DNA from: Escherichia coli
GTDB taxonomy: Bacteria; Pseudomonadota; Gammaproteobacteria; Enterobacterales; Enterobacteriaceae
NCBI RefSeq assembly: GCF_011045215.1
Contig: NZ_CP049201.1
Length of the DNA: 64,000 nucleotides
Reading direction: 5' to 3' (one strand)
Under the pieces are notes generated by a model. That model had not been told where the DNA came from. It ran no database searches and saw nothing but the letters and a program-made list of their open reading frames with translations. The translations under genes and the position numbers were made by a program. Below are positions 1 through 64,000 of this stretch, in pieces (positions within the stretch are counted from its first letter, which is position 1; the number at the start of each line of letters is the position of its first letter).

Positions 1-60
1 GACAGTGGAAAGCAGCGAAAAAACGAGTTAAAAAGCGGTAGAAAAAGTTAAGTTCCCGGT

Positions 61-114
61 TGATCGAATGGATGCGAATCGCTGATCGAACTTCGATGCC
101 AATCCGTGATCGAA
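61..114. repeat. Three direct copies of TGATCGAA spaced 22 and 24 bp apart (iteron-like, each containing GATC)
   Basis: Seen directly: TGATCGAA at 61-68, 83-90 and 107-114, upstream of the first ICE ORF. Confidence 0.5.
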
Positions 115-186
115 TAGAGCGGAATACGCATTCCTGTCTGGGCACATGAACAGCTGGCTGCATGGGATGCCGCAGAGTTTGCTGCA

Positions 187-882
187 ATGTCGGATTTTAT
201 TACGGAACACTACTGGACGGGACAGGGCAGTATCAATGTGTACCGCATTGTGGGGACTGACCATCCACAGTATGCCGGAATGACCTGGCTGGAGCTGCTG
301 GAGCGCGGTAAACGCATGGACATCAATATCCCGTTACTCGAAAAGAATCCGGGATATTACACGCAGGCTGAGCAACAGCATGCCGGGATGAGTTTTGTCA
401 GCACGGATGGCATTCACTGGTATGTCAGTGCTGACGGTAATCACCGCAGCTGTCTGGCCCGCTTTCTGTTTCACCTGCAGGGGGAGGGGCGCACACAGCT
501 TCACAATGTGGCCCAGAGTGTTTATCACACGGACCGGGAGTTCCGGTCTGCCTGTCGGGAGATTCACAACCTGACAGAACCGTTGTCCCGGCATGGTGTG
601 TATCTTCGTCTGCAGACCCGGCGGCAGTGTGTTTCCCGCGAAGACCTGGCCTGCTGGAAAGTGGACCGTTTCAGAACAGAGGCGCAGCTGACAGTGGATG
701 ACGGTCATGTCGGCGGACATGACGGGCCACCGGTGTATAAGGCATTACTGCTGAATGCGGCAGATGCATGGCGGGAGGTGATGGTGTTACAGCGCAGACT
801 GGAGGTTCTGTCAGCGTCACCGGAGAACGATTTGCCGCGCTCATGGTGGTGGCGTCTTTTACAGAGAGGTACCCGGTCATGA
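187..882 (+). CDS. ICE-associated hypothetical protein (231 aa), translationally coupled to the coupling-protein gene
   Basis: Long ORF in the same orientation as the T4SS block; its stop overlaps the next start (ATGA at 879-882). Confidence 0.55.
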   Translation: MSDFITEHYWTGQGSINVYRIVGTDHPQYAGMTWLELLERGKRMDINIPLLEKNPGYYTQAEQQHAGMSFVSTDGIHWYVSADGNHRSCLARFLFHLQGEGRTQLHNVAQSVYHTDREFRSACREIHNLTEPLSRHGVYLRLQTRRQCVSREDLACWKVDRFRTEAQLTVDDGHVGGHDGPPVYKALLLNAADAWREVMVLQRRLEVLSASPENDLPRSWWWRLLQRGTRS

Positions 883-2975
883 GTAACCGTTATGTGATTG
901 AGGCCCTGCTGCGACCGGCGGTGGAGCTGAACACTGCCGTGGTGGCGGCAACGGCGGCCGGTGTCTGTGTGACAGCGCCCTGGGCGGTGGCGCTGGCCCC
1001 CTCTGTCAGTTATGCCACTGCCGCCGGTTTTGGCGTTCTGGCAGCGGTCCGTTTCCGCCAGGGAATGAAGGTCATCCGCTACCGTCGCAATCTGCGGCGT
1101 CTGCCCCGTTATGTGATGAGTACCCGGCAGATACCCGTGAGCCGTCAGCGCCTTTTTCTGGGGCGGGGATTTCGCTGGACACAGAAACACACCCAGCGCC
1201 TTCAGGATACGCTGCGCCCGGAGGTGGCCAGGTACCTTCAGCCGGGCTGGCTGTACCGGATGGCCCGTCAGCTTGAGCTGAAAACGGAGCATACCGTCCC
1301 CCGTCTGGGCGCACTTTTGCGTCAGGACTCTCCGCTGAATCCGGTACGCCCCCTGCCGCCGGTGGGCGGGAATCCGGCACTGCATGGTATTGAACCGGAT
1401 GAACAGGATGTGACGCTGGCGCTGGGAGAGAGGGTGGGACACACCATTGTTTATGGTACCACCCGTGTCGGTAAAACCCGGCTGGCAGAGCTGCTGGTCA
1501 CACAGGATATCCGCCGGGGAGAGGTCACCATTGTCTTTGACCCCAAAGGGGATGCTGACCTGTTGCTGCGTGTATGGGCAGAAGCACACCGTGCCGGCAG
1601 GGGCGATGAGCTGTATATCTTTCATCTGGGCTGGCCGGAAATCTCTGCGCGTTATAACGCAGTGGGGCGTTTTGGCCGGGTATCGGAGGTGGCCACCCGT
1701 GTGGCGGGACAGTTGTCCGGTGAAGGCAACAGTGCTGCTTTCCGGGAGTTTGCCTGGCGTTTTGTCAATATCATTGCCCGCGCCCTGGTGGCGCTGGGAG
1801 AACGCCCGGATTACACGCTGATTATGCGCTATGTGAATAATATTGCTGACCTCTATATTCGTTATGCCGGAAAGGTGGTCAGTGAACAGATGCCGGAACT
1901 GGAAAGCGCCATTCTGAATAACATGAATGTGCTGGGTGAAGATGATGTGCCCAGGACCATGCAGAACCAGCCGGATGCTGTGCGTATCTGGGCTATTGAG
2001 GTGGCGCTCAGCAGTGACGCCGGGAAGAAACTCTATGACCCGATACTGGATGGTCTTCGAAGTGCGGTACGTTATGACCGTACTTATTTTGACAAAATTG
2101 TGGCCTCCCTGCTGCCGTTGCTGGAAAAACTGACCACAGGAAAGACGGCAGAGCTGCTGGCACCGGACTACCTGGATATGAGTGATACCCGTCCCGTGTT
2201 TGACTGGGAACAGGTGATACGTAAAAAGGCGGTGGTGTATATCGGTCTTGATGCGCTCAGTGACAGTGAGGTGGCCAGTGCCGTGGGAAACTCCATGTTT
2301 GCAGACCTGGTGAGTGTGGCCGGACATATCTACAAACACGGTATGAATGCCGGATTGCCCGGTGCCGGGGAGAGTAAAAATGTGGTCAACCTGCACTGTG
2401 ATGAGTTCAACGAACTGATGGGCGATGAATTTATTCCGCTTATCAACAAGGGCGGTGGTGCCGGTATGCAGGTGACGGCGTATACCCAGACGTCTTCGGA
2501 TATTGAAGCCCGCATCGGTAATGCGGCTAAAACTGCCCAGGTACAGGGTAACTTCAATAACATGATTATGCTGCGCGTCAGGGAGAACCGGACGGCAGAG
2601 CTGCTGACCAGTCAGCTGCCTCAGGTGGAGATTTACACCAAAACACTGGTGTCGGGGCATCAGGATACCGCCGATGTGACGTCCGGCCAGGATTTCACCT
2701 CCAGCACCCAGGACCGCGTTGGCACAGTAAAGGTACCCTTACTGGAGCCGGCGGATATCGTCACCCTGCCAAAGGGGCAGGCATTTGCCCTGCTGGAAGG
2801 TGGACAGTTGTGGAAAATCCGGATGCCGCTGCCGGCGTCAGAGAAGGACGATGCGCTGATGCCGGAGAGTATTGCAAAAGTGGCTGAAGCCATGCGGCGT
2901 CATTACCACACCGGAGAGGGGTGGTGGCATGAAGCCCCGGCCGTGAATGTGCCGGAAGGAGACGGACATGGCTGA
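879..2975 (+). CDS. traD: Type IV coupling protein (TraD-like ATPase)
   Basis: 698-aa ORF with Walker A-like GTTRVGKT and overall TraD/TraG coupling-protein character; start moved to ATG 879, which overlaps the upstream stop. Confidence 0.8.
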   Translation: MSNRYVIEALLRPAVELNTAVVAATAAGVCVTAPWAVALAPSVSYATAAGFGVLAAVRFRQGMKVIRYRRNLRRLPRYVMSTRQIPVSRQRLFLGRGFRWTQKHTQRLQDTLRPEVARYLQPGWLYRMARQLELKTEHTVPRLGALLRQDSPLNPVRPLPPVGGNPALHGIEPDEQDVTLALGERVGHTIVYGTTRVGKTRLAELLVTQDIRRGEVTIVFDPKGDADLLLRVWAEAHRAGRGDELYIFHLGWPEISARYNAVGRFGRVSEVATRVAGQLSGEGNSAAFREFAWRFVNIIARALVALGERPDYTLIMRYVNNIADLYIRYAGKVVSEQMPELESAILNNMNVLGEDDVPRTMQNQPDAVRIWAIEVALSSDAGKKLYDPILDGLRSAVRYDRTYFDKIVASLLPLLEKLTTGKTAELLAPDYLDMSDTRPVFDWEQVIRKKAVVYIGLDALSDSEVASAVGNSMFADLVSVAGHIYKHGMNAGLPGAGESKNVVNLHCDEFNELMGDEFIPLINKGGGAGMQVTAYTQTSSDIEARIGNAAKTAQVQGNFNNMIMLRVRENRTAELLTSQLPQVEIYTKTLVSGHQDTADVTSGQDFTSSTQDRVGTVKVPLLEPADIVTLPKGQAFALLEGGQLWKIRMPLPASEKDDALMPESIAKVAEAMRRHYHTGEGWWHEAPAVNVPEGDGHG

Positions 2976-3720
2976 TCCCCGTCGTGATGTGGACCGTCCT
3001 GACGCCGCACAACCGCCACGCCGGCACGGGCTGCTGTATAACCTGCTGTGGGGGTGGCCGTGGACACTGGCCGGGATGGTACTCTCTTCCCTGTTGCTGA
3101 GCCTGCTGATTGAGTACGTGGGTATTACGTTTTTCTGGCCCGGACAGGGGGCCGGGCACAGTGAAGCGGTCATGAACACTGAGCTGGGCTGGTTATCCTC
3201 GGAATTCACCCGCAGTCTGCTGCTGTCCACGCCGTCAGTGACGGTGATGAAGTGGGTGTCCACGGCGTACCAGTGGCTGTTTGTGGACAGCGGATTTATG
3301 GCCTGGATGAAGCAGGGCGCTTCGGTCGATAACAGTGTGATACAGGAAGTGGATACTCTGGGCCGCTGGCTGGCGCATTACCTGCATGATTACCTGATGG
3401 CCACGGTATATGTGACGGTGGTGACGCTGGTCCGGGTGACGATTCTGGTGCTGTCAGTGCCCCTGTTTGTGATGGTGACTCTGGTGGCTGTGGTGGAAGG
3501 TCTGGGAAGACGTGACCTGCGCCGGTACGGTGCTGCGTATGAATCCAGTTTTGTTTATCACCATGCCAGAAAGTCCATTAAACCGGCGATATACATTCCC
3601 TGTATTCTTTATCTGTCCTGGCCCACGGCAGTATACCCGAACCTGCTGATATGGCCGGCGGCCATGCTTCTGGGGGGAGCTATCACCGTGACCATGGCGT
3701 CTTTCAAGAAATATTTATAA
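2968..3720 (+). CDS. ICE integral membrane protein
   Basis: ORF overlapping the traD stop (ATGGCTGA); several long hydrophobic segments; conserved position after traD in this ICE type (recalled). Confidence 0.6.
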   Translation: MADPRRDVDRPDAAQPPRRHGLLYNLLWGWPWTLAGMVLSSLLLSLLIEYVGITFFWPGQGAGHSEAVMNTELGWLSSEFTRSLLLSTPSVTVMKWVSTAYQWLFVDSGFMAWMKQGASVDNSVIQEVDTLGRWLAHYLHDYLMATVYVTVVTLVRVTILVLSVPLFVMVTLVAVVEGLGRRDLRRYGAAYESSFVYHHARKSIKPAIYIPCILYLSWPTAVYPNLLIWPAAMLLGGAITVTMASFKKYL

Positions 3721-3732
3721 CCCCAGGCGCTG

Positions 3733-3772
3733 GACAGCCCGGCGCAAAACTGGTTTTTGTGCCGGGCTGTCA
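3733..3772 (+). terminator. Stem-loop (11-bp perfect inverted repeat GACAGCCCGGC / GCCGGGCTGTC) after the membrane-protein gene
   Basis: Seen directly, 13 bp after the stop codon; no clear T-run, so intrinsic terminator function is uncertain. Confidence 0.35.
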
Positions 3773-4052
3773 GCAGACAAGCCACGTGACAGTCGTCAGT
3801 GCGCGTCAGTGTGCTGTTTTATTTACATGTCATTATCTGACTTAATTCCGTTTTTTGCCAGCCCGGATGTCGGTGCAAATGTGTGAGTTTGCCAGCCAAC
3901 ACCATCAGAATCCTTGCTCAGCGCCGGAAAATCTTCCGGTGTTCAGCCATGCCGCTTTTCCCGTAAAAATTTTCAGTTCTGCAAACAGAGTTTATTGCTG
4001 ACCTGTTTCCCTGCCTTACGCATCCTGTACGCACCGTTTAACTCTGAAGGAG

Positions 4053-4403
4053 GTGCGTATGCGTTCTTTTCCGGCATCAGCCTGTCGTGCCGGCCGTCTG
4101 GCCGGGGCTGCGGGGATGCTGTTTCTTTTCACCCTTGCCATACCCGTTCAGGCGGCTGAACAGGATGAACTGGCCACTGCCATGCGCCAGCTTGATCAGG
4201 TGCAGGCGGCGCTGGAGCGGGCCCGGGTGGCTGCAGTTCAGTCCGGTTCGTCTGAGCCATCCCGTTACTTCTTTGATTATTCCCGGGCACGTGCCGATCT
4301 GGAGACCATCCGTAATGGCATTGACCGCTATCTCACACCTTCCCGGGCTCAGCCCCGCACAACGTCGACTGTGAACGGTCATTACCGACGGGAGCGTCCC
4401 TGA
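4053..4403 (+). CDS. Secreted ICE protein with signal peptide (conjugative transfer region protein)
   Basis: RBS GAAGGAGG upstream; N-terminal hydrophobic signal ending AIPVQA-AEQ. Confidence 0.6.
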   Translation: MRMRSFPASACRAGRLAGAAGMLFLFTLAIPVQAAEQDELATAMRQLDQVQAALERARVAAVQSGSSEPSRYFFDYSRARADLETIRNGIDRYLTPSRAQPRTTSTVNGHYRRERP

Positions 4404-4645
4404 TGGGCATGTCTGCCGTGCAGTCTTCCGCCTTTAAAGCGGCTTCCGGGGAAATGGATATCAGTGCCCTGCATCTGCTGTCACTCGGACTGCTTTTTGC
4501 CGTGCTCTTTCTCTGGGCGGCCTGGGCGCTGCTGGATGTCTGGGCGGGCTGGAGTAATGAGAAGGTCCGCAGCGCAATGCTGGGGCGCTTTTTTATCCGG
4601 CTGGCTCTCCTGCTGGTTCTCAGTATCTGGATGTTTGCCAGCTGA
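4403..4645 (+). CDS. Small ICE membrane protein (80 aa)
   Basis: Start overlaps previous stop (TGATGG); two hydrophobic helices. Confidence 0.55.
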   Translation: MGMSAVQSSAFKAASGEMDISALHLLSLGLLFAVLFLWAAWALLDVWAGWSNEKVRSAMLGRFFIRLALLLVLSIWMFAS

Positions 4646-4688
4646 GGTGAGTTGTTATCTGAATCATGATTATGAGGATTTTGTGTTT

Positions 4689-5087
4689 ATGAAGTGGTGT
4701 TTTCGTTTTCTGAAACGTCTTGTTTCTCTGCCGCACACAATGCTGTTACGCCTGTGGCAGGCCGTGTTCTCACTGTGTCTGTTGCTCTGGATGAGTATGC
4801 AACCGGCGCTGGCTGATCTGCCCACCATGGAACCTCCGTCCTCCGGCGGTGGCAGCGGTCTGTTCGGGCAGATTAAAGGGTATTCCCAGGACGGTGTGGT
4901 GCTGGGTGGTCTGATTATCTCCGCCATTGGGTTTATTGTCGTGGCGAATTCCGCAATTTCCACGTTTGCGGGAGTCCAGAAAGGACAAAAAACCTGGACG
5001 GAGTTTGGGGCCATTGTGGTGGTGGGGGTGATTCTGCTGGTTGCGGTGATCTGGCTGCTGACCAAATCGGCTTCCATCATTCTGTAA
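4689..5087 (+). CDS. Pilin-like (VirB2/TraA-like) membrane protein, 132 aa
   Basis: Signal-like N-terminus (MQPALA-DLP) followed by two hydrophobic segments; position within the T4SS block. Start taken at ATG 4689 rather than the ORF-track start. Confidence 0.55.
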   Translation: MKWCFRFLKRLVSLPHTMLLRLWQAVFSLCLLLWMSMQPALADLPTMEPPSSGGGSGLFGQIKGYSQDGVVLGGLIISAIGFIVVANSAISTFAGVQKGQKTWTEFGAIVVVGVILLVAVIWLLTKSASIIL

Positions 5088-5098
5088 GGAATACGCCC

Positions 5099-5464
5099 AT
5101 GCAGACCATTCATTTTTTACCCGATCGCCTTAATGTGGAGCCGGCCGTGTTCCGGGGCTTCACCACGCCGGAGCTGGGGCTGGCCGCACTGAGCGGTGCC
5201 GCTCTCGGCCTGCTCTGGCCGTTACCGCTGCTTCCGCTGACCGGCTGGGTGATGATCCCGACCGGGATGATGGTCACGCCGTTGCTGCTGATCTGGTTCG
5301 GCGGAAGCTGGATCACCCGGATGAAACGCGGCAAACCGGATAACTGGCTCTGGCAGCGGCTGGAGGAGAAAAAGTGTCGGGCCGGTATGGGGCGTTCATC
5401 GCTGATTATGGTGGCGCAGGGCTGGTCCCTGCGCCGTACCCGGCCGGTAAGGAGAGTTTTATGA
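5099..5464 (+). CDS. ICE membrane protein (121 aa)
   Basis: RBS AAGGA upstream; hydrophobic N-terminal half; overlaps the next gene start. Confidence 0.55.
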   Translation: MQTIHFLPDRLNVEPAVFRGFTTPELGLAALSGAALGLLWPLPLLPLTGWVMIPTGMMVTPLLLIWFGGSWITRMKRGKPDNWLWQRLEEKKCRAGMGRSSLIMVAQGWSLRRTRPVRRVL

Positions 5465-6114
5465 GTCGTTTTCGTCACGCCCTTCAGGACAGGGACCAGC
5501 ATATCCGCAGCCTGCGCATTATCAGTGCCGTACTGGCAGGATTTCTGTTGCTGGCCTGTATTGGCTGGATGACTGCCCCCAGCCGTCTGACCATTCATAA
5601 CCCGCCGGATTTGCGTTCCGGCAGTACCCGTCCGTGGTGGGAAGTGCCCCCGTCGACGGTTTACTCCTTCGCCTTTTATATCTTCCAGCAGTTAAATGCC
5701 TGGCCGAAGAACGGAGAAGTGGATTACCCGGCTAAAATTCATGCCCTGTCGGCCTATCTGACGCCGTCATGCCGTGAACTGATGGAGAACGATGCCCGCC
5801 GCCGTAAGGATGCAGGGGAACTGCTTGACCGCGTACGTGTGGTGTATGAAATCCCTGAGCACGGGTACGGTGGGCGCTACAACAAAAATCCGGTGACCGT
5901 ACAGGGCCGGGATAACTGGCTGGTACGTCTGGACCTGGTGGCGGATGAGTATTTTCATACCGAGCCGGTCAAGCGTGCGCTGGTGCGTTATCCCCTGAAA
6001 GTGGTGCGTTGGGAGGGGGACCCGGAACAGAATCCCTTCGGGCTGGCGCTTGACTGCTACAGCGGTACACCACAACGGCTGGAAGCCGCGCCGGCTGCCG
6101 GAGGGACGCAGTGA
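5461..6114 (+). CDS. ICE T4SS component with single N-terminal TM anchor (VirB8-like topology, tentative)
   Basis: 217-aa ORF starting at ATG 5461 (overlaps previous stop); one TM helix then a soluble domain. Confidence 0.55.
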   Translation: MSRFRHALQDRDQHIRSLRIISAVLAGFLLLACIGWMTAPSRLTIHNPPDLRSGSTRPWWEVPPSTVYSFAFYIFQQLNAWPKNGEVDYPAKIHALSAYLTPSCRELMENDARRRKDAGELLDRVRVVYEIPEHGYGGRYNKNPVTVQGRDNWLVRLDLVADEYFHTEPVKRALVRYPLKVVRWEGDPEQNPFGLALDCYSGTPQRLEAAPAAGGTQ

Positions 6115-7061
6115 TGAATGGCAACGTTTGTCGTCTGATTAGGGGGAGTCTGATGGCGCTGCCGTTACTGATACCCCCGTTTGTGCTGCATGCTGACGAA
6201 CTGATGAAGTGGGAGCGTATTCCGTTATCCGTACCCCTGAAGGTGGGGCAGGAGCGGGTGATTTTTGCGGACAAAAATGTGCGGGTGGGGTTCCCGCCGG
6301 CACTGAACGGTAAGCTGCGGGTACAGAGTACCGGTGGTGCCGTGTACCTGAAGGCGGACAGTGCCTTTCCACAGACACGGCTGCAGTTGCAGGATGTGGA
6401 GACCGGGGAAATGATTCTGCTCGATGTCACCGCCGGTGAACAGGGACCTTCTGAGCCGGTACGTATTGTGTATGACGGTGAGGTCAGCACGGTCAGTCAG
6501 GCGACTGACCTGATGAAACCGGCGTCCTCATCCGGTAAAACCTCCACCGGTCAGTCGCGGGCACCGGGACAGGATGACGGTACGCAGGCCCGGCGTCAGC
6601 CGGTTCGTTACAGCGCGCCCCTGCCGGTGTTACTGACCCGTTACGCTGCCCAGTCCCTGTATGCCCCGCTCAGGACTCTGGAGGCGGTGCCGGGTGTTCA
6701 CCCGGTCAGTCATCACCTGCCCGGACGCATCACCACCCTGTATCCGTCAGAGCCCCTGACCGTCACGCCACTGGCGGCATGGGGCGCTGGCGGACGCACG
6801 GTGGTGGCGCTGAAGCTCATCAACACGGTCAGCCGTAAGGTGGTGCTGGACCCCAGGGCACTGCAGGGAAATTTTGTGACCGCCACCTTCCAGCATCGCT
6901 GGCTGGGACCTGCAGGCACACCGGAGGACACCACAACACTGTATCTGGTGACAGAGGGCCGGCCGGACAGGGCGTTTATCGCAGAGCCAGTCCGCCGTAA
7001 AGTCACCACAGCCCGTAAGACAGGGGGCAGCGCCCGCGGGGAGGTGAACCGTGCAGATTAA
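6111..7061 (+). CDS. Secreted ICE T4SS protein (VirB9/TraK-like, tentative)
   Basis: Start overlaps previous stop; N-terminal signal peptide (MALPLLIPPFVLHA). Confidence 0.6.
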   Translation: MMNGNVCRLIRGSLMALPLLIPPFVLHADELMKWERIPLSVPLKVGQERVIFADKNVRVGFPPALNGKLRVQSTGGAVYLKADSAFPQTRLQLQDVETGEMILLDVTAGEQGPSEPVRIVYDGEVSTVSQATDLMKPASSSGKTSTGQSRAPGQDDGTQARRQPVRYSAPLPVLLTRYAAQSLYAPLRTLEAVPGVHPVSHHLPGRITTLYPSEPLTVTPLAAWGAGGRTVVALKLINTVSRKVVLDPRALQGNFVTATFQHRWLGPAGTPEDTTTLYLVTEGRPDRAFIAEPVRRKVTTARKTGGSARGEVNRAD

Positions 7062-8541
7062 ATCCAACACGCTGGTCAAATTTGTGGTGCCCGTTGTTGT
7101 GGTGGTCGGGGTATTCATCGGGCTTAAAGGCTGTGGTGATCCCGCGTCGTCATCAGGCCCGTCAGCACAGCAGACACAGGTTCCGGGGACGCTGTCTCAG
7201 GAGGAGCTGAAGGCGCTGGGTGTTGAGGGTGACACGCCGGAAGACACCCTGCGCACGCTTATCGGGCGTCTCAATCAGGTACGTGAACGTCAGCAGACGC
7301 TGGACGAACAGAACAGCAAACTGCTGAAGGAGAATGAACAACTGCGTAAACGCGGAACGGATGTGTCCGGTCAGCTGAACGATGCCGTGGCAGGACTGCA
7401 GAAAAGTTATGAGGAGAAACAGCGCCAGCTGCAGAACGAGCAGAACACCCTGATGGCAAAGGTGCAGTCCCTGACGGAGCAGCTGGCGCAGCAGGGTGGC
7501 ACCAGTAAGGCAAATACTGACAGCGATATTCCCCTCGGGCTGGGGCTTGACGGACTGAGTGGTTCTCCGGGAAGCGCGGTGTCACAGGGGGCCGATGGCC
7601 TGATGTGGGTGACGCCGGCTGACCAGTCACAGCCTGACCCACGGGATGTGGCAGGGGGTAAAAGTGGTCCCCGTTTCCCCACCTCCTTTCTGGATGATAA
7701 CCCGCTGACCCGTCAGAAGGCGGCGTATGAACAGCAGGTGAAGGGATACAGTAACGAGAAACAACAGGCCACCACACAGGCCGTCTACACCCTGCCGGAG
7801 AATGCCACCCTGGTCGGGAGCCGGGCAATGACGGCCCTGCTGGGGCGGGTGCCGGTCAACGGCACGGTGACAGACCCTTATCCGTTCAAGGTGCTTATCG
7901 GTAAGGACAACCTGACTGCCAACGGCATTGAACTGCCGGATGTGGAAGGGGCCGTGGTGTCCGGTACCGCCAGTGGTGACTGGACGCTCTCCTGTGTGCG
8001 GGGCCAGGTGAACAGTATCACCTTTGTGTTTGCTGACGGGCGGGTTCGCACGCTGCCGGCACCGGATGTGAACGGCACCACCAACAGCAATCAGCAGACG
8101 AAGAACGGGAATAACACCGGCGGCATTGGCTGGATTTCGGATGAGGATGGCATTCCGTGTATCAGTGGCACCCGTAAGTCCAATGCTGCCACATACCTGC
8201 CCACCATTTTCGGTCTGTCTGCCGCGGGGGCGGCCGGTGAGGCCCTGAGTCAGGGGCAGTACACCACGCAGAATAACGTCAACGGCCTTTCTTCTGCGCT
8301 GACCGGGAGTGCCGGGGAGGCGGCACTGGGTAAGGCGATTTCCGGCGGAATGAATGAGACAGCAGAGTGGGTGAAGCAGCGTTACGGGCAGACGTTTGAT
8401 GCCATTTATGTGCCACCGGGAAAAAGGCTGGCCGTTCACATCACCCGCCAGCTGGCGATTGATTACGAAGACCAGGGCCGTAAGGTGCGTTATGACTTCA
8501 CCCTGCCGGGAGAGGCGGACACACAGGGTGGTCTGGACTGA
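7051..8541 (+). CDS. ICE T4SS protein with TM anchor and coiled coil (VirB10/TraB-like, tentative)
   Basis: GTG start with RBS GGGGAGGTG; N-terminal TM segment, heptad-rich region (residues ~60-140), Gly/Thr-rich C-terminal domain. Confidence 0.6.
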   Translation: MQIKSNTLVKFVVPVVVVVGVFIGLKGCGDPASSSGPSAQQTQVPGTLSQEELKALGVEGDTPEDTLRTLIGRLNQVRERQQTLDEQNSKLLKENEQLRKRGTDVSGQLNDAVAGLQKSYEEKQRQLQNEQNTLMAKVQSLTEQLAQQGGTSKANTDSDIPLGLGLDGLSGSPGSAVSQGADGLMWVTPADQSQPDPRDVAGGKSGPRFPTSFLDDNPLTRQKAAYEQQVKGYSNEKQQATTQAVYTLPENATLVGSRAMTALLGRVPVNGTVTDPYPFKVLIGKDNLTANGIELPDVEGAVVSGTASGDWTLSCVRGQVNSITFVFADGRVRTLPAPDVNGTTNSNQQTKNGNNTGGIGWISDEDGIPCISGTRKSNAATYLPTIFGLSAAGAAGEALSQGQYTTQNNVNGLSSALTGSAGEAALGKAISGGMNETAEWVKQRYGQTFDAIYVPPGKRLAVHITRQLAIDYEDQGRKVRYDFTLPGEADTQGGLD

Positions 8542-8552
8542 AGGAGAATGAG

Positions 8553-8996
8553 ATGAAACCAGATTGTTCACGCCTGCGTGTTTCAGGCAGAACGCTGTTA
8601 CCGTTACTGGTACTGACAGGGGCTGTGCTGGCCGGCGGCTGTTCCACGTCAAAAGAGGAACTGCTGCCCGCCGGGGAGCAGTCGATGCTGGAAATCTGGC
8701 AGGGGCAGTCTGGCGGCGGAAGTGCCCGTTCTGCTGCGGCAGCCCGTGACACACTGCGGCGTCCGCTGACAGAAACGGAACAGCAGGACGCTGCGCAGAC
8801 GGACCGCAGTTACAGCCGGACACAGGAGAGTGAAATCAGCCAGCAGTTTCCACGACTGCCCAACCCGGACATGGTGATGTATGTCTTTCCGCACCTTGCA
8901 GAGGGGAACTCACCGGTACCGGGCTACAGCACGGTGTTTTCATTTTACAGCCAGACGCAGTATGCGATGCCCGGTGAACGCACGGCAGCGTTCTGA
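8553..8996 (+). CDS. Conjugative-transfer lipoprotein
   Basis: RBS AAGGAG; lipobox-like LAGGC at the end of the signal peptide. Confidence 0.6.
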   Translation: MKPDCSRLRVSGRTLLPLLVLTGAVLAGGCSTSKEELLPAGEQSMLEIWQGQSGGGSARSAAAARDTLRRPLTETEQQDAAQTDRSYSRTQESEISQQFPRLPNPDMVMYVFPHLAEGNSPVPGYSTVFSFYSQTQYAMPGERTAAF

Positions 8997-9070
8997 CGGG
9001 GCGGATGAGCTGAGTGATGGTGCCGGCGTGATGCCGGCGGTTTATCAACGTATGTTAAGGGACAAGTAAA

Positions 9071-11899
9071 ATGGGTTTCCCGCTGTTTAAAAAGAAAGTG
9101 AAACCGGCAATATCTGCAGAGACGACCGTGTCAGCAGAATGCGCGCAGCATTCCGGAGGCGATGACGCCGGTACTCCCCGTAACCAGACCCGCCCCGGGC
9201 GAATGACCCGTCAGGAGGAGGCGAAGATTTACCATGCGGGCCCGTCCATTATTGATTTTCTGCCCTGGGTGGAATATCTGGATGAAGAGCAGTGCCTGCT
9301 GCTGGATGACGGAGTGTCGGTCGGTGCCGTGTATGAGGTGACACCTGCGGCCACGGAAGGGCGCACGGCAGAGCGTCTTGAGCAAATCCGTGACACGGTG
9401 GAGGATGCCCTGCAGGACAGCTTTGATGAATACGACACTCACCCCTGGGTGGTGCAGTTCTTCTGTCAGGATGAAAATGATGTGGATGCGTATCTTGACC
9501 ATCTGAGGGGGTATGTGAAGCCCCGTGCGCAGCACACCGCTTTTACAGAGGCCTGGCTGGGCGAGATGGAACGGCATCTGCGGGGAATTGCCCGCCCGGA
9601 AGGGCTTTTCACGGACACGCTGGTGACCGGTCAGCCCTGGCGTGGTCAGCAGCGACGGACCCGGATGGTGGTGTACCGCCGTATCGGGAAAAACAGCCAT
9701 GACCCGATGCCGCCGGTGGCGATGCTGAACCAGGTGTGTGAACGCGTGGTGGGGGCGCTGGGCGGGGCGGGGGTGCGCTGTACCCGTCTGAACGGTCTGC
9801 AGGTACATGGCTGGCTGCTCAGACTGTTCAATCCCCGGCCGGCGTGGGTGGACAGGGACACACTGTACCGTCTGGCCACCCGTGCAGCGCCGCAGGAGAC
9901 ACCGGAGGGCATGATGCCGGTGATGACCGACTTTGCAGAAAGTCTCTGGTTCACGCCGCCGGTGTCGGATCCGGAAAACGGCGTGTGGTGGCTGGACGGA
10001 CTTCCGCATGCCGCCGTGGTGGTGGAGAAACTGCGTACACCCCCGGAGGCAGGGACGCTGACCGGTGAGAAGGCCCGGGGCGAAAAGACGGTGAATGCCC
10101 TGATGGATACGTTCCCTGAAGGCACCATGCTGTGCATGACCATTGTGGTACAGCCGCAGGACACACTCGAGGAGCGTTTTACCCGTCTGTCAAAAAATGC
10201 GGTCGGGGAAAACACAGAGTCCATTCGTGCCCGTCAGGATGTGGCCACCGTGAAGGAATATCTGGGGAACCGCCACAAACTTTACCGGGCGGGGATCAGT
10301 TTTCTGTTACGGGCTGAGGATATGGACAGCCTGAAGCGTAAGCGGGTGGCCCTGACCACGGCACTGCTGGGCGCCGGCCTGCAGCCGGTACGCCCGGAGT
10401 TTGATGTGGGGCCACTGAACAGCTGGCTGCGCGCGCTGCCCATGTGTTTTGACCCGGATACGGACAGGAAGCAGTGGTACACGCGTCTGATGTGGGTGCA
10501 GCATCTGGCTGGTCTCCTGCCGGTGACCGGGCGGGAGACGGGCACCGGTCACCCCGGATTCAGTTTCTTTAACCGGGGTGGGGATGTGCTGACCTTTGAT
10601 CCGCTGAATAAACTGGACCGCACCCAGAATGCGCACCTGCTGCTGTTTGGTCCGACCGGCGCCGGGAAATCCGCCACGCTGTGCTCCTCGCTGTCGCAGA
10701 TCATGGCCGTACATCGCCCCCGTCTTTTTATTGCTGAAGCCGGGAACTCGTTCGGGCTGCTGGCGGATTATTTTGAGAGCCTCGGGCTGAGCGTCAACAA
10801 AATCAGCGTGAAACCGGGCACCGGTGTCAGCCTGCCACCGTTTGCGGATGCACATCACCTGGTGGCACAGGGACAGACCCTGCAGGATGTGGATGAACAG
10901 ACACTGCCGGATATTGATGATGACACGCAGGACGTGAATGAGGACCAGCGCGATATCCTGGGAGAAATGGAGATCTCTGCCCGCATGATGATCACCGGGG
11001 GGGATCCGAAGGAAGAGGCGGCACTCAAACGGGCGGACAGGGCGATGATCCGTGAAGCCCTGCTGATGGCCACGCACACCACATACCGGGAGGGACGCCA
11101 GATGCTGCCGGCGGATTTGCAGTCGGCACTGTGGGAAATCTCCCGGGACAGTCAGCGAAATGAACTCCGGCGGACGAAAGCGGCAGAGATGGCGGAAGCG
11201 CTGGGGATGTTCACTCAGCCGGGCAGTTTTGAAGCGGAGCTGTTTAACCGGGAGGGGGCGCTGTGGCCGGAAGCGGATGTGACGCTGATTGACCTGGGGC
11301 ATCTGGCCCGTGAAGGGTATGAAGCCCAGATGGCGCTGACCATGGTGTCGATGACCAACATGATTAACAACATCGCGGAGCGTGACCAGTATCTGGGGCG
11401 GGACATTCTGTTTGCGGTGGATGAGGCACACATTGTGACGGTGAATCCGTTGCTGTCCCCGTACATGACCAAGGTGGTGAAAATGTGGCGCAAGCTGGGC
11501 GCCTGGCTGTGGCTGGCCACGCAGAACCTGAAAGACTATCCGAATGTCGCCGAGAAGATGCTGAATATGGCCGAGTGGTGGGTGTGCCTGACCATGCCGC
11601 CGGAGGAGGTGAACAGCATTGCTCGTTTTAAGGCACTGACAGAGGAACAGAAAGCGGTGCTGCTGTCAGCCGGCAAACTGTCGGGGTGTTACACGGAAGG
11701 GGTGGTGCTGGCGAAGAAGGTGGAGGCGCTGTTCCGGGTGGTGCCCCCGAGTATTTACCTGGCGCTGGGGATGACGGAGAAGGAGGAGAAGGCGGAGCGC
11801 CGGGCGTTAATGAAAGCGCATCAGTGCAGCGAGCTGGAAGCCGCATTTCATGTGGCCCGGAAGCTGGACAGGCTGCGTGGGCTGGCTGACGGGGAGTAA
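9071..11899 (+). CDS. traC: Conjugative transfer ATPase (VirB4/TraC-like)
   Basis: 942-aa ORF with Walker A LLLFGPTGAGKSATL; size and position typical of VirB4-family ATPases. Confidence 0.85.
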   Translation: MGFPLFKKKVKPAISAETTVSAECAQHSGGDDAGTPRNQTRPGRMTRQEEAKIYHAGPSIIDFLPWVEYLDEEQCLLLDDGVSVGAVYEVTPAATEGRTAERLEQIRDTVEDALQDSFDEYDTHPWVVQFFCQDENDVDAYLDHLRGYVKPRAQHTAFTEAWLGEMERHLRGIARPEGLFTDTLVTGQPWRGQQRRTRMVVYRRIGKNSHDPMPPVAMLNQVCERVVGALGGAGVRCTRLNGLQVHGWLLRLFNPRPAWVDRDTLYRLATRAAPQETPEGMMPVMTDFAESLWFTPPVSDPENGVWWLDGLPHAAVVVEKLRTPPEAGTLTGEKARGEKTVNALMDTFPEGTMLCMTIVVQPQDTLEERFTRLSKNAVGENTESIRARQDVATVKEYLGNRHKLYRAGISFLLRAEDMDSLKRKRVALTTALLGAGLQPVRPEFDVGPLNSWLRALPMCFDPDTDRKQWYTRLMWVQHLAGLLPVTGRETGTGHPGFSFFNRGGDVLTFDPLNKLDRTQNAHLLLFGPTGAGKSATLCSSLSQIMAVHRPRLFIAEAGNSFGLLADYFESLGLSVNKISVKPGTGVSLPPFADAHHLVAQGQTLQDVDEQTLPDIDDDTQDVNEDQRDILGEMEISARMMITGGDPKEEAALKRADRAMIREALLMATHTTYREGRQMLPADLQSALWEISRDSQRNELRRTKAAEMAEALGMFTQPGSFEAELFNREGALWPEADVTLIDLGHLAREGYEAQMALTMVSMTNMINNIAERDQYLGRDILFAVDEAHIVTVNPLLSPYMTKVVKMWRKLGAWLWLATQNLKDYPNVAEKMLNMAEWWVCLTMPPEEVNSIARFKALTEEQKAVLLSAGKLSGCYTEGVVLAKKVEALFRVVPPSIYLALGMTEKEEKAERRALMKAHQCSELEAAFHVARKLDRLRGLADGE

Positions 11900-11903
11900 G
11901 ACG

Positions 11904-12284
11904 ATGCTGTGCCTGAAATATCCGGAGCCGGAAGAGGTGTCACAGGGGCATCCTGCCGGAAGTGTGTTTGTGCTGCCGCCACAGGGGCAGCCCGGTGCCA
12001 GCCGTGCCACCCGGGATAATCTTGAGCGTCTGCGCGGACATCTGCAGAAGCAACTGGGGCTGGTGACGCGTATCTGTTGCCAGCCTCAGCGTGTGGGGGT
12101 GAACAGCAGCGTGGCGGTGGCACTGGAAGGGGGGACGGGGCAAAAGGTGCATCTTCTGCTGACGGTAAGTGGTCATGAGGGCTGGCCGTCGGAGGAGGAG
12201 TATGCGCATCCCCGCTGGTATATCCCGGTGACCGATGCTGCTGATTTGTGTTATCTGCTGCTGTGGCTGGCTGAGTTACAGTGA
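11904..12284 (+). CDS. Hypothetical protein (126 aa) following the ATPase gene
   Basis: ATG 5 bp after the traC stop; same orientation; no recognisable motif. Confidence 0.4.
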   Translation: MLCLKYPEPEEVSQGHPAGSVFVLPPQGQPGASRATRDNLERLRGHLQKQLGLVTRICCQPQRVGVNSSVAVALEGGTGQKVHLLLTVSGHEGWPSEEEYAHPRWYIPVTDAADLCYLLLWLAELQ

Positions 12285-12383
12285 GGGGATATGTGCACTG
12301 ATTTTAATGCTGCTCCGGGGCTCGCACTGACCGGGATGACAGTGATATATGGCGTATTGCAGATTAAGTAAAGAGGATGAAGT

Positions 12384-12626
12384 ATGAACTCTGGTTATGA
12401 TTTACCGGGAGGGTTGGGGCCGGTAAGGGAACGGATAATCGATGACCCATGGTTTTTTCTGTCTGTCGCACTGATTCTGTTGGTCGTGGTATATGTCGTG
12501 TCACTGGGGCTGAAAGAAGTCATTTTCAGTGTCAGAAAGGGTAAAGGGAAGAGAAATATGCTCAGGAAGGCGTACCGCTCCCGGGGCTCTGCTGAGGTGC
12601 GGGGGATGAAAAAGTCTGAGAAATGA
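12384..12626 (+). CDS. Small membrane protein (80 aa)
   Basis: ORF with a central hydrophobic helix (FFLSVALILLVVVYVVSLGL), followed by a terminator. Confidence 0.4.
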   Translation: MNSGYDLPGGLGPVRERIIDDPWFFLSVALILLVVVYVVSLGLKEVIFSVRKGKGKRNMLRKAYRSRGSAEVRGMKKSEK

Positions 12627-12710
12627 ATCAGGTTATTATAAAAGGTGATATGTTTTTATTAGTATTACAGAACAGATATGTTATTTACAGCCTGATACAT
12701 TTTCCGTTTG

Positions 12711-12732
12711 CCGCACTCCGGTGCGGTTTTTT
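12711..12732 (+). terminator. Rho-independent terminator (CCGCAC-TCCG-GTGCGG followed by TTTTTT)
   Basis: Seen directly: 6-bp GC-rich stem, tetraloop and T-run about 85 bp after the 12384..12626 ORF. Confidence 0.6.
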
Positions 12733-12951
12733 CTTCCTGAATGTCTGTTTTTAACAGGGGCGCAGTGGCGGATGTGTATTCTGTGCTGCCCTGCGAGTAC
12801 CCGCAGAGTCATATCTGTTCATGAGCGATTCACATTGCTGCAGTTGAAATAACCCTGTACTTTTTGCAACAATATAAGGTGTTGGTAGTGTTTATTTTCC
12901 ATAATGACAAATCCGGAGTGATATTGCCTGCAGGTGGCGGGCATTTTTTTT

Positions 12952-13036
12952 AGTATATCTTCGCATGAGCCATTGCCATACCGCTGACTTTTTTTCGCGC
13001 TTACGTCACAGGTGATGGCTCAGCCGAAGATATACT
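12952..13036. repeat. Imperfect 26-bp inverted repeat with ~33-nt spacer
   Basis: Seen directly: AGTATATCTTCGCATGAGCCATTGCC (12952-12977) and GGTGATGGCTCAGCCGAAGATATACT (13011-13036) are near reverse complements. Confidence 0.5.
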
Positions 13037-13053
13037 GGTTGCAGAGATGAAGT

Positions 13054-13257
13054 ATGGCTGTTCGTTATAAAATTACGGCAATAATAATGAAGCCCGGTAA
13101 TCCACCGGTGCTCTGGACCCGTTACTCCGGAAATAAAATGACCCGGGCTGAGTGTGAGAATATGTTTTCCATTCCAAAAGAGCCTGGTCGTTCTTTTGGC
13201 GATAAGGTAAAAGTACAGGATTTTCTGTGTGTGGCGGTTGAAGGTGAAAAAGTCTGA
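13054..13257 (+). CDS. Small hypothetical protein (67 aa)
   Basis: ORF immediately downstream of the inverted repeat and followed by a terminator; coding status uncertain. Confidence 0.3.
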   Translation: MAVRYKITAIIMKPGNPPVLWTRYSGNKMTRAECENMFSIPKEPGRSFGDKVKVQDFLCVAVEGEKV

Positions 13258-13382
13258 AAATGCCATGTTGCAATAAAAATGAATGTTATATGATGATAAC
13301 ATCCGGGTTGCCAGGTGAACTGGCTCATGATGATATGATGAGGCATGAACGCTAAACCTCCTTACATTGAGACGTAATTTTT

Positions 13383-13407
13383 CCGGGCCTGGTTGCCCGG
13401 TTTTTTT
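13383..13407 (+). terminator. Rho-independent terminator (CCGGGC-CTGGTT-GCCCGG followed by TTTTTTT)
   Basis: Seen directly. Confidence 0.55.
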
Positions 13408-13608
13408 ATTACGGAATACACAAAAATCCGAAATGCGATATATGAACGGAACTTACGGGCAGTAATATTCTGTGAGTTTTCCCGGTGGCATACCTGTGCC
13501 ATGAGCGCCTTGTTCTGATGCCTTGTGGGCTGACAGGCAATAACAATATAGTGTGAAAAATGCCTGATTTCAGCGTGCCGTGGTTCCTCCGGATAATACA
13601 CCGTTGAA

Positions 13609-13824
13609 TTATTTTCTGAAAAACTTTCTGAGCAGGGCGCCAGCGATTAATAAGCCACTGCATATCAGTATGAGCAGAATTGAGACGCCAAAAGCGGGAG
13701 GTGGGCATTCCCATTCATTCGGGCATTCCCCGTTCAGATAAACAATGTATGTGCTGGTTGCGATATAACCCGCAATCAGTATTATCAGCACCAGTATGGT
13801 GTTAAATATTTTATACATCGGCAT
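13609..13824 (-). CDS. Small two-helix membrane protein (about 69-71 aa) with a CPNEWEC loop
   Basis: GGAG RBS just upstream of two in-frame ATGs; two long hydrophobic segments. Confidence 0.4.
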   Translation of the reverse strand: MPMYKIFNTILVLIILIAGYIATSTYIVYLNGECPNEWECPPPAFGVSILLILICSGLLIAGALLRKFFRK

Positions 13825-14002
13825 ACTCCGTGATTGTCCTGTGTCCTCTCCGGGATTCTGACAGCGCTCCGGGCTGATTGTTCATGAATTTTACCTGTTG
13901 CTCTTCCCGTTAATTTTCAGTATCCGGTTTTGAATTAATTGATGACCCTGCTTCCGGTTCTGCGCACGCTGTCAGGTATGTATTGCCTGACGGAGTCATT
14001 CC

Positions 14003-14398
14003 ATGTACCGGAAGCTGTTGTATTCCTTTCTTGCCCTGCCGGTGATATCAGTTGCCGGCACTGCCGTTTATACCGACTCGGCACATTTGCCGGTTAATCC
14101 GCCCCCTGATGTACAGGTTGTGTTGCTCGACGGGCCACAGCAACTGCAGGATGCTTTTTTCGGCCCGTTGCCGGCTGACCCTGAAGCTGCTGAGGTGGTT
14201 GTTCGTGAGCACATGCAGTCCCCTGAATGGCAGTCTGTACAGGCTGACCTTGCAGACCGTTACCGCCAGGTGACCCACGCCTGGTCGCTGGGGCTTAAAA
14301 AATACCCTGCGGTGGTGTTCGATGACCGGGAAGTGGTGTACGGCACCACCGATGTGGCACAGGCTGAACGACTCCGGAGTCAGGGAGGTCAGCCATGA
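14003..14398 (+). CDS. Secreted ICE protein (131 aa) with signal peptide
   Basis: N-terminal signal (LALPVISVAG); start of the second T4SS sub-cluster. Confidence 0.55.
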   Translation: MYRKLLYSFLALPVISVAGTAVYTDSAHLPVNPPPDVQVVLLDGPQQLQDAFFGPLPADPEAAEVVVREHMQSPEWQSVQADLADRYRQVTHAWSLGLKKYPAVVFDDREVVYGTTDVAQAERLRSQGGQP

Positions 14399-15369
14399 CG
14401 GGTCTGCGAACACGACGTTATGCTGGCGCATTTTTGTTGTGGACAGCGACTGTTTCTGTGGCTGACGCTTCCCTGAATACGGCACAGATAGTGGCCGGTG
14501 CCATTTCTCAGAGCTGCATCAGCTGGCGGGTCAGTGGTATCTGTTACTGGCTGCACTGCTCCTGGTCGGGGTGTCGGGTCAGAACGTCCGTGAAGGTCTC
14601 ACATTTTATTCCTGAAGCCGTGGTGTCCACCTATACCGCACCGGGTGGTAACCCCTGGCGGGAGATGGCTCTGGTCAGTCAGACATCCGGCGGTGTGGAG
14701 AACGCCATCAGCAGCGGGATTGCCGGGCTGTCTGCCGGCGGGGGAAACCCGGCAGATATGAAATCGCCGGGGCAGCGTAAATCTGCTATCCGTTTCAGAT
14801 ACGCGGATGCGCTGGGACATCCGGCCACGTTGCTTATCGGGGGCAGCATTCCCGGGTATTCGTGTGAATCAGCTGCCACACCACTGAGGCCTTATTTTCT
14901 CAGCACACTGGACAGTCTTGCCTGGCGCACCGGCATGCCTGAATCCCTTTATCCCGAAGCCATGATACCCGGCAGACGGGAGCTGGGAAGCCAGCGCAAT
15001 GCGGACATGTGGGGAAATATCTACCCCCGTTCCGGTTTTGTCAGCCAGACCGATGATGACAAAGCGGCTGCCCTGGTGGCCCAGCGGGTGGCGGATATTA
15101 TCACCCGCACCGGTGAGCCCCACGTCTATCAGTCTCTGCAGGGCCGAAAAAAAGATGGCTACTGGCCACCGGATGCGGTGGAAGAAAACACCGGCACCCG
15201 TAATCACAAGTGGCAGCGCCTGACCCCTTCTGTTTCTTCATCCTGCGCCGTGTTTCCGGATGGCAGCCATGCCGCGCCGGAGGACGGTAATGCCGCTTTT
15301 GCCCTGTGGCGTCCCTACAGTTGCTGTAAAAAGCGGGGCCAGAAATTCCTGGGCAGTACGAATTTTTAG
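14395..15369 (+). CDS. ICE T4SS periplasmic protein (TraU-like, tentative)
   Basis: Start overlaps previous stop; signal peptide; Cys- and Trp-rich 324-aa protein. Confidence 0.55.
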   Translation: MTGLRTRRYAGAFLLWTATVSVADASLNTAQIVAGAISQSCISWRVSGICYWLHCSWSGCRVRTSVKVSHFIPEAVVSTYTAPGGNPWREMALVSQTSGGVENAISSGIAGLSAGGGNPADMKSPGQRKSAIRFRYADALGHPATLLIGGSIPGYSCESAATPLRPYFLSTLDSLAWRTGMPESLYPEAMIPGRRELGSQRNADMWGNIYPRSGFVSQTDDDKAAALVAQRVADIITRTGEPHVYQSLQGRKKDGYWPPDAVEENTGTRNHKWQRLTPSVSSSCAVFPDGSHAAPEDGNAAFALWRPYSCCKKRGQKFLGSTNF

Positions 15370-15382
15370 AGGAAAGCAAATC

Positions 15383-16837
15383 ATGAAGCATAAACCACAA
15401 CTGACAAACATCGTGGCACTGGCGGTCATGCTGGCCTGCAGCACCATGGCCGGTGCGGCGGAGAATGAACGCAGTACGTTCGGTCTCTCCCTGCCACAGG
15501 TGAATGACAGTGCCATCGGGTACGGAAAATCCATTGACGGTGCCATCTCGGACAAACTGTTTTACACCCTGGGGGGCGGTTCAGTGATATCGCAGCCGGC
15601 AACCCGGAGCAACATGAAGAAGCTCGGGGTGGATATTGGCTGGAGCAGTAACCTGATGTGCGGCAACTTTGACCTGAAAACCACGGTGAGTAATCAGCTG
15701 AACGGGGTGACGGACGGTTTTAAAAACCTGATGGGGGATGTGATACAGGGGGCGACGGGGGCGGTGGCCAGCCTGCCGGCGATGATTATCCAGCGGGCGA
15801 ATCCGGGACTGTATGATGCCCTGACCAACGGGGTACTGCAGGCGAATGTGGCGTTCGACAAGGCACAGCTGAACTGCCAGAACATGGCGAAGCGCATGAT
15901 GGAGTTCTCGGACAGCAGCAAGTGGACACAGGCTGCGGTTATGGAGGAGTACAAGTCACTGGTTAACAGTGGTGAGGCGGATGCTGTCAGTGCAGATAAT
16001 AAAGCACAGAAAATGACCGGAAAAAAAGGGAGTACCTGGATTGGTGGGCAGAGTCGTGGTGGTGCCGGACAGCCGGCTATTCGGCCCACGCATGATCTGG
16101 CCGCGGCGGGTTTTAACATGATGAATAACCTGCCGGTCACCAGTACATCCACGATCAGTGCGGCCAGTTGTACCGGAAGTGTCTGCAGTAAGTTCAGCAA
16201 TGCTGAAGAGGCGGCAAAGGCGGTGGTGAAAGTGCTGGGCGATCGTTCCATGCGGACCTGCGTGAATGCAACAGAGTGTACCAGCGGAGATGAAGATCAG
16301 CAGCCGGGGACGTCTGTTGCCGGAACGGGGTTTGCCCCGATGCTGGAGGAAGCGGTGAAAGTGAATACAGAGCAACTGGTGAAACTGGTTAATGGCACGG
16401 AAAAACCGACAGCCGCAAATCTGGCCAGACTCCGGTCAGGCAGTCTGACGGTAACGGCCGGAGTGATTAAGGCGCTGCAACGGGATCCGGATAATGCGGC
16501 GCTGACCGGACGTCTGGCTGGCGAACTGGCCATGGCAGATACGGTGGAGACGGCACTGCTGATGCGCAGGATGATTATGACGGGGATGTCGGAACCAAAT
16601 GCAACAGAGCAGCCTCGTGCTGTTGCTGACGGGGAGCGTCGTATTGAGGCGCTGGACCGGGAGATTGCCGCGCTGAAAAACGAGATGGAACTGAAGCGTG
16701 AACTGGCCCGTAACAGCGTACTGACCATTATTGAGCGTGAGAATCAGCGTGTTGGCGTTAACCCGCAGACGGAAAGTGCGGACAGCTCTGATACCCGAAT
16801 TAATCAACTGGAGCAGGGAACAGATGAAGATGAATAA
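15383..16837 (+). CDS. ICE T4SS protein with signal peptide and C-terminal coiled coil (484 aa)
   Basis: RBS GAGGAAAG before ATG 15383; signal peptide MKHKPQLTNIVALAVMLACSTMAGAAE; coiled-coil-like C-terminus. Confidence 0.55.
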   Translation: MKHKPQLTNIVALAVMLACSTMAGAAENERSTFGLSLPQVNDSAIGYGKSIDGAISDKLFYTLGGGSVISQPATRSNMKKLGVDIGWSSNLMCGNFDLKTTVSNQLNGVTDGFKNLMGDVIQGATGAVASLPAMIIQRANPGLYDALTNGVLQANVAFDKAQLNCQNMAKRMMEFSDSSKWTQAAVMEEYKSLVNSGEADAVSADNKAQKMTGKKGSTWIGGQSRGGAGQPAIRPTHDLAAAGFNMMNNLPVTSTSTISAASCTGSVCSKFSNAEEAAKAVVKVLGDRSMRTCVNATECTSGDEDQQPGTSVAGTGFAPMLEEAVKVNTEQLVKLVNGTEKPTAANLARLRSGSLTVTAGVIKALQRDPDNAALTGRLAGELAMADTVETALLMRRMIMTGMSEPNATEQPRAVADGERRIEALDREIAALKNEMELKRELARNSVLTIIERENQRVGVNPQTESADSSDTRINQLEQGTDEDE

Positions 16838-17165
16838 ACGTAACGCCCGTCAGCGTCTGAAAGCGGTGCTGCTCACAGGCGGTATCCTGCTGGCATTTAT
16901 GGTGGTGGCGCTGTTCATTGCGGATGTGGCCATTCGTCATCCTGAAGGGACAGCTACGTTCAGTTCGTGGATGCGGGCTCACCGTTCTGGCTGGCTGCTC
17001 TGGCGTCTGTGCATTTATATCCTGCTGGGCTGGGGTATCTGGCGTATCGTGCATGCGCCGGGGTTCCGGGCGGAATACCGCCAGCCGTTGATGCGTATCT
17101 GTTGCGCCAGTGTGGCGTTTATTCTGGTCTGTGAATATGCGCTGCTGAAGGCGCAGGGAGGCTGA
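16824..17165 (+). CDS. ICE membrane protein (113 aa)
   Basis: ATG overlaps the upstream stop; multiple hydrophobic helices. Confidence 0.5.
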   Translation: MKMNKRNARQRLKAVLLTGGILLAFMVVALFIADVAIRHPEGTATFSSWMRAHRSGWLLWRLCIYILLGWGIWRIVHAPGFRAEYRQPLMRICCASVAFILVCEYALLKAQGG

Positions 17166-18754
17166 TGATGACAACAAACAGCTATCTTGAATATTTTCTG
17201 ACCCTGCTGGGCTGGCTGATTAATAACGGCCTGTGGGATGTGCTGCTGGGGACCGGGTTGTTTGCACTGCCGCTGGTATTTAAGGTGATTGGGATTTGGC
17301 TGCGGGTCAGGGAAGAAGGGGAGGATGAGGGGAATAAGGGACTTCTCTCGCTGCCCCGTATTGAACATGCACTGTACATGGGTTTTTTTGTGATTATCAG
17401 TTGCTGCGTGCCGCTGGTTAATGTCAGTCTGGGGACTATTGAGTATGACGGCAGTCGTGCAAAGCAGTGCGGAACATGGACGCCGAAGGCACCGGATAAG
17501 ACCGGGTATGCAGGTGTGATTTCCAGTATGGACGGTAAAACGGCGCAGATCCCGCTGTGGTGGCTGATGGTGCACAAACTTTCAAAAGGGGTGACTCAGG
17601 CCGCAGTGGCATCCATTCCCTGTACACCGGATATGCGACAGATGCGTTTTGAGGTTCAGCATACCCGGATCAACAATAAGGCACTGATTGAAGAGCTGCA
17701 GGATTTTACCAATGACTGCTACTCACTGGCGCTGTACAGCTGGAAGCACCAGGATCAGGGAATGACAACGGATAAAAATACGCTGCGGGATATTGAGTGG
17801 ATTGGCAGCAGGACATTTCAGTCGCGTTATTACAATGAACTGCAGTCGAAGATGCCGAGAAGTGCGTTTCCGTGGAATGCATCCCGTGACAGTGGACGCC
17901 CAAACACCGGTCGGGGTGGTTACCCGACCTGTAATGAGTGGTGGAGTGAGGCGGATGTCGGGCTGAAAAGTCGGGTGATGAAGCAGGCTGACCCCGGTAT
18001 GTGGCTGCGTCTGTCAGCAACAATGAAAATGATCGGGAATACAGGCAAGGAGTATGAAGAAGCGGTGATACGCCGTCTGGTCAGTCCGGTGAATATGACA
18101 GTGTCACATGGTGGCAGAGCCTATGCCGGTTATGGCGGGAATGCGGATTTGTCGCTGGATAATGCGGTGACCCGCGTGTTCTCAACGGGGGGCGTGGCGC
18201 TGGGGAGTCTGGCGGCGTTTCCGGCCCTGGATGCGATGCGACAGGCATTACCCATGGTACAGGGGATCCTGTTGATGGCTATTTACGTGATGTTACCGCT
18301 GATTCTGGCGTTTGCGGCGTACGAGATAAAGACGGTGATTACACTGACGTTTGTGATTTTTGCGACTAATTTCCTGACGTTCTGGTGGGAGCTGGCACGA
18401 TGGCTGGATTCATGGATGTTTACAGCGCTGTACAGTTCGGGAACACACAGCCGTTTCAATATGGCAGGGTTTCAGAATACCTCAGATGACCTGATTATGA
18501 ATCTGGTGATGGGCAGTATGTTCCTGATTCTGCCAGCGGTCTGGATGGGGGCATTATCTTGGGCCGGGGTGTATATTGGAGGAGCGATGACTCAAAGTAT
18601 GGGAGATGGCACCAGACAAGCTCAGGCATCAGGAGGCAGTGCTGTTAATATGTTGCAGGATGCTGGGTTGCGGGGGATGTCTGGGGGCACGTCAGCAGGC
18701 TCAACAGGCCAAACAGTAGGCTCGGTAGGTCAAAAATTGAATAAGCAAAAATAA
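17165..18754 (+). CDS. TraG N-terminal-domain-like polytopic membrane protein (mating-pair stabilisation-like)
   Basis: Start overlaps previous stop; 529 aa with several TM segments and a Gly/Ser-rich C-terminus; last gene of the T4SS block. Confidence 0.6.
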   Translation: MMTTNSYLEYFLTLLGWLINNGLWDVLLGTGLFALPLVFKVIGIWLRVREEGEDEGNKGLLSLPRIEHALYMGFFVIISCCVPLVNVSLGTIEYDGSRAKQCGTWTPKAPDKTGYAGVISSMDGKTAQIPLWWLMVHKLSKGVTQAAVASIPCTPDMRQMRFEVQHTRINNKALIEELQDFTNDCYSLALYSWKHQDQGMTTDKNTLRDIEWIGSRTFQSRYYNELQSKMPRSAFPWNASRDSGRPNTGRGGYPTCNEWWSEADVGLKSRVMKQADPGMWLRLSATMKMIGNTGKEYEEAVIRRLVSPVNMTVSHGGRAYAGYGGNADLSLDNAVTRVFSTGGVALGSLAAFPALDAMRQALPMVQGILLMAIYVMLPLILAFAAYEIKTVITLTFVIFATNFLTFWWELARWLDSWMFTALYSSGTHSRFNMAGFQNTSDDLIMNLVMGSMFLILPAVWMGALSWAGVYIGGAMTQSMGDGTRQAQASGGSAVNMLQDAGLRGMSGGTSAGSTGQTVGSVGQKLNKQK

Positions 18755-18823
18755 TTCCAGCGCGGTAAATATTAAATCAGGGGATTGAAGGATGCTCTGA
18801 AATCCCCGATTTTATGTTTTTAA

Positions 18824-19231
18824 TTAATTTCCATCGCGCTCCCATTGTTCTCTCCATATAGGACGCTCCCATTCTTCTCTCCATATAGGACGCTTCCATT
18901 GTTCTCCTTCGTACTCAAAATTCAAGTCATGCCTCTTTTCAAGACTATCACATTGTGTATTAAATCCGGCACCAACACATCGAAGAATGTATGCAACAGC
19001 CCATGTAAACGCCAGACACCCGAGAACTGCCGTGATACTGAAGAGTGCACAAACCACAATTCCGGTTAATCCAATAGCCAGCGGAAGCCGTCCAGTCCAG
19101 GCTGGCAGATGCCTTTTTCTGGCCGCATGAATCCAGAAGTTGTCCCACCGACGAAGCGTTCTTACGAGTCGTTTCCACTGAATGGCAAACCGTTGTCCTC
19201 TGAGATAAGCGGCTTTGTTAGTCGTTTTCAT
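18824..19231 (-). CDS. Membrane protein (135 aa) with a C-terminal W/R-rich tandem repeat
   Basis: Two hydrophobic helices; C-terminus EQWKRPIWREEWERPIWREQWER is encoded by the 27-bp tandem DNA repeat. Confidence 0.45.
   Translation of the reverse strand: MKTTNKAAYLRGQRFAIQWKRLVRTLRRWDNFWIHAARKRHLPAWTGRLPLAIGLTGIVVCALFSITAVLGCLAFTWAVAYILRCVGAGFNTQCDSLEKRHDLNFEYEGEQWKRPIWREEWERPIWREQWERDGN
18838..18907. repeat. Tandem 27-bp repeat (about 2.6 copies)
   Basis: Seen directly: GCTCCCATTGTTCTCTCCATATAGGAC followed by GCTCCCATTCTTCTCTCCATATAGGAC and a partial third unit. Confidence 0.8.
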
Positions 19232-19357
19232 AAGAAAAACTCCTAATTTTCAGTCCTATGTAATGAATTTAATGTTCAAACTATAAGCCATTTTTGTATA
19301 AATATAGGTGAAAAACCATACAGAATCTACCGATAAATGTCTCAAAAGGAGGTGTAA

Positions 19358-19921
19358 ATGTTGAGTAAAAAATTGTTATTGGTTTGTGTTTCATGCCTGG
19401 CGTTAACTGCCTGTTCTGTTGATGAAATTGCTTCGGTTAACAAGCAAATTAGTGATGGTGCTTTTGCTTTAACGGGGGCATTGCGTGGAAACTCATCGTC
19501 TGCGGATTCAAATGGAATGCCGGTTTTAAGTCAGGCGCAAAAACCGGCGACAAAATCCAGAACGCAGGAATATTCAGTACCCGTTGATGTTGATACAGCT
19601 GCTGCTCGCCTTAAACGTTATTACGAGTTTATATCTTTCGATGAAATTGAAGCTATCCGCAAAAAAAACACCAGTGGGGAATGGGCGGCATCAGCAATAC
19701 TTGAACAGAACCCTGTATGGGAGGTTATGCCCGGTAGTTATTATAAAATGGGTCAAAACTGGGACGATTATGATCATCTGACTATTGAAGTGGAAAAGAA
19801 TGGGGCGGGAAGTAAATTATATATTACGTTTAAATCGCCATCGGATAAAAGACTGAATAGTGAAAGTCTCAGGAAACTGATGTTGAATATTAAAGATGTT
19901 GCTGAAGGGAAAATTCGTTAA
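19358..19921 (+). CDS. Lipoprotein of unknown function (187 aa)
   Basis: RBS AGGAGG 8 nt upstream; lipobox LTAC at the end of the signal peptide; AT-rich gene. Confidence 0.6.
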   Translation: MLSKKLLLVCVSCLALTACSVDEIASVNKQISDGAFALTGALRGNSSSADSNGMPVLSQAQKPATKSRTQEYSVPVDVDTAAARLKRYYEFISFDEIEAIRKKNTSGEWAASAILEQNPVWEVMPGSYYKMGQNWDDYDHLTIEVEKNGAGSKLYITFKSPSDKRLNSESLRKLMLNIKDVAEGKIR

Positions 19922-19941
19922 TTGATGATGAGATCGTGTTT

Positions 19942-20070
19942 ATGTTAAAGAAAATTGTGCTCGGATTGTTAATTGTTGCGCTGGTCGCTTTTTCTTTTGA
20001 TTTTGGTCGGCGGTGGGAGCTGTCTAAAACAGCAGAATATTGTTCTTCAATTGGCAAAAAAAATATCTGA
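19942..20070 (+). CDS. Possible small hydrophobic peptide (42 aa)
   Basis: Short ORF MLKKIVLGLLIVALVAFSFDFGRRWELSKTAEYCSSIGKKNI, below the ORF-track cutoff; coding status uncertain. Confidence 0.25.
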   Translation: MLKKIVLGLLIVALVAFSFDFGRRWELSKTAEYCSSIGKKNI

Positions 20071-20127
20071 TGCTGGTCCCGCATATTGCGTCGAAAAGTA
20101 ATCTGTAAATGGAGATGGTTTGATTTT

Positions 20128-20772
20128 ATGGACTATATTGTTATTTTCGTAGTAGGTTTTTTTATCGGTCTTGTATATGGTAGCGGTAAAAAATATGTAA
20201 AAGATAAACATGTGAGTTATTACCGTGAAAATCGTAATAACGATTTCCAGAAAGCAAATAGTAATATTGAAAAATATGAAAGAGATAATAAGGTATACAG
20301 AAATCCCCGCTGGGAGGGAAAAGATGAAATATTCTGGGGGATGATGAATTCGCAAATTTGCCTTGAAAGAAAACGTGGGCCATATTTATGCACTGATCCT
20401 GAAAATAAGTATTTGTTGAAATTAACTGAGTGGTTTGGTGACATTTGTTACATAAATTGTCAGGTGTCTTTAGGGCAATTGGTTGATTTTAAGGCTAAAA
20501 ATAATAAGCAATTTACTGAGGAGGAAAGAAGGCGGTTTTTTAGTATCTATGCTTCGATGGCAATGGATTATGTACTTGTGTACAAAAAAACAAAAAGAAT
20601 TGTTTGTGTCATAGAGCTTAATGATGGTTCACATAATAAAGAGGAACGAATCGAACGAGACAGAAAAGTTGCTGAGTTATTGAAACGTTGCGATATTTCA
20701 TTTCTCCCGGTGTCTATTGATAAAATGGATATTAAACCCGACATATGGAAAGACAGGGGAAATAGAGAATAA
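20128..20772 (+). CDS. Membrane-anchored protein with a Vsr/DUF559/DUF2726-like endonuclease-fold domain
   Basis: N-terminal TM helix (MDYIVIFVVGFFIGLVYG); C-terminal motifs LVDF ... VCVIELNDGSH ... RDRKVAELLKRCDISFL match the recalled VDF / IE(V)DG..H / D..R...L pattern of that fold. Very AT-rich. Confidence 0.5.
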   Translation: MDYIVIFVVGFFIGLVYGSGKKYVKDKHVSYYRENRNNDFQKANSNIEKYERDNKVYRNPRWEGKDEIFWGMMNSQICLERKRGPYLCTDPENKYLLKLTEWFGDICYINCQVSLGQLVDFKAKNNKQFTEEERRRFFSIYASMAMDYVLVYKKTKRIVCVIELNDGSHNKEERIERDRKVAELLKRCDISFLPVSIDKMDIKPDIWKDRGNRE

Positions 20773-20917
20773 ATAATTAATTTGTATCTACAGAATATTA
20801 ATGCTCAGGCTGGTTAACCCCGGCCTTTTTATTTTATATACAGACGTTCCTGTGAGACTATTGACATATAAAAGCCCGTCTTGCTAATCTTTTCCCGCTT
20901 TAATGTCGCTGTATGCG

Positions 20918-21102
20918 ACCATCCAAATCCCCAGTAGTCTGAGAGGGGAGCCTTCGGGCGGCTACCAGCCAATGCTTTAACGATCTGAGAGAAGCGCCTT
21001 CGGGTGATCGTAATGTTCTCGTAGCCTGGAAGAGAACGCCTTACGTGGCGGTACATCCGTTTAACCTCTGGGAACGGATATCACGGAACCGTGATTGAGG
21101 TC
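20918..21102 (+). repeat. Copy A of a ~185-bp structured direct repeat (four predicted hairpins, two with CUUCGG loops)
   Basis: Seen directly: about 88% identical to 23232..23416; contains GAGCC-UUCG-GGC and GCGCC-UUCG-GGUG hairpins plus a 7-bp stem ATCCGTT/AACGGAT. Confidence 0.8.
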
Positions 21103-21232
21103 GTGCTGGCCTGAGGCCAGTTGTTCTATGCAGGCATCCTGCAGATGCCATGATTCTTTACTTACAGGCTTATCACGCCTGCATATCAATACGTTAAGTC
21201 TTTCAGAGACATGTCTGAACGAACTGACGTCT

Positions 21233-21517
21233 TTAATCTGTTCGGGCATTCGCCCCGGGCTTCTTACGACTGTACGCACTGCATAAGGCCATCTGAAATC
21301 TGGCCGCTTGCGTGCGTATGTGGAGTTTGAAGCTGCGCGGCGTCACTTTTGTCGGCGTGTAACGATGACAAAGTGACGCATGCGCGTCTGCTTTACGAAC
21401 CCGCACAAACCGTCGCGTCACGGGATGTTTTTTAACATTTGAAGAAGTGACCAGACGTGAGAGTGTTTTTTCAACCTTCTCTGCAAACGTACAGACGATA
21501 CCGTGAATAACGTTCAT
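21233..21517 (-). CDS. Hypothetical ORF (94 aa), possibly a gene remnant
   Basis: ORF between repeat A and the recombinase; overlaps a second ORF (21061..21279) in another frame, which could indicate a frameshifted pseudogene. Confidence 0.2.
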   Translation of the reverse strand: MNVIHGIVCTFAEKVEKTLSRLVTSSNVKKHPVTRRFVRVRKADAHASLCHRYTPTKVTPRSFKLHIRTQAARFQMALCSAYSRKKPGANARTD

Positions 21518-21762
21518 CGACCGTTCTTCTTGCAGAATTTTATTGTTTTTTAAGGAGTTTTATGTAGTGAGATGCCGAACCGGCGATACCACTTATTAGG
21601 GGTGGTATCGGGGGCGACCTGGAAACAGGTACAGCGAATGCTGCAGTCGGTGTGCAACACCGGTTTGTTACCCCTCAATACCTAAACAGTCTGCGCTACC
21701 CTGGCGCTCAGGCACTCATTACCCGAAGGATCGCAACGCTTAACCGTGTCGCCAGGGAGAAT

Positions 21763-21824
21763 GCAGATGAATTTTGCTGTTGTGTTCACGGCACAACAGC
21801 AAAATTCATCTGCTGTACGTACAG
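21763..21824. promoter_or_regulatory. 22-bp perfect inverted repeat (7-nt spacer) followed by the 12-bp palindrome CTGTACGTACAG, upstream of the recombinase gene
   Basis: Seen directly: GCAGATGAATTTTGCTGTTGTG-TTCACGG-CACAACAGCAAAATTCATCTGC at 21763-21813; the RBS GAGGAGG and GTG start follow about 35 bp later. Confidence 0.6.
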
Positions 21825-21850
21825 CTGTTTAAGACAAAGAGGAGGTATCT

Positions 21851-22753
21851 GTGTCCAGACGTGAAAAATTACTGAAACAGGATTTGGTTGCTCATATCCG
21901 GAAAGACCGGGGGAGTTTCAAGAAGCTGAGTGACTATTCCCGGATCATGCACCGGTTTGCGGAAAGACTGGCTAAACTGAATATACAGATCAGTTCTGCT
22001 GCGCAGGTAAAAGTGCGGCATATTGAATTATATATGAACAGCAGGAGTGATGTTTCAAAGCGAACCAGAGAAAATGAAATGTCTGCAATACGGGTTATGT
22101 TACGTCAGGCCGGTAAACATAAAATGGCAGATCCTGAACATCCCCGTCTCAGCAATAAGGCGTTAGGTATTTCAGGAGGAAGCCGTAAAGGGACAAAGAA
22201 ATTAATTACGGATGAGCGTTTCCGGGAAATTCTTCAGCGCGTGGAAGCAAAAGATAAAGGGGTGGCAGCTGTTGTTAAACTGTCACGTTATCTCGGTCTG
22301 AGAAATGAAGAAGCTGTCCAGTCGGCCAAATCGTTACGGACGTGGAAAAAAGCGTTACAACGGGGAGATGAAAAAATAAGGGTGATTTTTGGTACGAAAG
22401 GGGGACGGGAAAGAATGACGACGGTTGTTGACCGGGATAAAGTTCTTGATGCTGTTAATTACGCACTCAAATATGCCAGTGAGCATAATGAACGTCTGAT
22501 AGACAGAGATAATCTTAAGTCGGCAATGGATTATTATCTTAATACGTTACGACGTTATGGAGAACTGAAAGGCGGAGATGAAACCGCACACAGTTTTCGG
22601 TACAGTTACGCCGCAAGTGCCATGAAATATCATATTATGAATGGTTACAGTTATAAGGAGGCACTTGCACTGACATCAATTGATCTTGGTCATGGTGATG
22701 GCAGAGGTCGATATATTGAACAGGTTTATTGTCAGTTATTAGGCTATGAGTAA
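21851..22753 (+). CDS. Tyrosine site-specific recombinase (phage-integrase family), 300 aa
   Basis: GTG start after RBS GAGGAGG; C-terminal catalytic-like motifs AHSFRYSYAA (H-x-x-R), LGHGDGRG and RYIEQVY (candidate nucleophilic Tyr). Confidence 0.75.
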   Translation: MSRREKLLKQDLVAHIRKDRGSFKKLSDYSRIMHRFAERLAKLNIQISSAAQVKVRHIELYMNSRSDVSKRTRENEMSAIRVMLRQAGKHKMADPEHPRLSNKALGISGGSRKGTKKLITDERFREILQRVEAKDKGVAAVVKLSRYLGLRNEEAVQSAKSLRTWKKALQRGDEKIRVIFGTKGGRERMTTVVDRDKVLDAVNYALKYASEHNERLIDRDNLKSAMDYYLNTLRRYGELKGGDETAHSFRYSYAASAMKYHIMNGYSYKEALALTSIDLGHGDGRGRYIEQVYCQLLGYE

Positions 22754-22785
22754 TAATTTATATCGATTTTGTGTGGGTAAATATC

Positions 22786-23109
22786 ATGGATTGTACTATT
22801 TTAATGAAAATAATCTCTGTAAAGGAGATTACAAAAGATTCGCCTTTGTGGTCACACTACCTGGTGCGATATATTGATTCCGGATATCAGGCTGAGTTTG
22901 AATGTGAAGGAACAGCAGATAAATGGGGCATCTATGATGAATGGGACATCTGTGAGTCGATTGCGGATTATTTTGACGTGGTGGGAGATTTTGACTGTGA
23001 TGTCAGACGGACGGGAAGAATAATACTGATGAAAGGTACCTGTGTTTTTCCTCCAGGAGAACCGGTTAAGGGAACACATAATATTCCTTTTTGGATCGAT
23101 GTTGAATAG
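22786..23109 (+). CDS. Hypothetical acidic protein (about 107 aa) downstream of the recombinase
   Basis: ORF 18 bp after the recombinase stop; Asp/Glu- and Cys-rich; no recognised motif. Start could be the GTG at 22771. Confidence 0.4.
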   Translation: MDCTILMKIISVKEITKDSPLWSHYLVRYIDSGYQAEFECEGTADKWGIYDEWDICESIADYFDVVGDFDCDVRRTGRIILMKGTCVFPPGEPVKGTHNIPFWIDVE

Positions 23110-23155
23110 CTTGACATCCATCTTTTGTGCCTTAAAAATATACAGGCTAACTTTG

Positions 23156-23416
23156 TTACCTTCGGGTGACCATCCAATGTTTCGGTAGTCTGAGAGAAAC
23201 GCCTTCGGGTGACTACAGTTATCTTCGGATAACCATCCAAATCCCCGGTAGTCTGAGAGGGGAGCCTTCGGGCGACTACCAGCCAATGCTTTGACGATCT
23301 GAGAAAAGCGCCTTCGGGTGATCGTAATGTCTCCGTAGCCTGAAAGGGGACGCCTTAGAGGGTGGTACATCCGTTTAACCTCTGGAAACGGATATCACGG
23401 AACAGTGATCGAGGTC
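23156..23416 (+). repeat. Copy B of the ~185-bp structured direct repeat (23232..23416) plus an extra partial unit (23156..23231)
   Basis: Seen directly: aligns with 20918..21102 over its full length with scattered substitutions; the upstream partial duplication repeats the CCATCCAA...GGTAGTCTGAGAG...GCCTTCGGGTG unit. Confidence 0.8.
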
Positions 23417-23488
23417 TTTTATACTTAACCCGTGCGGGAGATACATTCCCGTATGGTGATTGTATCTCCGGTTTTACTGTGGAGGTAC

Positions 23489-23839
23489 ATGATGCCGTTA
23501 TCTTCTTTTGTTCAGGAGTTGCTGGCTCCCTGGTATTCTTTTCGTTCTGTCTGTTGGCGCATTTTTGTGGCTTTTCCGCAACTGCGGGCAACTGTATTGC
23601 GTACCCGCTGGTATCTGTCGTTGACAGGACAACGAGAATATTGCCCCAATGTCTGGTTTGATGGCAGTGTGTACCATTGTGCTGTGTTGGTGCGGGAGTG
23701 TCATGATGCCCGTAAATCAGTACCAAAGGTGCAGTACTATATCCCTGGATACTTTTCTTCATATCGTTCAGCATACCGGACAGCCAGGAGAACGGCGATT
23801 GCGCTGGCGACGATAAAAGTGTCGTGCAGGGCTGTCTGA
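23489..23839 (+). CDS. Hypothetical protein (116 aa)
   Basis: RBS GGAGG upstream of two adjacent ATGs; first gene of a co-oriented block. Confidence 0.4.
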   Translation: MMPLSSFVQELLAPWYSFRSVCWRIFVAFPQLRATVLRTRWYLSLTGQREYCPNVWFDGSVYHCAVLVRECHDARKSVPKVQYYIPGYFSSYRSAYRTARRTAIALATIKVSCRAV

Positions 23840-23948
23840 TTCATTATTACCGAACCGGAGCATCAGCGTTGTTGTGATGCCTCCATCCCCTGACGGGTGT
23901 TTTTGTCCGTCGGGGCGAAGACTCCCGTTTCTTTTTACAGGAGTCTTT

Positions 23949-24323
23949 ATGTCAACGTTTATTTTGTGCCCTGAACCGGGCATCTCTTCTTTTTTCCGGC
24001 GAATGACGGCTCAGTTGCGGGTGTTTTTTTCACGCAATAACCTGTCATATTACAGTCGCTGGTACACCAATCCGGCCGGCAATCTGAGTGTGCGGGTCTG
24101 TATGTTTCGTCGTGGCGGTGTCTGGACACCCTGTCTGTATTACCGGCAGGGAATGCACCGCAACGCGTACACAGGCTGGTATCAGCCGTTACCGCGTGAG
24201 GTCATTTGTCTGAACCGGTTTACCGGGCGGATATCCCGTCGCAGGACCTGGCATGCTGCCTGCCGTATGGCGGAACAACTGACCACCCTGCGTTACCGGT
24301 TTGGTCTGCAGGCTGATGGATGA
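23949..24323 (+). CDS. Hypothetical basic, Arg/Tyr/Trp-rich protein (124 aa)
   Basis: RBS AGGAG upstream of ATG 23949; start adjusted from the ORF track. Confidence 0.45.
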   Translation: MSTFILCPEPGISSFFRRMTAQLRVFFSRNNLSYYSRWYTNPAGNLSVRVCMFRRGGVWTPCLYYRQGMHRNAYTGWYQPLPREVICLNRFTGRISRRRTWHAACRMAEQLTTLRYRFGLQADG

Positions 24324-24427
24324 AAGCGTCGTACAGCCCTGCTGATTTATCATTTATTACCCTGTCGGGAACACGCTTCCCGCAGGGGAGATGTGTTCCC
24401 GTGATTTTTTGTCTCTGAGGTGAACAC

Positions 24428-24907
24428 ATGAATAGTCTGTTAATACTCCTTTACGTTGTTGTATGGCGTGTCTGCACCATTCTTCGGGTAATCACACCAG
24501 TGTCGGCTGTCCGTGCGTGGTGTGAGTATCAACTGGAAGGTATGACGATACTTCGTGATGCGTACAGCTCGCTGGCAAAGGCGGCTGGAATGCAGAATGA
24601 AGCATTTGAATATCTTAAAGGTATTGCACGTCATCTGGGCTACGAAAGCGGTGGTGACCAGCTGAAATCAGGACTTTTCCGGCCGTTTCTGTGGCATATA
24701 CGTGCGAAAGGCCACAGGCTGGGGGCTGTCATGGAGATGGAGGTATGGAAGACATGGAAGAACGGCTGTAACGATGTCTGCAATCCATGGAAGGATATCT
24801 ACAATCCATGGGAGCGTGGATGGAACGATGGCTGGACTGAATGTCTGAATCAACGTGTAGCCGGCATCCTGAAGCAGGCCTGTGTTGACTTTTCCGACGC
24901 AGACTGA
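24428..24907 (+). CDS. Hypothetical protein (159 aa) with hydrophobic N-terminus and Trp-rich C-terminus
   Basis: ORF in the co-oriented block; RBS GAGG upstream. Confidence 0.5.
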   Translation: MNSLLILLYVVVWRVCTILRVITPVSAVRAWCEYQLEGMTILRDAYSSLAKAAGMQNEAFEYLKGIARHLGYESGGDQLKSGLFRPFLWHIRAKGHRLGAVMEMEVWKTWKNGCNDVCNPWKDIYNPWERGWNDGWTECLNQRVAGILKQACVDFSDAD

Positions 24908-25012
24908 AGGGTTTTTCTTTTACTTACTGCACCGTGTGTCTGCGCCGGTGCTTTCCCTGGCGGGAGTTTTGTTCCGTCAGGGACAGGACTTCCTGAACAG
25001 ACGGAGGTCATT

Positions 25013-25390
25013 ATGTATTCACCCTTACTTGTTCATTATTCAGCACTGCAGACGCAGTCTGCTCTGCTGGCGCATATCAGCCAGCTGGAAGGTGAGCTGA
25101 TGCGGTTACGCGCCTGGCAACGGCTGGGGATTACTCCGGAGCCGGATGATGAGACGGAGCCTTCACTGGTATACGTGCAACTGTGGGATACCGGTGAGGC
25201 GCTGGGCTGGCTGCTGTATGACCTGGAGCAGGAGAACATTCCTGCTCCGGGAGTTCAGGCCCGTCAGGCGCTTGACAGTCTGATGGCGCTGGGGCGTGAA
25301 ATTAATCATGAAATCTGGACTGACAGTATCAGTACCGGAAAGCTGACGGCCGGGGCGGATGCCTGTTTTGCCCGCCACGACATGATGTAG
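25013..25390 (+). CDS. Hypothetical protein (125 aa)
   Basis: RBS GGAGG 6-8 nt upstream; same orientation as neighbours. Confidence 0.5.
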   Translation: MYSPLLVHYSALQTQSALLAHISQLEGELMRLRAWQRLGITPEPDDETEPSLVYVQLWDTGEALGWLLYDLEQENIPAPGVQARQALDSLMALGREINHEIWTDSISTGKLTAGADACFARHDMM

Positions 25391-25477
25391 TTAATAACCT
25401 GACCCTGACGGGGCGTGCTCTCCGTCAGGAAGGCATTCCCCGTAGTTTATTTTTAATCTGACCATGAGGAATGTTCC

Positions 25478-26107
25478 ATGTCTGAATTATCTTCACGTCC
25501 GGCCCGTGAGCCGGTGGTATATACCCTTGAGCAGGTTGCCACAATACCGGAAAAGCAGTGGCATGCTTTTGTTCTGGCCGTAACTGAAACCTTCTGGCAG
25601 TTGCCGGAGGCGTTACGGCCGCAGAATGCGTATTTCGGCTCCCTGACCCGGGCATCTGAGTTGTTTCCGGTAACGGATACACTGGCGTTTTACAGCCGGT
25701 CTGCAGACGGGTTGTGGTCGGTGAATGTCACCATTGAACGGGAACATCGTCAGAACATTCTGGTGCTTAAGGAGCTGAATTTCGGACGCCAGCCGGGGGA
25801 TTTCTTTGCCCGTACGGTGTTTGTGCTGTTGCACAATCTGTGTCCGGATTGTTTCCACATTCATTCCACTGCCGGTGGTGCCAGCTGGTCACTGCCGCTG
25901 AAATGGATAAAACGGTTCCTGGGGCATGAGAATTTTTCTGCTCCGGAGTCTGTATTAACCACCCCGGTAAGGGGAGATGCGTTTGACTGTTTACTGCTGC
26001 AGTTTCTGTCCGGTCAGGGGCGACAGTTATCCCCGGATGACTGGTCAGCGCTGGAAGAGGCTGAACATCAGCTTTACTGGCTGCGGGCACTTGCCGGTGG
26101 ACACTGA
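25478..26107 (+). CDS. Hypothetical protein (209 aa)
   Basis: RBS GAGGAATG upstream; codon usage consistent with neighbours. Confidence 0.55.
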   Translation: MSELSSRPAREPVVYTLEQVATIPEKQWHAFVLAVTETFWQLPEALRPQNAYFGSLTRASELFPVTDTLAFYSRSADGLWSVNVTIEREHRQNILVLKELNFGRQPGDFFARTVFVLLHNLCPDCFHIHSTAGGASWSLPLKWIKRFLGHENFSAPESVLTTPVRGDAFDCLLLQFLSGQGRQLSPDDWSALEEAEHQLYWLRALAGGH

Positions 26108-26229
26108 CAGAACACCGTTGTTTCTTTTCATTTACCCGGAATAACGCCATCGCGTATTCCGTCATTCATATAACCCGGCAGGGAGATATCCCTGTGGGGA
26201 GAGTCCCTGCGTTATTCAGGAGAATTGTT

Positions 26230-26613
26230 ATGGGACTCGATATTTACTTTATGGCTCGTGATAACCATCAGAATGGTGCCGTTGTGGAAACACAGGAACA
26301 TCAGGAAGTGGGGGCTTTCCGTAAGGTGATGCCGCTTCTGACATGGTTCCGTAACCATACTGGTGCTTCGGATGAGCAGCATACTTTCCCTGTAACACGC
26401 CGGTCACTGGCTGCATTATTGCGTGACCTCAGTATGCTGATGCCGGGAAACTGCCACAGCCTGTTTCCTTATGTCAGAAACTCGCGTTTACGGGGTGAAG
26501 ACTATGCTGATGATTACTGGTATGACGTGAATGACGTAAAAGCGTGGGTCAGCGATACGCTGAAGACGTTTGATTTTGAGCGTCGTTCACTGGTGATGCT
26601 GGCGTTGTGGTAA
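26230..26613 (+). CDS. Hypothetical protein (127 aa)
   Basis: RBS AGGAG 7 nt before ATG 26230; start adjusted from the ORF track. Confidence 0.5.
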   Translation: MGLDIYFMARDNHQNGAVVETQEHQEVGAFRKVMPLLTWFRNHTGASDEQHTFPVTRRSLAALLRDLSMLMPGNCHSLFPYVRNSRLRGEDYADDYWYDVNDVKAWVSDTLKTFDFERRSLVMLALW

Positions 26614-26742
26614 GTCTGAGACCGCATAATATGAACCGCTGGCGGAGGGGGTAACCTGACCGCCATTCATCCCGTGAGGGCATTGTTCCTCACGGGACAG
26701 TGCCCTCTTTTTACATCTGATACAAAAAGAGGAGCGTAAACC

Positions 26743-27690
26743 ATGTCTGAATGGTGCCAGAATCGTTTTGAAATTACCGGTAAGTCAGTCTGTCTGGATG
26801 TGCTGACGCAGTGGATTGAAGGATGTGAGATACCGCGTTACCGCCATGCCATACAGCAGAGTATACAGCTGTTTCTGGCCGGTTGTGCAGGGCTGGTGAA
26901 ACCCACCCGGACGACGCAGTATCCGCCATATCCGGCGCTGGTTCGTCACGGTACTGGGATGTCATCTCCGGCTAACCAGGCATTTGAACAGTGGCTGGGG
27001 CTGCTGGTAAAAGATGCCGTACTGGATGAAGAGACGATAAAGACCATTGACCGCCTTTATCACCAGACATGTATTGGCGCAGTCCGCTGGGGGAATCTGC
27101 CGGATAATGCCCGGGAGATAATCACCGCGTTAATGCGTTGTCAGTATTCTGACTGGTTTGGCCTGGTCGGACTGAGCGAACACATTGATGCCGGAGCCTG
27201 CTGGAGCCGGCTGTCGGATTACCCGGAGCAGGCGCAGCCCTGTGACATGCTGATGGTCATACCCTCCCGTCTGGCCACAGAGCTGAATGGTTCAGGTGGA
27301 CTGCTGCAGGGTATTTCCACCACGACCAGCCTTTACAGCCGGATATACGGTGTGGAGTGGCCATCAGGTCACAATGTCCGCTGGGTGCGTGATGAGATGA
27401 GCAGTCTGGTGCTTCTGACGGATACGCCCTGGTATCCGCCTTCAGGTGAGCTGGTTGGTGAAATCTCGAAGGTGTTCGACTGTGAGATACGGCACTGGTA
27501 CAGCGAACCTGTCCGGGGCATACAGGGTTACAACTGTTATGACGGTGGTGAACATACGGACAGTGACCCGCAGGCTGAATGGCCGGGGAGGGAAACACTT
27601 CCTCAGCCCCGGCTGTATCTGGTGGAGGAGCGCGCTGAAGAACAGACAGAAGCCGCACCTTTACCGGTTCCGCTGGCTTCAGGCCAGTAA
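26743..27690 (+). CDS. Hypothetical protein (315 aa), N-terminus MSEWCQNRFEITG
   Basis: RBS AAGAGGAG upstream. The N-terminus loosely recalls a family of island/plasmid proteins (possibly DUF1281); uncertain without a search. Confidence 0.55.
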   Translation: MSEWCQNRFEITGKSVCLDVLTQWIEGCEIPRYRHAIQQSIQLFLAGCAGLVKPTRTTQYPPYPALVRHGTGMSSPANQAFEQWLGLLVKDAVLDEETIKTIDRLYHQTCIGAVRWGNLPDNAREIITALMRCQYSDWFGLVGLSEHIDAGACWSRLSDYPEQAQPCDMLMVIPSRLATELNGSGGLLQGISTTTSLYSRIYGVEWPSGHNVRWVRDEMSSLVLLTDTPWYPPSGELVGEISKVFDCEIRHWYSEPVRGIQGYNCYDGGEHTDSDPQAEWPGRETLPQPRLYLVEERAEEQTEAAPLPVPLASGQ

Positions 27691-27811
27691 TTAACCTCAG
27701 GGTGTCACATTCGTGGCACCCGTTTTTTCCTGTCATCTTTCATTTCAGCCCGAAGGGGAACACCTGTTCCTCCCCGGGGCCATGTGTTCCCTGTTTTTTA
27801 CGGAGAAACAC

Positions 27812-28504
27812 ATGGCCACCTTTATCGACCATCAGAAGGCCTTCATTTCGCTGTTTAATCAGACCGCCCGTTATCACAAACGCCATAAGGTGTTTGAAGA
27901 CTTTGTCAGCTGCAGTGTGATTGCCCTGGAGAACCGGCTTCAGTTCAGTGAGGCACGGGAGCAGAAGTACCTGCGAATCGTCAGTGGTTATGAAAAGCAG
28001 GATGTTATCAACATGGCGCATTTGCTTGCTCATGTCATTGAGGGACTGGAGCAGGGATTCTGTGACTTTCTGGGCAGCGTGTTCATGCAACTGGAGCTGG
28101 GGGATAAATACCGGGGCCAGTTTTTCACGCCCTGGAGTGTGGCCAGAATGATGGCACAGATGCAGCTGGGGAATGTGACGACGCTGTTTGAGAACAAGCC
28201 CTTTATCACGCTCCGTGAACCGGCCTGTGGTGCCGGCAGTATGATACTGGCTATGGCTGACACCCTGAACCATTCGGGATATCCGGCATATCGCAGGATG
28301 TGGGTGTCGGCAACGGATATTGACCCGCTGGCAGCCGGCATGGCGTATATACAACTGTCGCTGTGTGGTGTGGCCGGTGAAGTGGTGATTGGCAACTCAT
28401 TGTGTAATGAGCGACGCCGGGTACTGCTGACGCCCGGGCATTACCTCGGGAACTGGTCATATCGTCTGCGTCATTCTCAGGAACAGGTCACAGCTGATGC
28501 CTGA
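27812..28504 (+). CDS. HsdM-like N6-adenine methyltransferase fragment (SAM-binding region only, 230 aa)
   Basis: Motifs GQFFTPWSVARMM (resembles the type I/gamma MTase F/Y-TP motif) and EPACGAGSMILA (motif I-like) are present, but no NPPF/Y catalytic motif; the ORF ends soon after. Confidence 0.5.
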   Translation: MATFIDHQKAFISLFNQTARYHKRHKVFEDFVSCSVIALENRLQFSEAREQKYLRIVSGYEKQDVINMAHLLAHVIEGLEQGFCDFLGSVFMQLELGDKYRGQFFTPWSVARMMAQMQLGNVTTLFENKPFITLREPACGAGSMILAMADTLNHSGYPAYRRMWVSATDIDPLAAGMAYIQLSLCGVAGEVVIGNSLCNERRRVLLTPGHYLGNWSYRLRHSQEQVTADA

Positions 28505-28752
28505 TTTTTTATCACTACGCCAGTCTTCGGGCTGGCGTTATTATATTTGCGTTGCTTGTTATTGGGGGCGGTTTCTATGTACGTCAGGAGCATTTTTAAA
28601 CCGATGTGGATAAGTAACTGATTGATTCATCGTGATCAGCTATCGCTTCTAAGTTATTGCTTTTCTCTTATCGCATTTAGGTTATCTCATGTCCCTAAAG
28701 GTCTGCCAAACACCGTATAGCGTGGGAGTACACCCTACCGCGATAACGTAAC

Positions 28753-28768
28753 CGTACAATATTGTACG
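28753..28768. promoter_or_regulatory. 16-bp perfect palindrome CGTACAATATTGTACG (candidate operator) about 95 bp upstream of the hydrolase gene
   Basis: Seen directly in the intergenic region 28505..28863. Confidence 0.4.
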
Positions 28769-28863
28769 TTTCCCAAACGCAGCTCTGTGGGGGAAATTTG
28801 GGTTAAGTATCGACCGGTGTATGATAGGGCAATATTTAACCAGAGAAATTAAAAGGATTTGTT

Positions 28864-31089
28864 ATGTCTAAGCCGGAAAACGGCCAACAGCTGCCCGCCA
28901 TCTGTTGGCCGGTGCCTAAAAATAACCGGGGCGGGGAGTTCAGTAATCTCGAGGAGATGTTGGCGCATCTGGAGGGCGAGGCCACCGGGCACTGGCTGAT
29001 TGGCCGTAATGGTATGTGGCACGGGGGAATTCATATCACGGATATCACGACTCCGTGGTGTGCGCTCAGCGGTCAGTCGATGAATGAGGCGGTGGATTTT
29101 CCTGTGCCGTTTAAGGGAGAGCAGCCCGTGCGCTGCATGGCGGATGGTGAGGTGGTGGCGTACCGGATAAACCGGGATTCTCTCAGCGTGCCGTGGTACT
29201 GGGGGGATTTACACTACTCCGGGTCTTTTGTACTCATTCGCCATCGTATTCAGCCAGGGGAAACGGCAGAGAGCGGGCTGACCTTTTACACCCTGTATAT
29301 GCACCTCGCGCCCTGGCTGGCTTACCCGGAGCAGGACAGTACGGCGTTTAAGGTCGCAGACAGACAGTATCTGAATGCGTATGCGGACGCGTCCCGGCAG
29401 TGGGTGGTGGCAGAGTTGCCACCCGGTACACGTGTGATATGGGACAAAGCGGTAAGTGCAGACACCATGACAGGGAGCAACGGTCGGCAGTATGCGCGCG
29501 TTACGCTGGCGGAGCCGGTGACGGGCAGGATGAACCTGAACGCCGGAGACCGGGTATGGACAGTATGCGATAAAGGGAATCTGGTTCCGGTTCGTGACAG
29601 TATCATCCGTCCGGCGTGGTGGTCGCCGTTCCTGCCGCCGTCACGCGAAACGGTACAGTTTGATACGGTGGTGTGTCCGACACCTTACCCGATTAAAGCC
29701 GGTGCCCCGGTGGGGCATCTGGGCTATTTTCAGGTACCCACGGATAACGGGCATGAAAAACGCTATCAGGTGCATATCGAATGCCTGACAACGGACGACC
29801 TGCCGCGCTTCCTGAGCAACCCGGAAGGTGTGGGGCGTGACACTCCCGCCTTTGCCCGTTGTCCGAAGGATATACCGGTGTATCTGAAATATACGGACGG
29901 AGAAATACACAAGAGCCTGGTAACCACGGAGAGCGAAACGGTGATGGCGCTGTCAGGTCAGGTGGTGACGGACAAAGAGGGTAAACGCTACTGGTCGGGG
30001 GGAGGGGTATCACGCGGACTGCTGGCGGAGTCAGATGTGCAGTTGTTATCCAGGTATGACCTGGCTGACCGGGGTTTTGAGGCCACGGAGGATAACCCGG
30101 TGAGCTTTGACCATCTCGACGGAAAGAGACAGCCGAAGGGGCTGGTGAGGACGATTTTTGAGCGTTTTTTCAACGTGGCGGATAATGACGGTAAGCTCTA
30201 CAGCAAAATAGTGGCATTCAACTACCGGCAGCTGCTGGACCAGATTGATGACGCCAAATCCCCCCGGTATAACCCGGAACTGTACCGGCGCGCGGTACAG
30301 AACCCGTCAATGCGTGAGCATCTGTATCGTTTGTGCGTGAAACATCCCAGCGAGTGGTATTACTCGTCGGAGTCTTCGGTATGGAAAGCATTTTTTACGC
30401 CCCAACTGAAAAGAGACGCCACGGAGTGGTACGCCTACAGTATGAAATTTTTGACGGATCTCCGCTGGATGTACCGTGTGGCCGGAATGGTGGAAAATCC
30501 GTGGCATATGCACCCACTGGTATTTCTTGATGCTATTAATGATATAGGTATGACTCTCGATGAAGCCAGAGTTCGGGCATTTATGAGAATGATTCGAGTT
30601 GGCGAAGGGACTGTTGGTGAGGTTGGGTATGAAACATTGTTTGGTAAGCAGTCATTCATAAAAGATTATCATAAAGATTTTAGTGATCACCCGAACATAA
30701 TAATTACTAGAGGTACATTAAAGTCTTCTGCGGCTGGAGCATATCAAGTAATGGGTTATACATGGAATGATCCTAACATGTTGTTTTATCGCAAAAAATA
30801 TGGGATCGTGGATTTTTCTCCGAAATCACAAGATGAGTTTTGTGTGCTAATCCTTAAATATAAAAGGAAAGGGGCTTTAAAACTTATCATTGATGGTGAC
30901 ATTGATGGGGCTTTAGATATTTTGAGTTACGAATGGGCAAGTCTTCCCCCTGCCAGATACCCTCAACCAACCAAGAGTAAGAGTGAGGTTATGTCCTTAT
31001 ACAATAAGTATTTATTAGAAGAGCTCTTAGGGGAGACAGATCTTCACCTGCCAATCGGCTACATAAAACAAGTTTATAATGGTGTGTAA
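28864..31089 (+). CDS. Multidomain cell-wall hydrolase-like protein (741 aa) with C-terminal lambda-lysozyme-like (GH104-type lytic transglycosylase) domain
   Basis: C-terminal residues ~570-741 align by eye with recalled phage lambda R motifs (VGEGT..GYETLF, DFSDHP, AAGAYQVMGYTW, DFSPKSQDEF, KGALKLIIDGDIDGAL, EWASLP). N-terminal region has an M23-like H-x-G motif (WHGGIHITD), unconfirmed. GC drops sharply near 30540. Confidence 0.7.
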   Translation: MSKPENGQQLPAICWPVPKNNRGGEFSNLEEMLAHLEGEATGHWLIGRNGMWHGGIHITDITTPWCALSGQSMNEAVDFPVPFKGEQPVRCMADGEVVAYRINRDSLSVPWYWGDLHYSGSFVLIRHRIQPGETAESGLTFYTLYMHLAPWLAYPEQDSTAFKVADRQYLNAYADASRQWVVAELPPGTRVIWDKAVSADTMTGSNGRQYARVTLAEPVTGRMNLNAGDRVWTVCDKGNLVPVRDSIIRPAWWSPFLPPSRETVQFDTVVCPTPYPIKAGAPVGHLGYFQVPTDNGHEKRYQVHIECLTTDDLPRFLSNPEGVGRDTPAFARCPKDIPVYLKYTDGEIHKSLVTTESETVMALSGQVVTDKEGKRYWSGGGVSRGLLAESDVQLLSRYDLADRGFEATEDNPVSFDHLDGKRQPKGLVRTIFERFFNVADNDGKLYSKIVAFNYRQLLDQIDDAKSPRYNPELYRRAVQNPSMREHLYRLCVKHPSEWYYSSESSVWKAFFTPQLKRDATEWYAYSMKFLTDLRWMYRVAGMVENPWHMHPLVFLDAINDIGMTLDEARVRAFMRMIRVGEGTVGEVGYETLFGKQSFIKDYHKDFSDHPNIIITRGTLKSSAAGAYQVMGYTWNDPNMLFYRKKYGIVDFSPKSQDEFCVLILKYKRKGALKLIIDGDIDGALDILSYEWASLPPARYPQPTKSKSEVMSLYNKYLLEELLGETDLHLPIGYIKQVYNGV

Positions 31090-31527
31090 ATGAAAAATAT
31101 ATTCCTTATATTGATATTTGTATCATCATTTACTTATGCTGGTTCTGATTTTGGAACTTGGGGAACATCATGTGATGATAATGGGTTCATTCTTTCATTA
31201 AAAGAAGATTCATCTCCATTTGTTGTTAGTGATAATCAGATAGTTGTATCCATACATTCAAGAAGGATTAACCATAAAGTTATTGATGTTTTTTTTGATG
31301 ATACATTAGATCTTGGGATAGGAGGCATGGGGTTTAACTGGGGGGATGTTGATAAAACCAAAAAAATAGCCGAGTTAACATATTCTGAAAATAATAAATG
31401 GCTGATGAAATGGTTTGGTTTTTGGGATGCAAAAAAAAAGACACGTTTTTGGGTGAAAGAGCCTGATTTTATCCAAACATACGCAAAAAATAACGTCATA
31501 ACATTGATTAAATGCGAAGAACAGTGA
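31090..31527 (+). CDS. Secreted small protein (145 aa), candidate immunity protein for the upstream hydrolase
   Basis: ATG directly after the upstream stop (TAAATG); signal peptide MKNIFLILIFVSSFTYA; AT-rich like the hydrolase C-terminus. Confidence 0.5.
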   Translation: MKNIFLILIFVSSFTYAGSDFGTWGTSCDDNGFILSLKEDSSPFVVSDNQIVVSIHSRRINHKVIDVFFDDTLDLGIGGMGFNWGDVDKTKKIAELTYSENNKWLMKWFGFWDAKKKTRFWVKEPDFIQTYAKNNVITLIKCEEQ

Positions 31528-31582
31528 TGGTTTGACTGCAATGGCTAAATTGAGGCAGCAATAATTTCAGGAAAACAAAAAT

Positions 31583-31760
31583 GATCTTCTTGAGATCCTT
31601 TTTTCTGAGAGTAGTTTCTTGTCCTGTAAATGAAAAAACGCCGGAAGGCGGGTTGGTTCGGGTTCGTTGATCTACCAAATCTTTGAAGCTGGGCGGTAAC
31701 AGGACTCTATGTGGGAGACAGTTACCAATACATTATAGTACTTCCCAGTAATCTGCTGAT
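31583..31760. other. Remnant resembling a ColE1/p15A-type plasmid origin (RNA I/RNA II region)
   Basis: GATCTTCTTGAGATCC, CTGTAAATGAAAAAACGCCGGAAGGCGGG and GATCTACCAAATCTTTGAAGCTGGGCGGTAACAGG parallel recalled p15A/pBR322 ori strings in the same order; diverged, not verified by alignment. Confidence 0.4.
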
Positions 31761-31849
31761 CAGACCGGGCCAGCCAGAGATGCAGGTCGGTGATGATCAA
31801 CCGTCGTATACGAATCTGTATGGTGTTGAGCTGCTGTCCCGATTTAGTA

Positions 31850-32590
31850 TCAGACTGGATGTAGTGAATCTGTTTTTCCGGACGAGCATTTCATGGTGAA
31901 TTGTCGTGGTGTTATATTAAAGTGTTGTCTGAAAAGATAGACAAAGTAGGATGTACTGGAATAGCCACATTTTTCAGCAACGTGTTTCACTGAGTATTTC
32001 TGTTCCAGTAAGTTTCTGGCTGAAAACATTCGTACTTCGAGTAAAATTTTACTGAAACATGTGTTTTCAGACAGAAGTTTTTTCTTTATCAGACTTTCAC
32101 TCATATATACATATTCAGATATATCGCGCAACTTCCATTGTCGTGATATATCTGACAGTAATATGTTTCGTACTTTTCCTGAAAAAGTTGGGATGCCAGA
32201 TGAAAGGAAGTTTATTAAAGCGGGGCGGGTATTAAAAATTGACAATAACGAGAAACAGACAGCTTCTCTGAATTCCGGATGGATATGATTTTCATAATTT
32301 ATATTGTTTATGAGTTCTGACAACACTTCCGGGTAGGCAAAACATTTTTTCAGAAAATGAACAGGCCCGTCGTAGGTTGGTTTTTCCCCTGTATGGCGAT
32401 GGTGTATATAATGGTTTACTGTATCTTCATTCAGAGGTACTTCAGTGAATTTATCTGAAAATGTAAGAAAGCTTGTCATCAAAGATGGATTAACAAGAAG
32501 AATATCGCCATAATTTAATATTAATACATCATTAAAAAAACGGAAATTAAATGATCTTTTTATCAGTATGAAGGAGCAGATGATAGTCAT
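31850..32590 (-). CDS. AraC-family transcriptional regulator, AppY/EnvY-like
   Basis: C-terminal HTH region (ERQWKLRDISEYVYMSESLIKKKL ... VAEKCGYSSTSYFVYLFRQHFNITP) closely parallels recalled E. coli AppY ([24 protein letters not shown] ... [25 protein letters not shown]). AT-rich. Confidence 0.7.
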   Translation of the reverse strand: MTIICSFILIKRSFNFRFFNDVLILNYGDILLVNPSLMTSFLTFSDKFTEVPLNEDTVNHYIHHRHTGEKPTYDGPVHFLKKCFAYPEVLSELINNINYENHIHPEFREAVCFSLLSIFNTRPALINFLSSGIPTFSGKVRNILLSDISRQWKLRDISEYVYMSESLIKKKLLSENTCFSKILLEVRMFSARNLLEQKYSVKHVAEKCGYSSTSYFVYLFRQHFNITPRQFTMKCSSGKTDSLHPV

Positions 32591-32873
32591 AATTCTTTGC
32601 GCTGTTACAGTTTTTTATTTATGTAAGTATGGATGAAGGGAAAAAAAAGGAAAAATATTTTGTTTTTTTGTGATTGCTGTCACGTAATAAATAAAAAGCA
32701 ATTGATTATATTGCTGTATTGTGCTGTAAAGAAGAGTTAAGCTCTGTCTGGTACTGATTTATTCCGGGGGACGGAGGGGCATGGCAGATGAAGGGATGAA
32801 CAGGGACTTTTTGTTTAATTCGTTGACAGCAACAGTCATAAGAGAAAGCAACAATTCACATATGGGGCAGTTT

Positions 32874-33569
32874 ATGAAAACTATCTTCATAGCAGAGCCT
32901 GTCGTGACGGCAGGTAACAGTAACAGGCTGATTGCGGTGGAGATTCTGAGCCGATTTTATTCTGTTAACGGAAAACAACTTCCTACCGTGAAAACGCTGA
33001 ATATGTTTACAGCAGAGATGAAAATTGATTTGCTGGAATTACAGATAAGAAAAATAATAAGTAAAGCTTCTTTTTTTAGTAAGCATAATATACTGTGTTC
33101 CCTTAACGTCGATTATGATACATGTCAGTATATATACAGAAATAAAAATATTCAGGATATAATAAAGTCATATGATTTTATTGTTCTTGAAATTTCTGAA
33201 ACATACCCGGTCATAAAGGCTGATGATGCAATAATTCCTTTTCTCATTAATCTGTCAGAACATATCTGGCTGGATGATTTAGGGAGTGGTAACAGTACAA
33301 TACATACGTTGATAAGAAATAAATTCCAGGCAGTGAAACTTGACAAAAATTTTTTTCAAATACATAGTATGAAACCGCATTTTGCTGCATTAATAGACAA
33401 TATAAAAAGATTATGCCCTCTGGTTATTGCCGAGGGTGTTGAAAACAAGAATTATCTGCATGCTGCTTCAGGTGCTGGTTTATGGGGCGTTCAGGGATAT
33501 TATTTTCCATCAGTACCGCTTGAGGATATTCATCAGATAAAGTTGGATTTTTCTGAGAACATCAGCTGA
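32874..33569 (+). CDS. EAL-domain protein, YdiV-like (degenerate EAL; EIL instead of EAL)
   Basis: EAL-domain motifs (EILSRF, DDLGSGNST, KLDK, AEGVE, QGYYF); DDLGSGNSTIHTLIRNKFQAVKLDKNFFQ parallels recalled YdiV LGAGNSTMKAVFDGLFTRVMLDKSFIQ. Start chosen at ATG 32874; ORF-track start is 32781. Confidence 0.65.
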   Translation: MKTIFIAEPVVTAGNSNRLIAVEILSRFYSVNGKQLPTVKTLNMFTAEMKIDLLELQIRKIISKASFFSKHNILCSLNVDYDTCQYIYRNKNIQDIIKSYDFIVLEISETYPVIKADDAIIPFLINLSEHIWLDDLGSGNSTIHTLIRNKFQAVKLDKNFFQIHSMKPHFAALIDNIKRLCPLVIAEGVENKNYLHAASGAGLWGVQGYYFPSVPLEDIHQIKLDFSENIS

Positions 33570-33803
33570 TGAGTCTGTCATACTTTTTCTTCCCGGGTAT
33601 ATCCGGGCTGTGTTTAAATATAATAGTCATAAGAAAACTGGTTATTATATTTTCAGGTGAATTTGTTTACATGTTCTGATCGGGACTCGCTTTCAGATTG
33701 CAGGGAGTAATAAAAAGTACTATCACTGCGTATTCCGTTCTACTCTATCACGGATTGGCCCAAACTGTGTCGATTCAGATGCCATTTTGCACTATCACTT
33801 ATT

Positions 33804-34538
33804 ATGAGCTGTTTTTGTATTCATTTTAGCAGCCATCTCCATGATGGTATTGACAGTGGCTGTCCCGGTAAGAAATATGATATACACCGACCATTAAATA
33901 TGCTGGCGTTAAGCTGGCATAATACTTCTGGTCGCTATTCACTGGGGGGAAGTTATCAGAAAGATGATTCCGTGCAAATTTTAGGGGAATTAAATAAAAA
34001 ATTTAAGATCCGTGAAAGAGATTCTGCGAAAAGTCAGTTAAAATTTTTCTACGCTGAACTTGAGGGTTTTAATAAAGAAAAAAAGAGAAGGGCTGGGGAA
34101 CCTGATGATACCTATCTCCTTTCCGGACAGATATCATTTAATACACCTGATTTTGGAGCATTTGTCAGTGCGGGATATATTAATCATGCAATATCAGGAA
34201 CAAATGTAGATACCGATCGTTCTTATGTATATTCTCTGAGTATAGATCGTAATAAAGAACAAATGTACTCTTTTTAGACAGGATTTACATATAACATCAC
34301 ACCAGAATTAAGTGCAATGATGACCCATGGTTATGAATCCAGTCGTAAAGATGTAGAAATACAGGGGGCATGTATTTTGGGAGCAATGACTTACAATATC
34401 AATAATGGACCTAATATATTTCTTTCTGCAGACAGATGCAGAGAAAAAAGAGATGGCAGCCGTTTTGGTGATCGTCTTAATTATTGGGATGTTAAATTAA
34501 GTATTAGGTATGATATATATATATATGATTCTCTGTAA
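33804..34538 (+). pseudogene. Interrupted ORF: two same-frame ORFs separated by a single in-frame TAG at 34278-34280; no signal peptide
   Basis: Seen directly: 33804..34277 and 34317..34538 are in the same frame and read through apart from one amber codon; alternating hydrophobic pattern suggests a beta-barrel protein remnant. Confidence 0.35.
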
Positions 34539-34996
34539 AGAGGCAGATGCTGAATCCATTCACCCTGTAGTCCATGATTTCGAATCTGGTAGGGTGTATT
34601 TATAACTGACAATATAATGAGGTAGTTCCGGTTTCTCTTGTGTTTATAAATTTCTCATGTCTTTGTTAAGCAACTGTTTGTATTATTCTGATTGACTTAT
34701 TTTCACTGGTGTTAAGACCACAGGTATTGTCAGTATTCGAACAGTATTTCACGAAATTCTTATACAGTATTGCACGGTTTTCCGGACGTTTAAACTTCAA
34801 ATGGTTAAACTGGCTTCACAACAGGAGCTTCTGTTGTCTGTATTGTTCGAAAATACGGGGATACCGTATTTTCTGAGTTATATTATACAATCTTGTTTTA
34901 TAAAATACCCCTGTGCGAATGAACACACAGGGGTATTTTATATTTCAGTTTTTCACCATAGAGTATGAACAGATTGCAAATATAATCCCGACAATA

Positions 34997-44216: not shown

Positions 44217-45914
44217 TCACGGTTGGCGATCGCGCAAATGTGCGCTGAAGGTTTCAGCATCCATAAAGCCCGTGACGCGTGCTTGTGGATGCTCCTGGCC
44301 TTGTCCGTCAAAAAAGAGAATTGTCGGTAGGCCAAGGACATTAAGATGCTTTAACAGCGCCACATCTTGTGCGTCGTTGGCCGTGACGTTGGCCTGAAGT
44401 AAGACCGTGTCTGCTAACGCTTTTTGCACCTGCGGGTCGCTGAAGGTGTATTTCTCAAACTCTTTACAGGCGACGCACCAGTCGGCATAAAGATCTAACA
44501 TCACCGGTTTGCCTTTGGCTTCAACGAGCGCCTGATTTAACTCATCTACCGTTTTGATTTGTGTAAAGTTGAGATGCGTCTGAGTTTGCGCGGTATGCGT
44601 CGCACCAAATGCCCAATCCTGAAGTGGGCGCACGCTAACCAATGCCGCTGCCAGCAGGATTATTTGCATCACGCGCATCCAGCCGCGTTTGGCCTGTAGG
44701 CTGGTGATAAAGGCCCAGCCAAAGAATGCGACACCCAGCGCCGACCACAAGCGTAATCCCCATATATCACCAATCACTCGCTCCAGCAGGAAGACCGGCA
44801 GTGCGAGGATCACAAAACCAAACGCGGTTTTGACTTGTTCCATCCACGGGCCGCTTTTCGGCAGCAAGCGGTTACCAAAGACGGTAATTAGCATCAGCGG
44901 CAGGCCCATGCCCAACGCATAGAGATAAAGCGTGCCGCCGCCCAGCCACATGTTCCCGCTTTGGGCGATATACAGCAGAATCGCGCTAAGCGGTGCGGTG
45001 GTGCATGGTGAACAGATCAGTCCGGCAATCGCCCCCATAATAAACACTCCGCCGGGTGAGCCGCCCTGTTGGCGATTGCTCATCAGCGTGAGGCGCGTTT
45101 GCAGCGAGGAGGGGAGTTGTAGAGTAAACAAGCCAAACATTGACATCGCCAGCAAGGTAAAGACGATGGCGAGGCCAATGAGCACGTATGGGTGCTGTAG
45201 CGCCGCCTGGAACTGTAACCCTGCGGCGGCAACTACCAGACCCAGCGCCGTGTAAGTCAGTGCCATCCCCTGCACATAAATAAAGGTCAGCAACAATGCT
45301 CTGGCTGTGGAAAGCCGCTGTTTACCGCCCAGCACGATGCCAGAAATCAGTGGGTACATTGGCAGCACGCATGGCGTAAAGGCGATACCAATACCGATCA
45401 ACAACGCCCAGAGCGCGGAAAAGGGCAATTGCGCGGTGGGCTGCTCTTGCTGCGGAACAGACACAGGCTGTGGCGCTGTGTTGTTGGCGACCACTTCGCT
45501 TAACGGAACGGTTTTGGTTTCTGGCGGATAACAGAAACCGGCATCAGCACAGCCCTGGTAGGTGACAGTTAACGTCGCTCCCGCACTCGCCTGGTTGATG
45601 GTTACGGGAAGCGTCAGCCGATCGCGGTAAATCTCGCTTTTGCCGTAAAACTCATCTTCATGCCAGACGCCTTGCGGAAGCTGCACGTCGGCAATTTTCG
45701 CGTGTTCCGGCGTAATGCGGATCTGTTTACGGTAGAGGTAGTAACCGTCTTTGATCTGCCAGGTCAGATTAAGGTCATGTTGGTTTTGCTGAAAATCAAA
45801 AGTAAAGGCTTGATCCGCGGGGACAAATTGTGAACGTCCCGGCGCGTCGAATAATCCGGCAAAAACGGAAGTGCTGCAAAGTAGCAGGATCAGCGTAAAG
45901 ATGCGTTGAGCCAT
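44217..45914 (-). CDS. dsbD: Thiol:disulfide interchange protein DsbD (DipZ)
   Basis: Protein from [19 protein letters not shown] matches recalled DsbD (periplasmic domain, TM core, C-terminal thioredoxin WCVAC); start trimmed from the ORF track. Confidence 0.9.
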
Positions 45915-46228
45915 GAGAGGTAATCTGTGTCTCCGTGTGTAACAGGTAAAACCAGAAGTTCCGGGGTTTGATATGGATGATGAGACTTCAGGCATTCCAG
46001 CAGTGCCTGCTGGTGAGATACGGTAGTTTTTAAAATCATCTGCACTTCGTATTCTTGCTCCAGCTTACCTTCCCAGTAATAGAGAGAGGTAGCGCCGGGG
46101 ATCAAGGTCGCGCAGGCCGCCAGTTTTTCCGCCAGCACTTTGGCGGCTAAATCCTGGGCTGTCGCTTCATCCGGTGCGGTACATAGCACCACGACAGACG
46201 CGGTATTCGAACTTTTTTCATCAAGCAT
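45890..46228 (-). CDS. cutA: Divalent-cation tolerance protein CutA
   Basis: Sequence [35 protein letters not shown] matches recalled CutA; overlaps the dsbD start as in K-12. Confidence 0.85.
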
Positions 46229-46343
46229 AAACACCTCGCAAGAACAGATGGAACCGCAAGAGAGAGGTCACTATACAACGGACGGGGAAAGGATGTTAGT
46301 CGGCGGGAAAGAAAGCGGGGCGTGAACGCCCCGCGATTGGTCA

Positions 46344-47645
46344 TTACAGCATGAAGCTACCCAGCACGAAGCCGAAGCAAACGGCCAGGGCAACACCCAG
46401 AGTACCCGGGATGAAGAACGGATGGTTGAAGACGAATTTACCGATACGGGTAGTACCCGTGTCATCCATCTGTACCGCAGCAACCAGCGTCGGGTAGGTC
46501 GGCAGAATGAACAGACCAGACACCGCAGCGAAAGAAGCAACAGCGGTCAGCGGAGAAACGTTCAGTGCCAGAGCCATCGGCATCAGTGCTTTTGCGGTTG
46601 CAGCCTGAGAGTACAGCAGAGCAGAAGCAAAGAAGAAGATGACGGCCAGCAGCCACGGATGACCCTGAATCACTTCACCAGCGGTATCTTTGATCCAGTC
46701 GATGTTGTTGGAAACGAAAGTATCGCCCAGCCACGCAACACCCAGGATACAAATACAGGCGCTCATACCTGCTTTGAAGGTGCTGGAGTTGAGGATGTTG
46801 TCGGTATCGACTTTACAGATAACGGTGGTCAGAGTTGCAACGCTGAGCATGATGATCAGGATTGCGTTGGTGGTGTTCATCAGCGGTTTTTCAACCAGAC
46901 CCATGCTTGGGCTGTTGATGATTGCATAGATAACCACGCCAACTACGCCCAGCAGGAACAGCCAGACGGACGTTTTTGCACCGGATTTGATTTCAATCTG
47001 CTTTTCACCGCGCAGTTCAACCAGGCCCTCTTCCAGACGCTTGCGATAAATCGGATCGTCAGAGAGTTTGGAGTTGAACAGCATAGTGACCAGGAAGGAC
47101 ATCACCAGAACCGCCAGCAGGGTGGACGGGATGACCACGGAGAGCAGATGGAGGTAGCTGATGCCATGACCTTCCATCACGGAAGACATGTAAACCACTG
47201 CCGCTGAGATTGGCGATGCGGTGATCGCAATCTGCGCGGATACCACTGCAGTAGACAGCGGACGGCAAGGTTTAACGCCTTGTTCCTTCGCAACTTCAGC
47301 GATAACTGGCAGTGTCGCCAGAGAGATGTTGCCAGTACCAGCAAAGATAGTCAGGAAATAGGTCACGATCGGTGCGAGGATCGTGATGTATTTCGGGTTA
47401 CGGCGCAGCAGCTTTTCTGTCTGATGAACCAGATAGTCCAGACCGCCAGCAACCTGCATGGCAGAAATAGCGGCGATAACCGCCATGATAATGGAAATGA
47501 CATCGAACGGGATGTTACCGGGTTTAACGCCAATAGCGGCAAGAACCAGCACCCCCAATCCGCCTGCAAAACCAATACCTATTCCCCCCAATCTGGCGCC
47601 CAAGAAGATCGCCAGCAAAACTATGATGAGTTCTACAACTAGCAT
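46344..47645 (-). CDS. dcuA: Anaerobic C4-dicarboxylate transporter DcuA
   Basis: 433-aa polytopic membrane protein upstream of aspA in the conserved order; matches recalled DcuA. Confidence 0.9.
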   Translation of the reverse strand: MLVVELIIVLLAIFLGARLGGIGIGFAGGLGVLVLAAIGVKPGNIPFDVISIIMAVIAAISAMQVAGGLDYLVHQTEKLLRRNPKYITILAPIVTYFLTIFAGTGNISLATLPVIAEVAKEQGVKPCRPLSTAVVSAQIAITASPISAAVVYMSSVMEGHGISYLHLLSVVIPSTLLAVLVMSFLVTMLFNSKLSDDPIYRKRLEEGLVELRGEKQIEIKSGAKTSVWLFLLGVVGVVIYAIINSPSMGLVEKPLMNTTNAILIIMLSVATLTTVICKVDTDNILNSSTFKAGMSACICILGVAWLGDTFVSNNIDWIKDTAGEVIQGHPWLLAVIFFFASALLYSQAATAKALMPMALALNVSPLTAVASFAAVSGLFILPTYPTLVAAVQMDDTGTTRIGKFVFNHPFFIPGTLGVALAVCFGFVLGSFML

Positions 47646-47762
47646 ATTAGCCTTCCTTGTTTTTTAACAAGTTGATATTAGATTGTTATTTTTAAGTTAC
47701 TGCTCACAAGAAAAAAGGCACGTCATCTGACGTGCCTTTTTTATTTGTACTACCCTGTACGA

Positions 47763-49199
47763 TTACTGTTCGCTTTCATCAGTATAGCGTTTTGCTTTGT
47801 AAGCCGGGTGCATCAGATTCTGTACGGAGAAAATATCGTCAAGTTCCGCTTCAGTCAACAGACCGCGTTCCAGAACGACTTCACGTACACTCTTACCGGT
47901 TTCGGCACAGATTTTACCCACGATGTCACCGTTGTGGTGACCGATGAACGGGTTCAGGTAAGTAACGATACCGATAGAGTTGTAAACGTAACCTTCGCAC
48001 ACTTCTTTGTTAGCAGTGATGCCGTTAATGCATTTTTCCAGCAGGTTGTAGCAAGCGTTGGTCAGAATGTGAACGGATTCGAACATAGCCTGGCCAATGA
48101 CCGGCTCCATAACGTTCAACTGCAGCTGACCTGCTTCTGCTGCCATGGTAACAGTGGTGTCGTTACCGATGACTTTGAAGCATACCTGGTTAACCACTTC
48201 CGGAACAACCGGGTTTACTTTAGCTGGCATGATGGAAGAGCCCGCCTGCAGTTCCGGCAGGTTGATCTCGTTCAGGCCGGCACGTGGACCAGAAGAGAGC
48301 AAGCGCAGGTCGTTACAGATTTTGGACATCTTCACAGCCAGGCGTTTCAGCGCGCCGTGAACCATAACATAAGCGCCGCAGTCTGAGGTCGCTTCGATCA
48401 GGTCTTCAGCCGGTACGCATGGGAAGCCAGTGACTTCAGCCAGTTTTTTCACTGCCAGCGGAGAGTACTCTTTCGGCGTGTTCAGACCAGTACCGATTGC
48501 TGTTGCACCAAGGTTAACTTCCAGCAGCAGTTCAGCGGTACGTTGGATATTTTTCACTTCTTCTTTCAGCAGGATGCTGAAAGCGCGGAATTCCTGACCG
48601 AGGGTCATCGGTACTGCGTCCTGCAGCTGGGTACGACCCATTTTCAGGATGTCCTGGAATTCGACAGCTTTACGTTCAAAGCCTTCACGCAGTTGGTTAA
48701 TCGCATCTACCAGCTTAATCAGGGAAGAGTAAACTGCGATACGGAAACCGGTCGGGTAGGCGTCGTTAGTGGACTGACATTTGTTAACATGGTCGTTCGG
48801 GTTCAGGTACTGATATTCACCTTTCTGGTGACCCATCAGTTCCAGACCGATATTGGCCAGCACTTCGTTGGTGTTCATGTTTACGGAAGTACCTGCGCCG
48901 CCCTGGTAGACGTCTACCGGGAACTGATCCATGCATTTTCCGTTGTTCAGGACTTCATCACATGCGGCAATGATGGCATTCGCTACACTTTTAGGAATGG
49001 TTTGCAGCTCTTTGTTTGCCATAGCTGCGGCTTTTTTAACCATTACCATACCGCGAACAAATTCAGGAATATCACTGATTTTGTTGTTGCTGATATAGAA
49101 GTTTTCAATCGCTCTCAGAGTGTGAACACCATAGTAGGCATCAGCTGGAACTTCCCTGGTACCCAACAGATCTTCTTCGATACGAATGTTGTTTGACAT
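47763..49199 (-). CDS. aspA: Aspartate ammonia-lyase
   Basis: Sequence from [24 protein letters not shown] with the [10 protein letters not shown] lyase signature; start trimmed to match AspA. Confidence 0.9.
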
Positions 49200-49535
49200 G
49201 TGAACCTTCTTTTTCAAGCTGCCAATGATTTGCTTTAAACACACAGAATATATGTGGTTTCGAATGTTTTTCGACCGACGATTATCCCCTGCATCGACCG
49301 AATACCCGAGATCATATGCTGCTTGAGGATTTCTACCGTAATCTGGATCACTTTAAGTGTCGGTTTTTACCCCTTAATTATTAATTTGTGAAATAGATCA
49401 CCGCTTTGGGATTACTACCAAAAATAGTTGCGCAAATATCTTGAAATTTTGCTAATGACCACAATATAAGCTGAACGCGATTCGCAACCCATTCAGGTAG
49501 CCGGGTTTAACCGGCTGCTATTACAGGAGAAACCT

Positions 49536-50012
49536 TTGCGCTGGTTACCTTTTATTGCCATTTTCCTTTATGTCTATATTGAGATTTCAATCTTTATTCA
49601 GGTTGCCCATGTATTGGGGGTATTGCTGACTCTCGTGCTGGTTATATTTACGTCAGTTATCGGTATGTCACTGGTACGTAACCAGGGCTTTAAGAATTTC
49701 GTGCTGATGCAGCAAAAAATGGCGGCGGGTGAAAACCCAGCGGCGGAGATGATTAAAAGTGTTTCGCTGATCATTGCCGGTTTGCTGCTTTTATTACCGG
49801 GCTTTTTCACCGACTTCCTCGGTCTTCTGCTTTTATTGCCGCCGGTGCAAAAGCATCTGACAGTGAAGTTGATGCCGCATTTGCGCTTTTCTCGTATGCC
49901 AGGCGGCGGTTTTAGCGCCGGGACCGGTGGCGGTAATACTTTTGATGGTGAGTACCAGCGAAAGGATGATGACCGCGACCGCCTTGATCATAAAGACGAT
50001 CGCCAGGATTAA
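49536..50012 (+). CDS. fxsA: Inner membrane protein FxsA
   Basis: 158-aa protein MRWLPFIAIFLYVYIEISIF matches recalled FxsA. Confidence 0.85.
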   Translation: MRWLPFIAIFLYVYIEISIFIQVAHVLGVLLTLVLVIFTSVIGMSLVRNQGFKNFVLMQQKMAAGENPAAEMIKSVSLIIAGLLLLLPGFFTDFLGLLLLLPPVQKHLTVKLMPHLRFSRMPGGGFSAGTGGGNTFDGEYQRKDDDRDRLDHKDDRQD

Positions 50013-50027
50013 TGTCGAAACGCCGGA

Positions 50028-51284
50028 TTATGTGGTTATGCCATTTTCCGGCGTTTTTCGTTTTGGCAGAAACAGCCATAACCCCGCCAGCATGATCAGC
50101 GCATAGAGACTTTTCCAGCCGACCATTGCCAGTAACAGAACGCATAACAGCCCGCCAACCACCGCCAGTAGTCGATAACGACCTTGCAATAATTTACAGC
50201 CTGCCAGCATGCATAACAGATAAATCATAATAAAGATGCCATTGGCATAAATAATAAGAGCGTCCAGATTGATCTCTAAAGCATGAATCACCAACGTGCT
50301 CACCACGCAGCAGCCGAGCACCGCATTGAGGGCATTATTCGGGATATGGCGAGAAGAGAGGCGTGCCAGGTAGTGGTCAGGATTATGTTGCGCCTGCGAC
50401 CAGACCAGGCGGGCGAAGCTCTGTATATAAATGTTGAGACTGGCAAAGCAGGCCAGATAGCCAATCACGCAGGCAATCCATAACGCTCCTACACCGAACA
50501 ACTGCACTACAATTTTTGGAAGCGATGCTGCCGCCGCCATTTGTTCACCATAGGCGTCGAAGTGTAAGACGACTACCGTACAGCCCCAGTAGACTAATCC
50601 TGCCAGCAGCAGACCAATCATCAAAGCACGAGGAAAATCACGTTCTGGATTTTTAAATTCCGAGGCAAGATGGGCAAATGCTTCCAGACCGACAAAACAC
50701 CAGAACATCACTGATAACGCAGCAAATAACCCGGTAAGTTCAATATTTCCTGGCGCGGGGAAGGGGATACTCGCAGGTTTGATATCGCCCGCCCACCAGA
50801 TAGCGACAATCAGTGCGACGATAAGTCCGGCAATAACGGTTTGTAGATTTGCACTGGAACTGGCACCGCGAGTACCGATATACCACACCAACGCCAGCGT
50901 ACCGAGTTCTGCCAACAACAGTTGCCAGCTATGCCAGCCAAACATCGCCTGGCCGAACCCGGCAGCAATTTGTAGTGCGGCGGGTAAACCCACAGGAATG
51001 ACTGATAAAAACAGCCAGCCGGTGACTCGCTCAAGCCGCGAACCAAACGCCATACCTACGAAGTGCGCGACGCCGCCTGCGCTGGGATAGTGGCGACCCA
51101 GAATCGCAAACACAATCGCAATCGGGAACACTAAGATAATCAAAACGGGCCACGCCCACAGGCTGTTATTGCCCGCTACCAGCGCAGCTAACGCAGGAAC
51201 GGCAAACACGCCAGTGCCTAATAATGACGTCGATAGCAGGCCAATGCCCTGGGCCAGCCCCAGTTCTTGTTTGAGTCCACTCAT
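50028..51284 (-). CDS. yjeH: Amino-acid exporter YjeH (APC family)
   Basis: Polytopic transporter; start set at MSGLKQELGLAQGIG to match recalled YjeH. Confidence 0.85.
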   Translation of the reverse strand: MSGLKQELGLAQGIGLLSTSLLGTGVFAVPALAALVAGNNSLWAWPVLIILVFPIAIVFAILGRHYPSAGGVAHFVGMAFGSRLERVTGWLFLSVIPVGLPAALQIAAGFGQAMFGWHSWQLLLAELGTLALVWYIGTRGASSSANLQTVIAGLIVALIVAIWWAGDIKPASIPFPAPGNIELTGLFAALSVMFWCFVGLEAFAHLASEFKNPERDFPRALMIGLLLAGLVYWGCTVVVLHFDAYGEQMAAAASLPKIVVQLFGVGALWIACVIGYLACFASLNIYIQSFARLVWSQAQHNPDHYLARLSSRHIPNNALNAVLGCCVVSTLVIHALEINLDALIIYANGIFIMIYLLCMLAGCKLLQGRYRLLAVVGGLLCVLLLAMVGWKSLYALIMLAGLWLFLPKRKTPENGITT

Positions 51285-51444
51285 GGGTTGATGTCCGATT
51301 GCGCCCAAATTTTGGGCAACTGCGTAGATTTTCGATGGTAGCACAATCAGATTCGCTTATGACGGCGATGAAGAAATTGCGATGAAATGTGAGGTGAATC
51401 AGGGTTTTCACCCGATTTTGTGCTGATCAGAATTTTTTTTCTTT

Positions 51445-51485
51445 TTCCCCCTTGAAGGGGCGAAGCCTCATCCCCATTTCTCTGG
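51445..51485 (+). promoter_or_regulatory. Sigma-32 heat-shock promoter of groESL (-35 CCCCCTTGAA, -10 CCCCATTTC)
   Basis: Seen directly about 80 bp upstream of groES; matches the sigma-32 consensus and the known groE promoter. Confidence 0.7.
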
Positions 51486-51508
51486 TCACCAGCCGGGAAA
51501 CCACGTAA

Positions 51509-51853
<345 letters not shown>

Positions 51854-51884
51854 TCCTCGCACGACACTGAACATACGAATTTAA

Positions 51885-53543
<1,659 letters not shown>

Positions 53544-53570
53544 TTGCCCTGCACCTCGCAGAAATAAACA

Positions 53571-53605
53571 AACCCCCGGGCAGAAATGTCTGGGGGTTTT
53601 TCTTT
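53571..53605 (+). terminator. groESL terminator hairpin (CCCCCGGGCAG ... CTGGGGG followed by T-run)
   Basis: Seen directly 28 bp after the groEL stop. Confidence 0.5.
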
Positions 53606-53680
53606 TGGTCATCTTTCTAGTATAAGATTCAGACACGGACGACGCGAGTGGCGTCCAGCTCATTGATTATGGGGAATAAC

Positions 53681-54034
53681 ATGCACGTAAAATACTTAGC
53701 AGGGATTGTCGGTGCCGCGCTACTGATGGCGGGTTGTAGCTCCAGCAACGAATTGAGTGCTGCCGGTCAGAGTGTACGCATTGTGGACGAGCAGCCAGGC
53801 GCAGAGTGCCAGCTGATTGGTACTGCGACAGGTAAGCAAAGCAACTGGCTTTCCGGGCAACACGGAGAAGAGGGCGGTTCTATGCGCGGCGCAGCAAACG
53901 ATCTGCGCAACCAGGCGGCTGCAATGGGCGGTAACGTGATTTATGGCATCAGTAGCCCGTCGCAGGGAATGTTGTCCAGTTTTGTCCCGACGGATAGCCA
54001 GATTACCGGCCAGGTATATAAGTGCCCGAACTGA
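53681..54034 (+). CDS. yjeI: Lipoprotein YjeI
   Basis: MHVKYLAGIVGAALLMAGCSS lipobox N-terminus; matches recalled YjeI. Start trimmed from the ORF track. Confidence 0.75.
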   Translation: MHVKYLAGIVGAALLMAGCSSSNELSAAGQSVRIVDEQPGAECQLIGTATGKQSNWLSGQHGEEGGSMRGAANDLRNQAAAMGGNVIYGISSPSQGMLSSFVPTDSQITGQVYKCPN

Positions 54035-54061
54035 TGTGATGGTGACAAACGTATAATTGCC

Positions 54062-54160
<99 letters not shown>

Positions 54161-54226
54161 ACCAACGATCACGTTATCAGTCATTTCAGGCTGGATGGCT
54201 CCAGCCTCGCATTAGCAAAGATGAGA

Positions 54227-55096
54227 TTATTTCGCCTGTGGTGCAGTTTTGCTGGTGGATTGAACACGTAAGTGATGCAGCGCGCGTAAGCATTGATCCT
54301 GGGTTAGCGGTTGGGCGTTATTCGCCGCTACGGTGCGAACATAGACCTGACATGGCACACCCGCGAGTTTTTTCAGTCGTGGGCTGAAATCAAGCATTCG
54401 GCGAGTGATCGCCTCTATTTCTTTACCCGGCGTTGCTTCACGCGTTTTCACCACTGCGCCGCTAAATTGTTCTTTGCCACTTTCATCTTTAAAGCGGTAA
54501 AGCACCGCCAGATAATGGTCGAACAAGTTATGTTTCCATTCCGGTTGGGAATAGGTGTCATATTCCAGATTGCCATTTTGCTGGCAGTCAACGTCGTATA
54601 ACGGCAGGAAATCTAACAGTGAGGTAATACGTAATGCCAGTTCACGCATTTCCGCATTATTAATTGCATGAATGATTGCTCGCGCCAGCATTTCAATCTG
54701 CAATTCATTGACGACTAACTCACATTTGCTACCGTCATGTAGCGTTAATACGAAGGTAAGATTTTCGCCTTGATTATCGGTAAGTTCCAGCGTGTTAACC
54801 CGACGATTAATATCGGCATTTTTAAGCTCATCAACCAGAATTTCTGGGATGTTTTCTGCCATTTTCTTAATGACTTTATCGCGAGCTTGCTCATACTGAA
54901 GGCGTGCAGCAGCATCCAGTTTATGCTTTTGATGCAGACGACTTTCCAGCGCAATCAGCAGGTCGCGCAGTTCCATGACAGACATAAAGAACAACGATTC
55001 TTTATTGCGAGGTTCTTTAATTTTCAGCGCCAGTGCAATGAAATTATTACTCTTGCGAATAACACCGGTATTAACACCCTTGATGCTTATGGCCAT
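54227..55096 (-). CDS. yjeJ: Uncharacterised protein YjeJ
   Basis: 289-aa ORF matching recalled YjeJ, between yjeI and epmB. Confidence 0.8.
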   Translation of the reverse strand: MAISIKGVNTGVIRKSNNFIALALKIKEPRNKESLFFMSVMELRDLLIALESRLHQKHKLDAAARLQYEQARDKVIKKMAENIPEILVDELKNADINRRVNTLELTDNQGENLTFVLTLHDGSKCELVVNELQIEMLARAIIHAINNAEMRELALRITSLLDFLPLYDVDCQQNGNLEYDTYSQPEWKHNLFDHYLAVLYRFKDESGKEQFSGAVVKTREATPGKEIEAITRRMLDFSPRLKKLAGVPCQVYVRTVAANNAQPLTQDQCLRALHHLRVQSTSKTAPQAK

Positions 55097-55357
55097 GTAG
55101 GTTCTCCCTAACCATTTCTCAATTAAATAATTAATTTTAATTTATAAGCCAGGTAAATGGGCTTGGTAGTAATAGTTGTTAAAATAACATAAATAGCCGT
55201 ACTCACTCTATATAAACAGAAAAGAAAGGTTAATTATTGGTGTTAGTTATATAAAGAGTAACAACAGCAATGCATATGAATAATTAAAGGTTATGCAACG
55301 TGCAAAGATTAAATTTCCCAGTTTAATGACAGGTTGCTGTACTTGCGTTTTTTGCTC

Positions 55358-55470
<113 letters not shown>

Positions 55471-55490
55471 TGACTTCCCTGTTTAATCAG

Positions 55491-56519
55491 TTACTGCTGG
55501 CGTAGCTGGAGATCCAGCGGCGTTTTGCTGGGTTCGCCGCCAATTTCTCGCGCCAGTTTCGGCACCAGATATCCCGACACCAGTGTCAGCAACTCACGCA
55601 TAATCTGCCGTGCTTCGTCATCACTCACCATAAAATGCGCCGCGCCCTGTACTTTATCGAGCACATGCAGGTAATACGGCATCACGCCTGCATCGAACAA
55701 CGCATTACTCAGGTTTGCCAGCGTTTGTGCGTTATCGTTCACACCACGTAACAGAACGCTCTGGTTCAGCAAAGTAACGCCCGCCCGGCGCAACTTAGCC
55801 ATCGCCTGACGGAATGTTTCATCTATCTCATTGGCATGGTTGATGTGATTCACCAGCAAGATTTGCAGCGTAGAATGTGAAAAGCGTTCAACCAGCGCAT
55901 CTGTGATGCGTGCCGGGATCACAATCGGCAGACGGCTGTGAATCCGCAGACGTTTGATATGCGGGATGGCTTCCAGTTGTGTGAGCAACCAGTCCAGCTC
56001 GTGATCTTTCGCCATCAGCGGATCGCCGCCGGAGAAAATCATCTCGTCCAGTTCCGGATGCGCAGCAACATACTCAAGTGCAGTTTGCCAGTTACGCTTG
56101 TTGCCCTGATTTTCGGCATAGGGGAAGTGGCGACGGAAGCAATAGCGGCAATTTACCGCGCAGCCGCCTTTGACCAGCAAAAGCGCCCGGTTGTGGTATT
56201 TATGCAACAAACCAGGCACTACGCTGTGCTGTTCTTCCAGCGGGTCGGTGGAGAATCCGGGCGCGATGGCAAACTCATCTTGCGAGGTAAGTACCTGACG
56301 CAAAAGCGGATCGTCCGGATTGCCTTTCTCCATGCGATCGATAAATGAGCGGGGCACACGCAGGGCAAACAGCTTTCTGGCGCTGCGTCCGGCCAACAGT
56401 TTTTCGTCCGCGTCTATATTCAAAAGACGCAGAAGTTCATCAGGATCGGTCACAACATCGGCAAGTTGCGTTAACCAATCTTCTCTGGATGGGGTATTTA
56501 GGGTTACAATATGCGCCAT
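55491..56519 (-). CDS. epmB: EF-P beta-lysylation enzyme (lysine 2,3-aminomutase-like radical SAM protein)
   Basis: 342-aa protein with the radical-SAM CxxxCxxC motif (CAVNCRYCFRR); matches recalled EpmB/YjeK. Confidence 0.9.
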   Translation of the reverse strand: MAHIVTLNTPSREDWLTQLADVVTDPDELLRLLNIDADEKLLAGRSARKLFALRVPRSFIDRMEKGNPDDPLLRQVLTSQDEFAIAPGFSTDPLEEQHSVVPGLLHKYHNRALLLVKGGCAVNCRYCFRRHFPYAENQGNKRNWQTALEYVAAHPELDEMIFSGGDPLMAKDHELDWLLTQLEAIPHIKRLRIHSRLPIVIPARITDALVERFSHSTLQILLVNHINHANEIDETFRQAMAKLRRAGVTLLNQSVLLRGVNDNAQTLANLSNALFDAGVMPYYLHVLDKVQGAAHFMVSDDEARQIMRELLTLVSGYLVPKLAREIGGEPSKTPLDLQLRQQ

Positions 56520-56560
56520 TTTGTGGCTTAGCTACCAATTAACAAATTTCAGAGGGCCTT

Positions 56561-57127
56561 ATGGCAACGTACTATAGCAACGATTTTCGTGCTGGTCTTA
56601 AAATCATGTTAGACGGCGAACCTTACGCGGTTGAAGCGAGTGAATTCGTAAAACCGGGTAAAGGCCAGGCATTTGCTCGCGTTAAACTGCGTCGTCTGCT
56701 GACCGGTACTCGCGTAGAAAAAACCTTCAAATCTACTGATTCCGCTGAAGGCGCTGATGTTGTCGATATGAACCTGACTTACCTGTACAACGACGGTGAG
56801 TTCTGGCACTTCATGAACAACGAAACTTTCGAGCAGCTGTCTGCTGATGCAAAAGCAATTGGCGACAACGCGAAATGGCTGCTGGATCAGGCAGAGTGTA
56901 TCGTAACTCTGTGGAATGGTCAGCCGATCTCCGTTACTCCGCCGAACTTCGTTGAACTGGAAATCGTTGATACCGATCCGGGCCTGAAAGGTGATACCGC
57001 AGGTACTGGCGGCAAACCGGCTACCCTGTCTACTGGCGCTGTGGTTAAAGTTCCGCTGTTCGTACAAATCGGCGAAGTCATCAAAGTGGATACCCGCTCT
57101 GGTGAATACGTCTCTCGCGTGAAGTAA
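56561..57127 (+). CDS. efp: Elongation factor P
   Basis: 188-aa [22 protein letters not shown]; contains the KPGKGQAF loop bearing the modified Lys. Confidence 0.95.
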
Positions 57128-57178
57128 TGCGGTTATGGTGCGGCCTGCAGGCTGCACCATCACTTATTCAGGTCAGAG

Positions 57179-57304
57179 ATGATGAAACGCCTTATCGTTC
57201 TTGTTTTGCTTGCCAGCACGCTGCTCACGGGCTGTAACACCGCTCGCGGTTTCGGCGAAGATATCAAACATCTCGGCAACTCCATCTCCCGCGCTGCCAG
57301 CTAA
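57179..57304 (+). CDS. ecnA: Entericidin A lipoprotein (41 aa)
   Basis: [41 protein letters not shown] read directly from the sequence (below the ORF-track size cutoff). Confidence 0.7.
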
Positions 57305-57414
57305 TTTTTCTTCTCTTCCGAAAAATCATCAGATTTCCATCATTTTTGGCGATGTTGTCTATTATTAATTTGCTATAGGCAAACATAAATAACATTACCT
57401 AAAAGGAAGACGTT

Positions 57415-57561
57415 ATGGTGAAGAAGACAATTGCAGCGATCTTTTCTGTTCTGGTGCTTTCAACAGTATTAACTGCCTGCAACACCACGCGTGGCGTTGG
57501 TGAAGACATTTCTGATGGCGGTAACGCGATTTCTGGTGCAGCAACGAAAGCGCAGCAATAA
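57415..57561 (+). CDS. ecnB: Entericidin B lipoprotein (48 aa)
   Basis: [48 protein letters not shown] read directly from the sequence. Confidence 0.75.
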
Positions 57562-57736
57562 GCAATAACGGTACGACAGCTGTGTCGTGCCGTTTGTTTT
57601 TTCTGCGATAGTCACAAAGGTAATAGTTGAAATTCCCCTGCCACCTGGCAAAATATCCGTTCAACCATCAGCTTTGCAGGACGACCTGCAAACGCGTCTT
57701 TTCACCGGGGACGGCCCCAATTCTCCGGAGCCTGAT

Positions 57737-58054
57737 ATGTCCTGGATTATCTTAGTTATTGCTGGTCTGCTGGAAGTGGTATGGGCCGTTGGCCTGAAAT
57801 ATACCCACGGCTTTAGTCGTTTGACGCCGAGTGTTATTACCGTGACGGCGATGATTGTCAGTATGGCGCTACTTGCCTGGGCGATGAAATCGTTACCAGT
57901 AGGGACGGCTTATGCCGTGTGGACGGGTATTGGCGCAGTCGGCGCGGCCATCACCGGCATTGTGCTGCTCGGTGAGTCCGCTAACCCGATGCGTCTGGCG
58001 AGTCTGGCGTTAATCGTATTGGGGATTATTGGTCTGAAACTCAGCACTCACTAA
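57737..58054 (+). CDS. gdx: Guanidinium exporter Gdx (SugE), SMR family
   Basis: 105-aa [22 protein letters not shown] matches recalled SugE; start trimmed from the longer ORF. Confidence 0.8.
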
Positions 58055-58584
58055 CTACCGGGCTGCTGTACCCAAATAAACTTACTGACATCAAACCCTT
58101 CCCGGGTCGCGACTGCCAGCATCTCCTGTTTCACTTCGTCAGAAATGGTTGGCGTGCGGGAGAGTATCCACAGGTAGTCGCGGTCCGGGCCGCAAACCAG
58201 CGCATGGCGGTATTCCCGATCGAGTGCAATAACGTTATAACCGCCATAGAAAGGACCAAAGAATGACACTTTCAGCGCAGCGCGAGTTGGTGCGCCGGTA
58301 AAGTACGCTTTCCCTTCACTCTGCTGCCACATTTCTCTGTCAGGGTTATAGCCTTTATTAATGACATTCAGGCCGCCATCATCCCTCAGGCTGTATGTTG
58401 CGGTGACTTTTTCCAGTCCACGTTCAAAGCGGTGATCAAAACGGGCAATCTCATACCAGGTACCGAGATAGCGTTTAGCGTCGAAATTATTCACTACGGT
58501 CACGCCACGCGGCGGCGTAGGAGAACTGCAGGCAACGACCAGAAATGCAGCTGTCGCTGCGGCAACGAGAGGGAGCAGGCGCAT
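58051..58584 (-). CDS. blc: Outer-membrane lipocalin Blc
   Basis: 177-aa lipoprotein (signal ends VVACSS) with lipocalin motif [10 protein letters not shown]; convergent with gdx. Confidence 0.85.

Positions 58585-64000: not shown

Follow-up and report, generated by a model that had tools for sequence, protein, structure and literature searches.

An eight-gene block with structured RNA leaders in an Escherichia coli integrative conjugative element, a candidate establishment and anti-restriction module

Results and Discussion

We analyzed a block of eight co-oriented genes (g1–g8) in a 64,000-nucleotide stretch of E. coli DNA, hereafter the window. Comparison with related elements shows a conserved backbone in which an anti-restriction gene of close relatives is missing from its slot. 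That the block is a conserved, co-regulated establishment and anti-restriction module of an integrative conjugative element (ICE) has, in our judgment, about an even chance of being correct, and an anti-defence role is what we infer for it. For none of the proteins encoded by the block in the window is a biochemical activity demonstrated or confidently predicted, and ArdC, the sole known anti-restriction gene of the module, is absent from the window.

Layout of the block

The array of plus-strand ORFs originally described at 23489-28504 is present with accurate coordinates (Table 1), and its G+C content is 48–55%. The original prediction counted seven genes with short spacers between them. Eight genes are annotated in RefSeq for E. 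coli copies of 97% identity and are called on contigs with an identical g7 protein, and the spacers are structured and 87–129 nt long, not short operon spacers. Among E. coli variants, pN/pS ranged from 0.06 to 0.52, with g7 the most constrained (0.06), g1 at 0.12 and g3 the least constrained (0.52). Because the ratio is below 1 in all eight ORFs and other genera carry diverged homologues of six, these are genuine genes and not chance ORFs. A single sigma-70-like promoter match was found near the block; it is a candidate by consensus alone, and promoter-like sites showed no enrichment over shuffles.

Table 1. Coordinates of the genes, leaders and other features of the block in the window.
Feature	Position	Strand	Description
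Candidate promoter of whole block	23111..23139	+	TTGACA-17-AAAAAT, upstream of STAXI copy 2
STAXI RNA motif (RF01728) copy 2	23154..23419	+	5' leader of block, abuts g1 leader
g1 leader	23430..23488	+	A 23430-23456, T 23437-23469, B 23461-23489; dG -16.7/-18.4/-12.5 kcal/mol
g1	23489-23839	+	116 aa, very basic, pI 9.9
g2 leader	23888..23948	+	three-hairpin; A -17.2, T -20.9, B -14.1
g2	23949-24323	+	124 aa, pI 11.0
g3 leader	24360..24427	+	three-hairpin; A -18.8, T -25.0, B -13.2
g3	24428-24907	+	159 aa, Trp-rich, short internal repeats (repeat family D4)
g4 spacer/leader	24908..25012	+	strong hairpins, terminator-like element degenerate; z -4.4
g4	25013-25390	+	125 aa, acidic, pI 4.5
g5 spacer/leader	25391..25477	+	hairpin A and SD-sequestering B present, U-run element weak; z -4.2
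g5	25478-26107	+	209 aa
g6	26230-26613	+	127 aa
Empty anti-restriction slot	26614..26623	+	junctions identical to those bounding ArdC or KlcA/ArdB in relatives
g7 leader	26671..26742	+	three-hairpin; core sequence almost invariant over 20 loci
g7	26743-27690	+	315 aa, DUF1281 and DUF1281_C (Api92 family), acidic, pI 4.8
Terminator-like hairpin	27700..27721	+	canonical, with T-run, directly 3' of g7 stop codon
g8 leader	27749..27811	+	three-hairpin; A -17.6, T -19.1, B -11.9; SD and ATG inside B
g8	27812-28504	+	230 aa, 'half' N6-adenine MTase homologue
Terminator-like hairpin	28517..28538	+	3' of g8; unit end, variable cargo begins downstream

Host element and synteny

The block belongs to an ICE of the SPI-7/PAPI-1/ICEPan/SGI-4 type (MOBH relaxase), which in E. 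coli is located at tRNA-Phe. In KE41, a 97%-identical copy, the annotation lists TIGR037xx ICE proteins, TraG and TraD, together with a TraI-domain protein and with an integrase beside tRNA-Phe. The related plasmids L014 and L015 are typed as relaxase MOBH in PLSDB, and in the window tRNA-Phe lies at 43423-43498 with E. coli flank.

The neighbourhood was compared in 21 loci from about 10 genera, collected by tblastn and clustering. This comparison upheld the assignment of the block to a conjugative element and revealed an operon-like co-conservation across elements. The genes always stood in the same order, and the ancestral order is STAXI RNA, small genes (g1, g2, g4 and g5 with variable partners), ArdC, the DUF1281 gene (g7), the half-methyltransferase (g8) and then UvrD-TraI-Int. 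The numbers of copies were 26 for g5, 19 for g7, 18 for ArdC, 17 for g2, 15 for g8, 14 for g4 and 10 for g1. Among other Enterobacterales, ICEs and plasmids have the g1, g2, g4, g5, g7 and g8 families in this order, at 30–80% identity. In pEB102 and several chromosomal loci, UvrD-TraI directly follows g8; cargo is inserted between g8 and UvrD, a spacer in which no conserved DNA was found. Judged from this synteny, the block is conserved ICE backbone and not cargo. Its description as a single multi-gene "system" is doubtful, as g3 and g6 are restricted to particular lineages, some elements carry g5 in duplicate, and ArdC can be dispensed with.

An empty anti-restriction slot

The expectation that the block occupies a position typical of anti-restriction genes was confirmed in the relatives, which carry ArdC in 18 of the 21 loci and KlcA/ArdB (PF03230) in others. 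In elements 96–98% identical to that of the window, the same two junctions enclose either ArdC with its leader (L002) or KlcA/ArdB (L004). On the evidence of these junctions, the window copy has lost ArdC, and the slot holds ArdC, KlcA or nothing among close relatives.

Leading regions of conjugative elements, MOBH included, are enriched in anti-defence genes and orphan methyltransferases (PMC11541004). Like the leading-region islands (ssb-psiB-ardA-klcA-orphan MTase; Samuel et al. 2024, PMC11541004), the block consists of co-oriented small, mostly uncharacterised genes with a partly mosaic content, adjoins the relaxase/oriT end, and belongs to a module that in relatives includes the anti-restriction gene ArdC or KlcA and that contains a methyltransferase-family gene, g8, a member of whose family also lies in an IncF leading region. 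In contrast to these islands, the block has no PsiB or SSB, and no Frpo-like single-strand promoter was found at it; ssb lies 30–40 kb away behind its own STAXI copy, the gene order is strongly conserved, and the genes carry family-specific three-hairpin leaders, which none of the F-type and other plasmid loci examined possesses. Should the template strand be the one transferred, as it is in F, the leading region would comprise the block and the cargo; for this element the term is a geometric analogy only.

The half-methyltransferase g8

The last gene had been called a truncated methyltransferase-like gene, of which the likeness holds and the truncation does not. The g8 protein has a helical N-domain followed by β1–β4 with the SAM-binding motifs, lacks the C-terminal half, and covers only positions 23-119 of 311 in the Pfam N6_Mtase model. 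However, its homologues keep a length of 220–235 aa in 917 clusters down to 55% identity, and the match to PHROG 5696 (250 positions) extends from end to end. To judge from this constancy, g8 represents a conserved short family and is not a decayed or broken gene. The predicted structure (pLDDT 93.5) contains four strands only, and the nearest folds are HsdM (3LKD), 2F8L, PacII M and M.BseCI. With the gamma-class N6-adenine methyltransferases and Type I HsdM (PF02384), g8 shares the helical N-domain, motif X (GQFFTP), motif I (EPACGAG), the acidic residue after β2 and strands β1–β4; GQFFTP, EPACGAG and D167 are conserved in its family. In contrast to these enzymes, g8 stops about 20 residues past β4, without β5–β7, and reads TPGHY where NPPY is expected, the family keeping TPxHY at the motif IV position instead of (D/N/S)PP(Y/F/W). 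It also lacks a target-recognition or HsdS-binding region and a partner R or S gene.

These features suggest that g8 would bind SAM without methylating DNA alone. It may be an HsdM-like decoy, a cofactor binder or a subunit that requires a partner; because TPxHY is conserved at the motif IV position, residual or partner-dependent catalysis is conceivable. Homologues were found on 2,211 plasmids, of which 1,513 are conjugative. One IncFIB/FII plasmid has its g8 homologue in the interval from psiA to oriT/traM, in the same orientation as ssb and psiB; this occurrence in an IncF leading region agrees with the earlier view that a methyltransferase-like gene fits an anti-restriction theme.

Structured RNA leaders

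The block is headed by a STAXI RNA motif, a tandem pseudoknot element. Matches scored 85.8 and 57.2 bits (gathering score 40.5), and a copy was found upstream of the block in 7 of 7 diverged loci tested. Copies of the motif (RF01728; Weinberg et al. 2010) that exceed the gathering score immediately precede the block and Integrase_1, and one also precedes ssb in the related KE41 element. These positions reproduce the published associations of STAXI with genes for Ssb, topoisomerase, antirestriction and integrase (PMC2864571).

The leaders of the individual genes have a different structure, which matched no Rfam family at E≤5. Relative to dinucleotide shuffles, each spacer folded with a z of -1.8 to -4.8 as DNA, and the mean z as RNA was -4.65 (30 spacers, six loci). 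Each complete leader can form three mutually exclusive hairpins, namely antiterminator-like (A), terminator-like (T) and SD-sequestering (B). Segment r3, an anti-SD sequence followed by a U-run, can pair either with r2, an upstream SD-mimic decoy, to give T, or with r4, the true SD/AUG, to give B, while r1 can lock the decoy r2 away in A. In the full-triple leaders, A and T share 8–15 paired nucleotides, T and B 5–10, and A and B 0–2. With a detector designed after the pattern had been seen, strong triples were found in 76 of 121 non-identical block leaders and in 0 of 1,210 shuffles. Within the window the detector matched only the leaders of g1, g2, g3, g7 and g8, those of g4, g5 and g6 being degenerate; over the 21 loci, there were 92 matches within blocks and none in the 703 kb outside. 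No three-hairpin leader was found in F-type plasmids or in the remainder of the ICE. The g7 leaders, when aligned, show compensatory changes in helix T, mainly from one clade, and no within-family covariation in hairpin A, which is invariant.

Attenuators and RBS-sequestering leaders include terminator/antiterminator switches and loop-to-RBS rearrangements of the ColIb-P9 repZ type. The block leaders resemble these systems in having mutually exclusive hairpins, one with a U-run and one over the SD/AUG, and a hairpin-loop sequence that competes for the anti-SD segment. They differ in that the analysis identified neither a leader peptide or ligand-binding aptamer nor an antisense RNA or binding protein, and in that a copy with its own gene-specific sequence "tag" stands before almost every cistron. 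The leaders would gate read-through and translation of every cistron in a common way; each could also be merely an intrinsic terminator with an RBS hairpin.

Alternative readings

A possible but rather unlikely alternative is that the block serves the life cycle of the ICE, its proteins regulating or processing excised or transferred DNA instead of acting in anti-defence. The roles would lie in transfer competence, replication, recombination with the adjacent Integrase_1 or ssDNA handling, and the structured leaders would tie expression to the activation state of the ICE in the donor. Such roles would suit a conserved backbone directly upstream of UvrD-TraI that is always preceded by a STAXI-EFASI-Integrase_1-STAXI unit; g1 and g2 are small and very basic, ArdC is annotated as an ssDNA-binding protein family, and g1–g7 match no defence or anti-defence model. 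However, two unrelated anti-restriction families, ArdC and KlcA/ArdB, hold the slot interchangeably, g8 homologues adjoin psiB/ssb in plasmid leading regions, and searches of g1–g6 detected no domain for DNA binding, replication or recombination.

The "defence system" half of the original prediction, in which the block would protect the host against phages with g8 as a modification-like component and the uncharacterised proteins as effectors, found no support, and we consider it very unlikely. PADLOC returned nothing for g1–g7 and, for g8, weak matches to R-M and MADS methyltransferase models that comprise the SAM-binding segment only, with E-values from 3e-6 upward. No catalytic motif or target-recognition domain is present in g8, and searches for nuclease, ATPase, helicase, protease and sensor domains found none. 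The surroundings do point to defence, the TraG-helicase interval being a defence hotspot in PAPI-1-type islands (PMC12629846) and CBASS lying immediately downstream in relatives, but defence systems occupy the variable downstream site, whereas the block is common to elements with differing cargo. A recombinase gene beside co-oriented small genes with imperfect palindromes between them also recalls an integron-like array, in which the upstream tyrosine recombinase (Integrase_1) would shuffle promoterless cassettes at the hairpin spacers, perhaps on single-stranded DNA during transfer. Gene content does differ among elements, with g5 duplicated and ArdC, KlcA or nothing between identical junctions. 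Yet one of these junctions coincides with the g6 stop codon and the other lies about 10 nt past the stop codon of the inserted gene, both outside the hairpins and with GTC microhomology only, the order is conserved over a large divergence, unlike that of integron arrays, and the spacers combine an expression-signal logic (U-run, SD pairing) with gene-specific tags. The recombinase moreover points in the same direction as the array, and attI/attC core sites were not seen. Of the readings considered, this is the most improbable.

In the reading that we favour over these alternatives, an establishment and anti-restriction module, the block would be transcribed as one unit from a promoter upstream of STAXI, and its proteins would work on ICE DNA as it enters or after its excision, at about the time of transfer. 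Where present, ArdC or KlcA would counter restriction.

The g7 protein and the small proteins

The absence of any recognisable motif, stated earlier for all genes except the last, was wrong for g7. Residues 3-281 align with PDB 2IJR (E 3e-117), the structure of Api92 from the YAPI island of Yersinia pseudotuberculosis, and g7 has both Pfam domains of that protein, DUF1281 and DUF1281_C. The solved structure is annotated "hypothetical protein", and a literature search on DUF1281 gave no function.

Homologues of g1 in Erwinia/Pantoea are 27–28% identical, and members of the g2 and g4 families share 24–32% and 18–33% identity, respectively. A comparison by hhalign (E 0.003, probability only 10%) suggests that g2 is possibly a distant paralogue of g1; both basic proteins would bind nucleic acid. 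The g3 gene is confined to the E. coli type of element, and g4 matches PHROG 22073, annotated as unknown function. The most widespread uncharacterised family is g5, often duplicated and with no match in Pfam, in PDB or by fold. In SGI-4-type ICEs, g5 is fused to a g6-like domain, and g6 is homologous to the C-terminal domain of this 334-aa protein, a fusion which suggests that g5 and g6 would form a complex. The g6 protein also matches PHROG 7971, and its full-length homologues (25–30% identity) were found on 324 plasmids, most of which are non-mobilizable and about 110 kb in size.

Gene content and element

The block consists of eight co-oriented genes, g1 to g8 (see the table). The original prediction had described seven tightly packed genes with short spacers. 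The ORF listing shows a run of co-oriented plus-strand ORFs from 23.4 to 28.5 kb of the window, and both the RefSeq annotation of 97%-identical E. coli chromosomal copies and gene calls on contigs encoding an identical g7 protein give eight genes rather than seven; the measured spacers are 87–129 nt long, and "short" was therefore also inaccurate. Across four E. coli variants, pN/pS ranged from 0.06 (g7) to 0.52 (g3), which indicates that all eight genes are under purifying selection. The lineage-specific g3 is the least constrained of the block genes; within it, three tandem 21-nt repeats (window 24767–24841) encode a Trp-rich motif (NPWKDIY / NPWERGW / NDGWTEC). The block was found at a query coverage of at least 80% in 59 of 5,426 complete E. 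coli genomes.

Coordinates of the block genes, their leaders and neighbouring features in the window
Feature	Coordinates	Strand	Size	Remark
TraG_N	17165-18754			flank of block
STAXI (RF01728), copy 1	20904-21057			Rfam
EFASI (RF02957)	21564-21721			Rfam
Integrase_1 (PF12835) gene	21851-22753			co-oriented with block
Sigma-70-like site	23111-23139
STAXI (RF01728), copy 2	23154-23419			Rfam
Leader of g1	23430-23488	+		equivalents in 21 loci
g1	23489-23839	+	116 aa
Leader of g2	23888-23948	+		equivalents in 21 loci
g2	23949-24323	+	124 aa
Leader of g3	24360-24427	+		equivalents in 21 loci
g3	24428-24907	+	159 aa
g4	25013-25390	+	125 aa
g5	25478-26107	+	209 aa
g6	26230-26613	+	127 aa
Leader of g7	26671-26742	+		equivalents in 21 loci
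g7	26743-27690	+	315 aa
Leader of g8	27749-27811	+		equivalents in 21 loci
g8	27812-28504	+	230 aa
UvrD-like helicase	39042-40622			flank of block
tRNA-Phe	43423-43498

The host is E. coli: to the right of tRNA-Phe, the chromosome matches the cutA-dsbD-dcuA-aspA region of E. coli at 99.9% identity. An integrase gene adjoins this tRNA gene. Judged by its genes, the element is an ICE of the SPI-7/PAPI-1/pKLC102 type, with an MPF_G T4SS and a MOBH relaxase. For the 97%-identical element of E. coli KE41, RefSeq lists TIGR03749/03751/03752/03756/03757, PFL_4703, an SPI-7-type DnaB and a TraI-domain protein, together with ParA, ParB, topoisomerase III, Ssb, TraD, TraG, a UvrD helicase and an integrase, and PLSDB types two related plasmids (L014 and L015) as MOBH. 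Relative to the window, KE41 carries an inversion between two IS1414 copies that spans Integrase_1 through the TIGR03757 gene, TraG included (L001:8021-19613). ICEs of this family move among enterobacteria with metal resistance (SGI-4), virulence determinants (SPI-7, YAPI, PAPI-1) and defence systems; to our knowledge, their establishment in a new host has hardly been studied.

A conserved backbone module with an exchangeable slot

The block is a conserved backbone module with an exchangeable anti-restriction slot. Its ORFs were compared by tblastn and single-linkage clustering with 16 loci of other Enterobacterales, retrieved by DUF1281 similarity, and with ICE-like plasmids. A single conserved order was obtained: TraG, p187, STAXI, EFASI, Integrase_1, STAXI, (g1), g2, (g4), g5, [g6/F7/F9/F13], ArdC, g7, (DUF5983), g8, [cargo or nothing], UvrD, TraI, Int. 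The original prediction had proposed conservation of the gene neighbourhood as a check, and the block families are indeed co-conserved in this one order across elements (21 loci). Over these loci, g5 is present in 26 copies (it is often duplicated), g7 in 19, ArdC in 18, g2 in 17, g8 in 15, g4 in 14 and g1 in 10; as genes of their own, g3 and g6 are confined to the E. coli type of element. In Erwinia/Pantoea-type elements (L015:9002-9313 and L024–L028), an additional DUF5983 gene lies between the DUF1281 gene and the half-methyltransferase gene; it overlaps the g7 stop by 4 nt, is translationally coupled and has no leader.

ArdC sits between g6 and g7 in UMNK88-type elements, a PF03230 (KlcA/ArdB) gene takes this position in two other E. 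coli variants, and in the window the slot is empty, holding neither. The breakpoints found by BLASTN are identical in all three states (window 26613-26616 on the left, 26623 on the right), and elements that differ in slot content are 96–98% identical on either side of it. Because ArdC occurs in nearly all diverged relatives (18 of the 21 related loci), the window copy is a deletion derivative. What fills the slot (window 26614-26623) is either ArdC with its own leader (L002:11207-12276), KlcA/ArdB without a leader (L004:9383-9871), or nothing.

UvrD-TraI comes straight after g8 on pEB102 of Erwinia billingiae and in several chromosomal ICEs, which places the block in the backbone and a cargo site downstream of g8. 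This g8-UvrD interval is an insertion site for cargo and defence genes: it holds, in the window, a gene for a 741-aa protein with AraC-type and EAL genes after it, sil/pco genes in SGI-4, and CBASS in UMNK88-type elements. In relatives with a CBASS operon (SMODS/DncV-like nucleotidyltransferase, ThiF, JAB and SAVED), it lies right after g8 (L002:14352-20001; L004 and L008:11959-16270). The larger interval from TraG_N to UvrD is the counterpart of "GI-Hotspot 2" in PAPI-1 islands (PMC12629846).

g8 is a conserved half-methyltransferase

The last gene encodes a conserved half-methyltransferase that also occurs in plasmid leading regions. Only model positions 23-119 of 311 of Pfam N6_Mtase (PF02384) are matched by g8. 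An alignment of 55 homologues showed conserved GQFFTP, EPACGAG, T-D-I-D, MAYIQLSL and GN(A/S)L segments; the SAM-binding motifs X, I and II are present, with Q101, F103, T104, P105 and D167 invariant and E134, P135, A136, G138 and D169 at least 90% conserved. The catalytic motif IV, (D/N/S)PP(Y/F/W), was not found anywhere in the protein. Instead, TPGHY (family consensus TPxHY) follows beta4, and the C-terminus lies about 20 residues beyond it. In the AlphaFold model (pLDDT 93.5, pTM 0.91), the N-domain is helical and there are just four beta strands, and neither a complete seven-stranded catalytic fold nor a target-recognition element was found in this model or by Pfam coverage. Foldseek searches with the model returned gamma-class N6A methyltransferases (2F8L, HsdM 3LKD, PacII M, M.BseCI, BsaXI and DrdV) at TM scores of at most 0.47. 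Judged by these motifs and the predicted fold, g8 probably binds SAM but is not likely to act as a DNA methyltransferase by itself.

The original prediction of a truncated methyltransferase-like gene was right in that g8 is shorter than methyltransferase enzymes; it does not reflect decay at this locus, as the homologues, which form 917 clusters, are mostly 220-235 aa long and PHROG 5696 is matched over its full length. A total of 2,211 plasmids carry homologues, and 1,513 of these plasmids are conjugative. On a Klebsiella IncFIB/FII plasmid the homologue is located in the leading region, between psiA and traM, and on other plasmids homologues adjoin radC, parB and H-NS genes. The leading-region protein YfjB/HerB was considered as an equivalent of g8 and rejected, being ParB-like and unrelated. 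Routine annotation presents this family, common as it is in plasmid leading regions, as an active "N-6 DNA methylase"; the recognition that this widely annotated protein, encoded both on ICEs and in the leading regions of plasmids, lacks the catalytic motif and is a conserved half-enzyme appears to be new.

Proteins g1 to g7

g7 contains both Pfam domains of the DUF1281/Api92 family, DUF1281 (PF06924) and DUF1281_C (PF18406), and its residues 3-281 align to PDB 2IJR, "hypothetical protein api92" (E 3e-117); a literature search found no function for g7 or DUF1281. PADLOC, NCBIfam and PHROGs gave no functional assignment for g1–g7, and over all eight proteins they returned only unnamed PHROGs (g4, g6, g7 and g8) and weak methyltransferase matches for g8. 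Pfam searches with the g2 and g5 family alignments gave no match, PDB sequence searches with g8, g5 and g2 gave nothing significant, and g5 had no Pfam, PDB or fold match. The g5 database matches amount to only 23 clusters, each named one from Enterobacterales. With pI values of 9.9 and 11.0, g1 and g2 are very basic; g4 and g7, at 4.5 and 4.8, are acidic. BLASTP gave no support for paralogy of g1 and g2, and a profile comparison was no more than suggestive (E 0.003, probability 10%).

In SGI-4-type elements, a protein of 330-334 aa joins a g5 domain to a C-terminal g6-like domain (L009:4974-5975, L014:5104-6105, L019:4253-5248 and L022:7044-8033). The g6 protein ends in ERRSLVMLALW and the 334-aa fusion in ERESVFLFAIW (BLASTP E 7e-4). 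The fusion points to joint action of g5 and g6. Full-length g6 homologues with 25-30% identity were found on 324 plasmids, most of which are non-mobilizable and have a size of about 110 kb; these may be phage-plasmids. The homologues (L032:4965-5375 and those on the approximately 324 plasmids) lie in arrays of small hypothetical genes, mostly on non-mobilizable E. coli and Klebsiella plasmids; L032 also has a metG gene. A relationship between g5 and g7 was rejected (hhalign E 0.16). P0143, a 184-aa metagenome (Logan) protein, seemed to link the two but was likewise rejected as a natural g5-DUF1281 fusion: it consists of the middle part of a g5 paralogue and the C-terminal half of DUF1281, and is most simply a deletion chimera inside one element.

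Three-hairpin leaders

Each block spacer folds far better than its shuffles, and so do the spacers of diverged relatives (mean z -4.65, 30 spacers). The folded stretch before a gene, which we call the leader, contains four segments. Segment r1 and its 3' partner form a GC-rich hairpin, A. Segment r2, the end of the 5' arm of A plus the loop, consists of GGGG and a gene-specific tag and mimics the SD region. Segment r3 complements the tag and continues with CCCC or CCUC, directly before a U-run, and r4 is the true SD with the same tag, adjoining the AUG. Pairing of r2 with r3 gives the terminator-like hairpin T, and pairing of r3 with r4 gives hairpin B, which covers the SD and the start codon. 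In leaders with the full triple, A and T have 8-15 paired nucleotides in common, T and B 5-10, and A and B 0-2. The A+B state is the predicted thermodynamic optimum.

A leader detector was set to require a run of at least 5 U in 7 after a T stem, dG(A)<=-12, dG(T)<=-15, dG(B)<=-8, and a T end at most 45 nt from an SD-bearing start. Devised after the pattern had been seen, it recovered 76 of 121 non-identical block leaders and none of 1,210 dinucleotide shuffles. On both strands of the 64-kb window it matched only at g1, g2, g3, g7 and g8, the g4, g5 and g6 leaders being degenerate there; over the 21 loci, all 92 matches fell inside blocks, and the 703 kb beyond the blocks gave none. F-type and other plasmids with g8 or g6 homologues gave no match either, nor did a 47-kb KE41 stretch containing the left half of that ICE (L033). 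Such a block-specific leader implies common control of the block genes. Terminator-like sites occur at about twice the expected number, 15 of 17 on the plus strand.

The core of the g7 leader is near-invariant across 20 loci with only 55-65% identity between their flanking proteins. Its helix T is 96.8% paired, with three pairs changed on both sides, and its covariation score was reached by none of 500 shuffles; the compensatory changes come mostly from one clade. Helix A is invariant, which makes the alignment uninformative for it. Alignment across genes with MAFFT/RNAalifold yielded helix T only in part, as the tags, which differ from gene to gene, keep the leaders from being aligned by sequence. 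Rfam 15 matched no leader of the window or of pEB102 at E<=5; its matches there were to STAXI or at chance level. The leaders resemble terminator/antiterminator attenuators in their mutually exclusive hairpins, one of them before a U-run, and in their conservation across homologous leaders.

Interpretation and alternatives

During transcription, hairpin A would fold first and hide the decoy r2, so that RNA polymerase could read through; r3 would then pair with the SD, giving the off state A+B. Opening of A by any agent, candidates being a protein such as the basic g1 or g2, ribosomes or temperature, would let r2 capture r3. This pairing would act as a terminator during transcription and would free the SD in the finished mRNA. 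We infer that the block is a co-regulated establishment and anti-restriction module expressed around the time of transfer. A stronger version is possible, if somewhat doubtful: that the block is a regulon in which every gene has its own copy of a cis-acting RNA switch of a hitherto undescribed class, and that the three mutually exclusive hairpins of this switch couple read-through to translation and give transfer-coupled ("zygotic") expression of new establishment and anti-restriction proteins, including a SAM-binding, catalytically dead HsdM-like protein present on more than 2,000 plasmids.

In geometry only, the block resembles the leading region of F: all eight genes are co-oriented toward UvrD-TraI as the F leading genes are toward oriT/traM. 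They point to the relaxase end, with the relaxase beyond them on the same strand. Conserved DNA that could be a candidate oriT was not found in the g8-UvrD spacer or the spacer upstream of UvrD, and a literature search found no oriT positions for this ICE family. MOBH elements are among those with leading-region enrichment of anti-defence genes (PMC11541004). Unlike in leading-region islands, no Frpo-type single-strand promoter and no long promoter-bearing hairpin were found in the block; its spacers contain short GC-rich hairpins with terminator/RBS logic, and Rfam yields only STAXI.

An ICE life-cycle or DNA-processing module without any anti-defence role is an unlikely reading of the same genes. 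A host defence system is very improbable: PADLOC-DB 2.0 gave no full-length component match, g1–g7 had no family match at all, and the best PADLOC matches of g8 (E 3e-6 upward) cover about 50-120 residues around the SAM-binding motifs of methyltransferase models that run to about 1,270 positions. Hardly credible is an integron-like cassette array, which would have attC sites and a divergent IntI-type integrase; the recombinase here is a co-oriented Integrase_1, and we rejected the cassette idea because the indel junctions lie outside the hairpins.

This kind of region, the anti-defence and establishment region of conjugative elements, is already known, as are the element family, STAXI, DUF1281 and ArdC. 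The definition of a conserved module with its slot, the g5-g6 fusion and the three-hairpin leader at each gene appear to be new. The module brings together six widespread protein families without assigned function and one precise anti-restriction slot. Should these proteins act against restriction or other defences, they would represent new anti-defence families; if they do not, they mark an unexplored step of ICE biology. The leader provides an experimental handle on the timing and mode of expression, as well as a sequence signature for finding the module.

STAXI, EFASI and the recombinase

The Integrase_1 gene lies between two STAXI elements, with EFASI between the first STAXI and the gene. 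The repeats of the "repeat-flanked recombinase" in the original prediction are these STAXI copies, a 185-nt direct repeat with 91% identity. The order STAXI-EFASI-Integrase_1-STAXI-block was present in all seven diverged loci tested, ICEs and plasmids (L002, L009, L015, L018, L022, L024 and L027). The single sigma-70-like site near the block is just upstream of the second STAXI copy, which suggests one transcript of STAXI followed by eight leader-gene units. A role for ops/RfaH was considered and rejected: the STAXI loop GGTAGTCTG resembles the ops element, but GACGATC can stand in its place, with the pseudoknot partner changing along with it, which indicates that the resemblance is coincidental. 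The KE41 ICE carries a third STAXI between topB and the STY4534/ssb genes (L033:32374-32524). Published gene associations of STAXI are with Ssb, topoisomerase, antirestriction and integrase genes (PMC2864571), and the copies at the block, at Integrase_1 and at ssb explain these associations.

Follow-up and report, generated by a model that had tools for sequence, protein, structure and literature searches.

A WHIX-class effector gene with a GH104 lysozyme-like C-terminus and a candidate immunity gene, shared by ColE1-type plasmids and a pheU ICE of Escherichia coli

Results

Gene content of the locus

The window analysed here is a 64-kb stretch (64,000 nucleotides) of Escherichia coli DNA from contig NZ_CP049201.1, whose ICE genes include those for TraD, TraC and a MobH-type relaxase. 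In the cargo/accessory region of this ICE, outside the T4SS gene block, two genes lie end to end on the + strand. The first (28864..31089) encodes a protein of 741 aa, which an exact-sequence look-up identified as WP_164475979.1 (QIF14975.1). The second (31090..31527) encodes a protein of 145 aa, and its ATG is immediately preceded by the stop codon of the first. Upstream of the pair is a conserved 5′ leader (28790..28863, + strand), presumed to be the promoter/RBS region. Its first nucleotide is the left edge of homology to copies of the cassette on ColE1-type plasmids, and in blastn all C-terminal variants of the effector (see below) begin to match the window at 28790-28793. Neither a LexA box nor a strong sigma-70 consensus was found in the leader. 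Pfam and NCBIfam scans of the 741-aa and 145-aa proteins gave no match; the identity of the pair was obtained via a PDB sequence search, the context of homologues and the literature.

The N-terminal WHIX module

WHIX, a T6SS domain that loads onto the VgrG tail, was described by Fridman et al. (PLoS Biol 2025; PMC12135965). It was shown experimentally to be sufficient for T6SS secretion, for which the C-tail of VgrG4 is required, and more than 98% of WHIX-encoding genomes carry a T6SS (PMC12135965). Validated subclass I WHIX effectors include Vibrio alginolyticus WP_005373349.1 and Awe1 of A. jandaei (PMC12135965). WP_164475979.1 is itself a leaf in the tree file of Fig 1B of that paper and is also present in its C-terminal CLANS file, where the entry consists of the last 100 aa and is identical to the ORF of the window.

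We compared the effector by BLASTP with residues 1-452 of Va01435, taken from S1 File of PMC12135965 (WHIX regions 31-126 and 271-476). Residues 14-150 aligned with Va01435 4-122 (E=1e-22, 34% identity), and residues 455-509 with 347-402 (E=5e-5), a pairwise alignment that covers just part of WHIX region 2. The WHxxxH motif that gives WHIX its name, as defined in PMC12135965, was matched by a regular expression at aa 52 (W52-H53-G-G-I-H57; 29017..29034, + strand); H53, G54, G55 and H57 of this region were invariant in an alignment of 46 sequences. We assign aa 1-558 (28864..30537, + strand) to the WHIX domain, the T6SS loading/secretion module, and the gene to the subclass I WHIX T6SS cargo effectors. 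The module holds a LytM/M23-like domain and SH3b-like subdomains. The M23 beta-sheet fold is present in the 741-aa protein; the Pfam Peptidase_M23 profile did not match it, even at E<=10, and no NCBIfam profile did. The effector itself lacks a signal peptide, and many members of the family carry an additional enzyme domain N-terminal to WHIX.

A single junction separates constant and exchanged parts

The initial annotation had noticed that the first ≈ 560 codons are GC-rich and that the composition drops abruptly near 30540. This was borne out: the GC content is 0.565 for 28864-30536 and 0.378 for 30537-31089, with GC3 values of 0.66 for codons 1-558 versus 0.33 thereafter. In the 145-aa ORF it falls further, to 0.317 (GC3 0.25); that of the ICE backbone is 0.537. 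The step falls where the DNA ceases to match that of other C-terminal variants (30536/30537) and where the protein sequences part (aa 558/559). Immediately before it lies the motif WHMHPLVFLDAI (aa 547-558; 30502..30537, + strand), which marks the boundary between the constant and variable parts; W547, H548, H550, P551 and F554 were invariant in the 46-sequence alignment.

Relatives of the effector are 92-95% identical over the N-terminal 558 aa and then split exactly past WHMHPLVFLDAI. At least seven types of peptidoglycan-hydrolase C-terminus occur among them, all diverging at the residue that follows the motif, and each of the types examined has a signal-peptide protein specific to it encoded downstream. 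Siblings that share this WHIX module carry a pesticin muramidase domain (PF16754) followed by an LprI/DUF1311-type gene. A polymorphic toxin/immunity cassette had been proposed from the window alone, and the comparison of homologous loci supports that reading: the architecture is modular rather than uniform, with one junction beyond which toxin domain and downstream gene co-vary, independently of WHIX. The WHMHPLVFLDAI junction is likely a recombination site.

The GH104 domain and its downstream partner

The likeness of the C-terminus to the R lysozyme of phage lambda, proposed in the initial annotation, was confirmed by phmmer against PDB. The toxin domain (aa 559-741; 30538..31089, + strand) matched 1am7/3d3d with E=6e-18 over aa 571-703, that is, ≈ 130 residues. 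In this alignment 'vgEGT' lies opposite 'wsEGT' of lambda, and E581 opposite the catalytic E19; the predicted catalytic Glu581 codon is at 30604-30606 (+ strand). The domain is presumably a lytic transglycosylase, judged by this similarity. Stand-alone GH104 'phage lysin' relatives are up to 75% identical to it, and close relatives bear the NCBI name 'glycoside hydrolase family 104 protein'. Pfam lysozyme profiles did not match the toxin domain. In the AF2 model of the effector, built from a shallow alignment, the C-terminal 180 aa had pLDDT values below 50.

The 145-aa protein begins with MKNIFLILIFVSSFTYA|GSD, by inspection a typical Sec-type signal peptide (~aa 1-17), as had been read from the abutting ORF at the outset; C28 and C142 are conserved. 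The protein family is narrow, with 11 clusters and no Pfam or NCBIfam match, and the mean pLDDT of the AF2 model was 34. A gene of this type abuts the GH104-type WHIX effector at every locus examined. The ORF is intact at all 10 loci whose contig spans it completely; two more contigs end within it. Apparent 66-aa truncated immunity genes at several loci reflected differences in the start sites chosen by gene callers, the 145-aa ORF being intact, and were rejected. From its position, its signal peptide and its co-variation with the toxin domain, we infer that the 145-aa protein is the cognate immunity protein.

Relation to T6SS clusters, ColE1-type plasmids and the ICE

No T6SS, VgrG, Hcp, PAAR, CDI or Rhs gene was present among the checked ORFs of the 64-kb window, in agreement with the initial annotation. 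Most close relatives of the effector likewise have no vgrG beside them, being carried by small plasmids or as orphans in chromosomes. One relative (P0127), whose WHIX is 46-48% identical and whose C-terminus is 42% identical to the toxin domain, is encoded in a T6SS cluster of E. coli, directly downstream of vgrG, with the gene order TssK-TssL-OmpA-Hcp-ClpV-VgrG-DUF3828-DUF3828-effector-147aa...PAAR. The protein encoded downstream of this GH104 effector has no detectable similarity to the 145-aa protein (E=0.37), so no common GH104 immunity family can be claimed.

By blastn, positions 28790-31601 of the window, a cassette of 2.8 kb, are 93.9% identical to plasmid loci (L002-L004). The plasmids that carry close relatives are ~7 kb in size and of the Rop/ColE1 type. 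At 31576..31728 (no strand assigned) lies a truncated remnant of ColE1-type replication control from the RNA I/RNA II promoter region, 89.7% identical to positions 2441-2596 of homologous locus L001, which overlap an Rfam RNAI match at L001 2496-2601. A small hairpin followed by a T-run is found within the remnant, at ~31583-31605. On two plasmids (L003 and L010), RNA I is located just 3′ of the cassette. An Rfam search of window positions 27500-33000 found no complete RNA I; the remnant is seen only by alignment to the plasmid RNA I loci.

The same cassette recurs, as two alleles, in one fixed slot of the pheU ICE family; orphan copies also occur in the chromosomes of Citrobacter and Enterobacter. 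When complete E. coli RefSeq genomes were searched by megablast, no full-length copy was returned, only one plasmid with a GH19 variant and an unrelated 210-bp flank element.

Discussion

Most likely, the locus is a mobile T6SS effector–immunity pair, composed of a WHIX cargo effector with a GH104 toxin domain and a 145-aa immunity protein, that was derived from a ColE1 plasmid and now resides in an ICE. The initial annotation had left the delivery route open; the published answer is the WHIX T6SS domain. For the host of this ICE, we infer that the effector depends on a T6SS. Since the gene has no adjacent vgrG and was captured into the cargo region of the ICE, this orphan copy would have to draw on T6SS genes in another part of the genome. 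T6SS firing would place the toxin in the periplasm of a neighbouring cell, where aa 559-741, with Glu581 as the catalytic residue, would cleave the glycan strands of peptidoglycan. The 145-aa protein would be exported to the periplasm of the producer and there block toxin that is injected in exchanges between sister cells. Recombination at the conserved junction that codes for WHMHPLVFLDAI would bring in new toxin/immunity units, and such swapping would account for the step in GC content. As to its present location, we propose that a ColE1-type plasmid was the source from which the cassette entered the cargo region of an ICE of the PFGI-1/ICEclc class, itself integrated at the E. coli tRNA-Phe gene pheU.

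Because of the Rop plasmids, we had at first favoured a colicin-like reading, which was later rejected. The pair would then be a T6SS-independent, diffusible bacteriocin that is released and taken up via an outer-membrane receptor in the manner of colicins and pesticin, and the small periplasmic protein would play the part of Pim, which confers immunity to pesticin. Plasmids of ~7 kb and the Rop/ColE1 type are a classic vehicle of bacteriocins, and the pesticin muramidase domain of the sibling variants fits as well. By analogy, one may also point to E. coli ED1a, in which a small plasmid encodes a 'pesticin' and an immunity gene and the protein was found in the culture supernatant (2026 preprint); in that strain, however, the pesticin immunity protein was not protective and killing was due to colicin K. 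Upstream of the effector gene, the window and plasmid L003 alike have no LexA/SOS box, and RNA I follows the immunity gene so directly that there is no space for a lysis gene. Moreover, the N-terminal module is WHIX, experimentally a T6SS secretion signal, relatives adjoin vgrG, and many place another enzyme domain where the translocation domain of a colicin would sit. We consider a diffusible bacteriocin improbable.

Two readings that leave out interbacterial killing are far less probable still. The location of the gene inside a conjugative element, and the combination of an M23-like fold with a domain of the lytic-transglycosylase type, a pairing known in some conjugation hydrolases, would suit a VirB1/P19/CwlT-like enzyme that remodels peptidoglycan and makes a passage through the wall for the type IV secretion machinery of the ICE. 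However, the 94% identical cassette is found on small plasmids without a T4SS among their called genes and at the orphan Citrobacter and Enterobacter sites, and within the ICE it is not part of the T4SS block. The effector lacks a signal peptide and is followed by a secreted partner co-varying with its C-terminus, and swapping among seven hydrolase types is the signature of a toxin and not of a housekeeping enzyme; we regard a role in conjugation as very unlikely. Slightly less credible again is a phage endolysin, captured or left as a remnant, that plays no present role in competition. The homology of the C-terminal domain to lambda R and to the stand-alone 'phage lysin' GH104 proteins (<=75% identity) and its foreign, AT-rich composition would agree with such an origin, but phage genes, those for a holin or spanin included, are absent from the vicinity, the domain continues in frame from a WHIX module that is itself intact and conserved, and the pair is intact and conserved over many plasmids and ICEs. 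A phage ancestry of the GH104 domain fits a T6SS effector too.

The pair shares with the WHIX subclass I effectors a bipartite N-terminal WHIX with WHxxxH, a C-terminus that targets peptidoglycan and a downstream signal-peptide gene (PMC12135965). The present copy differs in being an orphan on an ICE, with its closest relatives on ColE1-type plasmids and not beside vgrG/PAAR. A further WHIX member is TseP of Aeromonas dhakensis, a chimeric amidase–lysozyme T6SS effector that is carried by VgrG2, has the immunity protein TsiP and is reported to have Zn-amidase activity (eLife 2025, PMC11893102). Likened by description, TseP and the 741-aa protein have in common a GC disparity between N- and C-terminal parts and an M23-like N-domain, whereas the C-domain of TseP is another type of lysozyme and its immunity protein is also different. 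With lambda R (GH104; 1am7, 3d3d) the match comprises the catalytic Glu and the surrounding domain; here, instead of forming an endolysin that depends on a holin, that domain arms the C-terminus of a 741-aa effector with a candidate immunity protein beside it.

Pesticin/Pim of Yersinia pestis and T6SS effectors with a pesticin domain, such as VgrG3cp of V. cholerae and TssI2 of V. fluvialis, follow the same logic: a warhead that resembles a phage lysozyme works in the periplasm of the target, and a periplasmic immunity protein counters it. In contrast to pesticin, the warhead described here is GH104 and not T4-lysozyme-like, no FyuA-binding/TonB-box translocation architecture is present, and delivery would be by WHIX and the T6SS instead of receptor-mediated uptake. 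The CdiA-CT and Rhs-CT polymorphic toxins likewise have an invariant motif (VENN and PxxxxDPxGL, respectively, corresponding to WHMHPLVFLDAI here) followed by exchanged toxin/immunity units, but delivery domain, secretion system and target compartment differ, the targets here being almost exclusively peptidoglycan. Only the ColE1-type vehicle is held in common with the colicin-type plasmid bacteriocins: a LexA box and a lysis gene are lacking and the N-terminus is WHIX.

The toxin family and this exact protein are already catalogued in the 2025 paper (PMC12135965), so that the effector is real but not new; lambda lysozyme-like C-termini and signal-peptide neighbours are among those listed there for WHIX effectors. 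Modestly new is the context, namely a cassette shared with ColE1 plasmids and an origin remnant carried along into a pheU ICE. The words 'mobile' and 'conjugative' are absent from the main text of PMC12135965, and we found nothing specific in the literature on T6SS effectors on ColE1 plasmids. A bolder reading is that the plasmid- and ICE-borne WHIX lysozyme clade, which lacks an adjacent vgrG, has become partly free of its cognate T6SS spike and serves as a diffusible pesticin-like bacteriocin or as a stabilisation module of mobile elements. We think this unlikely, if marginally less so than the bacteriocin reading above. Were the stabilisation module real, T6SS-armed siblings would kill cells that lose the plasmid or ICE together with the immunity gene, and ColE1 plasmids would be the shuttle by which cassettes reach ICEs and chromosomes, a role to which the origin remnant points.

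The cassette does not represent a new class of system. In annotation terms, a 'hypothetical protein'/'GH104'/'M23 metallopeptidase' pair on an E. coli ICE can be relabelled as a WHIX-class T6SS effector with a candidate immunity protein. A function in interbacterial competition is thereby added to this ICE family and to common cryptic ColE1-type plasmids. The modest novelty lies in the traffic route, through plasmids, a fixed slot in the pheU ICE and orphan chromosomal sites, by which T6SS arsenals may be reshuffled among the Enterobacteriaceae.

A modular effector and its candidate immunity protein

The gene for the 741-aa effector (28864..31089, plus strand) and the 145-aa ORF on the same strand (31090..31527), whose ATG lies directly after the effector stop codon, were found exactly where the initial annotation had placed them. 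GC content was 0.57–0.61 over 28900–30100, fell to 0.35–0.40 past ~30500 and was ~0.30 in the small ORF. By segment, GC was 0.565 (GC3 0.66) for codons 1–558 (28864–30536), 0.378 (GC3 0.33) for the C-terminal domain (30537–31089) and 0.317 (GC3 0.25) for the small ORF (31090–31527), against 0.537 for the ICE backbone (1–28500). The abrupt drop described within the effector ORF was thus borne out (0.565 to 0.378). Pfam and NCBIfam scans gave no match for the effector or the small protein, which explains why both genes are mostly annotated as hypothetical. By inspection, the N-terminus of the small protein (MKNIFLILIFVSSFTYA followed by GSD) is a typical Sec signal peptide, as had been claimed.

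A search of 5.8 billion proteins yielded ~50 clusters of full-length effector relatives (78–99% identity), together with many further proteins that match just the first 75% of the effector (92–95% identity) and carry different C-termini. The alternatives include a pesticin-type muramidase (PF16754), PF21277, GH19 (PF00182), GH73 glucosaminidase (PF01832) and several more types without a Pfam match. All variants have "…NPWHMHPLVFLDAI" in common and diverge from the next residue (aa 558/559); an alignment of 46 sequences showed W547, H548, H550, P551 and F554 to be invariant. At the DNA level, homology of the window to the other variants ends at 30536/30537, the exact site of the GC step. Judged from these sequences, the effector family is sharply modular. 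The similarity of the window C-terminus to phage lambda R lysozyme, noted in the initial annotation, was confirmed when phmmer, run against PDB sequences, aligned aa 571–703 with lambda lysozyme (1am7, 3d3d; E=6e-18), placing E581 opposite the lambda catalytic Glu19.

Comparison of loci revealed that the downstream gene tracks the C-terminal domain rather than the N-terminal module. Identities for module, C-terminal domain and small protein were 51%, 87% and 70% in a metagenomic locus (L022), and 86%, 92% and 81% in Enterobacter roggenkampii (L021). On pesticin-type plasmids, the module was 94% identical, the C-terminal domain unrelated and the small protein also unrelated (LprI/DUF1311-type). 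The 145-aa ORF was intact in all 10 loci that have its full length on the contig; two more contigs end within it. Swapping of C-termini at one junction, combined with this co-variation, is the hallmark of a polymorphic toxin paired with a putative cognate immunity gene, in agreement with the initial reading. The candidate immunity family is narrow (11 clusters) and unannotated.

Public gene calls often miss this gene. In six loci (L002, L004, L006, L024, L029 and L030) a 66-aa ORF (37-aa in L006, at a contig end) replaces the 145-aa ORF. We rejected the 66-aa truncated immunity genes as gene-caller artefacts, since every contig that spans the full ORF has it intact.

The N-terminal module is a WHIX domain

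Searching with residues 1–560 (HMMER, 1.84 billion cluster representatives) gave 825 relatives, many with an extra 130–180 aa ahead of the module that, by eye, look like CHAP or NlpC/P60-type amidases. One relative from E. coli and E. marmotae (P0127; module 46–48% and GH104 C-terminus 42% identical) is located inside a complete T6SS cluster, TssK–TssL–OmpA–Hcp–ClpV–VgrG–DUF3828–DUF3828–effector–147-aa ORF, with a PAAR gene farther downstream. Despite the 42% identity of the GH104 domains, this 147-aa ORF is unrelated to the 145-aa protein of the window. A 906-aa E. coli-type WHIX effector of the same protein cluster also has an entry (MCF0257365.1) assigned to a 'Bacteroides heparinolyticus' MAG, probably through metagenome-bin contamination.

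The T6SS location of P0127 led us to the WHIX domain, a bipartite domain for T6SS secretion that takes its name from a WHxxxH motif (Fridman et al., PLoS Biol 2025, PMC12135965). According to that work, WHIX alone suffices for T6SS export and is loaded at the VgrG C-terminal tail, its fusion partners are almost exclusively peptidoglycan-targeting ("Lambda lysozyme-like" and "Pesticin lysozyme-like" are named), and signal-peptide immunity genes flank the effectors. The effector carries WHGGIH at aa 52–57 and aligned with the Vibrio alginolyticus reference, taken from the structure file of that paper, over WHIX region 1 (E=1e-22, 34% identity) and region 2 (E=5e-5). The window protein is an exact sequence match to WP_164475979.1/QIF14975.1, from a 5.41-Mb E. 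coli contig. WP_164475979.1 is a leaf of the published tree (Fig 1B, PMC12135965), and its last 100 residues, identical to the window ORF, are in the C-terminal clustering file; a GH19 plasmid variant (WP_252499454.1) and its signal-peptide neighbour are in Dataset S1. The WHIX family assignment of the effector is therefore already published at catalogue level, and the delivery route left open by the initial annotation has a published answer, WHIX/T6SS.

Subclass II "double-blade" members have a second toxin domain ahead of WHIX, and DUF3828/Tai3 is among the immunity domains of WHIX-flanking genes (PMC12135965). The two DUF3828 genes between vgrG and the double-blade effector of the T6SS-cluster relative (L015, 8914-10000) are consistent with immunity against the amidase blade at the N-terminus.

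The initial annotation noted only a partial M23-like motif in the N-terminal domain. TseP of Aeromonas, cited as WHIX-containing (PMC12135965), has an N-domain that is a Zn²⁺-dependent amidase with predicted Zn-site residues H19, H23, H109, H339, H359 and E539, and that was superposed on 3SLU (eLife 2025, PMC11893102). GC content of this N-domain is ~10% above that of the C-domain, read by those authors as a fusion event. In our family alignment H53, H57 and H304 were invariant; the effector motifs are HxxxH and "VHIE", whereas the canonical ones are HxxxD and HxH, and the Pfam M23 profile found no match in the effector. The N-terminal fold is M23-like, but these results do not place the effector in the M23 peptidase family.

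Genomic context and origin of the cassette

The window contains an ICE of the PFGI-1/ICEclc class, with genes for TraD (768–2975), a TraC-type ATPase (9071–11899), several TIGR037xx proteins, a UvrD-like helicase (39042–40622), a MobH/PFGI-1-class relaxase (40534–42180) and a tyrosine recombinase (42238–43230). tRNA-Phe (43423–43498) marks the end of the element; the E. coli pheU neighbourhood (dsbD, dcuA, aspA, epmB, blaEC ampC, frdA) lies beyond. As stated previously, there was no T6SS gene among the window ORFs checked, which makes the effector an orphan at this locus.

The cassette recurs in a fixed slot of several ICE variants, after DUF1281 and N6-MTase-like genes and ahead of variable cargo and the helicase–relaxase–integrase block. 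The slot holds two alleles, one window-type (L024-L027) and one whose immunity protein is identical to that of a plasmid, L003 (L028-L030), which suggests repeated plasmid–ICE exchange or allelic recombination. The AT-rich cargo that follows the cassette in the window (31850-37549) runs from a YdeO/GadX-like AraC regulator (minus strand, 31850-32590) to an AIDA-I-type autotransporter (minus strand, 34997-37549), and between these two are an EAL-domain protein (32781-33569) and a truncated fragment of a UidC-like porin (33804-34277). In related ICEs this position is taken instead by an MFS transporter and a beta-glucuronidase-like glycosidase of family GH2.

Rop/ColE1-type plasmids of ~7 kb, which also carry ProQ/FinO-like, DUF1508 and small unknown genes, harbour the closest relatives of the effector (94–95% identity). 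Window 28790–31601 is common with these plasmids (94% identity). On the plasmids RNA I lies directly 3′ of the immunity gene, and window 31576–31728 is ~90% identical to a segment of plasmid L001 covering most of RNA I; Rfam detected no full-length RNA I in the window. The ICE copy thus has a truncated ColE1 origin remnant in this plasmid-derived flank, and capture of the cassette from a plasmid is the simplest reading. A small hairpin with a T-run is present at ~31583-31605. Orphan chromosomal copies of sibling variants occur in Citrobacter and Enterobacter, and a 27–32-nt match to window 31573–31604 is kept just 3′ of the pair in Citrobacter (L011, 12676-12702) and E. asburiae (L014, 12859-12889).

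At the left edge, the cassette is abutted by an unannotated ~210-bp element (28578-28793), 92-94% identical on >350 E. coli plasmids and found beside IS66 or ISNCY transposase fragments in the two records inspected; this element may represent an IS end or a recombination hotspot. Conserved small divergent genes lie upstream of the effector on plasmids (81 aa, DUF1508 51 aa, 74 aa; L003, 525-1346), and L001 encodes a 75-aa Cys-rich acidic protein (…CDGCELPGSACTCNYCLECEQ…; 5089-5316). A ColE1/Mob-type metagenomic contig (L007, 2291-3541 and 7882-10670) encodes Hcp, a Tlde1-domain gene, a small ORF, a WHIX-pesticin effector and an LprI-type gene; from this content, small mobilisable plasmids appear to harbour several T6SS effector modules.

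Alternative functions and proposed mechanism

The ColE1 vehicle of the relatives points to a bacteriocin acting independently of T6SS, and so does a 2026 preprint, in which a "pesticin" encoded on a small plasmid was found in the supernatant of E. coli ED1a. The cassette, however, has no SOS box, lysis gene or colicin-like architecture, and ED1a killing is due to colicin K; we consider this main rival improbable. A conjugation-associated hydrolase is a far weaker candidate, and a captured endolysin is weaker still: the cassette is found on small plasmids showing no T4SS genes, its secreted partner co-varies, and there are no phage genes nearby.

The overall interpretation of the initial annotation was essentially right and the finding is real. 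The effector itself was already known, its exact protein being catalogued as a WHIX effector. What we add is contextual only: the precise junction motif, the narrow candidate immunity family for the GH104 toxin, the apparent capture from a ColE1 plasmid into the ICE with an origin remnant, and the fixed ICE slot with two cassette alleles. Probably, the pair is a mobile WHIX/T6SS-delivered GH104 toxin with its periplasmic immunity protein, swapped as units at the junction. WHIX would load the effector onto a VgrG belonging to a T6SS that is presumably encoded at another genomic site. Following T6SS firing, the GH104 domain would cut glycan strands in the target periplasm, and the 145-aa periplasmic protein would shield kin. 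Toxin/immunity units would be exchanged by recombination at the WHMHPLVFLDAI-coding junction.

What the first reader, a model, noticed from the sequence alone, without database searches (positions are those of the whole stretch)
31583..31760. ColE1/p15A-like replication-origin remnant embedded in the island
Three consecutive blocks match recalled ColE1-family ori strings in the correct order (the RNA I/RNA II overlap region), but are diverged. This suggests a small plasmid or fragment was captured into the cargo and may mark the recombination junction that brought in the AT-rich cargo.
Basis: partly seen in the sequence, partly recalled or inferred. Interest (0 to 1): 0.5.

Follow-up and report, generated by a model that had tools for sequence, protein, structure and literature searches.

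The report
Decayed ColE1 origin stump in ICE
A 165-base, mutationally decayed piece of a ColE1-type plasmid replication origin sits in an E. coli integrative conjugative element, as the scar left when a small toxin/immunity plasmid fused with the element and lost its replicon; it is real but most likely inert.

Summary
Window 31572/31578-31739 is homologous to the 5' control region of ColE1-family origins: the RNA II promoter, the first ~110 nt of RNA II, and so the complement of RNA I. A profile of 11 plasmid origins gives E 2.7e-42, and 4484 plasmid records match. Nothing further of the origin is present. The last 21 nt of the reported interval (31740-31760, including TAATCTGCTG) are not homologous.

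The stump is the right end of a ~3.2-kb plasmid-derived insert in the cargo of a PFGI-1-class ICE at tRNA-Phe (pheU) of E. coli. The insert consists of a Tn3-like miniature inverted-repeat element (28564-28785), a 741-aa toxin with a phage-lambda-lysozyme (GH104) C-terminal domain, its signal-peptide immunity gene, and the origin stump. Positions 28790-31601 are 94% identical to 6.7-7.8-kb Rop+ E. coli plasmids.

The RNA I gene is decayed. It lacks its promoter, 6 of 32 consensus pairs are broken, and 2 bp are deleted from the terminator stem. Rfam RNAI scores 14.7 bits against 39-61 for plasmid copies.

A second ICE allele carries a different, longer stump with an intact RNA I, which shows repeated plasmid-ICE recombination. 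Verdict: an ordinary, informative molecular scar.

The parts
28564..28785 (.). Remnant of a ~220-bp miniature inverted-repeat element with Tn3-like terminal repeats. It lies between the end of the conserved ICE backbone (~28547) and the plasmid-derived module. The window copy has a ~12-nt deletion in its left repeat.
   Evidence: It is 93% identical to copies in 2159 plasmid records, mostly conjugative and often with several copies per record. Intact copies have ~36-nt terminal inverted repeats beginning GGGGTCGGTTTGGGAAACGG..., and only the ends pair. ICE relatives without the toxin lack it. A 76% relative sits in ColE1 colicin plasmid L003.
28790..31601 (+). Plasmid-derived toxin/immunity module: promoter region, toxin, immunity gene, and the spacer up to the -35 box of the RNA II promoter.
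   Evidence: 93.9% identity over 2812 bp to pRHB39-C22_5 (CP057044.1) and to six further 7-18-kb Rop/ProQ contigs, always with the same end points.
28864..31089 (+). 741-aa toxin gene. A conserved ~560-aa N-terminal region is followed by a C-terminal phage-lambda-lysozyme-type (GH104 lytic transglycosylase) domain at residues ~571-703.
   Evidence: PDB 1AM7/3D3D lambda lysozyme, E 6e-18. PHROG endolysin, E 1.5e-25. Homologs keep the N-terminal 75% at 92-95% identity but carry other peptidoglycan hydrolase C-termini: pesticin-like PF16754, VgrG3-like PF21277, GH19 and GH73.
31090..31527 (+). 145-aa candidate immunity gene with an N-terminal signal peptide (MKNIFLILIFVSSFTYA|GS). Its start abuts the toxin stop codon.
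   Evidence: ORF list. No family match. The exact protein occurs in 180 blocks of public assemblies, and all 10 places shown are in this same ICE context. Its role is inferred from its position and from the periplasmic target of the toxin.
31578..31739 (+). ColE1-family origin stump, covering profile positions 3-168 of 575.
31590..31617 (+). Relic of the RNA II (primer) promoter: -35 TTGAGA (31590-31595), a 16-nt spacer (17 nt in all plasmid relatives; one T lost), and -10 TAGTTT (31612-31617; TAATCT in plasmids, TAGTCT in other ICE copies).
   Evidence: Alignment A2. Position 31616 is polymorphic. The identification as the RNA II promoter rests on established ColE1 knowledge.
31630..31735 (-). 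Decayed RNA I gene (complement of the RNA II 5' end). It has three degraded stem-loops, a terminator stem reduced to CGCC/GGCG (31639-31650) and the U-run template at 31633-31638. Its own promoter is missing.
   Evidence: Rfam RNAI scores 14.7 bits here (GA 47) against 38.7-61 bits in 11 plasmid homologs. It keeps 26/32 consensus pairs against 30-32/32 in plasmids, and its MFE is -20.5 against -39 to -47 kcal/mol. The fold z-score is -1.2.
31740..31849 (.). Right junction and unmatched spacer between the origin stump and the stop codon of the convergent YdeO-like AraC regulator gene (31850-32590, minus strand).
   Evidence: No plasmid match at E<=1. No origin-profile hit. NCBIfam gives YdeO-like AraC, E 3e-54, below the curated cutoff.

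Best explanation
The feature is a non-functional scar of plasmid capture. A small ColE1-type plasmid carried a peptidoglycan-degrading toxin gene and its immunity gene directly upstream of its origin, which is the layout of colicin plasmids. This plasmid became joined to the cargo region of a PFGI-1/ICEclc-class integrative conjugative element at tRNA-Phe (pheU) of E. coli. A later deletion removed the replicon and kept the toxin/immunity pair. The retained origin piece comprises the RNA II promoter and the first ~110 nt of the primer transcript, which is the same DNA as the antisense RNA I gene. The deletion cut between the RNA I start and its promoter. The rest of the origin is gone: the remainder of RNA II, the RNase H/primer site and rop. 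The stump therefore cannot replicate anything. It has since drifted, with pair-breaking substitutions in all three RNA I stem-loops, a 2-bp loss in the terminator stem and a 1-nt loss in the RNA II promoter spacer. Shown: the homology, its extent, the plasmid origin of the adjoining 2.8 kb, the structural decay, and the presence of the same scar in many E. coli assemblies. Inferred: the joining mechanism. The Tn3-like miniature element sits exactly at the left junction. The same element also cuts another ColE1 origin fragment in an IncF plasmid. Together these suggest either cointegrate formation by that element or recombination between two copies of it, followed by deletion.
For: Homology and extent. 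Plasmid origin of 28790-31601, with synteny of toxin, immunity and origin. Colicin plasmids place the lysis or immunity gene immediately before the same origin start. No other plasmid backbone segment (rop, mob or the rest of the origin) is present in the 64-kb window; the only other match is an unexplained ~95-bp, 72% similarity at 21366-21460. Decay: Rfam RNAI 14.7 bits against 38.7-61; 26/32 pairs against 30-32/32, with half the folding energy. Of the roughly 7 changes in stems relative to the closest plasmid (EC14 p3), 6 break pairs. The remnant is no more conserved than its flanks among 11 ICE copies: 5 variable columns in 168, against 4/242 and 2/104. The consensus scan calls neither a promoter nor a terminator there. 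Direction of transfer: the RNA I/II region is a plasmid-specific function shared by thousands of plasmids, and the ICE copy is truncated. ICE relatives lacking the insert end their homology at 28543-28547. A second ICE allele (L038/L039) has the same left junction, but its right half is 100% identical to a pRHB39-type plasmid. That allele carries a different, longer origin stump (profile 5-232) with an intact RNA I at 60.3 bits. This shows that plasmids recombine into this ICE locus and leave origin stumps. In IncF plasmid pSTEC2018_166-a, a DUF2235/DUF2931 gene pair is followed by a ColE1 origin fragment (profile 3-423) cut exactly by the left repeat of the same miniature element.
Against: No sampled plasmid has both the window's toxin allele and the window's origin lineage. 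The toxin module is closest to pRHB39-type plasmids (94%), while the stump beyond 31601 is closest to EC14 p3 (90%), so the true donor is unsampled or mosaic. No PLSDB plasmid carries the miniature element directly upstream of the toxin. No second copy of the element and no target-site duplication survive in the window, and mobility of the element was not demonstrated (no duplications were seen at L024/L025). The cointegrate step therefore remains an inference. The RNA II promoter hexamers and the three RNA I loop sequences are still close to those of EC14 p3, so residual transcription or RNA-RNA pairing cannot be excluded from sequence alone.
Confidence: 0.85

Rival explanations
1. The stump is retained because it still works in trans. 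Either a truncated RNA II from the surviving promoter or an RNA I-like transcript pairs with the control RNAs of related bacteriocin plasmids. It would then act as an ICE-borne incompatibility or copy-number determinant.
For: The -35 TTGAGA and the T/A/T key positions of the -10 survive. The loop sequences of stem-loops 2 and 3 are identical to EC14 p3, and loop 1 differs by one base in the window only. The sister allele L038/L039 has a fully intact RNA I with its promoter. Cloned RNA I genes are a classical incompatibility determinant (established ColE1 knowledge).
Against: In the window allele the RNA I promoter is deleted. Six of 32 pairs are broken, the terminator stem is cut to 4 bp, the Rfam score is 14.7 bits and the fold z-score is -1.2. 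There is no excess conservation among ICE copies, and the hairpin itself is polymorphic at 31649 and 31652. A single chromosomal copy would be outnumbered by a multicopy plasmid.
Confidence: 0.06
2. A linear plasmid fragment was inserted directly by illegitimate recombination, for example after transformation or conjugative mobilisation. On this reading the miniature element is an unrelated neighbour. This rival concerns only the joining step; it shares the 'inert scar' conclusion of the best explanation.
For: No second element copy and no target duplication is present. The right junction (31739/31740) shows no repeat or IS end. 28790 is also where two unrelated plasmid backbones stop resembling each other, so it is a natural module boundary.
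Against: The element is absent from all ICE relatives that lack the toxin, so it arrived with or for the insert. It abuts the module within 4 nt. The same element truncates another ColE1 origin in an IncF plasmid, and a relative of it lives in a ColE1 colicin plasmid.
Confidence: 0.3
3. The transfer went the other way: the small plasmids picked up the toxin module and the neighbouring sequence from the ICE.
For: The toxin family also occurs in chromosomes of Salmonella, Citrobacter and Lelliottia.
Against: The segment 31602-31739 belongs to a replication-control region shared by more than 4000 plasmids and is required for their replication. In the ICE it is truncated and decayed.
Confidence: 0.02
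4. The similarity is due to chance or low complexity, or the segment is a working origin for the ICE.
For: None beyond the short recalled strings.
Against: E 2.7e-42 for a 165-nt collinear alignment. Only profile positions 3-168 of 575 are present, and there is no primer-processing region.
Confidence: 0.01

Closest known systems
ColE1/pMB1-family replication control region (RNA II primer promoter and antisense RNA I, Rfam RF00106)
   Same: The alignment to 11 plasmid origins is collinear from the conserved GATCTTCTTGAGATCC box (-35 of the RNA II promoter) through the three RNA I stem-loops to the RNA I start. It has the same orientation relative to the upstream toxin/immunity genes as in colicin plasmids.
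   Different: Only the first 29% of the origin is present. The RNA I promoter, the downstream RNA II structure, the RNase H/primer site and rop are all absent. The stems are broken, and the Rfam score is 14.7 bits, below the 47-bit gathering threshold.
Colicin and pesticin plasmids (for example pColK/pCol10-type plasmids; pesticin on the ColE1-type plasmid pPCP1 of Yersinia pestis)
   Same: A small ColE1-type replicon carries a modular toxin with a C-terminal killing domain and an adjacent immunity gene placed just upstream of the origin. As with pesticin, the killing domain is a phage-lysozyme-like peptidoglycan hydrolase and the immunity protein has a signal peptide.
   Different: No lysis gene and no obvious SOS box were seen. 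The N-terminal 560 aa match no described colicin domain. The export route and the killing activity are untested. Here the module is ICE-borne.
Second ICE allele (metagenome contigs L038/L039) and the ColE1 fragment in IncF plasmid pSTEC2018_166-a (L024)
   Same: In both, a ColE1 origin stump follows a toxin/immunity-type gene pair inside a large conjugative element, next to the same miniature element.
   Different: Those stumps are longer (profile 5-232 and 3-423), belong to other RNA I lineages, and retain an intact RNA I (60.3 bits in L038).
Tn3-derived inverted-repeat miniature elements (TIMEs) and Tn3-type cointegrates
   Same: The 28564-28785 element is ~220 bp, non-coding and multicopy in plasmids. 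In intact copies it has ~36-38-nt terminal repeats that start GGGG and end ...ACGTTAGG, like Tn3-family ends (resemblance judged from memory).
   Different: No target-site duplication or cognate transposase was identified. The window copy has a damaged left repeat. Family membership was not tested.

Membership tests
Functional ColE1-type origin of replication | RNA II (primer) promoter | tested here: inconclusive
   TTGAGA-16 nt-TAGTTT is at 31590-31617. All plasmid relatives have a 17-nt spacer and TAATCT. Activity was not measurable here.
Functional ColE1-type origin of replication | Full-length RNA II template (~550 nt), including the region that forms the persistent hybrid and the RNase H cleavage/primer site | tested here: not met
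   Only profile positions 3-168 of 575 are present. There is no further hit in 31001-32600, or elsewhere in the window with whole plasmids as queries.
Functional ColE1-type origin of replication | RNA I gene with its own promoter | tested here: not met
   Homology ends at 31739, at the RNA I start. The -10/-35 region that plasmids have (...AGTTTAGCC...CTTCAAG) is replaced by unrelated sequence. No promoter-like site is called on the minus strand.
RNA I (Rfam RF00106) | Three stem-loops plus a terminator, scoring at or above the family threshold | tested here: not met
   14.7 bits against GA 47, while plasmid homologs score 38.7-61. It keeps 26/32 consensus pairs, has a 2-bp deletion in the terminator stem, and its MFE is half that of the plasmid copies.
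ColE1-family origin-derived sequence (homology only) | Significant collinear sequence similarity to ColE1-family origins | tested here: met
   E 2.7e-42 with the nhmmer profile. 4484 plasmid records match, with best E 3e-33.
Colicin-like bacteriocin operon | Modular toxin with an exchangeable C-terminal killing domain and an adjacent cognate immunity gene, on a small plasmid next to the origin | tested here: met
   The N-terminal 75% is conserved, and the C-termini are swapped among GH104, pesticin-like, VgrG3-like, GH19 and GH73 domains. The position next to the origin is shown.
Colicin-like bacteriocin operon | Release from the producer, receptor-mediated uptake and killing; protection by the immunity protein | not testable with these tools
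   No lysis gene was seen. One preprint (10.64898/2026.07.22.739985) reports a 'pesticin' with its immunity gene on a small E. coli ED1a plasmid and detects the protein in the supernatant. Whether it belongs to this family was not checked.
Tn3-derived miniature element (TIME) | 38-bp Tn3-family terminal repeats and 5-bp target duplications | tested here: inconclusive
   Terminal repeats of ~36 nt are present in intact copies. No target duplication was seen at L024, L025 or the window. The similarity of the repeats to Tn3 ends was judged from memory.
PFGI-1/ICEclc-class integrative conjugative element | TraC (PFL_4706-type) ATPase, PFGI-1-class TraI relaxase, tyrosine recombinase next to a tRNA gene | tested here: met
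   TIGR03744 at 1394.8 bits and TIGR03760 at 206.8 bits, both above their cutoffs. An XerC/D-like recombinase is at 42238-43230, and tRNA-Phe is at 43423-43498.

The most novel reading that the evidence does not exclude
Origin stumps left in the ICE are not all inert. The ICE-borne RNA I is intact in the sister allele L038/L039, and a truncated RNA II decoy could still be made in the window allele. Either RNA could interfere with copy-number control of the small plasmids that carry the same toxin/immunity family. An ICE that has stolen a bacteriocin module would then also weaken or displace the donor plasmid type.
Probability: 0.07. Interest if true: 0.6.

Novelty: new member of a known kind. 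Interest (0 to 1): 0.27.

Why it matters
The stump itself does nothing, but it fixes the direction and manner of a gene transfer. A peptidoglycan-hydrolase toxin/immunity pair moved from multicopy ColE1-type plasmids into a self-transmissible chromosomal element. It did so more than once at the same locus, leaving two different stumps. This documents a route by which bacteriocin-like weapons become stably chromosomal and conjugatively mobile. It also points to a little-described polymorphic toxin family with a conserved 560-aa N-terminus and five kinds of cell-wall hydrolase C-termini. Finally, it flags a Tn3-like miniature element as a candidate agent that fuses small plasmids to large conjugative elements. 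For annotation, such stumps can trigger false 'ColRNAI replicon' calls in chromosomes and large plasmids.

Tried and rejected
- **Rfam:** at gathering thresholds, Rfam found no RNA I in the window. At E<=10 it gave a full-length hit on the right strand and at the right place, but of only 14.7 bits. I treated this as positional support only.
- **Origin past 31739:** I tested whether the origin continues past 31739, with an internal deletion, into 'TAATCTGCTG...CCAGCCAGAG'. This was rejected: the nhmmer profile with filters off finds nothing beyond 31735/31755, and BLAST of 31736-31870 against plasmids finds nothing.
- **Miniature element as a hairpin:** I tested whether the 28564-28785 element is a long-hairpin single-strand promoter of the Frpo type. 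This was rejected: only the ~35-nt ends pair in an intact copy, and the window copy does not fold better than shuffles.
- **Toxin family searches:** Pfam and NCBIfam gave nothing for the 741-aa protein. The PDB sequence search and PHROGs identified the C-terminal domain.
- **AraC regulator look-up:** the exact-sequence look-up of the AraC-family regulator found no context other than this ICE.
- **Right-junction scan:** the genome-contig scan for the right-junction 26-mer found nothing.
- **Literature:** searches found no description of this scar or of the toxin family.
- **E. coli complete genomes:** none of the 5426 complete genomes contains the insert.

Full report
**Setting**

The window comes from an Escherichia coli chromosome. 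The sequence to the right of position 43500 (cutA-dsbD-dcuA) is present in 5423 of 5426 complete E. coli genomes and is 100% identical to one bovine strain. A tRNA-Phe gene lies at 43423-43498 on the minus strand. Left of it sits an integrative conjugative element of the PFGI-1/ICEclc class. It has a TraC ATPase (TIGR03744, 1394.8 bits), a PFGI-1-class TraI relaxase (TIGR03760, 206.8 bits) and an XerC/D-like recombinase at 42238-43230. It also carries STAXI and EFASI RNA motifs.

The conserved ICE backbone is shared at ~97% with ICEs of strains such as KE41 and NC101. It ends at 28543-28547, just after an N6-methylase gene and its terminator hairpin. The backbone resumes near 38334. The finding lies in the variable cargo between these two points.

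Yes. BLASTN of 31540-31900 against 72,556 plasmids hits 4484 records, of which 3677 are typed as mobilizable. All hits fall on window 31578-31739, with 74-84% identity and E down to 3e-33. E. coli EC14 plasmid p3 is ~90% identical.

I built a profile from the origins of 11 of these plasmids (575 positions). It gives one hit: window 31572-31735 against profile positions 3-168, E 2.7e-42. Nothing else appears in 31001-32600, even with all filters off and E<=10. Whole-plasmid queries find no further backbone segment in the 64 kb; the only other match is an unexplained ~95-bp, 72% similarity at 21366-21460, listed among the passing observations.

Alignments A1 and A2 show collinearity from the conserved GATCTTCTTGAGATCC box (31583-31598) to ACATTATAGT (31730-31739). 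The last 21 nt of the reported interval, including TAATCTGCTG at 31750, are not homologous. In true origins that string is the -10 of the RNA II promoter, which here lies upstream at 31612-31617.

**Which part of the origin is it?**

By established ColE1 anatomy, the segment holds three things:
- The RNA II promoter: -35 TTGAGA at 31590-31595 and -10 TAGTTT at 31612-31617.
- The first ~110 nt of RNA II.
- On the other strand, the complete RNA I coding stretch down to its terminator (stem at 31639-31650, U-run template at 31633-31638).

The break at 31739/31740 falls between the RNA I start and its promoter. The promoter motifs seen in every plasmid relative are replaced by unrelated sequence. 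About 70% of the origin is absent, including the primer-processing region, and so is rop. The segment cannot be a working origin.

**Is the RNA I relic functional?**

The evidence says no.
- **Rfam score:** the RNAI model places a full-length hit at 31630-31733 on the minus strand, but it scores only 14.7 bits (gathering threshold 47). The homologous sites of all 11 plasmids score 38.7-61 bits, and the closest one, EC14 p3, scores 47.2.
- **Base pairs:** RNAalifold on the plasmid copies recovers the three stem-loops. The plasmids of this lineage keep 30-32 of the 32 pairs and fold at -39 to -47 kcal/mol. The window and two other ICE copies keep 25-26 of 32 and fold at -20.5 kcal/mol.
- **Where the damage lies:** broken pairs occur in all three stems, and a 2-bp deletion shortens the terminator stem to 4 bp.
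- **Fold stability:** the window sequence does not fold better than shuffles (z -1.2).
- **Direction of change:** relative to EC14 p3, six of about seven stem changes destroy pairs rather than compensate for each other.
- **RNA II promoter:** the ICE copies have also lost one T from the promoter spacer (16 nt against 17) and changed the -10.
- **Conservation:** among 11 ICE copies the stump has 5 variable columns in 168 nt. The flanks have 4 in 242 and 2 in 104. Two of the stump's variable sites lie in or next to the terminator hairpin. There is no sign of purifying selection.

**What came with it?**

Window 28790-31601 is 93.9% identical over 2812 bp to the 6678-bp E. coli plasmid pRHB39-C22_5, which encodes Rop and a ProQ/FinO protein. 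It matches six further 7-18-kb contigs of the same type, always with the same end points.

The block holds two genes:
- **A 741-aa ORF (28864-31089).** Residues 571-703 are homologous to phage lambda lysozyme, a GH104 lytic transglycosylase (PDB 1AM7/3D3D, E 6e-18; PHROG endolysin).
- **An abutting 145-aa ORF (31090-31527).** It has a signal peptide and no known family.

A protein search shows a polymorphic family. The N-terminal ~560 aa stay 92-95% identical while the C-terminus is exchanged among GH104, pesticin-like muramidase (PF16754), VgrG3-like (PF21277), GH19 and GH73 domains. Most members sit on 3-8-kb contigs.

In EC14 p3, and in colicin K/10-type plasmids, the toxin-associated genes end immediately before the same origin start. 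The arrangement in the window is therefore the standard layout of a bacteriocin plasmid, cut off inside the origin. Because the origin control region is a plasmid-specific function, the transfer went from plasmid to ICE.

The donor is not sampled exactly. Left of 31601 the best match is the pRHB39 type. Right of it the best match is the EC14 p3 type. The plasmids themselves are mosaics that switch partners at the GATCTTCTTGAGATCC box.

**Junctions and mechanism**

Between the end of the ICE backbone and the module lies a ~220-bp non-coding element (28564-28785). It is 93% identical to copies in 2159 plasmid records, mostly conjugative and often carrying several copies. Intact copies have ~36-nt terminal inverted repeats beginning GGGGTCGGTTTGGGAAACGG, and only these ends pair. 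The repeats resemble Tn3-family ends, though this is my own recollection and was not tested. The window copy has lost ~12 nt of its left repeat.

Three facts link the element to the capture:
- ICE relatives that lack the toxin also lack the element.
- A 76% relative lies beside rop in a ColE1 colicin plasmid.
- In IncF plasmid pSTEC2018_166-a, a DUF2235/DUF2931 gene pair is followed by a ColE1 origin fragment (profile 3-423) that is cut exactly by the left repeat of this same element.

I infer that the element, or recombination between two copies of it, fused the small plasmid to the ICE. A deletion then removed the replicon and the second copy. This step is inference. No target duplication or intermediate was found. 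The right junction has no recognisable feature and matches nothing.

**A second scar at the same locus**

A metagenome scan for the left-junction 24-mer returned contigs L038 and L039. They share the ICE backbone, the miniature element and the toxin promoter at 98.5-99.5% with the window. From about 30500 onward they are 100% identical to pRHB39, through the immunity gene and into a longer, pRHB39-type origin stump (profile 5-232). That stump keeps the RNA I promoter and an intact RNA I (Rfam 60.3 bits). After it, ~370 bp lead straight to the ICE backbone at 38334.

This is what integration of a resident plasmid through the shared toxin gene, followed by deletion, would produce. It shows that the process recurs. 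The toxin gene is also the most polymorphic part of the region among ICE copies (127 variable columns in 2226), and many variants carry the plasmid allele.

**Distribution**

The exact immunity protein is recorded in 180 blocks of public assemblies. All ten places read are this same ICE context, with the same stump, at 97.9-99.7% identity. None of the 5426 complete E. coli genomes carries it. The cargo downstream is plastic. Most relatives have AraC-EAL-GH2-MFS-UidC. The window keeps only a uidC fragment plus an autotransporter. L007 lacks 33822-38158. L040 joins 29108 to 32742.

The identification, the capture idea and the junction idea hold. The stump bounds only the plasmid-derived part. 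The AT-rich AraC/EAL block to its right is a separate module, found alone in other E. coli chromosomes and in a 214-kb plasmid.

**Verdict**

This is a genuine, decayed ColE1 origin stump and a new instance of a known kind of scar. Its intrinsic interest is low. The context is moderately interesting: a toxin family shuttling from plasmids to an ICE, two independent stumps, and a miniature element at the junctions. The most novel reading still open is that such stumps, above all the intact one in the sister allele, act as ICE-borne incompatibility determinants against the donor plasmids. I rate it at about 7%.

Noticed in passing
window 28864-31527; proteins P0001-P0120: The 741-aa protein belongs to a polymorphic toxin family. 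Its ~560-aa N-terminus is 92-95% conserved and matches no Pfam or NCBIfam family. The C-terminus is swapped among five peptidoglycan hydrolase types: GH104, pesticin-like, VgrG3-like, GH19 and GH73. Most members are on 3-8-kb E. coli contigs, and some are in Salmonella, Citrobacter and Lelliottia chromosomes. I found no description of the family.
   Followed up: partly
L038 11067-11296 and L039 2094-2323 (metagenome contigs ERZ1034925, ERZ1035044): A sister ICE allele has the same left junction. Its right half is 100% identical to a pRHB39-type plasmid. It carries a longer origin stump with an intact RNA I (Rfam 60.3 bits) and the RNA I promoter. The AraC/EAL cargo is absent.
   Followed up: yes
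window 28564-28785; L024 3490-3709; L025 3490-3715; L003 3736-3942: A ~220-bp non-coding element with ~36-nt Tn3-like terminal inverted repeats is present in 2159 plasmid records, mostly conjugative and often multicopy. In L024 it cuts a ColE1 origin fragment. In the window it abuts the captured module.
   Followed up: partly
L024 647-3474 (IncF plasmid pSTEC2018_166-a): A DUF2235/DUF2931 gene pair is followed by 406 bp of ColE1 origin (profile 3-423). This is another small-plasmid module fused into a large conjugative plasmid, and PLSDB types the record as also carrying a ColRNAI replicon.
   Followed up: partly
window 21366-21460: A ~95-bp stretch between the STAXI and EFASI motifs is 72-73% similar to a non-coding stretch of the small Rop plasmids (L001 2610-2704, L002 3918-4009, L003 4070-4164, L028 5134-5228). 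Its function is unknown.
   Followed up: no
window 20904-21057, 23154-23279, 21564-21721: Two STAXI RNA motifs (109.7 and 85.8 bits) and one EFASI motif (55 bits) lie in the ICE region that also encodes DUF1281 and an N6-methylase.
   Followed up: no
window 28864-31089 compared with L004-L013: The toxin gene is the most variable part of the region among ICE copies (127 variable columns in 2226, mainly in the N-terminal part). The immunity gene shows none, although these copies were retrieved through their exact immunity protein, so the absence of non-synonymous changes is by selection. Many toxin variants equal the plasmid allele, which suggests gene conversion with resident plasmids.
   Followed up: partly
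window 33804-34277: A 157-aa ORF matches only positions 199-329 of the 421-position UidC glucuronide porin model. Related ICE copies carry a full GH2-MFS-UidC cluster here, so the window has a deletion remnant next to an 850-aa AIDA-I/MisL-type autotransporter (34997-37549, minus strand).
   Followed up: partly
L040 (metagenome contig ERZ1034669, 27.4 kb): A deletion variant of the same ICE joins window position 29108, inside the toxin gene, directly to 32742, just upstream of the EAL ORF (32781-33569). It lacks most of the toxin, the immunity gene, the origin stump and the AraC gene.
   Followed up: no
window 57673-57719: A guanidine-II (mini-ykkC) riboswitch hit (49.3 bits) lies in the core chromosome, outside the island.
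   Followed up: no
L019 250-335 (E. coli M15 plasmid C, 6039 bp): A tRNA-like hit (41.6 bits, above the gathering score) lies just upstream of the ColE1 origin of a small plasmid.
   Followed up: no

Follow-up and report, generated by a model that had tools for sequence, protein, structure and literature searches.

Two full-length, divergently oriented genes lie at positions 31,850–33,569 of the 64,000-nucleotide stretch of Escherichia coli DNA that was analyzed (the window), one encoding an AraC/XylS-family regulator and the other a stand-alone EAL-domain protein. A sequence-only reading of this DNA had described two divergent open reading frames carried as island cargo near an autotransporter gene, and this description is borne out. 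Both frames are present with an AT-rich spacer of 190 bp between them, the cargo region has a GC content of 35% (compared with 55–60% for the backbone) and lies inside an ICE, and an AIDA-I/MisL-type autotransporter gene encoding 850 aa is found nearby (Table 1).

Table 1 Positions in the window of the AraC-EAL gene pair and of neighboring features.
Feature	Position	Strand	Remarks
AraC/XylS-family regulator gene, GadW/YdeO-like, intact	31850–32590	−	246 aa; Pfam HTH_18 8.6e-13, HTH_AraC 3.4e-9
Divergent intergenic (putative promoter) region	32591–32780		AT-rich, 190 bp; reaches 32873 as leader if the EAL start is 32874
Inverted repeat, 24 nt	32674–32697 and 32809–32832		
EAL-domain protein gene, stand-alone	32781–33569	+	262 aa as called; Pfam EAL 8.9e-20
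EAL protein motif E-I-L-S-R	32940–32954	+	
EAL protein motif DD	33273–33278	+	
EAL protein motif EGVE	33432–33443	+	
EAL protein motif QG	33492–33497	+	
Terminator-like GC hairpin, just past EAL stop codon	33592–33607	+	consensus scan only; weak T-tail
UidC-like porin gene remnants, two broken ORFs	33804–34538	+	NCBIfam UidC 5e-35, model positions 199–329 of 421 only
IS66 tnpA-like stretch	near 34789–34846		
AIDA-I/MisL-type autotransporter gene	34997–37549	−	850 aa; TIGR01414 beta-barrel 1.7e-119
ICE end	40534–43498		relaxase, tyrosine recombinase, tRNA-Phe attachment site
PFGI-1-class relaxase gene	40534–42180		TIGR03760 206.8 vs 161.4 cutoff
Tyrosine recombinase gene, XerC/D-like integrase	42238–43230		
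tRNA-Phe (pheU), attachment site	43423–43498		ARAGORN

The window begins inside the mobile element and runs across its end, past the tRNA-Phe gene, into core E. coli genes from dsbD to groEL. Conjugation genes of the element include TraD, TraC and matches to TIGR03747/49/52/55/56, and the models scoring above their curated cutoffs are TIGR03754, 03747, 03749, 03752, 03744, 03756 and 03755. As judged from these genes and the attachment site, the element is an ICE of the PFGI-1/ICEclc/pKLC102 type located at pheU of E. coli. The same ICE-end arrangement was observed in strain F2_407_2_2, and in related ICEs this cargo slot is occupied by other genes. A PADLOC search gave no match to a defence system.

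Between the EAL and autotransporter genes, which are convergent and 1.4 kb apart, lie the debris of a porin pseudogene and the IS66 remnant. The AIDA-I, MisL and ECSE_1600 models all match the autotransporter, each below its cutoff. At the closest relative locus, in RM8082, the adjacency of EAL and autotransporter genes is missing. The autotransporter is neighboring cargo, linked to the EAL gene by adjacency only. The terminator-like hairpin that follows the EAL stop codon suggests that the EAL gene is a monocistronic unit. A promoter scan of the intergenic region was uninformative, returning 12 sites against 14.2 expected from shuffled sequences, and an Rfam scan of positions 31,500–35,100 detected no riboswitch or leader family, its one match (NsiR1, E = 0.72) being at chance level. 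When the intergenic regions of homologous cassettes were aligned, no common AraC site was found, the regions being too diverged.

The Pfam match to the EAL protein spans residues 39–242 of the 262 residues called, and the protein consists of a single EAL domain without a sensor domain. Its true start may be the ATG at 32874, which would give a protein of 231 aa; in alignments, every homologue begins at this codon. An identical sequence, WP_250848377.1, is labeled 'EAL domain-containing protein', and phrog_32988 matches with 294 bits. The AlphaFold model is a high-confidence EAL TIM-barrel (pLDDT 95.9) that comes closest in fold to YdiV and STM1697 (TM 0.83–0.86). The same two proteins are its closest solved relatives by sequence (STM1697 1.2e-31, 113 bits; YdiV 2e-18, 70 bits), compared with 1e-7 for the active YahA. 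Among NCBIfam models the best is that of PdeH, PRK11596 (8e-24), although its 84 bits fall under the 190-bit equivalog cutoff. The top representatives listed in a search of 1.84 billion proteins are mostly single-domain proteins of 219–266 aa, and named relatives come from Klebsiella, Enterobacter, Citrobacter, Pantoea, Hafnia and Brenneria. PdeH, YdiV and STM1697 are placed in one subclass by reviews (PMC9275015, PMC10333796), and stand-alone EAL proteins in this subclass include active and inactive members, some known to be horizontally transferred (PMC10333796, PMC9275015). On these similarities, the EAL protein belongs to this enterobacterial 'EAL-only' subclass and is a new member within a known group. 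Identity with PdeU1, PdeU2 or PdeU3 was rejected, since these exhibit the motifs EVLIR and DDFGTGYAT and transmembrane or tnpM-type architectures. PdeX and PdeY/SfaY were likewise rejected, their listed reference residues mismatching both the query protein and its clade in either numbering, although such a test is purely positional and weak.

The regulator carries a C-terminal double helix-turn-helix DNA-binding domain of the AraC type. In blastp comparisons it is 38.5% identical to YdeO (169 bits), 40% to GadW, 30% to AppY and, over the C-terminus only, 37% to EnvY; for the DNA-binding half, the values are 60% for GadW, 52% for YdeO, 45% for AppY and 42% for EnvY. The best NCBIfam model is YdeO, with 184 bits against a 348-bit cutoff; the GadX model scores 91.5 against 500. 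No equivalog cutoff was reached for a named K-12 member (YdeO, GadW, GadX, AppY or EnvY), and orthology to any of these is not indicated. The best PDB match is Rns (1e-23), and phrog_1450 matches with 208 bits. By these comparisons the regulator is nearer to GadW and YdeO than to AppY or EnvY. The earlier assignment to the AraC family holds, but the proposed likeness to AppY and EnvY applies only loosely.

If the EAL protein acted through FlhD and catalysis were dispensable, conservation of its catalytic residues would be unexpected. Catalytic, metal- and substrate-binding residues were scored as a set of ten: E and R of ExLxR, N, both E residues of ExxE, DD, K, the E of EGVE, and Q. By alignment, all ten are found in the query and in active PdeL, nine in active PdeH, six in STM1697 and four in YdiV. 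The sequence-only reading had called the protein a degenerate EAL carrying EIL in place of EAL. That EIL is indeed seen (A-V-E-I-L-S-R-F, codons 32940–32948), but it is a tolerated variant, PdeH having ELL at this position, and the label 'degenerate' does not survive the alignment with YdiV and active EALs. ExLxR is whole in the query, whereas the same sites in YdiV and STM1697 read E-x-I-x-H. All ten residues are invariant in nine clade members that are 43–57% identical, in an alignment with only 53 invariant columns out of 231 (hypergeometric P = 2e-7 for the catalytic set). Invariance over such deep divergence indicates past purifying selection. Given its complete catalytic set, the EAL protein is most likely an active phosphodiesterase, an ordinary enzyme of c-di-GMP breakdown. 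Loop 6 of the query (DDLGSGNST) is nearer to those of YdiV (NLGAGNST) and STM1697 (DLGVGNAT) than to the canonical DFG(T/A)GYSS (as in DDFGTGYSS), yet active PdeH (DDFGTGMAN) also departs from the canonical form.

Phylogenetic placement was assessed with neighbor-joining (NJ) trees. The query clade was monophyletic in 92 of 100 bootstraps and never grouped with STM1697 or YdiV; the smallest clade also holding STM1697 contained a median of 38.5 of the 45 leaves. The clade is nested among intact stand-alone EAL proteins, and its small sister groups (P0034, P0024, P0019, P0026 and P0027) all exhibit 10/10 catalytic residues. The tree thus places the EAL protein outside both the YdiV and the STM1697 clades. 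A scan of genome contigs with the clade alignment recovered no clade members; its matches were all distant EAL domains, from organisms such as rumen Firmicutes. This suggests that the clade is absent from species-representative genomes, a result that hinges on the search patterns used.

An anti-FlhD4C2 factor is expected to retain the residues that contact FlhD. In STM1697 these are V115, L116, L136, V147, F160, K167, L172, L173, K175, H176 and Y180, and in YdiV they are F155, F168, F181 and A184 (PMC5622320). The query is identical at 4 of the 11 STM1697 sites (L136, F160, K167 and L173) and matches two of the four key YdiV residues. Both central hydrophobic contacts, F160 and L173, are kept, as is K167, but F160 is also present in active PdeL and is therefore not diagnostic. 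The polar contacts K175 and H176 are changed to D and N, the changes L172A and Y180L are also seen, and V115 and L116 align to a gap in the query.

The divergent AraC-EAL pair is not confined to this ICE. Elsewhere it is seen at 48–58% amino-acid identity in four or more settings, namely pETEC_74, pDEC9B-1, P1-like phage-plasmids and a fimbria-linked locus, and intact pairs are kept on pETEC_74, on pDEC9B-1 and at L099–L101. A search of 5426 complete genomes turned up close copies in just 4 records. Many close copies are frameshifted or truncated. P0001, the commonest variant above 90% identity, is a frameshifted form with neither EGVE nor QG and with DN in place of DD; many cluster members are short. 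As for the AraC partner, RM8082 carries a truncated gene, L002 and L003 have frameshifts in it, and IS5 has struck it in L007 and L011. This decay of close copies, together with the often broken AraC partner, indicates weak selection. The closest homologues of the regulator (64–70% identity) were found without an EAL partner, and one phage homologue of the EAL protein is automatically annotated 'ydiV'.

Observed or computed directly were the domain identities, the intact catalytic residues and their clade-wide invariance, the position in the tree, the conserved pairing of the genes and the setting on an island; activity, control and phenotype are what we infer. On balance, the locus is probably a mobile AraC-EAL cassette, carried as ICE cargo at pheU, in which the EAL protein would be an AraC-controlled, active phosphodiesterase favoring motility. 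Under such control, the AraC protein would activate the common AT-rich divergent promoter region, which is probably silenced by H-NS, and the phosphodiesterase would then lower c-di-GMP. With less c-di-GMP, E. coli should be released from the YcgR brake on its flagella and should make less curli and cellulose. The net effect of the EAL protein would thus be pro-motility and anti-biofilm, opposite in sign to that of YdiV. Repression of motility through FlhDC, as the sequence-only reading had envisaged, is the less likely direction, because phosphodiesterase activity should reduce c-di-GMP and favor motility, and because the catalytic set is intact, the clade separate and the polar FlhD contacts changed.

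Nevertheless, the parallel to YdiV drawn in that reading stands in part, since the nearest solved relatives by sequence and by fold are STM1697 and YdiV. A factor of this type would bind FlhD and repress class II flagellar genes without hydrolyzing c-di-GMP, thereby coordinating loss of motility with expression of the island adhesin. The retained F160, L173 and K167 of STM1697 (PMC5622320), the YdiV-like loop 6 and the 'ydiV' label of the phage homologue are consistent with such a role. We nonetheless regard it as distinctly unlikely, given a clade-invariant catalytic set, an intact ExLxR free of the I and H that replace L and R in YdiV and STM1697, a position in neither inactive clade, and the loss of the polar FlhD contacts. 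Counting against an AraC-controlled active enzyme are its best sequence and fold matches, which are inactive proteins, a loop 6 nearer to that of YdiV and STM1697, and the decay of many close copies; in addition, neither a promoter nor a binding site for the AraC protein was identified.

A protein that joins an intact active site to a scaffold like that of YdiV/STM1697 would also fit a dual-function 'trigger', an active phosphodiesterase that binds FlhD or its cognate AraC protein in a c-di-GMP-dependent manner and represents an ancestral-like intermediate between PdeH and YdiV/STM1697. EAL proteins acting on transcription factors include YdiV and STM1697 (on FlhD), BluF (on BluR), PdeR (on MlrA/DgcM) and PdeL. 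The EAL gene has stayed with a single AraC lineage across ~45% sequence divergence and several mobile elements, which is in keeping with this idea, but simple transcriptional control explains the linkage equally well and the closest AraC homologues have no EAL partner. A 'trigger' role appears unlikely. More speculatively, the AraC-EAL pairing might itself be a direct protein-level circuit, in which a catalytically intact, ancestral-like relative of YdiV and STM1697 serves as a c-di-GMP-sensing 'trigger' enzyme that binds and modulates its GadW-like AraC partner or FlhD. ICEs, ETEC plasmids and P1-like phage-plasmids would thereby couple host c-di-GMP to acid-resistance-type, adhesin or flagellar regulons; we consider this very improbable. 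A comparably small chance to that of the dual-function enzyme is given to silent or decaying cargo, meaning passenger DNA kept silent by H-NS that plays no part in this host and whose frames are intact only through recent acquisition. The frameshifted P0001, the short cluster members, the broken AraC genes, the rarity of close copies, the 35% GC content and the adjoining pseudogene remnants would all suit such DNA. However, both genes are full length here, intact pairs persist on the plasmids and at the loci named above, and the catalytic invariance points to past purifying selection.

If the EAL protein is an active phosphodiesterase as favored here, the cassette would be a further case of mobile elements whose c-di-GMP turnover genes retune the motility/biofilm switch of the host, a theme already documented in the literature. 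The analysis defines a recurrent two-gene AraC-EAL cassette common to ICEs, ETEC virulence plasmids and P1-like phage-plasmids, and indicates that an E. coli accessory clade combines a YdiV/STM1697-like scaffold with a fully intact active site. The clade should help to reconstruct how enzymes gave rise to anti-FlhDC factors, and it cautions against automatic 'ydiV' annotation of this EAL family.

Among known systems, STM1697 of Salmonella Typhimurium (PDB 5HXG) and YdiV/RflP/STM1344 (PDB 3TLQ, 4ES4) are EAL-like anti-FlhD4C2 factors. The query resembles them in being a single EAL domain of ~230 aa with a compact scaffold and a GxGN(S/A)T loop 6. It differs in keeping E-x-L-x-R, ExxE, DD and EGVE, in falling into a separate clade, in its changed polar FlhD contacts, and in being encoded on a mobile element beside an AraC gene. 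With PdeH it shares a stand-alone EAL domain, conserved catalytic residues and the best NCBIfam model match, but the two are only remotely related, PdeH ranking 64th by distance among 83 aligned sequences, and PdeH is a core flagellar-regulon gene whereas the query gene is island cargo. The regulator has the full-length architecture of GadW, YdeO, AppY and EnvY of E. coli K-12, with an N-terminal domain ahead of two helix-turn-helix motifs. Unlike these K-12 genes its own lies on a mobile element, and its N-terminal half is ~30% identical to that of YdeO and barely detectable against AppY. Further parallels are the homologous plasmid and phage-plasmid cassettes, all uncharacterised. These cassettes (for example WP_001119661.1 and WP_000452091.1 on pETEC_74; phrog_1450 and phrog_32988) exhibit the same divergent arrangement and similar protein lengths (234 and 226 aa). 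The EAL proteins of these cassettes carry 10/10 of the catalytic set, as in the query, but the cassettes lack the 93-bp stretch that separates the Shine-Dalgarno sequence from the conserved start codon in the ICE copy.

Both of the divergent genes picked out by the sequence-only reading are real ORFs with Pfam support, and its report of a nearby autotransporter gene also holds (see the table of features). Left of the tRNA-Phe gene lies an integrative conjugative element (ICE) of the PFGI-1/ICEclc type, whose conjugation genes (TraD, TraC-type ATPase and TIGR03747/49/52/55/56) all score above curated cutoffs and which also encodes a PFGI-1-class relaxase and a tyrosine recombinase. The core E. 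coli chromosome (dsbD to groEL, >99% identical to many genomes) starts just past the tRNA and forms the right part of the window. The segment from ~31 to 35 kb has a GC content of 35%, versus 55–60% for the backbone. The backbone ends recur in related ICEs at this tRNA, with other cargo between the methylase and UvrD-like helicase genes. Sister ICEs (L102, from strain F2_407_2_2; database matches H101–H115) carry an inverse autotransporter, AAA/DUF4435 or SAVED/ThiF (CBASS-like) genes there. The pair is therefore confirmed as island cargo, and this slot is apparently a hot spot for cargo.

Features of the AraC-EAL cargo segment and its surroundings
Feature	Position	Strand	Description
Large ORF	28864-31089		741 aa
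Small ORF	31090-31527		145 aa; directly follows the large ORF
AraC-family regulator	31850-32590	-	246 aa; double helix-turn-helix; Pfam HTH_18 8.6e-13, HTH_AraC 3.4e-9
Inverted repeat	32674-32697 / 32809-32832		24 nt, 75% complementary, arms 111 nt apart
In-frame stretch	32781-32873		93 bp; missing from homologous cassettes
EAL-domain protein	32781-33569	+	262 aa; Pfam EAL 8.9e-20
Porin fragments	33804-34538		UidC-like
IS66 remnant	~34789-34846		short, tnpA-like
Autotransporter	34997-37549	-	AIDA-I/MisL type, 850 aa
tRNA-Phe gene	43423-43498		chromosome/ICE boundary

The EAL gene converges with the autotransporter gene at a distance of 1.4 kb and is followed by a terminator-like hairpin; the porin fragments and IS66 remnant between the two genes characterise the cargo as a patchwork of degraded remnants. 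In strain RM8082, which has the closest relative locus, the neighbours differ from those in the window. On the other side of the pair, the large ORF has no Pfam or NCBIfam match, and its match to phage endolysin/lysozyme families (phrog_90, 1.5e-25) falls at the C-terminus. The small ORF has an apparently hydrophobic N-terminus that reads as a putative signal peptide, and the two look like a peptidoglycan-hydrolase effector and immunity protein in the same cargo slot.

The catalytic residues of the EAL protein were scored in an alignment of 84 sequences, which combined K-12 YdiV, PdeH and PdeL and STM1697 with the stand-alone EAL representatives that an exhaustive search of 1.84 billion proteins had yielded. 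Ten positions were considered: E and R of ExLxR, N, both E of ExxE, DD, K, the first E of EGVE, and Q. The EAL protein retains all ten, as does active PdeL; active PdeH, with an ELL motif and without the R, scores 9/10, STM1697 6/10 and YdiV 4/10. The EIL motif noted earlier is indeed present (AVEILSRF). The L and R of ExLxR, a motif described as determinative for c-di-GMP binding (PMC10333796), are intact, while YdiV and STM1697 carry I and H there. This makes EIL an unremarkable variant, not evidence of degeneracy. The main sequence-level caveat on the predicted activity is loop 6 (DDLGSGNST), which is closer to the YdiV/STM1697 version than to the canonical one.

Closest to the EAL protein are accessory E. 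coli proteins (P0002–P0007, P0009 and P0015; 43–57% identical), which are annotated merely as 'EAL domain-containing protein' and all score 10/10. An alignment of nine clade sequences has 53 invariant columns out of 231, among them all ten catalytic positions (hypergeometric P = 2e-7). By neighbour-joining, this clade is monophyletic in 92 of 100 bootstraps and stands apart from the mostly degenerate STM1697 clade and the degenerate YdiV clade; specific grouping with STM1697, YdiV or PdeH was seen in 0/100. The tree does not settle the deeper branch order. The small sister groups of the clade are 10/10 throughout, and the named relatives belong to Klebsiella, Enterobacter, Citrobacter, Pantoea, Hafnia and Brenneria. 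A 55%-identical homologue in Salmonella phage SJ1 (OQ595196.1, match H118) is labelled 'ydiV: putative anti-FlhC(2)FlhD(4) factor', which is probably over-specific because the catalytic set of the clade is intact.

EAL homologues begin at a Met aligned with ATG 32874, and in the STM1697 alignment Met32 of the ORF pairs with residue 1. In the window lineage, 93 additional in-frame bases separate this Met from a conserved Shine-Dalgarno of the GGAGG type, placing ATG 32781 right behind the Shine-Dalgarno; both start lengths are in use in public annotations. The inverted repeat flanks the Shine-Dalgarno and ATG 32781, extending into the 93-bp stretch. The RNA of 32660-32890 folds with z = -2.56 and has no Rfam match; if ATG 32874 is the true start, the repeat could be a leader structure.

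Among curated models, the regulator fits YdeO best (full-length alignment, 184 bits, below the 348-bit cutoff), and its top solved-structure match is Rns. Full-length blastp identities, with those of the DNA-binding half in brackets, are 40% (60%) for GadW, 38.5% (52%) for YdeO and 30% (45%) for AppY; EnvY aligns at the C-terminus only, at 37% (42%). The earlier 'AppY/EnvY-like' assignment holds for the subgroup, with GadW and YdeO as the closer relatives. On E. coli contigs L094–L097, a 64%-identical AraC homologue (P0165) lacks an EAL partner and lies a few kb from an EvgS/EvgA-like hybrid kinase/response regulator pair and a MotA-like gene, an arrangement reminiscent of K-12, where EvgAS controls YdeO.

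The divergent pair recurs elsewhere, each protein being ~48–58% identical to its window counterpart by tblastn mapping. Copies were found on ETEC plasmid pETEC_74 (directly adjoining eatA), on pDEC9B-1, on P1-like phage-plasmids (between darB-side genes and ref, cre, c1) and at loci L099–L101 (adjoining a chaperone-usher operon); the two genes alone are common to all, and the flanks differ. Copies are often near adhesin or autotransporter genes (eatA, the chaperone-usher operon, mrk), in which virulence plasmids are rich anyway. On plasmid p39 (L013, NZ_CP023379.1), a truncated EAL-clade fragment at 5007-5381 sits behind an IS1 and just upstream of mrkABCD (type 3 fimbriae). Homologues occur in ~190 of 5426 complete E. 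coli genomes, nearly always plasmid-borne, with only 4 records of the close (>95%) type, and on 334 PLSDB plasmids. The two proteins match phage families of unknown function (phrog_32988, phrog_1450). Pairing is not obligatory, since the closest AraC homologues (64–70% identity) have no EAL neighbour.

Cassettes are often decayed. RM8082 has a truncated AraC gene, loci L002 and L003 have a frameshifted one, and at L007 and L011 it is broken by IS elements; a frameshift also affects the commonest close variant of the EAL gene. Both genes are intact in the window, and we consider it unlikely that they are silent, decaying cargo. A dual 'trigger' role of the EAL protein seems about equally doubtful.

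A YdiV-like anti-FlhDC factor would fit the best sequence and fold matches. Among solved structures, STM1697 (1.2e-31) and YdiV (2e-18) precede active YahA/PdeL (1e-7), and a confident AlphaFold model built from 48 homologues (pLDDT 95.9) matches YdiV and STM1697 best (TM 0.83–0.86; active EAL domains ~0.73–0.79). The STM1697–FlhD structure gives eleven contact residues, and the F160A/L173A and L172A/L173A/H176A mutations abolish FlhD binding (PMC5622320). The EAL protein keeps L136, F160, K167 and L173, replaces L172 with A, K175 with D, H176 with N and Y180 with L, and has a gap at V115/L116; two of four key YdiV residues are identical. F160 is not diagnostic because active PdeL has it too. 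On these residues, FlhD binding is neither favoured nor argued against. The intact ExLxR, the clade-invariant catalytic set and the separate clade make an anti-FlhDC factor improbable. The sequence-only observation is sound, but its 'degenerate, YdiV paralogue' interpretation wants correction.

On balance, we favour, with modest confidence, a predicted catalytically competent, AraC-controlled stand-alone c-di-GMP phosphodiesterase carried as a mobile cassette. In E. coli, lower c-di-GMP frees the YcgR brake and cuts curli and cellulose. Such a cassette would therefore be expected to favour motility, not its repression. The EAL protein is a new, uncharacterised addition to a recognised stand-alone EAL subclass, horizontally transferred members of which have already been noted in reviews (PMC10333796).

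Follow-up and report, generated by a model that had tools for sequence, protein, structure and literature searches.

The segment at positions 33804 to 34538 of the Escherichia coli DNA analyzed here (a 64-kb stretch, called the window throughout) appears, with a probability of about 0.95 judged from its sequence, to be a nonfunctional pseudogene fragment of an accessory uidC (gusC) paralogue borne by an integrative conjugative element (ICE). It is an ordinary pseudogene of a known kind, and its allele is already present in public databases. The remnant comprises the 3' 56% of a gene for a 414-amino-acid (aa) UidC/GusC-type glucuronide porin, lies in low-GC (35 to 42%) cargo of an ICE at tRNA-Phe in E. 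coli, and carries four lesions: loss of its 5' part to a 4,070-bp deletion, an amber codon, a 12-nucleotide (nt) in-frame deletion, and the slippage gain of one TA unit. The amber codon did not itself inactivate the gene and is secondary, because the promoter-proximal 183 codons and residues of strand 15 are also missing. Where the preliminary description of this DNA saw a gene remnant interrupted by an amber codon, the TAG is real, but it is only one of the four lesions.

The features are listed below; coordinates of the intact locus are those of L001, the E. coli contig (GCA_016672065.1) that encodes the intact porin P0001 and serves as reference.

33804..33840, plus strand: chance ATG and 12 codons (about 12 to 13) of the former EAL-GH2 spacer (junction alignment, colinearity with L001)
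33841..33841: deletion junction with 1-nt microhomology (A), 4,070 bp (L001 6479-10548) missing (blastn and base-by-base view)
33842..34538, plus strand: porin pseudogene remnant, codons 184 to 414 of a 414-codon island-borne uidC/gusC-like gene, equivalent to predicted strands 8 to 18 of 18
34275..34277, plus strand: amber codon in predicted strand 14, Gln328 changed from CAG to TAG by a C-to-T change at 34275; the intact loci have C here
34314..34315, plus strand: site of the 12-nt in-frame deletion, TAATGTTTGCTC lost between AATG direct repeats (DNA and protein alignments)
34514..34525, plus strand: (TA)6 tract, which is (TA)5 in intact and most deleted alleles (repeat counts per locus)

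One porin gene behind two open reading frames

The ORF listing, the sequence, and its translation bear out a same-frame pair of ORFs split by a single TAG. The two ORFs (33804..34277, 157 aa, and 34317..34538, 73 aa) occupy a common frame on the plus strand, their starts being 513 nt, or 171 × 3, apart, and translation of 33600-34560 encounters one stop between them, with the frame open again from 34278. The TAG had been placed one codon too far downstream, at 34278-34280, which reads ACA.

The joined translation matches the NCBIfam UidC profile NF008479 (about 421 positions; curated cutoff, 510 bits) with 235 bits, covering only profile positions 199 to 420 of 421; being below the cutoff and not full-length, the remnant belongs to the UidC family by descent and is not an intact member. 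Intact P0001 (414 aa, E. coli, named "glucuronide uptake porin UidC") scores 516.1 bits against the same profile over positions 24 to 419 and passes the cutoff. In a search of a large protein collection, P0001 was 96% identical to the joined translation over 93% of the query, and three more UidC-type proteins (P0002 to P0004) were recovered at 46 to 50% identity; tblastn placed porin residues 183 to 414 at 33840-34523 of the window. The UidC match (E = 1.3e-69) and the 96% identity to an intact 414-aa protein indicate that the joined frame did not arise by chance. Pfam gave nothing significant for the joined translation (best, Caf4, E = 0.13) and no match at threshold for P0001.

The upstream ORF, as had been noted, has no signal peptide: its N terminus, MSCFCIHFSSHLH, derives from intergenic DNA and shows no Sec signal peptide, as opposed to that of P0001, MNKRYLIIFLAVLPLMVSA, which is a typical one. 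The amber codon replaces a glutamine codon, which answers the earlier question of whether a sense codon had been lost there, and in protein alignments the family sample shows no variation at Gln328, Ala344, or Pro345, even in homologues with as little as 51% identity. A sequence plainly homologous to an intact gene thus bears disabling lesions at conserved positions.

The porin family is small: when 1.84 billion proteins are clustered at 50%, it has 60 representatives. Its relationship to the OprD/Occ porins is evident at the level of sequence profiles: Pfam OprD (PF03573) matches 11 of 19 full-length relatives (best E = 8.4e-15), and a 19-sequence family profile searched against the PDB retrieved the Occ porin 5dl6 (E = 8.7e-11) and OprD 3sy7 (E = 8.1e-10), although a PDB sequence search with a shallower alignment was not significant. 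An AlphaFold (AF2) model of P0001 built from the 19-sequence alignment has 18 strands, with a pLDDT of 87.1 and a pTM of 0.84; an earlier model from a 6-sequence alignment (pLDDT, 36.5) was discarded. With this model as the query, the best PDB matches in Foldseek were OccAB3, OccK9, and OpdK, and the intact UidC-type porin is predicted to be an OprD/Occ-like 18-strand beta-barrel. It resembles the OprD/Occ porins (PF03573; OccAB3, 5dl7; OccK2, 4fms, with glucuronate) in the 18 strands of the model and in TM scores of 0.77 to 0.79 to 5dl7, but its sequence identity to them is just 12 to 18%, and P0001 itself falls below the Pfam threshold. Mapped onto the model, the remnant keeps strands 8 to 18 (11 of 18), with the TAG in strand 14 (residues 322 to 334) and a four-residue loss in strand 15 (residues 339 to 351); this is not a complete barrel, and a copy with 11 strands cannot form one. 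The UidC match, the OprD/Occ fold, and the four lesions together uphold the earlier suggestion that an outer-membrane beta-barrel gene is decaying beside the autotransporter locus.

In E. coli, the gusC product facilitates glucuronide uptake across the outer membrane (PMC9881133). The intact island allele is similar to UidC (GusC) of E. coli, which the uidABC/gusABC operon encodes as its outer-membrane component, in its length (414 versus 421 aa), its signal peptide, its passing of the UidC equivalog cutoff, and its position next to genes for a glucuronide transporter and a beta-glucuronidase. It differs in sharing just about 50% identity with P0002 to P0004, the UidC-type proteins recovered, and the island cluster departs from the uidA-uidB-uidC operon in its divergently oriented glucuronidase gene and its location on an ICE at tRNA-Phe. 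The window copy is further removed from E. coli UidC, with only codons 184 to 414 left and these bearing a nonsense codon, the 12-nt deletion, and a shifted stop.

The 4,070-bp deletion and the intact island

In L001, the gene order is DUF1281, a methylase-like gene, genes for proteins of 741 and 145 aa, AraC, EAL, GH2 (minus strand), MFS_2, the porin, the autotransporter (minus strand), AraC, a UvrD-like gene, TraI_2, and an integrase. By NCBIfam, the GH2 protein is a beta-glucuronidase (791 bits; cutoff, 544), and the MFS protein, of the GPH family and encoded on the plus strand, is a glucuronide transporter (719 bits; cutoff, 528). Positions 6512-11245 of L001 therefore hold a complete accessory glucuronide cluster, all three of its proteins scoring above the NCBIfam equivalog cutoffs, that is missing from the window. 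A blastn comparison pairs L001 1-6478 with window 27364-33841, colinear at 99.5% identity, and L001 10548-14716 with window 33841-37977, at 96.9% identity. The intervening deletion removed the beta-glucuronidase gene, the transporter gene, and porin codons 1 to 183, including the signal peptide; tblastn detected neither the GH2 and MFS genes that adjoin the porin in L001 nor porin residues 1 to 182 elsewhere in the 64-kb window. The drop in identity to L001 across the junction reflects divergence lying mostly in the autotransporter, and the two flanks may have different histories through recombination or may differ by a faster-evolving adhesin.

The junction reads ...AGCAGCCATCTCCA|TGATGGTATTGAC..., whereas the left side in L001 runs on as ATGGAGATGGCT. 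These latter bases complete a hairpin at L001 6468-6490 that has a 10-bp stem and a 3-nt loop (-10.2 kcal/mol; z = -4.8), and the left breakpoint falls inside this loop, in the EAL-glucuronidase spacer; the right one falls within codon 183 of the porin gene. What survives of the hairpin in the window is its left arm, at 33831-33840 (AGCCATCTCC). The absence of a signal peptide from the upstream ORF follows from the same junction, since its ATG, at 33804, and the 12 codons after it are former EAL-GH2 spacer DNA placed in frame by chance. No Shine-Dalgarno motif lies upstream of this ATG.

Literature searches turned up no account of this island or of a second gus cluster. Megablast searches of window segments 33570-34996, 28000-40000, and 31000-38000 against 5,426 complete RefSeq E. 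coli genomes and the PLSDB plasmids produced matches to the autotransporter and to a short fragment of IS66 and to nothing else, never to the remnant or the AraC-EAL segment. None of the 5,426 genomes contained the accessory glucuronide cluster, and the porin region was likewise without a match among PLSDB plasmids. Among the roughly 65 members of the porin cluster of P0001, the 418-aa P0014 has an unrelated N terminus, MRGSYEQEIFNNVPCGITSDGIG..., where a signal peptide would be expected, pointing to a further, independent 5' rearrangement or frameshift of the porin gene in a different strain.

Smaller lesions, inheritance, and competing explanations

All differences were listed from a DNA alignment of the remnant with two intact and four deleted loci. 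The 12-nt deletion converts VMFAP to A, eliminating the conserved residues A344 and P345 of strand 15, and the extra TA throws the ancestral TGA out of frame, such that the ORF ends in YDIYIYDSL* and not in the ancestral YDIYI*. Beyond the four lesions, a missense change at 34027 (V to A) is specific to the remnant; there are also one synonymous change (34484) and changes at two sites, 34152 and 34390, that also vary among intact alleles. The remnant has 5 substitutions relative to L001 in about 700 nt, which is not clearly above the level in the intact left flank (0.5%), and the decay of the remnant appears to be recent. Like ordinary bacterial pseudogenes in accessory or mobile-element cargo, the remnant is truncated, stops prematurely where a codon is conserved, has slippage indels in short repeats, and has been misannotated as ORF fragments for "hypothetical proteins"; it is distinctive only in having the left deletion end exactly in a hairpin loop.

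The fragment ORFs stand in public databases as the hypothetical proteins P0008 (125 aa, ending in ...EQMYSF) and P0009 (69 aa; 73 aa in the window). P0008 is carried by 8 contigs, and five of these loci, L003 to L007, which come from separate NCBI assemblies and Logan read sets, were read. Each of the five has the TAG, the 12-nt deletion, and the junction at 33841, with identities of 99.65 to 100%; every deleted copy seen carries all three lesions. Because the same junction, TAG, and 12-nt deletion are common to five separately assembled loci, the lesions are real and heritable and not sequencing errors, and they are inherited within a clonal lineage. The (TA)6 tract and 34484T occur in the window and L007 only, the latter being identical to the window over 33625-37921, and the TA slip is the most recent event. 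SRR11014969 likewise shows 100% identity over 33625-37921.

The history of the locus reads as follows. The ancestral island held a complete second glucuronide-utilization cluster between the EAL and autotransporter genes, in the order beta-glucuronidase (minus strand), GPH-family glucuronide transporter (plus strand), and UidC-type porin of the OprD fold (plus strand). A single 4,070-bp deletion took out the glucuronidase, the transporter, and porin codons 1 to 183; to judge from the position of the breakpoint, it may have arisen by hairpin-promoted illegitimate recombination or replication slippage. The piece of porin left over has no promoter, native start codon, or signal peptide and has lost 7 of its 18 strands, with the ATG at 33804 presumably a chance start created by the fusion and translated to no purpose. 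The smaller lesions would represent neutral decay, an argument for drift that draws on few events, and expansion of the TA repeat has shifted the stop in a sublineage that includes the window.

Several other explanations of the ORF pair bear on this account. Gene callers treat the two ORFs separately in several assemblies, as would be expected of two independent small genes, P0008 (125 aa) and P0009 (69/73 aa); both, however, are colinear with one 414-aa gene that has Gln at the position of the stop, and they are separate ORFs only in loci with the deletion and the TAG. The preliminary description had allowed that homologues might reveal two independent genes, but the homologues are single 414-aa genes, so its claim of a decaying gene stands. 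Neither ORF has a signal peptide or a Shine-Dalgarno motif, each product would be a mere fragment of a beta-barrel, and the chance that these are two genes is vanishingly small. No greater credence can be attached to a porin made functional by amber read-through, which had been offered as an alternative. A glnV (supE) suppressor inserts Gln at amber codons, and a suppressor of the supE type could reinsert the ancestral Gln, given that the TAG replaces CAG and the frame is open on both sides; but the read-through product would still be without its signal peptide, strands 1 to 7, and four residues of strand 15, and its C terminus would be altered, leaving no route to function. Moreover, the partner glucuronidase and transporter genes are gone from the 64-kb window, and the sole tRNA gene there is that for tRNA-Phe.

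An error of sequencing or assembly could be imagined for the stop or the deletion, as a homopolymer-like (TA)n tract and a T run, contexts prone to error in some chemistries, flank two of the lesions. Five other loci, drawn from both NCBI and Logan read-set assemblies, have an identical junction, TAG, and 12-nt deletion, and (TA)6 recurs in L007, all of which makes such an error extremely improbable. The remnant might alternatively have been co-opted, as a 3' untranslated region or small RNA, as a regulatory spacer for the convergent autotransporter gene, or as the source of a short cytoplasmic peptide initiated at the chance ATG. At least 8 contigs from the deleted lineage retain it, and the fused ORF has an ATG and 157 sense codons, as would be compatible with such a role, but these contigs are 99.65 to 100% identical, and retention therefore reflects recent common descent and not selection. 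Rfam had no match in 32500-35500, the 8 promoter-like sites found compare with 10.0 expected from shuffled sequence, and a terminator-like hairpin (33592-33607 in a terminator scan) follows the EAL gene, upstream of the remnant. With no Shine-Dalgarno motif and with indels still accumulating in the remnant, co-option is very unlikely.

As a pseudogene fragment, the remnant carries little biological weight and exemplifies, in textbook fashion, how cargo genes decay in a mobile element. For databases, fragment ORFs of the P0008 and P0009 type should be joined into a single entry marked as a uidC-like pseudogene. The deletion marks an ICE lineage without the accessory beta-glucuronidase/transporter/porin cluster that its sister islands keep, a loss that could matter for beta-glucuronidase-based typing of E. 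coli and for gut glucuronide metabolism, and its end in a hairpin loop provides a clean natural case of palindrome-associated deletion. A larger claim is improbable, though less so than co-option: that the uncharacterized second glucuronide cluster on the ICE would confer additional or different scavenging capacity and a beta-glucuronidase-positive phenotype independent of uidA, and that its clean loss was selected and not due to neutral drift. Were that so, loss of the cluster at the hairpin loop would have been selected in one clonal lineage, for example, because it shed a porin that served phages or colicins as their receptor.

Genomic surroundings

Positions 1-43500 of the window as a whole look like an ICE inserted at tRNA-Phe. 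Conjugation genes (TraD/G, TraC, TraU, and TraG_N) fill 768-18754, the assignments of the UvrD-like, relaxase, and integrase genes next to the tRNA are based on colinearity with L001, and 44000-64000 is E. coli core chromosome (frdA, groL, aspA, dcuA, and dsbD; 99.5% identity), with core genes from about 44000.

768-2975: coupling protein (TraD/G)
2947-3720: DUF4400
7051-8541: TrbI-like
9071-11899: TraC
14395-15369: TraU
17165-18754: TraG_N
21851-22753: second integrase-like gene
31850-32590, minus strand: YdeO/GadX-like AraC regulator, intact (NF007407, 184 bits, below the cutoff of 348)
32781..33569, plus strand: EAL-domain (c-di-GMP phosphodiesterase-like) gene, intact, stand-alone (Pfam EAL, E = 6.5e-20)
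34997..37549, minus strand: AIDA-I/MisL-type autotransporter, 850 aa, intact, convergent with the remnant (NCBIfam autotransporter barrel domain, E = 1.7e-119)
39042-40622: UvrD-like helicase
40534-42180: TraI_2 relaxase
42238-43230: tyrosine integrase
43423-43498, minus strand: tRNA-Phe

The AraC regulator gene is divergent from the EAL gene, and both lie in the lowest-GC part of the window (35%); in L003, the AraC gene was called as only 84 aa. The autotransporter gene is open in all related loci, with repeat-length variants giving 857 and 865 codons, and it also occurs on large cattle-associated E. coli plasmids at 87 to 94% identity. About 55 nt beyond its 3' end, at 34899-34942, is a perfect 17-nt inverted repeat (TATAAAATACCCCTGTG / CACAGGGGTATTTTATA, with a 10-nt spacer) that is probably the terminator of the autotransporter gene. 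A 58-nt fragment at 34788-34846 shares about 93% identity with tnpA, an accessory gene of the IS66 family, and matches about 1,900 E. coli genomes. This fragment forms the left edge of a segment, 34788-37551, that is 97% identical to the chromosome of E. coli IBS28, in which IS remnants and a cdiA/cdiI locus flank the matching segment.
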